Shown here: one piece after another, positions 1 to 34,619 of the stretch
Layout of the letters: every line of letters starts with the position of its first letter
How positions within the stretch are numbered: position 1 is the stretch's first letter
Notes under the pieces: generated by a model
What the model saw: only the letters and a program-made list of their open reading frames with translations
The model's database searches: none
What the model was told of the DNA's origin: nothing
Assembly (NCBI GenBank): GCA_037128175.1
Contig: JBAXWY010000029.1
Location: 1 to 34,619, forward strand
Length of the DNA: 34,619 nucleotides
Direction: 5' to 3'
Origin: Methanothrix sp.
GTDB lineage: Archaea > Halobacteriota > Methanosarcinia > Methanotrichales > Methanotrichaceae
Position numbers and translations under genes: made by a program

Positions 1-2
1 TG

Positions 3-3000
3 ACCGGCTGGTCTGACACAACCATAACCAACCTTGCCCCTGCCGCTTTCCAAACAGTGACCGCCCCGCCAGGCACCTCGGTAGCCGGCCAGTACGAAAA
101 CACGGGCAAAGCAGTAGGCACGATTGATGCCGCCCATGGAGATGGAGCCAATGTCGAGGACACCGATCTGAGCCACTACTACGGCGCCAATCCCTCGGTC
201 GAGGTTATCAAGTATACAAACGGCGCGGATGCCAACACTCCCCCCGGTCCCTACATTCCCGTAGGCGGCCCAGTCACCTGGACCTACAAGGTCACCAACA
301 CCGGCAACGTTCCCCTGGCCACGGTCACAGTTACCGATGATCAGCTTCCCCTCTGGTCGGACACGAGCATAACCAACCTGGCCGTTGGCGCTTTCCAAAC
401 CGTGTCCGCCCCGGTCGAAATCTCAGTAGCCGGCCAGTACGAAAATACGGGCAAAGCAGTGGGCACGATTGGTGCGGCCTATGGAGATGGAGCCAATGTC
501 GAGGACACCGATCTGAGCCACTACTTCGGCGTGCAGCCGGATATTCAGATAGTCAAATTGACAAATGACGTAAATGCGCCAAACCCCAGTGATACTGGTC
601 CTTCCATTCCCGTAGGTGGCACAGTCACCTGGAAATACCGGATTACAAATACAGGCAATATAGAACTCAGAAATGTTCGTGTCGTTGATGATAAAATCGG
701 CGTCGTTCCCGGTAGCCCCATTGATAGCATTGCTCCCAGCGCGTATGTGGACCTGACGGCCACGGGGGTAGCAACACTTGACCAGTACGAGAATTCCGTT
801 ACAGCTACAGGCAGACCATCCGATGAAGAGCCAGATGTTTTTGACCAAACACTGGGCCACTACATTGGAGTTCCCGCGGCTATTGCTATCGTTAAGCTGA
901 CCAATGATGTCAATGCCCCTCTTCCAACTGACACCGGTCCCTACATTACGGTAGGCAATACTGTCACCTGGAAATACCAGGTAACAAATACAGGAAGTGT
1001 TGTACTCACAAATGTGCGTGTCAGTGATCCCAAAGTTGACCCCATTCCTGGTAGCCCCATACCACTTCTCGAACCAGGCGCGACCCATATGGTGGAGCTG
1101 ACTAAAACGGGCGTGGCCGATATTGGCCAGTACGAGAATACCGCTATGGCTACTGGTACCCCACCGGAAGGTCCTGATGTCTCTGATGACACATTGGGCC
1201 ACTACTTCGGTCAACAGCCTGCTATCCAGATAGTCAAATTGACAAATGACGTATTGGCACCCAACCCAGGCGACACAGGTCCCTACATTCCTGTAGGCAA
1301 TACAGTCACCTGGAAATATCAGGTCACTAATACAGGCAATGTAGTACTAACAAATGTTCATGTTGTTGATTCCAAAGTCGGTCCCATTGATCTCGGCCCA
1401 ATAACCCTTGCTCCTGGAGCGACGGTGGAGTTGACGAAAACAGGCGTCGCCGCAGCAGGTCAGTACGAGAATATTGCTACAGCCACAGGAAAACCACCCG
1501 CCGGCCCTGATGTCTCTGCGCAAACGCTGGGCCATTACTTCGGCTCACAGCCGGGTATCCAGATCGTCAAGCTGACAAATGACGTAGCTGCACCCAATCC
1601 AGGCGACAGCGGACCCTATATCCAAGTCGGCAGCACAGTCACCTGGAAATATCAGGTCACCAATACTGGCAATGTTGTACTCACAAATGTTATTGTCATG
1701 GATCCCAAAGCCGGTCCAATCACTGGTAGCCCTATAAACCACATTGATCCCGGCGCGACCGTGGAGCTGACGGCAACAGGCGTCGCCGCAGCTGGCCAGT
1801 ACGAGAATACCGGTACTGCTACAGGCACACCACCCGTAGGCTCTGATGTCTCGGACGACGATCTGGGTCACTACTTCGGCTATACTCCGGGCATAGCGAT
1901 CAAGAAATTCACTAACGGAGTAGACGCACCTGTTGCTCCCGGTCCCAACATCGCGGTAGGCGAGCCAGTGATCTGGACCTATCAGGTCACAAATGTAGGC
2001 ACTGTCCCTCTGCATGATATCCAGGTTACCGATGACAAGCCCGAACCTCATCTGATCGGCACCATTGGAACTCTGGCGGTTGGCCAAACCTCGCCAATCT
2101 TGACAGCCCCGGCAGGTGTTGCAGTTCGTGATCAATTCGAGAATACGGGCACTGCGACGGGCCTTGATTCCAACAATGTCCCGGTCACGGCCAGTTACAA
2201 GAGCCACTACTACGGCCTTATTGCAGAGGTCCAGATCATCAAGAAGACCAATGGAGTAGACGCACCCCTGCCACCTGGACCCCACATCTCGGTAGACGAC
2301 CCAGTAACCTGGACCTACGAGGTCACAAACACGGGCAATGTGCCGCTGACAAATGTGCGGGTAACGGATAATATGCTTCCAGGTTTCCTGGGAACTAAAG
2401 CATCGCTTATTCCTCAGGAGAGCTACACCTTTACAGCTCCTGTTGGAGTAGCAGTTGTAGGCCAGTACGACAATATAGGCACAGTCACGGCTACGCCACC
2501 CGAGATCCAGCCCACTACCGGCCCGGCAATGTCGGCTGCTGATATCACAGCCAGCTACCCGAGTCACTACTTCGGCCAGCTTCCTGGCATAATCCTCACC
2601 AAGGAAGCCGGCCAGTTGAATGCCAAGGTAGGCGATGAGGTCACCTACACCTTTACCGTCAAGAACATCGGCAACACGCCAATAACTCTGACGAGTATGA
2701 TAGATGATCATAGCAGTCAGTTCGTGCCCGATCCGGTAGGCCAGACTCTTGCACCAAAAGATACTCCCGGCGACACACTCGTATTTACCGCCAAGTACAC
2801 TGTCACTGCTGCTGATCTACCGGGTCCGATACTGAACACTGCCACTATTGAGGGTGAGGACAACCAAGGCAATAAGGTAACATCCACGGATACTGCCACA
2901 GTAGGCCTTGCCAACTTAATCGTGGCAAAGTCCGCCACTCCAACCAAAGGTCCTACCGGCACGGAAATTGATTTCCTCATTACCGTTGAGAACACGGCAT

Positions 3001-5957
3001 CTGCGCCTCTGACGATAAGCGGCGTGGATGTGCTGGATGCAGGGCTGACATATCTCAGGGATGACTACAATGGCATCGAGAATCCAAAGAACACCATAAC
3101 CTGGAACAATATGTTCACTTTGGATCCGCAGACCTCCAAGTCATTCCATCTGTTTGCCAGAATAGATGCAACTGTAATGGGTACATTGTGGAATAATGTA
3201 CAATTTACAGGAATCACCACGGATGGCAAAGAGGTAAGCGGACAGGCTAAAGCAGAGGTCCTAGTGCAGCAGGCATCTATTGCTGTAACCAAAGAAGCCT
3301 ATCCGAATTTCGGACTGCCGGGCACCATTATCGAATTCCCGATAGTTGTTAAAAACGACGGCAATCGTGATCTCGTAGAAGTGACTGCGACAGATACCCT
3401 TCCGGATGGTCTGGAATATTTGTCAGACGATCACGAAGGCGTCTTAATCGCGCCTGGTGTTATACAATGGAAGAATCTGGAAGTAGTAGCGGGAATTCCA
3501 TTCCTGCCCCCAGGCGGTGAAATCCCAATAAGCCTGAAAGCTATTGTCAAGGGAACGCTTGTCGGTGATCTGAATAACGTGGTCTATGTTTCAGGAGTTC
3601 CCCTGGGCGGCGGCACACCCGTTGAAAGCGAGGCCCAGGTCAAGGTCGGCGTCAAATGGTTCGGCGTAAGCAAGACCTCTGATAAAAAGGTGTACCGGCC
3701 TGGAGAGGATATCACCTATACCATCTCTATCTGCAATTATCCAGGATTACTGCCACTGGAGAATGTAATAGTCAAAGATGTCTTCCGTAATCCCGAAATG
3801 GTTACGATCGTGGCCAGCTATCCGGAGTCCAGCGAAGATGGCCTGTGGCACATTGATAGCATCCCGCCCGGAACATGCGAAGAGATAATCATCGTGGCCA
3901 GAACGCCCAAGGTCAAAACCACCTTCGATCTGGAACAGTCTGTAAACGGAAAGGGATTCGTTAATGTGAATAACGACCTATCTACAGCAGTCGGTCCCTA
4001 CGCAGTTGATAATTGCGTCTACGTAACTGCTACGATTGGTAAGGGAGAAGATAAAACGCAAGTGACCAATAGTACCTGTACCGGCGTAACTATCCAGGAC
4101 CTCGGCACGGAATTGCAGACCAGAGAACACGGAAGCGGTGATTACAGCTCTGAAGAGAACACAAATCTCAAGTGGGAGAACAGATCTATCGAGTCGCTAA
4201 AGAATGTCTCCGCCAGCTACTATCCGACGACCTTCGAGCTGCCCGGCAACAATGGCCTCAACTATGCCTCCAAGTGGACTGAGGAGAGCCGGGCCAAGAA
4301 CCACATTACCGGCACTGTCATGCATGAGACCTACCGCTACGCCACCAACGTAGACCGCGATTCGTACATCAAGATGGACGAGAACGGCTCGAAGATGATG
4401 GTGGACGCGAGCTTCACCGGCAAAGGCAGCATTGGCTTCTTCAAGAAGGCCTCACCGGAAGATGGACCCAAGAAGAAACCCATCTTTGAGAGCCAGGAGG
4501 ATTACAGCGGCCAATTCAGCATCAACGAATCATTTGATGAATACGGCAAGAACGTCGTCACCAAGAAGGCTGCATCAGGAGAAGGCTTCGTAGCTGCAGA
4601 CAAGAGGGTGCGCGACAGCCAGAGAACCTACGAGTCTGGAACCGGCGCATACAAGAGCGAGGAGATAGTTGACTCCTTTAGCAATTATATAGCCAAGGAT
4701 ATTGAGGTTGCTCATAAACCGAGCAGCTACAATTATTCTCCTTCTGTCCAGGCAAACCAGGATATGAAGTGGAATGAGGGAATGTGGTCCAAGAGCGGCA
4801 AACTGCGCGGAGGCGTCATAGTCGCTGCCAATGACTCAACAGGTGCAGCCTCAGTCGAGGCACCGTGCAATACTACCGATAAGGGAATGGCTCCTGCTTC
4901 TCTAATCAGCGAGAAGTATTCATCTCTGGAGTATATGAAGAAGGATTCCATAGCTCTCGGCTTAAACGAGATGAAGACCAATGCCACCTTCAACGGCATT
5001 GCTGATTTCAGGGCAGCGTCGGCCGGTGTAAATGGCACAGACAAGGTCGACAATGAGGAGCGCTATGCAGGCGAATTCAGCCTGAACCGGCATATTCTCA
5101 TGACCGGCGTCTCGAAGTACGACTTCCCCCATATTACCGTGACCAAGGAAGGCCAGAGGAAGTCCGAATGGTTCAACCGGATTAACTCAACTGTCGGCGA
5201 TTACACCATAACTATAACCAATGACGGTAATCGGGCTCTGGCTCCAGTGTATGTTGTGGATTTCTTCCCGCCGGGAACGCAGTACATCGGCTCCTCGGTC
5301 AAGCCGACGGCACTTACGGCAGCTACGGCTAATTGGACAATATTGCATCTTGGAATTGGCAATAGCCTGAGCATCAATCTGAAGCTCAACATAACCGAAG
5401 AAGCGTCCGATAATGTGCTCAATTGCGTCCAGGTCAGCGGCGTTGCAGGCGAGGCAGTGGTTTCTTCAACCAATTGCACGAGCCTGGATACTGCATGGCT
5501 TGGCTGCTGTGCATCCGAGGTGTCTGTGGAAAAGAATGCTAAATTGGACTCAACGGATCCAACCGTAGTGCATTACACCATAATGCTCAGAAACAATGCC
5601 AAGAGCAACTGGGCCGCAAAGGTTACCGATCAGGTTCCAGCAGATATGACTCTGCTCAATTCCTCAGTTGAGCCTTACAGCATTAACCCGGCTTATATCA
5701 ACTGGGCTTTCGCCAATCTGGCACCTGATGAACTGGTAACCATTGAGTACAGCATGCGTGCGGCAAGAAACGGGGCCTACACCAATAAGGTGCACGTGGA
5801 TACCAGCGCGGTTGATGGGTCCGGCAGCGGTTCTGCCGATGCATATGCCTACATAGATGTCAGGGGCACTGGTGTTGCCCCAAGGACTCTCAAGTATGAC
5901 GGATGGCAGCCGCCAGACTGGGAACTGAACACATCTGAAGAAGGCATAAGCGTTTAA
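3..5957 (+). CDS. Giant cell-surface protein with tandem DUF11-like (conserved repeat) Ig-type domains; 5' end lies outside the window
   Basis: The frame is open from base 3. Repeats of ~113-115 aa (IxIxKxTN...VTWxYxVTNTGNxxL..V.V.D...GQYENT) are followed by DUF11-type 'vxKxa...i.f.I.V.N.G' modules and a unique C-terminal region. Confidence 0.85.
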   Translation, partial: TGWSDTTITNLAPAAFQTVTAPPGTSVAGQYENTGKAVGTIDAAHGDGANVEDTDLSHYYGANPSVEVIKYTNGADANTPPGPYIPVGGPVTWTYKVTNTGNVPLATVTVTDDQLPLWSDTSITNLAVGAFQTVSAPVEISVAGQYENTGKAVGTIGAAYGDGANVEDTDLSHYFGVQPDIQIVKLTNDVNAPNPSDTGPSIPVGGTVTWKYRITNTGNIELRNVRVVDDKIGVVPGSPIDSIAPSAYVDLTATGVATLDQYENSVTATGRPSDEEPDVFDQTLGHYIGVPAAIAIVKLTNDVNAPLPTDTGPYITVGNTVTWKYQVTNTGSVVLTNVRVSDPKVDPIPGSPIPLLEPGATHMVELTKTGVADIGQYENTAMATGTPPEGPDVSDDTLGHYFGQQPAIQIVKLTNDVLAPNPGDTGPYIPVGNTVTWKYQVTNTGNVVLTNVHVVDSKVGPIDLGPITLAPGATVELTKTGVAAAGQYENIATATGKPPAGPDVSAQTLGHYFGSQPGIQIVKLTNDVAAPNPGDSGPYIQVGSTVTWKYQVTNTGNVVLTNVIVMDPKAGPITGSPINHIDPGATVELTATGVAAAGQYENTGTATGTPPVGSDVSDDDLGHYFGYTPGIAIKKFTNGVDAPVAPGPNIAVGEPVIWTYQVTNVGTVPLHDIQVTDDKPEPHLIGTIGTLAVGQTSPILTAPAGVAVRDQFENTGTATGLDSNNVPVTASYKSHYYGLIAEVQIIKKTNGVDAPLPPGPHISVDDPVTWTYEVTNTGNVPLTNVRVTDNMLPGFLGTKASLIPQESYTFTAPVGVAVVGQYDNIGTVTATPPEIQPTTGPAMSAADITASYPSHYFGQLPGIILTKEAGQLNAKVGDEVTYTFTVKNIGNTPITLTSMIDDHSSQFVPDPVGQTLAPKDTPGDTLVFTAKYTVTAADLPGPILNTATIEGEDNQGNKVTSTDTATVGLANLIVAKSATPTKGPTGTEIDFLITVENTASAPLTISGVDVLDAGLTYLRDDYNGIENPKNTITWNNMFTLDPQTSKSFHLFARIDATVMGTLWNNVQFTGITTDGKEVSGQAKAEVLVQQASIAVTKEAYPNFGLPGTIIEFPIVVKNDGNRDLVEVTATDTLPDGLEYLSDDHEGVLIAPGVIQWKNLEVVAGIPFLPPGGEIPISLKAIVKGTLVGDLNNVVYVSGVPLGGGTPVESEAQVKVGVKWFGVSKTSDKKVYRPGEDITYTISICNYPGLLPLENVIVKDVFRNPEMVTIVASYPESSEDGLWHIDSIPPGTCEEIIIVARTPKVKTTFDLEQSVNGKGFVNVNNDLSTAVGPYAVDNCVYVTATIGKGEDKTQVTNSTCTGVTIQDLGTELQTREHGSGDYSSEENTNLKWENRSIESLKNVSASYYPTTFELPGNNGLNYASKWTEESRAKNHITGTVMHETYRYATNVDRDSYIKMDENGSKMMVDASFTGKGSIGFFKKASPEDGPKKKPIFESQEDYSGQFSINESFDEYGKNVVTKKAASGEGFVAADKRVRDSQRTYESGTGAYKSEEIVDSFSNYIAKDIEVAHKPSSYNYSPSVQANQDMKWNEGMWSKSGKLRGGVIVAANDSTGAASVEAPCNTTDKGMAPASLISEKYSSLEYMKKDSIALGLNEMKTNATFNGIADFRAASAGVNGTDKVDNEERYAGEFSLNRHILMTGVSKYDFPHITVTKEGQRKSEWFNRINSTVGDYTITITNDGNRALAPVYVVDFFPPGTQYIGSSVKPTALTAATANWTILHLGIGNSLSINLKLNITEEASDNVLNCVQVSGVAGEAVVSSTNCTSLDTAWLGCCASEVSVEKNAKLDSTDPTVVHYTIMLRNNAKSNWAAKVTDQVPADMTLLNSSVEPYSINPAYINWAFANLAPDELVTIEYSMRAARNGAYTNKVHVDTSAVDGSGSGSADAYAYIDVRGTGVAPRTLKYDGWQPPDWELNTSEEGISV

Positions 5958-5968
5958 AGCGTAATGTT

Positions 5969-6020
5969 CCTGGGCTTTCTGTCCCAGGCTATTTCTTATT
6001 TTTAAAAAATTTCTATTTTT
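5969..6020 (+). terminator. Hairpin plus T-rich tract after the surface-protein gene
   Basis: CCTGGG-N8-CCCAGG (5969-5988) followed by several T runs. Confidence 0.45.
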
Positions 6021-6096
6021 CTTGATAGATACTGACTATTATTCGGGCACGCCAACCTTAATAAAGAAGCCTTCCAAGCATCTGGCGTGGTATAGC

Positions 6097-7347
6097 ATGT
6101 CATTTCAGATAGAGAAGATTCATGCTCGTGAGATCCTTGACTCACGAGGAAACCCGACTATAGAGGTCGATGTTTACACTTGCTGCGGTTTCGGGCGCGC
6201 GGCTGTGCCCTCCGGCGCATCCACTGGCACGCACGAGGCTTTGGAGCTACGCGATGGAGGAGACAGATATGGCGGCAAGGGCGTCCTCAAGGCGGTCAAG
6301 AATGTCAATGAGGTCATTGCCCCCGAGATGCTGGGCATGAATGCCTCTGCTCAGAGGGAGATCGATGATTTCATGATCGAGATGGACGGCACGCCCAATA
6401 AGTCCCATCTGGGTGCCAATGCCATTCTAGGCGTCTCGATCGCCGTGGCCAAAGCGGCAGCATCCTCCGCGGAAATGCCGCTCTACAAATACCTGGGCGG
6501 AGTGAATACCTCTCGCCTGCCCATTCCTTCCTTCAACGTCCTCAACGGAGGTCAGCATGCCGGCAACGAGCTCTCCATCCAGGAGTTCATGATTGAGCCC
6601 ACCGGGGCCAGGACATTTTCCGAGGGCCTACGCATGGCTGTTGAGACCTATCATGCTCTGGGCAAGATTTTAAAGGGAAAGTATGGTGTGGGTGCAACCA
6701 ACGTCGGATACGAAGGTGGCTATGCACCGCCGCTGGTGAGGACTCGCGATGCCCTGGATGCCATCATGAGCGCTCTTGATGTCAGCGGCTATGGCGATGA
6801 GATCAAGATTGGTCTCGACTCGGCAGCCTCCAGCTTCTACATGGAAGGCGGCTACTCTGTGGACGGAAATCGGCTTACTCCAGGAGAGCTGGTCGATTAC
6901 TATGTCGATCTGGTCAAAACCTACCCCATTATTCTGCTGGAAGACCCCTTCGAGGAGGAGGCGTATGACAGCTTTGCCGAGCTTACGGCGAAGTTGCCGG
7001 GCACGATAATAGTAGGAGACGACCTTTATGTCACCAACATAAAGCGCCTGAAGAAGGGCATAGAGATGCATGCCGGCAATGCCCTGCTGCTCAAACTCAA
7101 CCAGATCGGATCCGTTTCCGAGGCCTTTGATGCGGCACGCATGGCCTTCCGGGCGGGCTGGAAGGTCATGGCCTCCCATCGCTCGGCAGAGACTGAGGAC
7201 TCGGCTTTAGCCGATGTGGCTGTAGCCCTGGGCTGCGAGCTGCTCAAGACCGGTGCGCCGGCCCGTTCAGAGAGGACGGCCAAGTACAACCAGCTTCTCC
7301 GGATAGAGGAGCAGCTGGACGAGGCGGCGGAATACGCCGTCATTTAG
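6097..7347 (+). CDS. eno: Enolase (phosphopyruvate hydratase)
   Basis: Motifs REILDSRGNPT, VPSGASTG, LLLKLNQIG, SHRSxETED and KYNQLLRIEE. ATG 6097 (MSFQIEK) preferred over the upstream TTG. Confidence 0.97.
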   Translation: MSFQIEKIHAREILDSRGNPTIEVDVYTCCGFGRAAVPSGASTGTHEALELRDGGDRYGGKGVLKAVKNVNEVIAPEMLGMNASAQREIDDFMIEMDGTPNKSHLGANAILGVSIAVAKAAASSAEMPLYKYLGGVNTSRLPIPSFNVLNGGQHAGNELSIQEFMIEPTGARTFSEGLRMAVETYHALGKILKGKYGVGATNVGYEGGYAPPLVRTRDALDAIMSALDVSGYGDEIKIGLDSAASSFYMEGGYSVDGNRLTPGELVDYYVDLVKTYPIILLEDPFEEEAYDSFAELTAKLPGTIIVGDDLYVTNIKRLKKGIEMHAGNALLLKLNQIGSVSEAFDAARMAFRAGWKVMASHRSAETEDSALADVAVALGCELLKTGAPARSERTAKYNQLLRIEEQLDEAAEYAVI

Positions 7348-7355
7348 ATTTTTTT

Positions 7356-7757
7356 TTAAAATAGAGTGCCCTTTGGCTCTTTGACCAGAGTCACAGGCCT
7401 TCCCGAGAGCTGGGCCAGCAGCCATGGATCCACGTTTATGCCATTCTGGTATGGATATTCGTTTGAACCCGTTCGATTTATGATGATAGGATTGTAGGCC
7501 GAATAGCTATTGGGATAGTACCATTGAGGTTCAGTTCCCGGTGGGTAGAGGGTGCCGTTATGAAGCCCGAATCCCTTGGGCGCACTGCCCCAGTTCCATA
7601 GACCGTTGGCAATTTCCAGGGTACTTACCGGCTTGGTTCCGTAATTCTCCAGCCATGAAGTGCCAAAGTCCTCACCAACTCTCTGAAATCCATACGATAG
7701 AGGTATGCATATCAAGCAGACGCATATGCAGGTAATTGCGACCAATGAATCTCTCAT
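7356..7757 (-). CDS. Secreted hypothetical protein
   Basis: Hydrophobic signal-like N-terminus, WGSAPKG motif, several NxS/T sequons; third gene of a minus-strand run after rubrerythrin. Confidence 0.7.
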   Translation of the reverse strand: MRDSLVAITCICVCLICIPLSYGFQRVGEDFGTSWLENYGTKPVSTLEIANGLWNWGSAPKGFGLHNGTLYPPGTEPQWYYPNSYSAYNPIIINRTGSNEYPYQNGINVDPWLLAQLSGRPVTLVKEPKGTLF

Positions 7758-7766
7758 CTAATTTCC

Positions 7767-8102
7767 TCAAAATCCATGATTCGCTCTGAGTATCGCGACC
7801 GTCTTTTCCATCTTAGGGTCATAATTGGGAGGCAATGGTGCCTTAGGGGGCTTAGAACCCCAATCGGAGAGATTTTTTGAGGCATTTGTCAGATTTTGCA
7901 GCAATAGGTTTCCATCGTCTCCGCCAAGAAGCAGGGCAGAAGCGTTCTCTAAGAGGTTGAACGATGAATTGATGGTTGAATTATTTGTCAATCCGCCTAA
8001 GATAAGATTTCCATCTCTGCCCCCTAGGTTGACTAATGGTTTGCTTTGTGCAAAAAAGACAATAGCTATCAGTACCACCATAACCAATATCATTCGTTTC
8101 AT
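7767..8102 (-). CDS. Secreted hypothetical protein with internal duplication
   Basis: Signal peptide MKRMILVMVVLIAIVFFA; internal repeat LGGRDGNLILGGLTN / LGGDDGNLLLQNLTN. Confidence 0.7.
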   Translation of the reverse strand: MKRMILVMVVLIAIVFFAQSKPLVNLGGRDGNLILGGLTNNSTINSSFNLLENASALLLGGDDGNLLLQNLTNASKNLSDWGSKPPKAPLPPNYDPKMEKTVAILRANHGF

Positions 8103-8104
8103 TT

Positions 8105-8680
8105 CTAATAAACCTCTCCAAAGACCTCAAAGTATGCCTGTTCATGCTTGCAGGCTGGGCACTCCTCCGGAGCAGCATTTCCCTCATGTAGATATCCGCA
8201 ATTGCGGCATCTCCAGACTACCTTGTCGTCTCTCTTGAAGACTAAGCCCCCATCGAGATTCTTTTTCAGGGAGAGGTACCTTCTTTCATGCCCTTTTTCG
8301 GCGGCGGCTATGTTGAGGAAGGTTGTAGCAATCTCTGGAAAGCCCTCTGACCTGGCAGTCTCTGCAAAGGATGGATACATTTCTGCGTATTCATATCGCT
8401 CGCCTTCTGCTGCCCCCTTTAGATTTGCAGTAGTATCTGCAATGACTCCTGCCGGAAAACGTGCGAAAACTTCTGCTTCTCCGCCTTCCAGCAGCTTGAA
8501 AAGTACTTTTGCGTGCTCCTTTTCGTTGTCGGCAGTGTCCAGGAATATGGCAGCAATCTGCTCATAGCCCTCTTTTTTTGCCTGAGAGGCAAAGAATGAA
8601 TATCTGTTTCGGGCCTGTGATTCTCCGGCAAATGCTGTCATCAGATTTTTCTCGGTCTTGGTGCCTTTAAGGCTCTTCAT
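8105..8680 (-). CDS. rbr: Rubrerythrin
   Basis: NLMTAFAGESQARNRY, EKEH and EKGH diiron motifs, C-terminal CRNC...CPAC rubredoxin site. Confidence 0.95.
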   Translation of the reverse strand: MKSLKGTKTEKNLMTAFAGESQARNRYSFFASQAKKEGYEQIAAIFLDTADNEKEHAKVLFKLLEGGEAEVFARFPAGVIADTTANLKGAAEGERYEYAEMYPSFAETARSEGFPEIATTFLNIAAAEKGHERRYLSLKKNLDGGLVFKRDDKVVWRCRNCGYLHEGNAAPEECPACKHEQAYFEVFGEVY

Positions 8681-8870
8681 TATTGCATCACCTGGAATTT
8701 TGATCGCCTTTCATATCATGTTGCATTTAGATAAACCTATGGACAAAACCTCTGGTCCCCCAATGAGCCGCGGGCCGTAATCTTTTTAACCGTTTCCGTG
8801 TCTCAGATTGCGAAGCTGAAGCGCGAGCTTAAAAAGCATCAGTATCACAGCGCCCATAAGCAGGTTTTCC

Positions 8871-9119
8871 ATGTTAGACGGATGGATTAGAAGAAGGATT
8901 GTCTGGTACCTAAAGAATAGCCAGGTTTTGGCGTGGCGGGTTAAGAGGTGCGGAGAGTGTGTCCGGTGCGGCAAATGCTGTGAATTGTGCCTCGCCCACG
9001 ATGCCAAAAACAAGCGCTGCAGGGTATACGGTATTCGGCCCAGCATATGCAAGGCCTTCCCGCTGACGCCCGAGGATATAAATAATATTCAAACCTGCGG
9101 ATTCTATTTTAAGAAATAA
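8871..9119 (+). CDS. YkgJ/FliB-like cysteine-cluster protein
   Basis: CVRCGKCC...C...CRVYGIRPSICKAFP motif. Confidence 0.7.
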   Translation: MLDGWIRRRIVWYLKNSQVLAWRVKRCGECVRCGKCCELCLAHDAKNKRCRVYGIRPSICKAFPLTPEDINNIQTCGFYFKK

Positions 9120-10032
9120 TTTTACTTTTGAACCATTTGATCGTCTCTAAGAGAGCCTCTTCGAGATCGTATTTGGGAAAATAGCCCATCCCTTTCGCCC
9201 GGTTGATATCGGCCAGCGAGTGCTTGATGTCTCCTGCCCGGGCGGATTCATATCTGGGCCGGACCTCTTTTGCCAGGACCTTGCCGATCACTTTTACCAG
9301 GGTATTCAGGCTGATGCTCTTTGCACAAGCGATGTTATAAACACCGGGCAGAGCCCGGCTGGCGAGAATATTCGCGAAGACTACATCATTAACGTAGACA
9401 AAGTCGCGAGTCTGCTCCCCGTCTCCGTAGATCACAGGCTGTTCATCACTCTGGAAAGCGGATATGAACCTGGATATCACTCCCGAATATTCGGATGAGG
9501 GGTCTTGCTTGGGGCCAAAGACATTGAAATAGCGCAGGGATACGGTCTTCAGGCCGTACAGTTCCTGGAAGACGCGGGCATAGTGCTCGGCGGCAAGCTT
9601 GGAGACGGCATAGGGCGACATTGGCTCGGGCAGCATATCTTCCTTTTTGGGAAGCTCTGGTGAGCTGCCGTAGACTGCCGCCGAGGAGGCCTGCACCACG
9701 CGGTTTACTCCGGCATCCCTGGCAGCAATCAGCACATTAAGAGTTCCATCGATGCCCGCAGCATTAGTACGCAGAGGATCTTCCACGCTCTTTTTGACCG
9801 AGGCTATAGCCGCCTGATGAAAGACGCAAGTTGCACCGGCAAAGGCCTCTTTTAACAGCAACAGATCGGTTAAGCTTCCCTTTAGGAATGCCACATCCAG
9901 GCCGGCCAGGTTTTCCATCTTGCCGGTGGAGAGATCATCGATGACAAGCACATCATTGTCTTTCGACAGGTACTCGGCCAGGTTGGAGCCTATGAAACCC
10001 GCGCCACCGGTTATGACAAACTTCTCCGACAT
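9109..10032 (-). CDS. NAD-dependent epimerase/dehydratase (UDP-hexose/HexNAc 4-epimerase-like SDR)
   Basis: TGGAGFIG, ASSAAVYG, YAVSK, LRYFNVFGP, GDGEQTRDF. Confidence 0.92.
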   Translation of the reverse strand: MSEKFVITGGAGFIGSNLAEYLSKDNDVLVIDDLSTGKMENLAGLDVAFLKGSLTDLLLLKEAFAGATCVFHQAAIASVKKSVEDPLRTNAAGIDGTLNVLIAARDAGVNRVVQASSAAVYGSSPELPKKEDMLPEPMSPYAVSKLAAEHYARVFQELYGLKTVSLRYFNVFGPKQDPSSEYSGVISRFISAFQSDEQPVIYGDGEQTRDFVYVNDVVFANILASRALPGVYNIACAKSISLNTLVKVIGKVLAKEVRPRYESARAGDIKHSLADINRAKGMGYFPKYDLEEALLETIKWFKSKIIS

Positions 10033-10048
10033 ATCTCCTTCGTTTATT

Positions 10049-10612
10049 TTATCTATTTAGAAAGCTGCGCAGCTTCATCGCCAGATAAATAGTGACAAGG
10101 CCACCGATGATGCAAAGGTATGCCAGCAGAGACACCAGCATAAGAACGCTAACTACGGGAGAGCCTATCAGGAGCAATCCGAATATGATGCTTAAGACGC
10201 CCATGATGGCCGTCCCCCATCCTTCCTTCATCGCCCAGAAGAGGCTGCTCACGCCGAAGCAAACTCCGAGAATGCCCACAATCAGGATAACCGTCTCAGG
10301 GACTATTAGGGCGCTTAGCAACGGATGACCAAAGATAATTAAGCCTGCCAGTATTCCCAATAAACCGCTGACCGCTCTCCATATCCAATCAGTCCTGTCC
10401 ATGAAGATCGTGATTATCGTCAAGATGCCGATGATGATCCAGTATAATCCCAGGGTCTGCACGAGAAAGATGATGGTCGAAACCGGTGAGATAATCAGAT
10501 AAATGCCTATAATCAGGGCGACCAGACCTTGCAGCAGTACAAGCCACCAGGGAATTAGGGCAGCCTTAACCAATGATGTCTCGTTCACAGTTATTTCTGT
10601 CACAAATATCAT
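10049..10612 (-). CDS. HdeD/DUF308-family membrane protein
   Basis: WWLVLLQG start and six short Gly-rich transmembrane segments. Confidence 0.8.
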   Translation of the reverse strand: MIFVTEITVNETSLVKAALIPWWLVLLQGLVALIIGIYLIISPVSTIIFLVQTLGLYWIIIGILTIITIFMDRTDWIWRAVSGLLGILAGLIIFGHPLLSALIVPETVILIVGILGVCFGVSSLFWAMKEGWGTAIMGVLSIIFGLLLIGSPVVSVLMLVSLLAYLCIIGGLVTIYLAMKLRSFLNR

Positions 10613-10815
10613 TCTCCACAATAATTATTTTTAATAGTTAAGCAATCTTAATAGATATAATTTTGTATTCAGCTTAGCGCCGGTATATGTTCGCAAAGAT
10701 CGCTTCGATCTTCTTCTTCTTTGGTAATCTCAACCCAGTCATTCCTGCACATAAAGGGCTCGCCCTGCGAAAAGGCATTATATTTATATCAAATGCATGC
10801 AGAGATATTTCCTAT

Positions 10816-11037
10816 ATGGCTAAAGTCTCGGGCAACATGGGCAAAGCGAAGAAAAAGCCCATTGTGCCTCGCGAAAATTCGCGAATAAGCGGTGATGACC
10901 TGATAGATATGAAGCTTCATGCCGCCCAGGAGATCCTGGCTGAGGTCTTTGGCATCACAGTTGTCGATGCACAAGAGATGATAAAACAGAGAAGCAAAGA
11001 GAGAATGCTCTGGCCGGAGAGGTTTCAAACCGGATAG
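10816..11037 (+). CDS. Small hypothetical protein
   Basis: ATG 10816 lies downstream of the TATA-like TTATATTTATA; helical LHAAQEILAEVFGI segment. Confidence 0.5.
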   Translation: MAKVSGNMGKAKKKPIVPRENSRISGDDLIDMKLHAAQEILAEVFGITVVDAQEMIKQRSKERMLWPERFQTG

Positions 11038-11073
11038 ATAATAATATATCGGTGCAAGCAGTAATTAGTCCTG

Positions 11074-11478
11074 ATGGGAATTCTGGCAAAGTTGATAAAA
11101 ACCGTTATTAGCGCCGTTCTGCTCAACAAAGCGGTCAGGGGTGCCATAATAGTCACGCTGGTCAAATCTGTGAAATGGACCCTCCGGCCATCGACAAGGT
11201 CGAGAATAATGGCATTTTTCGCCAATTTGATAAAGTCAGTGCCAGGCAGCAGCCGGCCCAATTTTCTTACAGGTCTTTTCAAGGGTATCGTGGAATTAGC
11301 GCTACTCCGGTTTGCAAAGCGAAGCGGTTTTTCCGGGCCTGCGGTACTCTCAGCCCTCGCCGCAATCCTGCTGGCCATGATGAAGGGAAGTGAAGAAAGT
11401 CCGGGCGCGAGCAGCAAGAGGCAAAAGGATCAAATCATTGACATTGATGAGTATACCGTAGTGGACGATCGGCATTGA
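11074..11478 (+). CDS. Hypothetical, probably membrane-associated protein
   Basis: Amphipathic/hydrophobic helices and an acidic C-terminus IIDIDEYTVVDD; fills the gap between neighbours. Confidence 0.6.
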   Translation: MGILAKLIKTVISAVLLNKAVRGAIIVTLVKSVKWTLRPSTRSRIMAFFANLIKSVPGSSRPNFLTGLFKGIVELALLRFAKRSGFSGPAVLSALAAILLAMMKGSEESPGASSKRQKDQIIDIDEYTVVDDRH

Positions 11479-11523
11479 CCGAATAAAGATTCCTATAAAT
11501 ATGAATCCGTTTATCCTCTTTTC

Positions 11524-12075
11524 ATGACCTTCAAAGCCGTGGAAATGGTAGCTGAGCTGATGGCCCTCTCTGCGCGCACCGCGCCCAAAGGCCGGGGCCA
11601 GGACTCCATAGTAATAAGAGTAGTAATAAGCGAAGAGCTGGTGGAGCTTTCTCGAGAGCTGCGCCGTCTGGGAGAGGCGCGGGGCATCAAATTCTTTTTG
11701 CGGGACGCAGGCAACCTGGAAAAGAGCGATGCGTGCCTTCTCTTGGGCAGCAAGGCCATAGAAAGCGTAGGCCTGGACTGCGGAGGATGCGGCTATGCCA
11801 CCTGCAAAGAGATGCAGGAAGCACAAAAACAATTCATGGAGTTGGAGCCGGAAAAATTCTTCCACGGCCCCAACTGCGTCATCAAGATGGCTGACCTTGG
11901 CATTGCTCTGGGCTCGGCTGCCAAGACGGCCAGCCTGCACAATGTCGACAACCGCGTCATGTTCACGGCAGGAGTGGCCGCACTCTCCCTGAACTGGCTG
12001 GAGGGCTGCAGCGTAGCCTATGGATTGCCCCTCAAAGCCTCAGGAAAGAGCATCTATTTTGATAGACCGATCTGA
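11524..12075 (+). CDS. DUF2148-type ferredoxin-domain/nitroreductase-like protein
   Basis: ARTAPKGRG, DCGGCGYATC, DLGIALGSA, DNRVM and KSIYFDR motifs. Confidence 0.85.
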   Translation: MTFKAVEMVAELMALSARTAPKGRGQDSIVIRVVISEELVELSRELRRLGEARGIKFFLRDAGNLEKSDACLLLGSKAIESVGLDCGGCGYATCKEMQEAQKQFMELEPEKFFHGPNCVIKMADLGIALGSAAKTASLHNVDNRVMFTAGVAALSLNWLEGCSVAYGLPLKASGKSIYFDRPI

Positions 12076-12092
12076 AGATTAGGTGAGCAGTC

Positions 12093-13169
12093 TTGGCTAA
12101 AATGAAGATTAGAGGCGGGGATCTGGACCTGGTGGAGTATGATTTCCAGCCCTTTCAACCTGGGGAATGCATCCACACACTGGGATTCGAAAAAGACTAC
12201 CAACTCATGCCCCATGTCGGAGTAGTCAAGGCAACGGCCCCTGGTCGCATTCATCTCACTGTGCTGGACATGAACCGTTTTGCTCCCAACCGACCGGGGG
12301 GCGGAGGCGTGGGCTTTGCCCTGCAGATCTACTGCTCCGCGAAGGTTGAGTGCACCGCCTCCGGCCTTGACATCGATTACTCGCGTGAGCCCATTATCCG
12401 TCATTTCGCAGAGGTCTTTAAGAAGACGGTGCATTATGAGGGCGGTTTTAAGATTGTGATCTCGGACCACGAAAGAAAGCACGTCGGCCTGGGCTCGACC
12501 GGATCGGTGCTCCTGGCCCTGGGCCACGCATTGAACGCTGCTTTAGGCTCCCCACTTAATTCTGAGCAGATCCGCCTGCTCTTGGGCCACAACTATGTGG
12601 AGGAGACAGAGGACGGGCGGGTGACCAGCGGCTTTGAGACGGGCGTGGGCCCAGCGGCTGCCACCTACGGAGGCATGGTCATTACCGGCGACGAGCTGGC
12701 GCTGGCCTACCGCCACCGTTTTGCCGAAGGTAAAAACGTCTTTGTCACCATACCACCTACCGCCGTCTCCTCGGCGGGAAGAGCGGAGTTTGACCTGCTT
12801 ATGAACCGGGCGAGGAACCTGGATTATCAGGACCGGGAACTGAAAGCCTATCTTCTGCTCATGGATCTCATCCCAGCTCTTGAGAAGGGCGACCTGAAAA
12901 AGGTAGGAGATGTCGTCTGGGAGATAGAGTTTCGCGGCTCGAAGAGGGCCGAGGTGGAGCACCACGGCTTTGAGATCTACCGGCAGATGAGCAGGCTTCG
13001 TGAGGCGGGCCTGGAATTCGTGGGCATGAGCTCGGTAGGCCCCTCCATTGCCATTGTAACCGACAGGAGCCGAGAGGAGGTAGCAAAGTTGATCGAGCCT
13101 TTGGGGCTGGAGATTGCCATTGAGACAAAGGTGGATAACGAGGGGCTTAATATTATATTGAAGCACTGA
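12093..13169 (+). CDS. GHMP-kinase family protein (beta-RFAP synthase-like)
   Basis: PGRIH, GGGGVGFA, HVGLGSTG and GMSSVGP motifs. Confidence 0.85.
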   Translation: MAKMKIRGGDLDLVEYDFQPFQPGECIHTLGFEKDYQLMPHVGVVKATAPGRIHLTVLDMNRFAPNRPGGGGVGFALQIYCSAKVECTASGLDIDYSREPIIRHFAEVFKKTVHYEGGFKIVISDHERKHVGLGSTGSVLLALGHALNAALGSPLNSEQIRLLLGHNYVEETEDGRVTSGFETGVGPAAATYGGMVITGDELALAYRHRFAEGKNVFVTIPPTAVSSAGRAEFDLLMNRARNLDYQDRELKAYLLLMDLIPALEKGDLKKVGDVVWEIEFRGSKRAEVEHHGFEIYRQMSRLREAGLEFVGMSSVGPSIAIVTDRSREEVAKLIEPLGLEIAIETKVDNEGLNIILKH

Positions 13170-13248
13170 ATATTCACCGTGAGCTAAATCCATCCAAAAG
13201 CTATTTCGCTAAGTACTGTAATGGCCATCCATCATTTAAGGAGTAAGT

Positions 13249-14073
13249 ATGGCGATAGGCAGACGCAGCGATAATTCAGAGAGCAATGGGGCTATCATGG
13301 GTTTCGAGGCCATGCTATGGGCCGCCGCGGATAAGCTTCGCAACAACACTGACAGAAAAAAACAGATTAAAATATTGGGCCTGAATTTAGGCATTGCCGC
13401 CGCCGACATAATTACCTTCTCGCCAGGATTACTCGGAATAGAGATGTCGGGCGGGGCTAGTGCATTGGCAACAGCCTTTGGTAGCACAATCATATTCTTA
13501 AGCGCCGTTGGGGTAATCTACGGCAATTATAGGCTCCTTGCCAGACCTGAAAAATCAATTCCAACGGCAGAAGATTATATTGAAGCATTGAATAGGCATC
13601 GTGGGCTCAAAACATTCGAAGAAACCATTAATTTGGCGATCGATCAGATTGTGCGACTGCAGAAAAAGAATAAAAATATACTGTTAATCCTTCCGCAGAT
13701 CTTCGGTGACTCAGAGATCACCTGCAATAAATTTATTGCGGCCATCGCCGAGATGAAGAATGCATTCTTTATGAATATCCGAAACATACTCAATAAATTA
13801 GATACATTTGATGAAGAAGACTACAATTTCATTAGAGAGAAACACGAGGCAGGGGTAGTTTCACAGCTGATCATGAGGGATAAGTTTGAAGTCTATAACG
13901 AATATGTTACTTCTGTTAAGGCTGCCACTGAAGATAATGAACAGATCCTGCTGATGCTGGATAAGCTGCTGCTTAGGATCTCAGACTTAAAATGTCCAGA
14001 TAGCGGCCAACGGGATCAAATGGCCGAGATGATCGACGATCTGATCAAACAGTTAAAATACTATAAGAAGTGA
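13249..14073 (+). CDS. XpaC-like two-TM helical protein carrying an N-terminal 33-aa fragment resembling the HsdM N-terminus
   Basis: Leader NGAIMGFEAMLWAAADKLRNN, then KILGLNLGIA..FSPGL, two TM helices and a helical bundle; first gene of the VWA-TelA operon. Confidence 0.7.
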   Translation: MAIGRRSDNSESNGAIMGFEAMLWAAADKLRNNTDRKKQIKILGLNLGIAAADIITFSPGLLGIEMSGGASALATAFGSTIIFLSAVGVIYGNYRLLARPEKSIPTAEDYIEALNRHRGLKTFEETINLAIDQIVRLQKKNKNILLILPQIFGDSEITCNKFIAAIAEMKNAFFMNIRNILNKLDTFDEEDYNFIREKHEAGVVSQLIMRDKFEVYNEYVTSVKAATEDNEQILLMLDKLLLRISDLKCPDSGQRDQMAEMIDDLIKQLKYYKK

Positions 14074-14091
14074 GTTGGGGGGAAAATCAAC

Positions 14092-15765
14092 ATGCTGAAC
14101 GAACGCGACAAAAATGTGATTTTGAAGATAATTGGTGCGGCAGTTGTAGTATTTATTATAGTTTTGATATCGATAGGTCCGAAACCTGGACCTGACCCTA
14201 CAAATGAGCTGAACAAAATCATCCCAAACATTAATGTGAAGACCGTCTTGCATGAGAAGCGTCCGGTTGAAGTTGCGCCCACAAAGCCGATAGACTTCTT
14301 GCCCGAAATCTCCAAGTACCCGCCGCAGTTGAACAGCAGCACACCCAACTACATCGAAATATTCTCCTCAACGGAAAAAGCCGGCAGCGGTACTGACGGC
14401 TGGCTGACAGAGGTGGCCAGAGACTTCAATAACGCGGCAATAATTGTTGATGGCAAAACGGTATCGTTAAGGCTCAGAGGAATCGCTTCCGGACAAGGGG
14501 CCGATTATATTACGTCCGGGAAGTATCTGCCGGATGCCTATACGCCGTCCAATGAACTATGGGGCGAGATGATCGTCTCCCAGGGGGTTAAAGCCCAGTT
14601 AGTGCAAAAGAGACTTGCTGGCAATGTGGCCGGGATACTGCTCACCAAAGCCAAGAAGGACGAGCTGGTAGCCAAATACGGGGCAATCAATATCAAGACG
14701 ATCATTGATGCTGTCGCGAACAACGAAATGCAGATGGGCTACACCAATCCTTTTACCAGTTCAACCGGGCTGAACTTTTTGATTTCAGCTTTACAGACTT
14801 TTAACAGCAGCAACTTATTGAGCGACAAAGCAAAGGCAGGATTTGAGAGCTTCCAGGCCAATATTCCCGTCGTCGCTATTACTACTCTGCAATTGAGGGA
14901 AGCTGCCAAATCAGGTGTTTTGGACGGTTTTATCCTGGAATACCAGACCTATATGAATACACCGGATATCAGGTCCTACGAATTCATTCCCTTTGGGGCC
15001 AGACATGACAGTCCGATGTATGCGATCGGCGAAATATCTGCGGAGAAAATGAAAATCCTAAATAAGTTCGTTGAATTCACCCAGCAGGAAAAGTACCAGG
15101 CCCTGGCTACCGAATATGGCTTCAACGGCCTTAATGAATACCAATCAGATACGGTAGCCGTCAGCGGCGATGTGATCATTCAGGCCCAAAAACTATGGAA
15201 AGAAAAGAAAGATACCGGTAAAAATATTTGCGCAGTCTTTGTGGCCGATGTCTCCGGCAGCATGGACGGCGAACGGCTGAATAGATTGAGACGTTCATTG
15301 CTCCTGGGTCAAAACAAGATCGGCAAGGACAATCTGATTGGCCTGATATCATATTCCAACGATGTCAATATCGATCTGCCGATTGCCAAATTCGATCTGA
15401 ACCAGAGGTCCTTGTTTGCCGGAGCGGTTGAAGATTTACAGGCAGGCGGCAGCACGTCAACCTTCGATGCGATTGCAGTCGCCATGAAGATGCTCATAGA
15501 TCAGAAGGCTGCTGGTCCCAATGCAGATCCCAATCTGAAAGCGAAGATTTTCGTTCTCAGCGACGGCGAAAGCAATACAGGCCATTCGCTGGATGACATT
15601 AGAGACATCGTGAAAGATCTTGGAATACCCATATACACAATTGGCTATAATGCGAATATCCCTGCCTTGGTGGAGATCTCCAAAATCAATGAGGCTGTCT
15701 GTATTAACGCTGATACCCAAGATGTTGTTTACGAACTGGGCAATCTGTTTAATATCGTGCTGTAA
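14092..15765 (+). CDS. Membrane-anchored solute-binding-like domain plus von Willebrand A domain protein
   Basis: N-terminal TM; YTNPFTSSTG binding-protein motif; MIDAS DVSGSM...T...LSDG. Confidence 0.88.
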   Translation: MLNERDKNVILKIIGAAVVVFIIVLISIGPKPGPDPTNELNKIIPNINVKTVLHEKRPVEVAPTKPIDFLPEISKYPPQLNSSTPNYIEIFSSTEKAGSGTDGWLTEVARDFNNAAIIVDGKTVSLRLRGIASGQGADYITSGKYLPDAYTPSNELWGEMIVSQGVKAQLVQKRLAGNVAGILLTKAKKDELVAKYGAINIKTIIDAVANNEMQMGYTNPFTSSTGLNFLISALQTFNSSNLLSDKAKAGFESFQANIPVVAITTLQLREAAKSGVLDGFILEYQTYMNTPDIRSYEFIPFGARHDSPMYAIGEISAEKMKILNKFVEFTQQEKYQALATEYGFNGLNEYQSDTVAVSGDVIIQAQKLWKEKKDTGKNICAVFVADVSGSMDGERLNRLRRSLLLGQNKIGKDNLIGLISYSNDVNIDLPIAKFDLNQRSLFAGAVEDLQAGGSTSTFDAIAVAMKMLIDQKAAGPNADPNLKAKIFVLSDGESNTGHSLDDIRDIVKDLGIPIYTIGYNANIPALVEISKINEAVCINADTQDVVYELGNLFNIVL

Positions 15766-15783
15766 ATACAGGGGGAGTTAAGA

Positions 15784-16923
15784 ATGGCCTTTACAATGGA
15801 AGTGCCCGATGAGGCGGCGATCAAGAAGGAGGTCCTGGAACAGGTCAAGCCGGTACCGGAAGAAGTAGCAAAGCTTCATGCTGTAGCGGAAAGCAATGTT
15901 GCCGAGATTATGACCCTGGATCTCGATGAATTTGCCAAACGGAAGGATATCCACCAGTCAATCGAGTCTTTTGGGGCTGACTCGATTAAACGCTCGGCAG
16001 CCAAAAATTCTTTGCTGCAGATGAAAGTCGGGAAGCTTTCCAAAGACGGTGATGATGGAGGCCTTGTGGCAAAAGGTTTAGTGGATTTGCAGCGGGAATT
16101 AAGAGAGCTGGACCCCAGCCTGATTGATTTCACCAGGACCGGCATTTTGGGCAAGCTGTTTGACCCGGTCAGGGCCTATTTTGCCAAATACCAGAAAGCA
16201 GAATCAGTGATTGCTGATATCATTGTCTCTTTGGACAAAGGGAAAATAACCCTGAAATATGATAATACTACTCTGGAAATCGAACAGCAGGCAATGCGTG
16301 ATTTGACTAAAAAGCTGATGAAAGATGTTCAGCTTTGTACCCTGATGGACGAATCGATTGAAAAACAAATCGAGGTGGCAAAAGCCAGGAACGAAGACCC
16401 GGAAAAGGTTAAATTTGTCACCGAAGAGGTCCTCTTTCCGCTTCGGCAGCGGTTTATGGATATGCAGCAGGTGATCGTCGTCAATCAGCAGGGAGTAATG
16501 GCGACAGAGCTTGTGATCAGAAATAATAAGGAACTGATTCGCGGGGTAGAAAGGGCCCAAAATGTGACGATTAACGCTTTGCGGATCTCAGTGATGGTTG
16601 CCGGCGCTCTCTATAACCAGAAGATTGTCCTGAAGAAGATTCAAATGCTCAATGAGATAACGGATAATTTCATCAGGAACAACGCGATAATGCTGAAGGA
16701 ACAAGGGGCGGAAATCCAGAAACAATCAATGCAAACCAATGTCTCAGTCGAGACGCTGAAGACTGCCTTTGCCGATGTCATGGAGGCGATGGATTCCATC
16801 AGCACCTATAAACAGGAAGCTCTGCCCAAAATGCGGGATACTATCAATCAGTTCAAGGAATTGGCCGCCAAAGGCGAAGAACAGATTTTGCATTTGGAGA
16901 AGGACCATAAACTGGAGCTGTAG
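15784..16923 (+). CDS. telA: Toxic anion resistance protein (TelA family)
   Basis: All-helical; LRELDP, GILGKLFDP..YFAKYQ, IRNNKELIRGVERA; typical XpaC-VWA-TelA gene order. Confidence 0.88.
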   Translation: MAFTMEVPDEAAIKKEVLEQVKPVPEEVAKLHAVAESNVAEIMTLDLDEFAKRKDIHQSIESFGADSIKRSAAKNSLLQMKVGKLSKDGDDGGLVAKGLVDLQRELRELDPSLIDFTRTGILGKLFDPVRAYFAKYQKAESVIADIIVSLDKGKITLKYDNTTLEIEQQAMRDLTKKLMKDVQLCTLMDESIEKQIEVAKARNEDPEKVKFVTEEVLFPLRQRFMDMQQVIVVNQQGVMATELVIRNNKELIRGVERAQNVTINALRISVMVAGALYNQKIVLKKIQMLNEITDNFIRNNAIMLKEQGAEIQKQSMQTNVSVETLKTAFADVMEAMDSISTYKQEALPKMRDTINQFKELAAKGEEQILHLEKDHKLEL

Positions 16924-16983
16924 CTGTAGCTGTTGCTGAAAGAATTCCGGTGCCTGCAGGGCGTGGTAGTTGACAGAAATCGT

Positions 16984-17304
16984 CTACACAAATAGCTTTT
17001 GAAGAACCATGCAAGTGCAGATCTGGGCAAATTCGCTGATACGCATCACTTCGCCATCGTAATCTTCCCAAGTGATAGCCGATACCTCAGCTTTCACCGG
17101 CTTATGGCTCTTTATGAACTTCTGGAAGGCGGCGATTTTTGCCTCATCTGCATCAACCTGGCAGATGACAACTTGCGAGCTGTTTTCCTCCCACCAGTAG
17201 GCAGAAATTCTCATCACCCCGCAATCCAATGCAGCCTCCATCAGGAATATGCGATAGCCTACATCATGCACTTTGGGACCGGTGATCTTGACTTTCAGCT
17301 TCAT
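16984..17304 (-). pseudogene. Acylphosphatase-domain gene, copy 1; truncated/frameshifted before the coiled-coil tail
   Basis: Starts [18 protein letters not shown] like copies 2 and 3, ends where they continue (QLNKAIP), and lacks the catalytic-position Asn. Confidence 0.7.
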
Positions 17305-17310
17305 CTCACT

Positions 17311-17345
17311 CTTGATATGTATCGACAAGCTATTTGGTTGTTTCC
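17311..17345 (-). promoter_or_regulatory. Conserved upstream motif of the acylphosphatase family (copy 1)
   Basis: Minus strand GGAAACAACCAAATAGCTTGTCGATACATATCAAG; 34/35 identical to the copy at 19810. Confidence 0.65.
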
Positions 17346-17360
17346 AAGAACGTTTCAATA

Positions 17361-17539
17361 CATGGATCTCATCCCGGCCTGGGAGAGGAGCGACCTGAAA
17401 AGGATGGGAGAAAAGAGTTTCGCGGCTCGAAGAGGGCGGAGATCGGGCACCACGGTTTTGAGATCTACCGGCACACAAGATCTTTTTGCGGGAGAGCGGC
17501 CCGGAATTCGTGGGCATGAGCTCGGTGGGGGGCCTCCAT
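17361..17539 (+). pseudogene. Degenerate copy of a 3'-proximal segment of the GHMP-kinase gene (12860-13048)
   Basis: Direct repeat ATGGATCTCATCCC...GAGTTTCGCGGCTCGAAGAGGGC...GGAATTCGTGGGCATGAGCTCGGT...CCTCCAT, with frameshifts. Confidence 0.9.
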
Positions 17540-17838
17540 CGAAAAAGCAGGTGGTGTTCATGTCTTTGCAAGCCACACAACAGCAACCATGATGATAGCA
17601 AACGGCGCTGACATAAGAATAGTTCAAAAAGTATTAAGACACAATGACATAAGAACAAACCTTCGCTATGCACATGTTAGCGATAAAACTAAAAGGAAAA
17701 AATATGAGCAATGTTTGACTTTGTGAATATTTCATTTAATTACATGCAGCTAATGATACAAAAAGGTGGAAGCATGATGAATTCTAGAAGTTATCAGAAG
17801 TAGATACTCCCATATTAGCGTCCATCTGGCCATAAATC

Positions 17839-18807
17839 TTATAATTTATTCTTGTCGATTGTAGGATCAACATGTCTCATTTCATCTGCCATTTTATATT
17901 TCCAGTATCCTGCATTATCATAAGGAGTATATAAAATACCCGAATAATCGGAAGCCATTTCGAAATTATCATCAATACGACAAAGAATAAAAACTTTTTC
18001 GCGTCCTAATTTCGCAAGGAAGAAACCAAGCTCCATTATAACATTTTGCCTTGCCCTATACTTTCCTTTGCTTGGATCTATATTTTTAGGATAAGCAAAA
18101 TCATCTGGAGAAAGAATAATTATTGCAAAGCAGACATCCGAGTACTGTTCAAATTTTTCTATTATTGTTTTATTTCCATCAGGTTGTTCATGAAGTATTA
18201 TTGGCGTCAAATCCAGTTTTTCAAGCGTTCTTGCAACAGCAAGCTTCATCTCATCATCATGTCCATGAACTACAAAAATTCGATTAAGAACCTTTTCCAT
18301 TATCCCGATTTGAGCCACTTTAGATATTTCAGAATTTTTGCCTAGTCGCATTAATGTTGTGGGAATTTCGGTTTTATTATCTTTTTCTTTTTTAGCCGAC
18401 ACATCAATTTTTTCTGCCAATTTTTGCTCTTTGTTGAATTTATCAAATTTGCTGTTAATAAATTCTTCAATTTGCTGAAATTTTCCTCTTACCCATGCTT
18501 CGTCGTATCCAGTGATGTACAGGTGTGAGGAAGCTCCGGTATTAGTAGTTAGATCAATGGCTGACTTATATTTCGAGTCGCGATTGTAGGATCTTATTTC
18601 ATATCCACTTAATCTATCTGGAATCTCTTTATGGGCCAAAAGCGCCTCAATCGATTTCTCCTCGATTTTAAGCATATCAACAGTTATATATATAGTAGAA
18701 TCCAAATCAGATTGATTATTACCTACTATCATTTCCCAAAGATTTTTCAAATCTATTTTACTAATTGGAACGTTTTTGATAAATTCTGATTTTATAAATT
18801 CTTTCAA
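17839..18807 (-). CDS. TIR-like nucleotide-binding domain protein (CAP12/Pycsar-type TIR) with unrecognised N-terminal domain
   Basis: IFVVHGHD, PIILHEQ, TIIEKFE, SPDD, RARQNVIMELGFF, SDYSG; strongly AT-rich relative to its neighbours. Confidence 0.88.
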   Translation of the reverse strand: MKEFIKSEFIKNVPISKIDLKNLWEMIVGNNQSDLDSTIYITVDMLKIEEKSIEALLAHKEIPDRLSGYEIRSYNRDSKYKSAIDLTTNTGASSHLYITGYDEAWVRGKFQQIEEFINSKFDKFNKEQKLAEKIDVSAKKEKDNKTEIPTTLMRLGKNSEISKVAQIGIMEKVLNRIFVVHGHDDEMKLAVARTLEKLDLTPIILHEQPDGNKTIIEKFEQYSDVCFAIIILSPDDFAYPKNIDPSKGKYRARQNVIMELGFFLAKLGREKVFILCRIDDNFEMASDYSGILYTPYDNAGYWKYKMADEMRHVDPTIDKNKL

Positions 18808-19170
18808 TCGTATCCCCTCTGGTCCTTATAGGCCAAGTATAAGCCTGAGCATACATGAATATCAACTTTTGGATAACCTATTATTCTATATAAGGATACA
18901 ACTATTCACGTTTGAAAAGCACCCAAGGAATTTATCAGAATTTTTATTTGTATAACCCAATTATCATTGTTATTTCGGCCTAGTTCCAAGTGGAATTTCA
19001 AACTTTACATGTATCATTTATTTATTAATTTTACGCATTTGAACCAATCAAATCGATAGCAGAAAAACAGCTATCAGCCAAACAAAGAGCACATTGGAGC
19101 TACTTTCTAGCTCACTCATCAGGGTTGAAGAGTATCGGTTTTATCTATTCTTTTAGTTTATGGATTTATT

Positions 19171-19214
19171 TGAGAGAGCCTTGCCGGCCAATCCTCCCGG
19201 CAACGCCCCTCTCA
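19171..19214. repeat. Imperfect palindrome (REP-like or terminator-like), homologous to 20789-20829
   Basis: TGAGAG..TTGCCGG-N9-CCGGCAA..CTCTCA; overlaps the stop codon of acylphosphatase copy 2. Confidence 0.65.
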
Positions 19215-19808
19215 CTGCATACCCAAGCGTTCCTTTATCGCTCTGACATCGGCCTGCATTTGCCTGGCATATCCTGGCTGAATGTCTTCCCTCATGCCTT
19301 TGATCTCTTCCGTGACCTCACTCATATTCGCTTTCACGGCCTTGATGTCTTCCCCGATTTGAGGGATGATCTCGGTATTCTTCCGCACTGCTTTCATATC
19401 ACCCTTTAACTCTTTTATATCACCCTTCAACTCTTTCAGATCACCCGTCATCTCTTTGAGGTTGTCTCTAATATCCAGGAGTAGCGGGATTGCCTTGTTT
19501 AGCTGTATATTTGTGCAAACAAAGGCATACTCGCTGGTCTTCATAATATCGCCCTCATAGTCCTCAAAGACAATGCTCGATACTTGGGAATGGTCAGGTT
19601 TTTGGGTCTCTACCAGCTTCTTAAAATCTGCGATTGTTTCTTCATTGCCTTCGACCAGGGCTGTTACCTCCGGCCCCTTCTCGCCCGTCCTATTGCGAGC
19701 GTGAAAGCCCTTGAGACCCAAGTCTATGGCGTTGCTCATCAGAAAGTACCTGTAGCCCACATCATGCACTTTTGGACCGATAATCTTAACTTTCAGCTTC
19801 ATAGTCAT
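19212..19808 (-). CDS. Acylphosphatase-domain protein with heptad coiled-coil tail (copy 2)
   Basis: [10 protein letters not shown] and GFHARN (Arg and Asn retained); tail of GDLKELK/GDIKELK heptads encoded by 21-nt repeats (19391-19453). Confidence 0.85.
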   Translation of the reverse strand: MTMKLKVKIIGPKVHDVGYRYFLMSNAIDLGLKGFHARNRTGEKGPEVTALVEGNEETIADFKKLVETQKPDHSQVSSIVFEDYEGDIMKTSEYAFVCTNIQLNKAIPLLLDIRDNLKEMTGDLKELKGDIKELKGDMKAVRKNTEIIPQIGEDIKAVKANMSEVTEEIKGMREDIQPGYARQMQADVRAIKERLGMQ

Positions 19809-19809
19809 C

Positions 19810-19844
19810 CTTGATATGTATCGGCAAGCTATTTGGTTGTTTCC
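19810..19844 (-). promoter_or_regulatory. Conserved upstream motif of the acylphosphatase family (copy 2)
   Basis: Plus strand CTTGATATGTATCGGCAAGCTATTTGGTTGTTTCC. Confidence 0.65.
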
Positions 19845-19852
19845 TCAATCTT

Positions 19853-20107
19853 GCTACACCACAAAATTCCTAAGAACCCCAATTCCCTCGATCGCCACTT
19901 CCACCGCGTCCCCTCTTTGCAATGGCCCCACTCCGGGTGGCGTGCCCGTGGCAATCACATCACCCGGCTCAAGAGTCATGACGCCGCTTATGAACTGCAT
20001 CACCTTTCCGTTGACGCGAGTCTGAATATCTGCGTCCGAGGGATCGATTTTGGCGATCCAGGGGCAGAAGGGGGCAAAGGTGTCGAAGCTCTTGGCACGC
20101 GTCCACT
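19853..20107 (-). pseudogene. Displaced 3' end of the FAH-family gene (copy of 20830-21132 with a 48-nt deletion)
   Basis: Direct repeat including the stop codon; encodes [13 protein letters not shown]...[16 protein letters not shown]...LRNFVV*. Confidence 0.93.
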
Positions 20108-20113
20108 TAGATC

Positions 20114-20650
20114 TCAGTGCATCCCCAGTCGTTCCTTTATCGCTCTGACATCGGATTGTACCTGTCGGAAATTCATCCCATATCCTGGTTGAATGTCTTC
20201 CCTCATGCCTTTGATTTCTTCCAGTACCTGAGGAATTGCGTCGGTATTCTTCCGCACTGCTTTCATATCACCCTTGATCTCTTTCATATCACCAGTCATC
20301 GATTTGAGGTCATCTCTTATATCGAGGAGCAGCGGAATAGCCTTGTTCAATTGGACTATGGAGCAGAATTGGGAATATTCTCCGATCTTCATGATATCTC
20401 CCTCAAAGTCATCAAAGACGATATTCGATACATTAGAGCGATCAGGACGCCTGGTTTCAACTTGGGTGCGAAAGGCTTTAACTGCTTCATCGTCACCTTC
20501 GACAAAGACTAGGACCTCTTCACATTCGCTGCTTTCTGTATTATAGGCTTCAAACATCTTGATTCTATTAGACATGGCCATGCTCAACAGAAAGTACCTG
20601 TAGCCTACATCATGCACTTTGGGACCGGCAATCTTAATTTTCAGCTTCAT
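20114..20650 (-). CDS. Acylphosphatase-domain protein with heptad coiled-coil tail (copy 3)
   Basis: [10 protein letters not shown]; tail closely related to copy 2 but with fewer heptads. Confidence 0.85.
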
Positions 20651-20657
20651 AGTTATC

Positions 20658-20692
20658 CTAGATATTTATCTTCAAGCTATTTGGTTGTTTCC
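20658..20692 (-). promoter_or_regulatory. Conserved upstream motif of the acylphosphatase family (copy 3)
   Basis: CTAGATATTTATCTTCAAGCTATTTGGTTGTTTCC; the 20-bp core CAAGCTATTTGGTTGTTTCC is identical in all three copies. Confidence 0.65.
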
Positions 20693-20788
20693 TCTGTATG
20701 TGTTATGCTCTCCTGCATTCAACGATCCTTCTTTTAAACGCAATACCTGCTTAGTTTGCTGGCGCGGGTGCGTCGCAGTCGTTTGCCT

Positions 20789-20829
20789 TGAGAGGCGCTT
20801 TGCCAGCTCCCTGCCGGCAACGCCTCTCA
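20789..20829. repeat. Palindrome directly downstream of the FAH gene
   Basis: TGAGAGGCG...CGCCTCTCA 9-bp perfect arms with inner TTGCC/GGCAA. Confidence 0.65.
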
Positions 20830-20830
20830 G

Positions 20831-21547
20831 CTACACCACAAAATTCTTAAGAACCCCAATCCCCTCGATCGCTACTTCCACCGCATCTCCTCTTTGCAGC
20901 GGCCCCACGTCCGGGGGCGTGCCCGTGGCAATCACATCACCTGGCTCAAGAGTCATGACGCCGCTTATGAACTGCACCAATTTCGGCACATCGAATATCA
21001 GGTCTGAGGTGTTTGATTTCTGCATCACCTTTCCGTTGACGCGAGTTTCAATATCCGCGTCCGAGGGATCGATTTTGGCGATCCAGGGGCCAAAGGGGGC
21101 AAAGGTGTCGAAGCTCTTGGCACGCGTCCACTGGCCATCCTTGCGCTGCAGATCACGGGCCGTCACATCGTTAAAGCAGGTGTAGCCCAGGATGTACTTC
21201 TCCGCCTCTTCTGCCTGGATCTTTTTGCAGCGTTTTCCAATAACTACCGCTAGCTCGCCTTCGTAGTCCACCTGGCTGCTGGAAGCAGGATAGACGATAT
21301 GCCCGTCCGGGTCCAGGATGGAAGAAGGGGGCTTTAAGAATAGAATGGGCTCCTCGGGTAGCGGCATCTTCAGCTCCTCTGCATGTTTTACGTAATTTAA
21401 GCCCACACAGACGATCTTCGTCGGCTGGCAGGGAGGCAGAAGGAATACTTCGTCCAATCTTAGCACTTCCCCCCTGGAGATTATGCCATTCTCTTTGCTG
21501 TACGATCCTCCCCGAACTATGCCATCAAGCATGAATCGAACTATCAT
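20831..21547 (-). CDS. Fumarylacetoacetate hydrolase family protein
   Basis: [43 protein letters not shown]. Confidence 0.95.
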   Translation of the reverse strand: MIVRFMLDGIVRGGSYSKENGIISRGEVLRLDEVFLLPPCQPTKIVCVGLNYVKHAEELKMPLPEEPILFLKPPSSILDPDGHIVYPASSSQVDYEGELAVVIGKRCKKIQAEEAEKYILGYTCFNDVTARDLQRKDGQWTRAKSFDTFAPFGPWIAKIDPSDADIETRVNGKVMQKSNTSDLIFDVPKLVQFISGVMTLEPGDVIATGTPPDVGPLQRGDAVEVAIEGIGVLKNFVV

Positions 21548-21597
21548 TTCTAACCATCTCTCCCATTTCTTTTGTCTCTCGAGTTGTTAGTTCGTCG

Positions 21598-21662
21598 CTC
21601 TGTGCGTTCTCTGTGAACTCTGTGTCTCTGTGGTGGATTAGTCGTTAGCCAATGGTTTACCT
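21598..21662 (-). repeat. 65-bp dispersed intergenic repeat with 4x CACAGAG (copy A)
   Basis: Minus strand AGGTAAACCATTGGCTAACGACTAATCCACCACAGAGACACAGAGTTCACAGAGAACGCACAGAG; homologous to 27221-27286. Confidence 0.75.
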
Positions 21663-21663
21663 T

Positions 21664-22434
21664 TCATCCTTTGCAGGGACCCTTGCCACCGGTAGGGCCC
21701 CGCCGGTATCGCCCAAACTCGCTCTCTACCAGTCGGTCGGCCATTACGACCGGTCCTTCCACACAGACCCGCAGGCCATCCGGGTCCAGGCAGCAGGAGC
21801 CGCAGATGCCTGCCGCGCACTTGAAGTAGCGGTTGATGCAGGCCTGGGTCTTTTTGGCATGCTCCTGGGTTCGGGAAATTATGTCCCACATCATCATCTC
21901 CGGGCCGCAAAGGTAGATCTGATCGTAATCAAATAAGTCTAGCTCTTTTAGCCCGACGGCAGCGCGGCCGTGTATGCCCAGGGAGCCGTCATCGGTGGTG
22001 ATAATAGTATCTCCCAGAGCCTCAAATCGATCCCGGAAGATGAGGTCTTCTTTGCAGCGAAAGCCGAGCAAGGAGGCGACCTTCATCCCTGTACTTTTGG
22101 CCTGCTCGCCCAAAAAAGTCAGCGGCGCCGTGCCCACGCCCCCGCCTATGAGCAGAATTCTCTTGCCCCGCAGGACAAAGCCATTGCCCAGAGGGCCGCG
22201 TAGGCCAACGCTGCTTCCTCTACCCAAGCTAAAGAGCGCGGCGGAAGCCTCGCCTACCGACTGCACCGTTATGGTATCAGGTCCCGAGAAGCTCATGGGA
22301 ATCTCATCCACGCCTCTGATCCAGACCATGACGTACTGCCCTGGTGCCGGGTCAAGGTTTCTATCCAGCCAAAAGGTCCTGATCAGAGGAGCCTCCGAGC
22401 GCACTTCTTCTATGATGCAGTTAATGGGTTTCAT
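21664..22434 (-). CDS. pyrK: Dihydroorotate dehydrogenase electron transfer subunit
   Basis: PGQYVMVW, RGPLGNGF, GGGVG, CGP and CAAGICGSC...C [2Fe-2S] motif; ATG overlaps the pyrD stop. Confidence 0.93.
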   Translation of the reverse strand: MKPINCIIEEVRSEAPLIRTFWLDRNLDPAPGQYVMVWIRGVDEIPMSFSGPDTITVQSVGEASAALFSLGRGSSVGLRGPLGNGFVLRGKRILLIGGGVGTAPLTFLGEQAKSTGMKVASLLGFRCKEDLIFRDRFEALGDTIITTDDGSLGIHGRAAVGLKELDLFDYDQIYLCGPEMMMWDIISRTQEHAKKTQACINRYFKCAAGICGSCCLDPDGLRVCVEGPVVMADRLVESEFGRYRRGPTGGKGPCKG

Positions 22435-23333
22435 GAGCGTTTCCTCCCGGCCAGGCCGCATAGTTCCTCAAGTGTCAGCGATTTTCTCTCCAGGTAGCGG
22501 GATAGACCAGTTGTGATCTCCTCGAAGACCCCGTAGCCCTTGAGAAGGGCCGTTCCCACCTGCACCGCCGAGGCCCCGGCCATGATCATCTCCACGGCGT
22601 CCTCCCAGGTGGAGACTCCGCCTACGCCAATCACCGGAATCTCCAGGCGCCCGGCCAGCTCGTAGACACAGCGCACGGCCACAGGTTTGATGGCCGGACC
22701 GGACAGGCCGCCAAAGCGGTTGCCCAATATCGGGTAACCGGTTTCGATATCAATGGCCATGGCCTTGAGTGTGTTTATGGCTACTATGGCGTCAGCTCCG
22801 CCCCGCTGCGCCGCCAGGCCCAGCTCCAGGATATCGGCCGTGTTCGGAGTCAGCTTGACCCAGACCGGCACATCTGCCGCAGCCTTCACTGCTCCCGTGA
22901 CGGATTCCACCAGATCGGGATAGCGACCAAGCTCGCTGCCGTACTTCTCGGCATGGGGGCAGGAGAGGTTCAGCTCGAAGGCGTCGGCCTTCAGGCTGCG
23001 AGCGATCTGGGCGAACTCTGCGGCAAAAGATCCGAATATGCTGGCGATGACGGGCACCCCGCCTTTGCGAGCTGTATCGATCTCGTCCTGAAAGTCTTTG
23101 TAGGAAGGATTGGGCAGGCCCATGGCATTGAGAAGGCCACCGTCCACGTGAACAATGGTGGGACCGGGGTGGCCCTCCCGCGGCAAGGATCCCACGGATT
23201 TGGTGACCACGCCGCCTGCGCCTGCTATTGCGGCACGACAGAGAGAGGCACCGGTAGTGCCCAGGATGCCTGCCGCCAGCAGGATGGGATTATTAAGCTG
23301 CAGGCCGCCGGCATGGATGGAAAGGGATGGCAT
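22431..23333 (-). CDS. pyrD: Dihydroorotate dehydrogenase (family 1B) catalytic subunit
   Basis: NAMGLPN, ELNLSCPH, VKLTPN, AINT, GGLSG, IGVGG, VQVGT. Confidence 0.96.
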   Translation of the reverse strand: MPSLSIHAGGLQLNNPILLAAGILGTTGASLCRAAIAGAGGVVTKSVGSLPREGHPGPTIVHVDGGLLNAMGLPNPSYKDFQDEIDTARKGGVPVIASIFGSFAAEFAQIARSLKADAFELNLSCPHAEKYGSELGRYPDLVESVTGAVKAAADVPVWVKLTPNTADILELGLAAQRGGADAIVAINTLKAMAIDIETGYPILGNRFGGLSGPAIKPVAVRCVYELAGRLEIPVIGVGGVSTWEDAVEMIMAGASAVQVGTALLKGYGVFEEITTGLSRYLERKSLTLEELCGLAGRKRS

Positions 23334-23433
23334 GAATAGGGAGATATGCTGGACAAGATAAAAGGCTTATTAATGGGAATAATCTTGAGAATAATAAAAA
23401 ATTATCTTAGGCGGCACCTTGGTCAAGCCGTGG

Positions 23434-24060
23434 CTAAATAATTCCTTTCACTCTCAATGCGGCTCTCATCTCGACTACCTCGTCCTCCAGCTTCTCGAAC
23501 CTCTGATCCAGGTAGCCTTTTAGATCATTTCTGGATTCCTTGACCTCATCAAGAAGATCCTGCTGCGAATCAATCATTTCTCTTTGACCACTGAGCATTT
23601 GATCTTGCTTTTCGATCATTTGATCCTGCTTTCCAATCATTTGATCCTGCTTTCCAATCATTTGATCCTGCTTTTCGATTAGTATGTCTAACTTGCCGCC
23701 TAGCTTGTCACCCAGATTATTAACGGCAACGATCAAATCTTTTAGGTGAACGGCAGCTGTGTCCAACCTGGTATCTGTTTCCCCAATGTCTACCAATTTA
23801 TAGAACTTAGAGACTTTTCCAATCGCAGAGGAATACTCTTTTTCGATGGTCGAAACTTGGATTCGGGTATTCTTAATATCGATAGCTTCTTCAAACCACT
23901 TCAGCCGATCTTCGTCTCCCTCAGCTACAATCCTCACTCTGCCGTCGTCCAGGTTTTCCACGAATCCTTTAAAGCCTAAAGCTCGGGCGATATCCGTGAC
24001 CCTGGCACGGTATCCAGTCTTCTGGACCTTGCCTGAGACATAAGCTGTCAACTGTTTCAT
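23434..24060 (-). CDS. Acylphosphatase-domain protein with KQDQMIG heptad tail (copy 4, different subfamily)
   Basis: SGKVQKTGYR, GFVENLDDGRV..AEG; C-terminal coiled coil. Confidence 0.88.
   Translation of the reverse strand: MKQLTAYVSGKVQKTGYRARVTDIARALGFKGFVENLDDGRVRIVAEGDEDRLKWFEEAIDIKNTRIQVSTIEKEYSSAIGKVSKFYKLVDIGETDTRLDTAAVHLKDLIVAVNNLGDKLGGKLDILIEKQDQMIGKQDQMIGKQDQMIEKQDQMLSGQREMIDSQQDLLDEVKESRNDLKGYLDQRFEKLEDEVVEMRAALRVKGII
23596..23679 (-). repeat. 4 x 21-bp coding tandem repeat
   Basis: CATTTGATC(C/T)TGCTTT(CCA/TCG)AT x4; the two central units are identical. Confidence 0.95.
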
Positions 24061-24122
24061 ATAGTCATTACTCCGTAATTCTTTCTATTTGGCTCTATCG
24101 TCGCATTGATGACTTTCATTTA

Positions 24123-24851
24123 TTATTTTGCAGCTAGCACTCCTTCCACAATCCCCGTCCAGGGATCGCCTTTAGTCGAAAACGCCCTGTATTCACCGGA
24201 GGCGGAGTTGCCACTCAGGTTGAGCCTGAGCCGGTAAAGGTTTACGGTTCCAGAGGATATCACATCCAAACTCAATTTATCCGCGGAAACTGAACCGGAA
24301 GCTGAGGCCTTCATGGTATCGCCGCCGTCATTTATGTTTCCCGTTCCGAAAACTGCATTCTCTGACTGGAAAAGCGTGAGGGCCAGGAATCTGTTCTTGT
24401 TGTCTCTAAGCCGGAAGGACCAGTTTCCTGCCGTGCTTACTGTCGGAGATGTAGTCTGCGATATTGCCGGCAACCTAGCCGACACGTCTGGCTCTGCCGA
24501 TGATGCGGCTTTAGCCTGGCCTGAGCTCACGGTACTTGCTGTCTGATATTCCAGTGCCTCGCCGGTTTTCACAGAACTTCGGGACGACTGCGGATTGGTG
24601 CCGTTTTCCGGTAGATTGCTGGGCATGGTGAAATTGATGCCGCGCTCCTCGCTCCACAGCTTCCTCGCCGCCGCTGGGTTTTCCGGTATACCGTTATTGG
24701 GGATGTAAATCCCATTGCTGAAATCAATGAGCTGGTCCGCGGATAGTCCAGAGCCTCCATCAATGATGGCATAGGCATGGACGGCAAATAGTGCAAGAAT
24801 CACCAGTGATAAGGCTATCAGAACTACTAATCTCCTGGCTTTCCAAATCAT
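24123..24851 (-). CDS. Secreted hypothetical protein with Ser/Thr linker and C-terminal beta-rich domain
   Basis: Signal peptide; GNWSFRL...LTLFQ..VFGTG beta-strand pattern. Confidence 0.75.
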   Translation of the reverse strand: MIWKARRLVVLIALSLVILALFAVHAYAIIDGGSGLSADQLIDFSNGIYIPNNGIPENPAAARKLWSEERGINFTMPSNLPENGTNPQSSRSSVKTGEALEYQTASTVSSGQAKAASSAEPDVSARLPAISQTTSPTVSTAGNWSFRLRDNKNRFLALTLFQSENAVFGTGNINDGGDTMKASASGSVSADKLSLDVISSGTVNLYRLRLNLSGNSASGEYRAFSTKGDPWTGIVEGVLAAK

Positions 24852-25114
24852 GTCGTTAAATACGCGCTTTTACATCTTAAAACTTATGTAATATCCGGCT
24901 GGCAAATCTTCATTTTTACATATTCGGTAAACCCCAGGGTTTACAACCTGATTTTGACACGCGCGGCGATCTTGGAGCTTTGCATCTGTTGCAGAAGGGC
25001 AAGACCAAAGAGGTGCGCATAACCCTGGCCGGGAAGATACTGCATTAGATTTGGGCGAAAAAGCCATATCCCATTGACTGCAAAGATCACCGACAATTCT
25101 CATGGAGGATCCAG

Positions 25115-25495
25115 ATGGTTATAGAAAGCGAATTCGCAGGTAAATGGAAAGTCATCGAGGCCGTGGATATGGTGGAAGATTATCTCAGCCAGTCTCCTGA
25201 CCCACATCTTCTGATAATAGTGGATGAAAAAAACATGGTTACGGGAAGCTATCAGTTTGGCACCCAGGATGGCTACATCGATGGACAATTCGAGAAGGAT
25301 GAAGTAAGTCTGAAGTTGATTTTCTCCTTTGAAGGCTGGGACGAGGCAGATCTGGTAAACGGCTCCGGCACTTTCTCTGTTGAATCTGGGGACACGTATC
25401 TCTTGACGATGAACTACGAAAGTGGCAATACTTTCAGCTTCAGATGCCAGGCAACGCACAGCGATCCTACTACTACTGCGAACGATGCGGCATAA
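25115..25495 (+). CDS. Hypothetical acidic beta-barrel-like protein
   Basis: RBS GGAGG upstream; FAGKW...FSFEGWDEAD..GSG pattern. Confidence 0.7.
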   Translation: MVIESEFAGKWKVIEAVDMVEDYLSQSPDPHLLIIVDEKNMVTGSYQFGTQDGYIDGQFEKDEVSLKLIFSFEGWDEADLVNGSGTFSVESGDTYLLTMNYESGNTFSFRCQATHSDPTTTANDAA

Positions 25496-25537
25496 CTAGT
25501 ATCGATCCGATTACATCGATTGAGATGGCTCGAAGAC

Positions 25538-25810
25538 ATGCAGGTCTTACACTCTCTCTGGGACACGGAAACCTTCTACATCTGGGCCGAATCCTCAGCT
25601 CTGCCCCTCTCTGTCGGCAAATCAGATGGTCGCAGGAAAAAGCATCCATCGGCTCATCCCCATCCTTTTGCCCTGCCTGGTCACAGCTCGCCCTCTTTTC
25701 TCTGGAGCTAGTATCGCGTGAGCAGTTTGTGCCCGCTGTCCGGAAAAGCAGAGCCCTCTGGAATGCGGTGATTGACGAGCCGGATCAAGAGCGTCTCAAT
25801 ATCTTCAGCC
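25538..25810 (+). pseudogene. SNF2-family helicase N-terminal remnants (two segments joined out of frame)
   Basis: MQVLHSLW..FYIWAE...HPHPFA, then in another frame WSQLALFSLELVSREQFVP...DQERL; both resemble the N-terminal region of prokaryotic SNF2 helicases. Confidence 0.6.
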
Positions 25811-25811
25811 G

Positions 25812-26144
25812 GCCCTGCGTAGTTTCCGCTCTGCCGGTGCGAAAGAAGAATCCGAACGCTCTATCTCTCGTTCCTCTCCCGACTCTGTCTCTTTCTCCCT
25901 CATCGAGGATAAGGCCAGGCCTCTGGAAGAGTGCCTGGATTGCTTCTGGCAAAATGGAAAAGAGCTTGATTTGCTGGAGATAAATCCCAGGAGCCCGCCG
26001 GTAGAGAACGCAGTCCTGAAAATACTTGGAGAGGCCCCTATCTCCATTGGCCGGGCCAATTTGGCCTCTTTGCTCGTAAAGGCATACGAGATAGCAGGTC
26101 GGGAGGCACTGCAGAAAGCCGCCCGGGGAAGTGAAGAGCCATAA
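25812..26144 (+). pseudogene. C-terminal remnant, probably of the SWIM zinc-finger partner of the SNF2 helicase
   Basis: Start-less open frame ...PLEECLDCFW...PPVENAVLKILGEAP...LVKAYE...* ending at 26144. Confidence 0.5.
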
Positions 26145-26236
26145 ATTTTTTTACCACTTAAATCGCTCTCCAGACCAACCTCCGAGCAGCCTATAAATAG
26201 TTGGGAGAATATTATTGAACTTAAGGAGTGTATGAT

Positions 26237-26932
26237 ATGGGTTTCTTAGATCGTATGAGCACCGTTGTGCAGGCAAAGATGAACAAGATCATGGACAAGA
26301 TCGAGGATCCCAGGGAGACCCTGGACGTGTCCTACGAAAAACAGCTCCAGCTCCTGCAAAATGTTAAAAGGGGCGTAGCCGAGGTCACCACCTCCAAGAA
26401 GAGACTCGAGCTGCAAAAGGCCAAGCTGCAGATGGGTCTGGACAAGCTGGACGGTCAGGCCAAAGAGGCATTGCAGGCGGGTCGCGAGGATTTGGCTCGA
26501 AAGGCTCTGGAGAACAAGGCCTCGCTACAGGCGCAATCGTCCACGCTCGACCAGCAGATCGCCGACCTGCAAGACCAGCAGCAAAAGCTCATGGACGCCG
26601 AGAGCCGCCTGGCCACCAAGGTGGAGTCCTTCCGCACCAAGAAGGAGACCATAAAAGCCCAGTATTCTGCAGCAGATGCACAGGTAAAGATCACCGAATC
26701 AGTGACAGGCATCAGCGAGGAGATGGCCGATGTAGGCATGGCCGTACAGAGGGCAGAGGAGAAGACGGAGAACATGAAAGCTCGCTCCGCAGCCCTGGAC
26801 GAGCTTCTCGAATCGGGAACGCTAACCGATTACTCCGGCAGCGATGATCTGGACCGGGAACTTGCCAAAGTAAAGGCGCAGAGCAGCGTCAACGATATGC
26901 TGGCCAAAATGAAGGAGGAGATAAAGAAATGA
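26237..26932 (+). CDS. pspA: PspA/IM30 family protein
   Basis: MGFLDRM...IEDPRETLD...GREDLARKAL...ARSAALDEL coiled coil; TATAAATA upstream. Confidence 0.93.
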   Translation: MGFLDRMSTVVQAKMNKIMDKIEDPRETLDVSYEKQLQLLQNVKRGVAEVTTSKKRLELQKAKLQMGLDKLDGQAKEALQAGREDLARKALENKASLQAQSSTLDQQIADLQDQQQKLMDAESRLATKVESFRTKKETIKAQYSAADAQVKITESVTGISEEMADVGMAVQRAEEKTENMKARSAALDELLESGTLTDYSGSDDLDRELAKVKAQSSVNDMLAKMKEEIKK

Positions 26933-27207
26933 TCATCAGGATCTTAGGTGATGGGCAGTTTCGGCTGGACGACAATCTGGTGGACCGAGTAAACAAGATA
27001 GACAACAAAATTGTAAAACATGTCTCCCAGGGCAACAAAGAAGAGTATGCCAGGGATCTGGCCAATTTGATATCCACCATTAAAGAACTGGCCGAGCCCC
27101 TTGATCCGGTGGAGATCCTCCCCTCGGATATCATAATTCCTCAATCCGACATGTCATTTGAGGAGGCTAGGAAGGTGTTCTGCGACGAGGGCCTGATCAA
27201 GGGTTGA
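26929..27207 (+). CDS. PspA-associated protein (PspAA-like)
   Basis: MIIRILGDGQF...D...PSDIIIP..D.S.EEA; ATGA overlap with pspA. Confidence 0.8.
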   Translation: MIIRILGDGQFRLDDNLVDRVNKIDNKIVKHVSQGNKEEYARDLANLISTIKELAEPLDPVEILPSDIIIPQSDMSFEEARKVFCDEGLIKG

Positions 27208-27220
27208 GGGGAAATCAGAT

Positions 27221-27286
27221 AGGTTAACCAGTGGCTAACGACGTTTTCACCACGAAGATCACAAAGCTCACAAAGGAAGCACAGAA
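27221..27286 (+). repeat. 65-bp dispersed intergenic repeat (copy B)
   Basis: AGGTTAACCAGTGGCTAACGACGTTTTCACCACGAAGATCACAAAGCTCACAAAGGAAGCACAGAA. Confidence 0.75.
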
Positions 27287-27622
27287 CTAAAAGGTATAAA
27301 TCCGGCTGCCTTCCCGCATCATATAGTCCACCAGACTCTCGTAAAAATCAGCTGGAACGGTTGCCTTCCCATCAGCAGAAACGCCCCTCGCTTCCAGGTC
27401 TTCCCGGCAGGCTAGGATTCTATGACTGCCGGGCAGAGCGGATGCTAAAGTCTGGTCCGCCTGGCCTGCTTGACTGGCCTTGTCAGCCTCTTCCCGGCCC
27501 AGCAGATTATAGACTCCATCCCCGGCCAGATAGACCACGGCATCCTGAGAACTGGCTATAAGCCGCAGGCATATTTTTGTGCGCTCGCTCTGGGGTGTTT
27601 TTGTCAAAAGAAATATCCTCAT
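27287..27622 (-). CDS. DsrH/TusB-like sulfur relay protein
   Basis: LAGDGVY and EDLEARGV motifs; last gene of the dsrE-F-H series. Confidence 0.8.
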   Translation of the reverse strand: MRIFLLTKTPQSERTKICLRLIASSQDAVVYLAGDGVYNLLGREEADKASQAGQADQTLASALPGSHRILACREDLEARGVSADGKATVPADFYESLVDYMMREGSRIYTF

Positions 27623-27960
27623 AATAGTATAATGCTATCCGATTGCAGCATCTCCTTTAAGAACATCTCCTCGTCCATCAGTTCCACTCTCTCCACCAGG
27701 CTGGCGCTCATGAGGCCTCGATCCGCCAGGGATTGTTCATGGGCCACGATCCTCATCTCCGGATAGGCGTAAAGGATGTCGGAGTGATTGGGCAGCCCTA
27801 AAGCTCTGCTGTCCTGATCGGCCAGGGCCAGGTAGACGCCGTCCCCGTAAAGGCCCACAGCTACATCCATCTTGCTGCTCACCGCTGCGGCATTGAGCAG
27901 GCCGAATGCCTTCTCGCTGCCGTAGGGGGCGCTGTCCAGGAGAAAGAAAAAGGATCTCAC
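27619..27960 (-). CDS. DsrE/DsrF (TusC-like) family protein
   Basis: APYGSE, YGDGVY, SLADRG; GTG start at 27960. Confidence 0.8.
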   Translation of the reverse strand: MRSFFFLLDSAPYGSEKAFGLLNAAAVSSKMDVAVGLYGDGVYLALADQDSRALGLPNHSDILYAYPEMRIVAHEQSLADRGLMSASLVERVELMDEEMFLKEMLQSDSIILL

Positions 27961-28021
27961 AAATAGAACATATTTAAAGCATGAATAACTAGATTTCCAT
28001 TCATACTTTGAGGCGAGAGAC

Positions 28022-28228
28022 ATGAGCAAGATTGCCGAGATGGTCCAGGAGCTCCCACCCGATCTTCAGCAAGAGGTCGAGGATTATGTGCAGTTCTTGC
28101 TGGAAAAAAAGGTAAGAAAGCACAAAGGCCGCATGAAGCTCGACTGGAGGGGCGCTTTACGTGATATGAAAGACGAGTACACTTCAGTAGAACTGCAACA
28201 CAAGGCTCTCGATTGGTGGAGCAGTTGA
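28022..28228 (+). CDS. DUF2281-like antitoxin
   Basis: LPPDLQQEVEDYVQFL...WRGAL...TSVELQHKA..W; TGATG coupling to the PIN gene. Confidence 0.82.
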   Translation: MSKIAEMVQELPPDLQQEVEDYVQFLLEKKVRKHKGRMKLDWRGALRDMKDEYTSVELQHKALDWWSS

Positions 28229-28635
28229 TGTATCTCCTGGATACGAATATCTTACTGGAGTTTCTCCTTGATCAAGAAAATGCAAACGACGTGGAGAAGA
28301 TGCTTCAAAGCGTTCCACCTGTCAATCTTTACATATCGGAGTTCTCTTTATATTCAATTGGCGTAATCATGCTGCGGCGAAAAATGCATGAAGAGTTTAT
28401 TCATTCTTTAATGGATTTGTTCGATGTCGGTGGCATAAGATTATTGCGCCTGGGTATTGATGATATGGGTGATGTTGTGAATGTGGCGCAGAGATTCAAT
28501 TTGGATTTTGATGATGCCTATCAATACGCAGTTGCAGAAAAATATATATTAACTCTGGTGAGCTACGATCGCGATTTTGACGGCACTGATTTGGGGAGGA
28601 CAACTCCTGCAAAAGTTCTGGATGGATCGTCTTAA
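28228..28635 (+). CDS. PIN-domain (VapC-like) toxin
   Basis: YLLDTNI..E, LDFDDAYQY, SYDRDFD acidic tetrad. Confidence 0.9.
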   Translation: MYLLDTNILLEFLLDQENANDVEKMLQSVPPVNLYISEFSLYSIGVIMLRRKMHEEFIHSLMDLFDVGGIRLLRLGIDDMGDVVNVAQRFNLDFDDAYQYAVAEKYILTLVSYDRDFDGTDLGRTTPAKVLDGSS

Positions 28636-28641
28636 ACGCAT

Positions 28642-29010
28642 TTATCTCGCTAGAACCACTACCCTGTCGCTTTCCTCCAGCATCTCTGCCAGGCGGTAGA
28701 GGCTCGTGATCTTGATCCCCTCCACATAGTCCTCGCTCTTTCCGCCCTCGGGCGCGTAGCCGCGCGCTGTGGCGCACCTGGGGCAGGCCTCCACATTTAC
28801 GCCCAGCCGGGCCAGCTCGGCAAAGAGCTCTCCTGCGTTGGCAAAGAATGCGGGATTCTGGCCGGCTTTGGGGATAGCAACCGCATCCAGATAGAGGAAG
28901 ATATTTACCGTGTGCGCTTTTGCGCTCGCCGCTTTGCAAATCTTGTAGGCCATCTCAGCATACTGGGAGATGTAGGGCCCGTCCGTGAGGATGATGGTCA
29001 ATGTGCCCAT
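28642..29010 (-). CDS. DsrE/TusD-like sulfur relay protein
   Basis: DGPY, FLYLDAV and ACPRCATARG with the conserved Cys. Confidence 0.85.
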   Translation of the reverse strand: MGTLTIILTDGPYISQYAEMAYKICKAASAKAHTVNIFLYLDAVAIPKAGQNPAFFANAGELFAELARLGVNVEACPRCATARGYAPEGGKSEDYVEGIKITSLYRLAEMLEESDRVVVLAR

Positions 29011-29095
29011 GCGTCGTTCCCCATAAATCCTAAATACCTCATACCACTGTCGCTACTATTATTACTATTACTACTATTTACTCTTACTAATCAGC

Positions 29096-29902
29096 TTACA
29101 AATACTCTCGTAAGGCTCGCAGCGTCTCCAGGCTGGTGGCGAACCTGGGCTCCAGTAGGGGCGTGCACTTCTCTAATGCGGTCTCCCCTCCCACCAGCCG
29201 GATGGCAAAGGCGTAGCAGCTCTGCTCGCCACAGATCATGCAATCTGTCCTGGGCAGATATTTGTAGACCTCAGCGTGATCCACCATAACCCTCTCTCTG
29301 GGAACAGGCGTAACGCCGCTAGCAATGGCTTTATTGATGGTCTCTTTCAGGCTTTCCAAAACTGCCCGGGCTTCGGCCTCGCTGCTGATCATGGTCATGG
29401 TCACGTTGCCCGTGGAGTAAAGGGTGATGAGGACATTGCCCTTTTGAATGATGAGGGCGCCGATCCTCTCCGAGTATCTGGCCCGTGGAAATAAGGGCTC
29501 CAGGAGCTTCAGGGCGCCGCCGAGCTGCGGCTCCAGCCGGGCGATGATGCGAAATTTGGAGACATCGGCAATGCAGGGCAATAGCTGCCGGACCTGTGTG
29601 ATTTGCAGGGGCATTGTCCCGGAAAGGTCCTTCCTGGCCTCGGCGGGCTTCTCGGCCTTGGTCTCCATGAAATTCTTGCCGAATTCAGTCAGGACGAATC
29701 GATCCTCCTTGATATCGGCAAGTCCGGCCTGCTGAAGCATTTGCAGGTGATAGTCCAGCATGGAAGCTCCCGCCGCCTGCTCGACCTCAGCTCTAGTTCT
29801 CTCCTTCTCAACCAGCATGGTCATTATCTTCCTTCTCGTGGCATTGGCCATGGCGTTGCTCACGAGTTTAACGTCTGCCTGTCCTCCAACCATATCGTCC
29901 AC
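29096..29902 (-). CDS. ArsR-like HTH fused to a putative Fe-S binding domain
   Basis: N-terminal TRRKIM..LDYHLQML..AGL winged helix; central LPCIAD; C-terminal LPRTDCMICGEQSCYAFA...CTPL four-Cys motif. Confidence 0.8.
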   Translation of the reverse strand: MDDMVGGQADVKLVSNAMANATRRKIMTMLVEKERTRAEVEQAAGASMLDYHLQMLQQAGLADIKEDRFVLTEFGKNFMETKAEKPAEARKDLSGTMPLQITQVRQLLPCIADVSKFRIIARLEPQLGGALKLLEPLFPRARYSERIGALIIQKGNVLITLYSTGNVTMTMISSEAEARAVLESLKETINKAIASGVTPVPRERVMVDHAEVYKYLPRTDCMICGEQSCYAFAIRLVGGETALEKCTPLLEPRFATSLETLRALREYL

Positions 29903-29919
29903 CCCATTGGCAAATCAAA

Positions 29920-30393
29920 TTATTTTCTCTTAAGCTGTCCGGCTAAGTTGAGCATATCAGCAACTGCCCCATCCGAGATCCTGTAGCGGCACCATTTTCC
30001 TTCTTTTCTCTCTTTTACAAGGCCAGCGTCTTCAAGTATTGAGAGATTATGAGAAATGGAGGACTGCGGTCTTTTCAAGGCCAGCATGAGCTCACCAATG
30101 CAAAGTTCCCCTCCGCTCAGAAGTTTGAGAATCTTGAGTCGGGTTAAGTCTGCTAAAGCCTTAAAGACTTTCATCTCGGCAGTCAATTCCTCTTCGTCGA
30201 TATTTTTTATTTGAGTGCATACCTGGAGACATCGCTCTCTGGCTATGCTTCTATCTCCATAAAACCGGACAAGAGTATTTTCTGCTTCGCAGCAAGCGCT
30301 ATCGTCCTGGCAGGAGGATTTCTCAACTCCTGGCAGAGGAAGGGGCAATCTTTTTCTTTGGATCATTGGGAACTCTTTATCCAGCATCAGCAT
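29920..30393 (-). CDS. ArsR/SmtB family transcriptional regulator
   Basis: FKALADLTRLKIL...ELCIGEL...QSSISHNL..L..AGLV..RKEGKW; N-terminal Cys cluster. Confidence 0.9.
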   Translation of the reverse strand: MLMLDKEFPMIQRKRLPLPLPGVEKSSCQDDSACCEAENTLVRFYGDRSIARERCLQVCTQIKNIDEEELTAEMKVFKALADLTRLKILKLLSGGELCIGELMLALKRPQSSISHNLSILEDAGLVKERKEGKWCRYRISDGAVADMLNLAGQLKRK

Positions 30394-30419
30394 AGCCTAC
30401 CAACGTGATTTATTACTAC

Positions 30420-30459
30420 TCGTATCAATCTATTCATATATAAGGATTTCTAGATACGA
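30420..30459 (-). promoter_or_regulatory. TATA box flanked by an inverted repeat (possible ArsR operator)
   Basis: TCGTATC ... GATACGA arms enclosing TTATATATG (minus strand), upstream of the arsR-like start. Confidence 0.45.
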
Positions 30460-30636
30460 TTCTCTTTGCCAAAAGAGATATAAGTATTCTCAAAAAAGGT
30501 TCCCACCGGTGAGTTTTTAGAGGATTTCGGTTACTACAATGGTCAGAACAATCACTCTCTGCTACTCGCAAAAAAAAAATTGCAGTTTACCTTTAGATCC
30601 GCCGCTATTGGGGTGCATCTTTTTTTTGGCTTCTTC

Positions 30637-30852
30637 TTACTCTTTCTTGCCTAGCGTATTCATGCCGAGCATTGAATAGAGCGGACAGGTCCCGACAATT
30701 CCCGTCACGAGCAGGATCAGTCCGATAAACGCAACAAGATACGACCATGGTGCTGCGACCGTATTCACCACGAAGAGGTAGAGCAGGATAATTCCAAGAA
30801 TGATCCTGATCACACGATCAATCATGCCAACATTCTTTTCTCCAATCTTCAC
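30637..30852 (-). CDS. DUF2892 (YgaP-like) small membrane protein
   Basis: NVGMIDRVIR...TG..GTCPLYSMLG.NT motif. Confidence 0.9.
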   Translation of the reverse strand: MKIGEKNVGMIDRVIRIILGIILLYLFVVNTVAAPWSYLVAFIGLILLVTGIVGTCPLYSMLGMNTLGKKE

Positions 30853-30945
30853 ACCTTTTCACCAGGATATAATAGCATGGATTAGAATATAAAATTATTG
30901 CATATCTGCCACGAACACTTAATCTATTTTCTCCTAAATACATAT

Positions 30946-31029
30946 CAAAGATGGAGCTGCCCGAAATGCGGCGAGATACTCTGTGTTCATAAATCGCAAT
31001 GTCTTTATTGCCGGCACACATGGCGCTAG
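30946..31029 (+). pseudogene. 3' remnant of a Cys-rich (DUF3795-like) gene
   Basis: Frame without a credible start: QRWSCPKCGEILCVHKSQCLYCRHTWR*. Confidence 0.55.
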
Positions 31030-31059
31030 AAAAGACCAAATGAAGGTGTGAGCTGGACA

Positions 31060-31566
31060 ATGGACATCGTTATCCGCAATGAGATAACGTCGGACATCAA
31101 AGCGATATCGGAGATCACGAAAGCCGCTTTTGAGACTCTTGCAGTTAGTAACCAAACGGAACAGTTCATCATTGATGCACTGCGAGATGCGAACGCGCTT
31201 ACCATCTCGTTGGTAGCAGTTGCCGGGAAAAAGGTGGTAGGCCACATAGCTTTCTCGCCTGTGACAATTTCCGATGGTAGCCCCGGTTGGTATGGTCTCG
31301 GCCCCATTTCTGTCTTGCCGGAATTACAGAAGCAGGGTATCGGAAAATCTCTGATCCGTGAAGGCCTGTCCTCACTAAAGTCATTGGGTGCAAATGGCTG
31401 CGTGCTCGTGGGAGATCCCGGCTACTACGAGAGGTTCGGCTTCAGAAGTCCCTCGGACCTGGTTATTGACGGCGTTCCGCAGGAGTACGTTCTTGCGTTG
31501 CCGTTCGATGAACGCAAAGCCAGCGGTACTGTGATATTTCATGATGGCTTTGCAGCAACCGGCTAA
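31060..31566 (+). CDS. GNAT N-acetyltransferase (YhbS-like)
   Basis: VVGHIAFSP, LGPISVLPELQKQGIG, VLVGDPGYYERFGF. Confidence 0.92.
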   Translation: MDIVIRNEITSDIKAISEITKAAFETLAVSNQTEQFIIDALRDANALTISLVAVAGKKVVGHIAFSPVTISDGSPGWYGLGPISVLPELQKQGIGKSLIREGLSSLKSLGANGCVLVGDPGYYERFGFRSPSDLVIDGVPQEYVLALPFDERKASGTVIFHDGFAATG

Positions 31567-31623
31567 CAGGGCGCAGGGGCCAATCGGCGAAATAGGGCGC
31601 TCTGGCTTGTCTCTGTGTTGGGG
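31561..31623 (+). mobile_element. Degenerate integron attC-like site
   Basis: GGCTAAC overlapping the stop ... GCCAATCGGCG/CGCTCTGGC inner arms ... GTTGGGG; 63 bp. Confidence 0.55.
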
Positions 31624-31764
31624 AGCGCCATATTCGGCATAGGTAAGACCACATGGTGGCCACTTTCGGCCGTTCATCAAAACCGGTCTTGAAGAAGGAT
31701 CATAACGAGTTGGCTTGGGAGAAGTAAAGGGGGCTGTGGTTGCCGGCGGAGGTCAGACGAATAT

Positions 31765-32580
31765 ATGAAAGAAACATCAATTAGATCATGGGATGAGTTC
31801 GTCGAGCAGGTGGAGAAGCTGCAGGCTGAAAGAGATGCCTACGCCAAACAAACATCCTCATTTTTCTCAGAATTGCTCTATCGTGGTCAGCGAGACTCAT
31901 GCATGAAGCTAGAGACAACACTTGAGCGATCGATACCGCATGAGATAACCCTAAGTAAGTACTATAACTTTGTCTATATCATACGGGCGAAGATCGAATC
32001 TGTAACAGGCAAGGATTGGTGTATTCCTTCGCGAGAGGAATTCGAAAAGTGGTGCGATGAGCAGCACATTCCTTTGCATGACATTCCTGGATACTCCTTC
32101 CTTGCATATCTTCGGCACCATGGCCTGCCGTCTCCCCTCTTAGATTGGACAAGATCTCCTTACGTGGCCGCGCACTTTGCCATGGCACCGCCTCCGCTTG
32201 AGGGTGTGCAACATGCTGCGATCTATGTCTATCATGAAGCAAAGGGATGGAAAAATGGAGACGATGAGGCACCCGCCATTCAGAGCCTTGGCCCCTATGT
32301 CACCACTCACCGTAGACACTATCTTCAGCAGAGTGAATATACAATCTGCACCGCGGGGAAAGGCCGATTACTTCGGTACGCTTCTCATGAAACAGTTGTG
32401 GCCCGAGATGATAACGGCCAAGATGGGCTCTGGAAACTCATCATCCCGATTTCCGAAAGGGTGGATTTTATCGAACACCTTCAAAGGATGAACATCAATC
32501 CATTTTCCCTTTTTGAGACAGAAGATAGTCTGATGGAGGATATTTACCTTTCAGAGATGTTTCTGCGGAAACGTCTTTAA
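31765..32580 (+). CDS. FRG domain-containing protein
   Basis: LYRGQRD, L..TLER, RHHGLPSPLLDWT.SPYVAAHFA. Confidence 0.9.
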   Translation: MKETSIRSWDEFVEQVEKLQAERDAYAKQTSSFFSELLYRGQRDSCMKLETTLERSIPHEITLSKYYNFVYIIRAKIESVTGKDWCIPSREEFEKWCDEQHIPLHDIPGYSFLAYLRHHGLPSPLLDWTRSPYVAAHFAMAPPPLEGVQHAAIYVYHEAKGWKNGDDEAPAIQSLGPYVTTHRRHYLQQSEYTICTAGKGRLLRYASHETVVARDDNGQDGLWKLIIPISERVDFIEHLQRMNINPFSLFETEDSLMEDIYLSEMFLRKRL

Positions 32581-32657
32581 TTAGGCTTACTGACGATATG
32601 CACTAAAGTTGCGTGCGTTATGCGTTTACCCGCGTTCGGTAGAGCACCACGTTTGGC
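32573..32657 (+). mobile_element. Degenerate attC-like site between the FRG and nuclease genes
   Basis: GCTTACTGACG pairs imperfectly with CGTTCGGTAGAGC, followed by a 5-bp spacer and GTTTGGC; inner ATGCAC/GTGCGT stem. Confidence 0.45.
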
Positions 32658-32674
32658 ACGAAATAGGAGGAAAT

Positions 32675-33544
32675 ATGGACTTCACAAAATTTGAGACTGT
32701 ATCAATCAAAAATCATCCCGAGTTGGACGAAAAGTGGGTTCAGGCACGAATCGCGGAAGATCCGTCTATCCTTGGTCTTGGCGATGTTATCCTAAAAGAC
32801 AAGGAACGTCCACAACCTAGAGCCGGGCGTCTTGATCTTCTCCTTCAGGAAGCAGAATCCAACGGACGATACGAGGTCGAGGTCCAACTCGGTCAGACAG
32901 ACGAAAAGCACATTATCCGAACGATTGAATACTGGGACATAGAACGACGCAGATATCCTCAATACGAACACATTGCGGTGATTGTCGCTGAAGATATTAC
33001 AAGCCGATTCCTAAATATAATTAGCCTATTCAACGGAATGATTCCACTTGTCGCCATCCAGATGAAAGCGCTCAAGGCAGGAAATAGCATTGGTCTTGTA
33101 TTCACTACGGTCGTCGATCAGATGACACTCGGACTCTTAGACGAAGATGAGGAAGTTCAAGAGACAACTGACCGCTCCTATTGGGAATTGCGTGGCTCGA
33201 AGAAGACTGTCGCCATTGCCGACGAACTGCTTGAACTTGCGCGAATTCACGATAAGGCATTGGAACTAAAATTCAATAAGTTCTACATTGGATTGGCAAA
33301 GGAAGGCCAAACGCGCAACTTCATAATATTCCGTCCAAAGAAAGGATTCCTCAGATTTGAGCCTCGCCTAAAGAGTACCACAGAGACCCAAGAATTTCTG
33401 GCCTCCGCCGAACTCAATGTAATGGACTATGATAGCCGATGGGGGCGTTACCGTATCCGACTGCAACCAGGGGACGTTGAGAAATTCAAAACGGTTCTCG
33501 CAGAAGTCATTGCTCGAGCATTTGCTGAGAGCAACAAAGATTAA
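32675..33544 (+). CDS. PD-(D/E)xK-like (NucS-type) nuclease domain protein with DUF5655-like C-terminus
   Basis: RBS AGGAGG; E..VQ..I..DPSILGLG, GRLDLL, YEVEVQ, IIRTIEYW; C-terminal KFNKFYIG. Confidence 0.65.
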   Translation: MDFTKFETVSIKNHPELDEKWVQARIAEDPSILGLGDVILKDKERPQPRAGRLDLLLQEAESNGRYEVEVQLGQTDEKHIIRTIEYWDIERRRYPQYEHIAVIVAEDITSRFLNIISLFNGMIPLVAIQMKALKAGNSIGLVFTTVVDQMTLGLLDEDEEVQETTDRSYWELRGSKKTVAIADELLELARIHDKALELKFNKFYIGLAKEGQTRNFIIFRPKKGFLRFEPRLKSTTETQEFLASAELNVMDYDSRWGRYRIRLQPGDVEKFKTVLAEVIARAFAESNKD

Positions 33545-33600
33545 GTGTCGAACAATGAAATTAATTAGTTTAATGAAAAATAAATAATATACTCTATTTT

Positions 33601-33745
33601 TCAAAGTACTTGCATATCAACTGCAGCCCGATCCTCCGCAAAATATCTCTCCTTCAGCTTAAGCGCCACCTTCGCCAGTCGATCAGCATGGCACCTCGAT
33701 GAGCGGCCCGATGACCGCAGCAAAGGCCTCCTGGGAGGCGATGCC
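33601..33745 (-). pseudogene. acr3: 3' remnant of an Acr3-type arsenite exporter
   Basis: GIASQEAFAAVIGPLIEVP, then after frameshifts LAKVALKLKERYF...*; AFAAVIGPLxEVP is characteristic of the last helix of Acr3. Confidence 0.8.
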
Positions 33746-33792
33746 CGTCGTTTCGGCAAGTTTAAACTTAAGAAGCATGTGAGGATTCAGTT

Positions 33793-34506
33793 ATGGCCAA
33801 TACCTGCAAAGAAGGAAATTTCGACGAAAAACCACCGGTGAATGTTGAAGAATATGATAAGTCCATCAGGCTATTTTGTGGTGCTTACGAAGAGATGTTT
33901 AAACTGACTCATTGCTACCTGCGAGCGAGGCTTCCCGAGCAGGCCAGGATTCTGGTAGTAGGCGCAGGCACCGGTATGGAAATTTCCGAATTTGCTCCTT
34001 TGAACCCTGGCTGGTCCTTTTGTGGCGTTGATCCTTCTGCAAATATGCTGGCTCTTGCCGGAAAAAAAATCTGTGAAAAGAATCTGGCCTGCGAAATTGA
34101 GCTGAAAAAGGGGTATGTGCATGACCTTAAAGATGAGGAGGTTTTCGACGCTGCCACCTGCATTCTGGTAATGCATTTTTTGAAAGACGACGGGACCAAA
34201 TTAAAGCTACTCGAAAGTATATGCAAACGCTTGAAGAGCGGTGCTCCTTTTGTATTGATAGATGGCTTTGGAGAGCCGGGCAGTATGGATTTCGAGGAGA
34301 TCAAAGCGGCCTGGAAGAATTACCCGATTATTAGCGGTGTGCCAGGCGAGATGGTGGAAAACGTCTTCAATGAAGTTATTATGAAGATGATCCAATTTGT
34401 TCCAGAGTCGCGTATAATGGAATTGCTGGAAACGGCGGGCTTCACAAGGGTGTCTAAATACTTTTCAGGATTTCTCTATGGTGGTTGGATGGGCTATAAG
34501 AAATAG
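33793..34506 (+). CDS. Class I SAM-dependent methyltransferase (CmoA-like family)
   Basis: ILVVGAGTG, GVDPS..ML, FDAATCILVMHF, L.SGAPF. Confidence 0.9.
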   Translation: MANTCKEGNFDEKPPVNVEEYDKSIRLFCGAYEEMFKLTHCYLRARLPEQARILVVGAGTGMEISEFAPLNPGWSFCGVDPSANMLALAGKKICEKNLACEIELKKGYVHDLKDEEVFDAATCILVMHFLKDDGTKLKLLESICKRLKSGAPFVLIDGFGEPGSMDFEEIKAAWKNYPIISGVPGEMVENVFNEVIMKMIQFVPESRIMELLETAGFTRVSKYFSGFLYGGWMGYKK

Positions 34507-34517
34507 ATATCAAAGAA

Positions 34518-34567
34518 GCCGAACAGCGAAATTGCGGCAGCGCATCCATGCAAGCAAGTTGCGATTT
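34518..34567 (+). other. Partial attC-like hairpin lacking a right core
   Basis: GCCGAAC, then the AAATTGCGGC/GTTGCGATTT stem (G-T wobbles) with inner GCAT/ATGC. Confidence 0.35.
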
Positions 34568-34581
34568 ATTTTTAATGAATA

Positions 34582-34601
34582 CCCCGCAGCTTGCTGCGGG
34601 G
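34582..34601. repeat. Perfect palindrome (REP-like or IS200/IS605-end-like hairpin)
   Basis: CCCCGCAGC-TT-GCTGCGGGG. Confidence 0.6.
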
Positions 34602-34619
34602 ATGGACAGGAAACCGTCT

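Follow-up and report, generated by a model that had tools for sequence, protein, structure and literature searches.

The closest described systems are the CALINs, in which co-oriented, unrelated, cassette-sized genes occur without an integrase. Their definition, introduced for IntegronFinder and applied to Archaea by Ghaly et al. 2022 (PMC9668308), requires two or more attC sites that are spaced by less than 4 kb and are recognized by an attC covariance model. The supplement of that study lists one genome of the Methanotrichaceae, the family of the present host, with two attC sites and no IntI. A second type are the sedentary chromosomal integron arrays of bacteria (here the fetched loci L003 from Rokubacteria, L021 from Alcanivorax, L026, L029, L034 and L049), which carry the DUF5655 gene discussed below (65-81% protein identity) and contain full attC sites (30-63 bits; as many as 31 in 20 kb), several with an adjacent intI.

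The end (30900-34619) of a Methanothrix contig of 34,619 nt, which was analyzed as a whole and is called the window, had been described in an initial annotation as a decayed, CALIN-like array of captured bacterial cassettes. Profile searches verified that it contains four unrelated genes of the same orientation, which encode a GNAT acetyltransferase, an FRG-domain protein, a nuclease-like protein and a methyltransferase (Table 1). The locus resembles a CALIN in the orientation and size of its genes, in the lack of an integrase and in having one gene from a cassette-borne family, but differs in that no attC site is detectable, one of its genes is native and a pseudogene remnant occupies one spacer. 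By the definition given above it is not a CALIN, and the terms "array" and "CALIN-like" were dropped. The last 3.7 kb of the contig are better read as an unremarkable set of accessory genes, partly decayed, with a single fossil cassette, the nuclease-like gene, and without an integron or a cluster of attC sites; the probability of this reading is estimated at about 0.55.

Table 1. Features of the last 3.7 kb of the contig (positions refer to the window).
Feature	Position	Strand	Remarks
Direct-repeat copy 1 (AAATACATATCAAAGA)	30936..30951		Family D4, upstream of GNAT
GNAT N-acetyltransferase, 168 aa	31060..31566	+	Pfam Acetyltransf_1/7/9; native Methanothrix gene
R''-like word GGCTAAC + 63-nt spacer	31561..31623	+	Across GNAT stop; best attC-model alignment of the region, noise level
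FRG-domain protein, 271 aa	31765..32580	+	Pfam FRG 2.1e-17 (above cut-off); candidate single-gene defence protein
R'-like box GTGCGTTATGC	32613..32623	+	FRG-nuclease spacer; 3' matrix 14.0 bits
attC 3'-half-like stretch, ends GTTTGGC	32632..32657	+	17 nt ahead of nuclease ATG
DUF5655 / NucS-like PD-(D/E)XK protein, 289 aa	32675..33544	+	Putative former cassette gene
Putative R'' remnant GTCGAAC	33547..33553	+	2 nt past nuclease stop; R'' matrix 10.0 bits
ACR3 arsenite-efflux C-terminal remnant (pseudogene)	33686..33790	-	NCBIfam TIGR00832 acr3
Class I SAM-dependent methyltransferase, 237 aa	33793..34506	+	Pfam Methyltransf_11/12/25
Direct-repeat copy 2	34501..34516		Family D4, across methyltransferase stop
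R''-like word GCCGAAC	34518..34524	+	11 nt past methyltransferase stop; 6.9 bits
Terminator-like hairpin	34582..34601		8-bp G+C stem beside T-rich run, 18 nt from contig end

Judged by sequence relationships, the contig is part of a native methanogen chromosome, as indicated by an enolase 94% identical to that of Methanosaeta, which also confirmed the annotated host type, by the Methanothrix homologues of the GNAT and by the acr3 remnant. The GC content of the segment is 45-47% versus 52-62% in core genes, and it is similarly low in the ArsR and YgaP genes upstream. All four genes are bracketed by the two D4 copies, which are identical at 15 of 16 positions, a match of borderline significance. 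The contig ends 95 nt past the last R''-like word.

Two attC covariance models were made for the present analysis and are not the IntegronFinder models: R1 is based on 15 hand-picked attC sites, including that of aadA1 of R100, and R2 on 103 R1 matches. In 1.22 Mb of control loci, R1 yielded 103 matches (E<=10) and R2 117 (E<=1); the R2 sites scored 19.9-67.9 bits, and 114 of the 117 had the orientation of the DUF5655 gene. With filters off, the window yielded three matches with R1 and four with R2 (E 2.2 to 9), none of them inside the region, and 30900-34619 had no match with either model at a window-level E<=10. When the 3.7 kb were searched alone, the best match had 5.9 bits (R2, E 1.9), which is noise level compared to the 20-68 bits of true sites. 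Thus, no attC-model signal was present in the region with R1 or R2 even at relaxed thresholds, one of two outcomes that the initial annotation had named as speaking against it. Also, the region has no RYYYAAC ... GTTRRRY pair 57-141 nt apart on one strand, and none of the candidates is an imperfect hairpin with paired L boxes and a stable single-strand fold. The fold z values of seven candidate stretches were -0.23, -0.85, -0.60, +0.64, -0.63, +0.65 and -1.53, the last of which includes the terminal hairpin, while those of five true attC controls were -5.56, +0.30, -1.11, -3.37 and -4.87, i.e., three of five at about -3.4 or lower. The spacers that had been called foldable and attC-sized fold no better than shuffles.

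As annotated, the window lacks an intI, the gene for a tyrosine recombinase with the IntI-specific insertion: a tblastn search of the 34.6-kb contig with IntI1 from R100 yielded a sole tyrosine-recombinase trace (49 aa aligned, 41% identity, E 1.6e-4, 17532-17678), which is a 68-aa Phage_integrase C-terminal stump (profile positions 134-170 of 172) 13 kb away. The 34.6-kb contig does not contain a complete integron, and the four genes neither work as an integron array nor are recognisable as one.

The initial annotation was based on pairs of short core words around each gene. All eight quoted strings were found at their positions, and the pairs of the GNAT and the nuclease are indeed complementary at 7 of 9 positions. 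The methyltransferase pair matches with a 1-nt indel, but only at 4 of 7 positions ungapped, and the FRG pair is trivial, since the window has 30 copies of CGTCT. None of the eight strings fits GTTRRRY or RYYYAAC. The strict-consensus matches in the region (32722, 34484; 32857, 32882, 33028) are all within coding sequence, and the region has no strict-consensus R''/R' pair. Among 400 random pseudo-genes a pair with at least 7/9 complementarity was found in 99% without constraint, in 33% if the upstream word begins with GT, and in 4.8% if, in addition, the downstream word ends with AAC; complementarity alone is therefore weak evidence.

The next gene to be considered is that of the nuclease-like protein, which, on balance, appears to be a former bacterial integron cassette with worn stumps of recombination sites. 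It starts at ATG 32675 in public collections, with an AGGAGG ribosome site 8 nt ahead, and T-runs are present past the stop. Its relatives (59-88% identical) were found in the genomes of 80 bacterial species from many phyla; the Pfam DUF5655 match is weak (E 0.082, below threshold). At the nucleotide level, no fetched relative is more than 79% identical, and the homology is lost within 13 nt on the upstream and 9 nt on the downstream side of the coding sequence. The putative stumps flank the gene on both sides and were scored with an R''/R' weight matrix derived from 100 true attC sites; they are short (7-26 nt), the statistics for each were computed after the stumps had been seen, and the region had been chosen because of such words, which is a selection effect. 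Upstream, the R'-like box in the 94-nt spacer has the highest score among the 69,000 positions of the two window strands (runner-up 11.2 bits; median of true attC sites on the 3' matrix 12.3 bits). The attC 3'-half-like stretch is identical to a true attC 3' end at 18 of 26 positions, and at least 17 were reached at 7 of 352 GTT-anchored positions. The geometry of its GTTTGGC is that of GTTCGAC in L001, GTTCGGC in L003 and GTTCTGC in L011, of which the latter two are model-confirmed attC ends 14 nt ahead of the start. Downstream, the R'' score was reached by none of 33 control genes. GCCGAAC, which differs in one base from the window word, occurs at the identical offset in L003, L006, L007 and L010. 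An AAC at this offset (+6 after the stop) was found in 14 of the 80 relatives, compared to about 1.25 expected, and 6 of the 14 are model-confirmed attC starts. Thus, the two words quoted for the nuclease, GTTTGGCAC and GTGTCGAAC, are located where its relatives have their cassette boundaries. The stop is followed by NNGCCGAAC. As no GTT is present 50-190 nt downstream of R'' (one is 20 nt away), the rest of the gene's own attC is absent.

Of the 80 relative loci, 23 contain attC sites and 57 do not. In 15 of the 80, the first base of an attC falls at -6 to +11 relative to the stop, and in 11 an attC ends no more than 80 nt ahead of the gene start; taking both sides together, a true attC directly adjoins the gene in 19 of the 80 fetched relatives. 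Thus, close homologues of the DUF5655 gene reside in cassettes with intact attC sites, and the second adverse outcome, homologues that are never cassette-borne, was not observed. In L026, L034, L011 and L029, an IntI homologue (47-61% identical to IntI1) is encoded upstream of the gene, at a distance of up to about 4 kb, and L021 and L055 contain short IntI-like fragments. The window copy and those in the bacterial sedentary arrays have an equal leader length between R' box and ATG and an equal R'' position relative to the stop, but the window copy lacks a full attC and an adjacent intI, and its 5' TTRRRY is complementary to its own R'' at 5 of 7 positions, in contrast to 7 of 7 in true cassettes. 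Taken together, the proposal of captured and decaying bacterial cassettes was retained for the nuclease, one of the four genes, and was abandoned for the array of four. The nuclease gene also moves outside integrons, as seen in the attC-free loci, so that a short flank conserved with it could be linked to the gene and not be what is left of a site.

The history of the locus might have been as follows. The DUF5655 family circulates among bacteria as a cassette. The upstream stump would be the 3' end of the preceding attC (R'-like boxes 32617-32623 and 32651-32657), and the downstream stump the first box (R'') of the nuclease's own attC. No integrase could act on these stumps, because the hairpin-forming bodies of both sites are gone. 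We infer that a piece of a bacterial array joined the archaeal chromosome by illegitimate recombination, without an integrase, because the right junction is just past R'', whereas an integrase would cut between G and TT of R'. The right edge of the piece would abut the 3' end of a native acr3 gene, which would have been truncated later, and the genes would now be read as normal archaeal genes. A more specific and rather speculative version, to which we assign a low probability, is that an array fragment (DUF5655 with partial flanking attC sites, or FRG plus DUF5655) was captured without an integrase, with both breakpoints inside attC hairpins, or, more boldly, that the four-gene block is an eroded archaeal array in which the R'' boxes outlasted the rest. 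If so, cassette genes could exit the integron system and cross domains by hairpin breakage and illegitimate joining.

An alternative, which is unlikely but is the strongest of the three considered, is that all four genes are former cassettes of one decayed array, a fossil CALIN that possibly runs past the nearby contig end. R''-like words are present at three of the four stops (GNAT 7.4, nuclease 10.0 and methyltransferase 6.9 bits); a score of at least 6.9 bits was reached by 2.2% of 1254 control ORF ends and, within the window, by 1 of the 39 remaining ORF ends, and at the measured base rate the probability of at least two of three stops with such a word is about 0.0014. This is more than expected by chance, and the reading with a single cassette leaves the words at the GNAT and the methyltransferase as coincidence. 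Further points in favour are the cassette-like size and common orientation of the genes, the distance of 77 nt between the FRG stop and GTTTGGC, an attC-sized stretch with four CGTT words, and the Methanotrichaceae genome with two attC sites mentioned above. In contrast, neither of the two validated models yielded an attC above any threshold, the folds of the spacers are no better than those of shuffles, and R' signals upstream of the GNAT, FRG and methyltransferase genes are only 4.0, -0.7 and -0.7 bits, while controls reach 5.8.

At the GNAT stop begins the only attC-model alignment above 5 bits, and the 3' flank is identical to a true attC 5' end at 17 of 26 positions (top 1.4% of AAC-anchored positions); its fold z is -0.23, and GGCTAAC and GTTGGGG of this candidate are complementary at 4 of 7 positions. 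However, the GNAT does not appear to be a bacterial capture. Identities to its best 120 homologues are 77-92%, and the six with an organism name are all from Methanothrix or Methanosaeta, on contigs of up to 3.6 Mb. As this divergence across Methanothrix parallels that of the enolase (80-94%), the gene is vertically inherited. Its C-terminus AATG is common to 7 of 8 sequences read, and the annotated start GTG 31048 was replaced by ATG 31060, from which public collections have the exact 168-aa form. The FRG gene has no cassette boundaries in the matrix scoring (R'' -2.1, R' -0.7 bits). The spacer between the nuclease and the methyltransferase contains an opposite-strand acr3 remnant (E 1.4e-4, profile positions 299-318 of 327, in-frame stops upstream), the tail of which may continue after a frameshift to 33604, and the alleged methyltransferase core GTTTCGGC falls inside this remnant. 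At the R''-like word behind the methyltransferase, 16 of 26 positions are identical to a true attC 5' end, a value reached by 5.8% of null positions; this candidate had no attC-model match and a fold z of +0.65. The nearest 50%-cluster representatives of the methyltransferase are 56%, 48% and at most 45% identical. Homologues of the GNAT, FRG and methyltransferase genes were not found in 1.13 Mb around the 80 cassette loci (within 10 kb), nor were their families found among 77 neighbouring cassettes, and no attC was detected near four plasmid homologues (three GNAT, one methyltransferase; 39-59% identity).

Somewhat less probable still is that none of the genes has cassette ancestry, so that the nuclease gene arrived by ordinary horizontal transfer and all R'- and R''-like words, its own included, are chance or gene-linked flanks. 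This would agree with the 57 relatives without attC, many of them among restriction-modification and other genes, with the frequency of unconstrained core pairs in random pseudo-genes, with the 51 positions in the window that have an R'' score of at least 6.5, and with the choice of the region by eye. It would not explain the excess of AAC at +6 among the relatives, with its six confirmed attC starts, the near-identity of the window word to GCCGAAC at an equal offset, or the presence of the best R' of the window in the very spacer upstream of the nuclease.

An assembly chimera of bacterial DNA and a Methanothrix contig end in the metagenome assembly would fit the position at the contig end, the low GC content and the bacterial origin of the nearest named nuclease relatives, but it is very improbable, as the nuclease is flanked by the native GNAT and by the acr3 remnant and methyltransferase, the upstream ArsR and YgaP genes are also low in GC, the 90% cluster of the methyltransferase has members on an 880-kb contig, and contigs of equal size are recorded for a nuclease fragment and a methyltransferase (2219 nt) and for FRG and nuclease (3452 and 11937 nt), which indirectly suggests the same gene order in other assemblies.

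Returning to the fossil cassette within an accessory patch, the function of its product was addressed with an AlphaFold2 model of the 289-aa protein (pLDDT 86). A search of the PDB by sequence yielded no match. In the predicted model, the N-domain resembles NucS/EndoMS (Foldseek: 2vld E 8e-4, 5gke E 4e-3, probability 1.0), with an identity of only 15-17% and partial TM-scores of 0.32-0.40, whereas the C-domain (DUF5655) differs from NucS/EndoMS and resembles MotA-CTD/YdhG. In 41 aligned sequences D54 and E69 are invariant and E67 almost invariant; an invariant Q71 takes the place of the usual K, i.e., the motif is E-x-Q and not E-x-K. From the fold, the protein probably cuts DNA. The FRG protein falls within the PADLOC family PDC-S15 (PDLC04937; E 1.6e-33, residues 2-250), and at least 10 of 96 neighbours in the attC-free relative loci are restriction-modification or defence genes. 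Based on fold, family and neighbourhoods, the nuclease and FRG genes probably form a small defence islet.

Bacterial relatives of the gene for the 289-aa NucS-like/DUF5655 protein, the "nuclease" of the initial annotation, were collected by a genome scan with the protein as query, which yielded 80 loci (L001-L080) from many phyla with 59-88% protein identity. With IntI1 of plasmid R100 as query, IntI homologues (47-61% identity) were found 5' of the DUF5655 gene in L026, L034, L011 and L029, and short IntI-like fragments were present at this position in L021 and L055. Because Rfam has no attC family, covariance models were built for this analysis. A strict regular expression for the outer attC boxes R'' and R' (RYYYAAC/GTTRRRY), applied 3' of the 80 homologues, missed true sites and was dropped as too strict, and an energy-constrained AAC...GTT scan detected true sites, but also matches within genes, and was replaced by the models. 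The seed comprised 19 attC sites from the 80 loci and R100, chosen by eye and with the energy-constrained scan. Four misaligned rows (L011_7654, L034_8305, L026_10871, L034_9873) were removed from the first MAFFT alignment, and the remaining 15 sites formed the first model, R1; all four were later recovered as model matches. In the R1 alignment 70.7% of the R-box/L-box cells were paired versus 62.0% in shuffles, and none of 500 shuffles reached this value. Applied to 1.22 Mb at a cutoff of E<=10, R1 retrieved 103 sites, some of them forming long arrays in L049, L003 and L021. The second model, R2, was built from the matches of R1 and retrieved 117 sites at E<=1, 114 of them on the same strand as the DUF5655 gene, with 19.9-67.9 bits. 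The array of L049 (138-19909, Pyrinomonadaceae) contained 31 attC sites in about 20 kb and that of L003 (594-18992, Rokubacteria) 23 in about 20 kb; in L049 the DUF5655 gene appeared to be truncated, with a stop at 10510.

A model-confirmed attC start was located at -6 to +11 of the stop codon in 15 of the 80 relatives, an attC end shortly 5' of the start codon in 11, and an attC beside the gene on either side in 19. Cassette-borne homologues, which the initial annotation had proposed to look for, thus exist for this gene. In the closest relatives (L003, L006, L007, L010) the R'' box GCCGAAC begins 2 bases past the stop codon, and the Methanothrix gene has GTCGAAC at exactly the same offset. 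An AAC at the R'' position after the stop was found in 14 of the 80 relatives (about 1.25 expected), and six of these 14 were model-confirmed. With a weight matrix derived from the 100 best attC sites, GTCGAAC scored 10.0 bits, compared with a median of 12.2 and a tenth percentile of 7.9 for true sites, and none of 33 control genes reached 10.0. Also the 5' side carries a box, GTTTGGC, 17 nt upstream of the ATG. The geometry is that of L001 (GTTCGAC), L003 (GTTCGGC) and L011 (GTTCTGC), the latter two being confirmed attC ends. The 26 nt ending at GTTTGGC matched a true attC 3' half at 18 positions, while 17 or more matches were seen at only 7 of 352 GTT-anchored positions. The word GTGCGTTATGC, 34 bases further 5', scored 14.0 bits and was the top R' match of the whole window on both strands. 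Judged from these sequence contexts, the DUF5655/NucS-like gene is most probably a former cassette, with bacterial relatives in true attC contexts.

The FRG-nuclease spacer also holds four CGTT words in 45 nt (Table), while about 0.18 occurrences were expected by chance. Either a stack of R'-box remnants or an array of protein-binding sites may account for them.

The attC body of the nuclease cassette is gone. Nucleotide homology to the relatives was confined to the coding sequence and extended no further than 13 nt into the leader and 9 nt into the tail (best identity 79%, L001), and the R'' box is followed by AT-rich sequence with T-runs and no usable GTT. The R1 search at E<=10 gave no site in the window. 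With the speed filters off, R1 gave three matches in the window (E 4.3-7.2) and R2 four (E 2.2-9), none of them within the four-gene region. When the region was searched alone (30900-34619), the best match had 5.9 bits (31561-31623, E 1.9), followed by 3.1 and 2.9 bits. The attC-model check suggested at the outset therefore gave no signal in the region with two models and filters off. A cluster of attC sites has been defined as two or more sites with spacings below 4 kb (PMC9668308); no such pair was found in the region, which by this published definition is not a CALIN, contrary to the initial description as CALIN-like. The foldable, attC-sized spacers were not confirmed either: seven candidate stretches had z = -1.53 to +0.65 versus shuffles, and five true attC sites had -5.56, -4.87, -3.37, -1.11 and +0.30. 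A long attC running from 34518 across the terminal hairpin and past the contig end was rejected, as there is no pairing between the arms on either side of the hairpin. Read on the minus strand, the hairpin itself resembles a terminator and thus points to a convergent gene past the contig end. The window appears to be a complete contig, since 34619 nt was the greatest length among the contigs that encode the proteins of the region.

Features of the window with positions and strands
Feature	Position	Strand	Description
Surface protein	57-5957	+	about 1,970 aa; eight DUF7507 and five DUF11 repeats; runs off the 5' contig end
Enolase	6022-7347		
Acylphosphatase-like paralogs	16984-17673, 19212-19808, 20114-20650, 23434-24060	-	four; acylphosphatase-like N-terminal domain
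Tyrosine recombinase, C-terminal catalytic end	17520-17726	+	68-aa stop-to-stop frame; Pfam Phage_integrase 1.5e-7, profile positions 134-170 of 172
CAP12/Pycsar-type TIR-domain gene	17839-18807	-	1.4e-35; GC 0.33, very low; adjoins recombinase end
ArsR-family regulator	29920-30393	-	
Direct repeat	30936-30951 and 34501-34516		16 nt, 15/16 identical
GNAT acetyltransferase	31060-31566	+	168 aa
FRG-domain protein	31765-32580	+	271 aa; PADLOC PDC-S15, E 1.6e-33
CGTT words	32613-32657		GTTATGC, GTTTACC, GTTCGGT, GTTTGGC
289-aa protein (nuclease)	32675-33544	+	Pfam: nothing above threshold
Inverted repeat	33570/34564		AT-rich, low complexity
ACR3 arsenite pump, last residues	33686-33790, possibly to 33604	-	TIGR00832 E 1.4e-4, profile positions 299-318 of 327; stops upstream
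Class I SAM methyltransferase	33793-34506	+	237 aa
Hairpin	34582-34601		perfect 8-bp G+C hairpin and adjoining T-rich run, 18 nt from contig end

The initial annotation had interpreted all four co-oriented genes, which indeed lie on one strand, as one decayed cassette array, each gene being bracketed by complementary core words. All eight quoted words were found at the positions given, and the pairs of GNAT and nuclease are complementary at 7 of 9 positions. The words of the methyltransferase pair are present, but they are complementary only with an indel, and the FRG pair is trivial. None of the eight words fits the integron consensus GTTRRRY or RYYYAAC, and every strict match to this consensus in the region lies within coding sequence. 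A pair of 9-mers matching at 7 or more positions, one word upstream and one near the stop, was found for 99% of 400 random pseudo-genes placed in the window; the fraction was 33% when the first word had to start with GT and 4.8% when the second also had to end with AAC. In public collections the start codons are ATG for GNAT (31060) and for the 289-aa protein (32675), and thus the GTG "core" at 31048 is 12 nt 5' of the GNAT start. The "core" assigned to the methyltransferase, GTTTCGGC, is complementary to codons of the acr3 remnant.

Several observations nevertheless speak for such an array. R''-like words occur at three of the four stops (7.4, 10.0 and 6.9 bits), while among 1254 long-ORF ends from 56 loci devoid of attC 2.2% reached at least 6.9 bits, as did one of the 39 other ORF ends of the window; with the nuclease granted, the chance of two among the other three stops is about 0.0014. 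The only model alignment above 5 bits begins at the GNAT stop, and the GNAT flank has 17/26 identity to a true attC start (top 1.4%). However, these statistics are post hoc, the region having been picked by eye for such words, and therefore the array reading was retained as an unlikely one and they were not taken as proof. In addition, GNAT is native: its best 120 homologues had 77-92% identity, and all six with an organism name were from Methanothrix or Methanosaeta, some of these being located on contigs of 2.2-3.6 Mb. Enolase shows a matching gradient of identity, indicating vertical inheritance of GNAT. The C-terminus AATG was common to seven of eight GNAT sequences read, and thus part of GGC-TAA-C reflects coding constraint. 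The 248-nt spacer 3' of the nuclease is not a decayed attC, but contains an acr3 remnant on the minus strand, which is truncated and probably frameshifted; an ArsR-family regulator gene lies upstream of the region. FRG lacks R'' and R' signals (-2.1 and -0.7 bits), and no R' was found 5' of GNAT or the methyltransferase. GNAT, FRG and methyltransferase had no homologue within 10 kb in the 80 cassette loci, their families were absent from 77 neighbouring cassettes, and the plasmid homologues (three of GNAT, one of the methyltransferase) had no attC. The nearest 50%-cluster representatives of the methyltransferase had 56%, 48% and then at most 45% identity, and the Protein Atlas gave only family names for FRG and methyltransferase and nothing on their origin. 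The capture of bacterial cassettes thus holds for the nuclease, but not for an array of four, given the native GNAT, the acr3 spacer and the FRG gene devoid of boxes.

The direct repeat brackets the whole four-gene block; its second copy extends over the methyltransferase stop, with GCCGAAC after it. The copies may be att sites of one inserted element, but the 15/16 match is of borderline significance and GNAT, which lies between them, is native. An inverted repeat is also present (Table). The window contains no tRNA, and thus no tRNA-linked island, and when it was scanned in full against Rfam (E<=1), a chance miRNA match was the only outcome.

The preferred reading is a single fossil cassette, the nuclease gene, with a probability of roughly 0.55. 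GNAT and a convergent acr3 gene would have been native neighbours at the outset. A piece of a bacterial cassette array would then have been joined between them by illegitimate recombination, comprising no less than the DUF5655 cassette, the end of the attC before it and the initial box of the cassette's own attC, and possibly FRG. The right junction would lie directly 3' of R'' and not where integrase cuts, and acr3 would have been truncated later, beside the methyltransferase. No part of the region would be able to recombine as a cassette now, and any function that the genes have would be that of ordinary archaeal genes. The host is a methanogen, as initially annotated: the enolase has 94% identity to Methanosaeta sp. 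(80-94% over the best 120 matches), and all organism-named sequences among these were from Methanothrix, Methanosaeta or Methanotrichaceae.

An AlphaFold2 model of the 289-aa protein (41 aligned sequences, mean pLDDT 86) revealed an N-terminal domain similar to NucS/EndoMS (2vld, E 8e-4; 5gke) and, more weakly, to SfsA and small restriction-enzyme subunits, and a C-terminal domain resembling MotA-CTD and YdhG-like DNA-binding folds. The Pfam match to DUF5655 was only sub-threshold (E 0.082), and thus the designation nuclease is plausible by predicted fold, but unproven. A PDB sequence search was negative for the nuclease and gave a single chance match for FRG, a phage collection contained neither, and among plasmids the nuclease occurred in just 13 records. 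Where the locus had no attC, the 96 genes directly adjoining the DUF5655 gene included at least 10 with roles in restriction-modification or defence (Eco57I/MmeI methylases, HsdM, Mrr, TIR, PLD-SNF2). FRG and nuclease together probably form a small defence islet. In L001-L080 the protein has a constant length and 59-88% identity across many bacterial phyla, including the candidate phyla radiation, and such conservation is unusual for an uncharacterised accessory gene. It is among the more widely shared cassette cargos. In the literature searched, DUF5655 was named in a single paper, and the consulted part of a preprint on integron defence cassettes (10.1101/2024.07.02.601686) has no mention of FRG, DUF5655, PDC-S, NucS or GNAT. 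Wide sharing and scant literature make the protein a reasonable candidate for functional work.

According to the same survey (PMC9668308), archaeal integrons have been described in 75 genomes of nine phyla, mostly as attC clusters without integrase, cross-domain cassette movement has already been published, and one genome in the supplementary table, from the Methanotrichaceae, has two attC sites but lacks IntI. The proposed Methanothrix fossil cassette has no attC and is invisible to standard pipelines, and therefore cassette-mediated gene flow into Archaea may be undercounted. The locus is a concrete, checkable example of a cassette gene after it has left the integron system: the gene, in an acetoclastic methanogen, is intact and presumably expressed, and of its recombination sites boxes of 7-11 nt are left.

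Elsewhere in the window, the 68-aa recombinase end has 41% identity to IntI1 residues 268-315, and together with the adjoining TIR gene it looks like a degraded integrated element with a defence gene. The acylphosphatase-like paralogs, one with a coiled-coil tail, are scattered around this low-GC islet, and a large repeat-containing surface protein is encoded at the 5' contig end.
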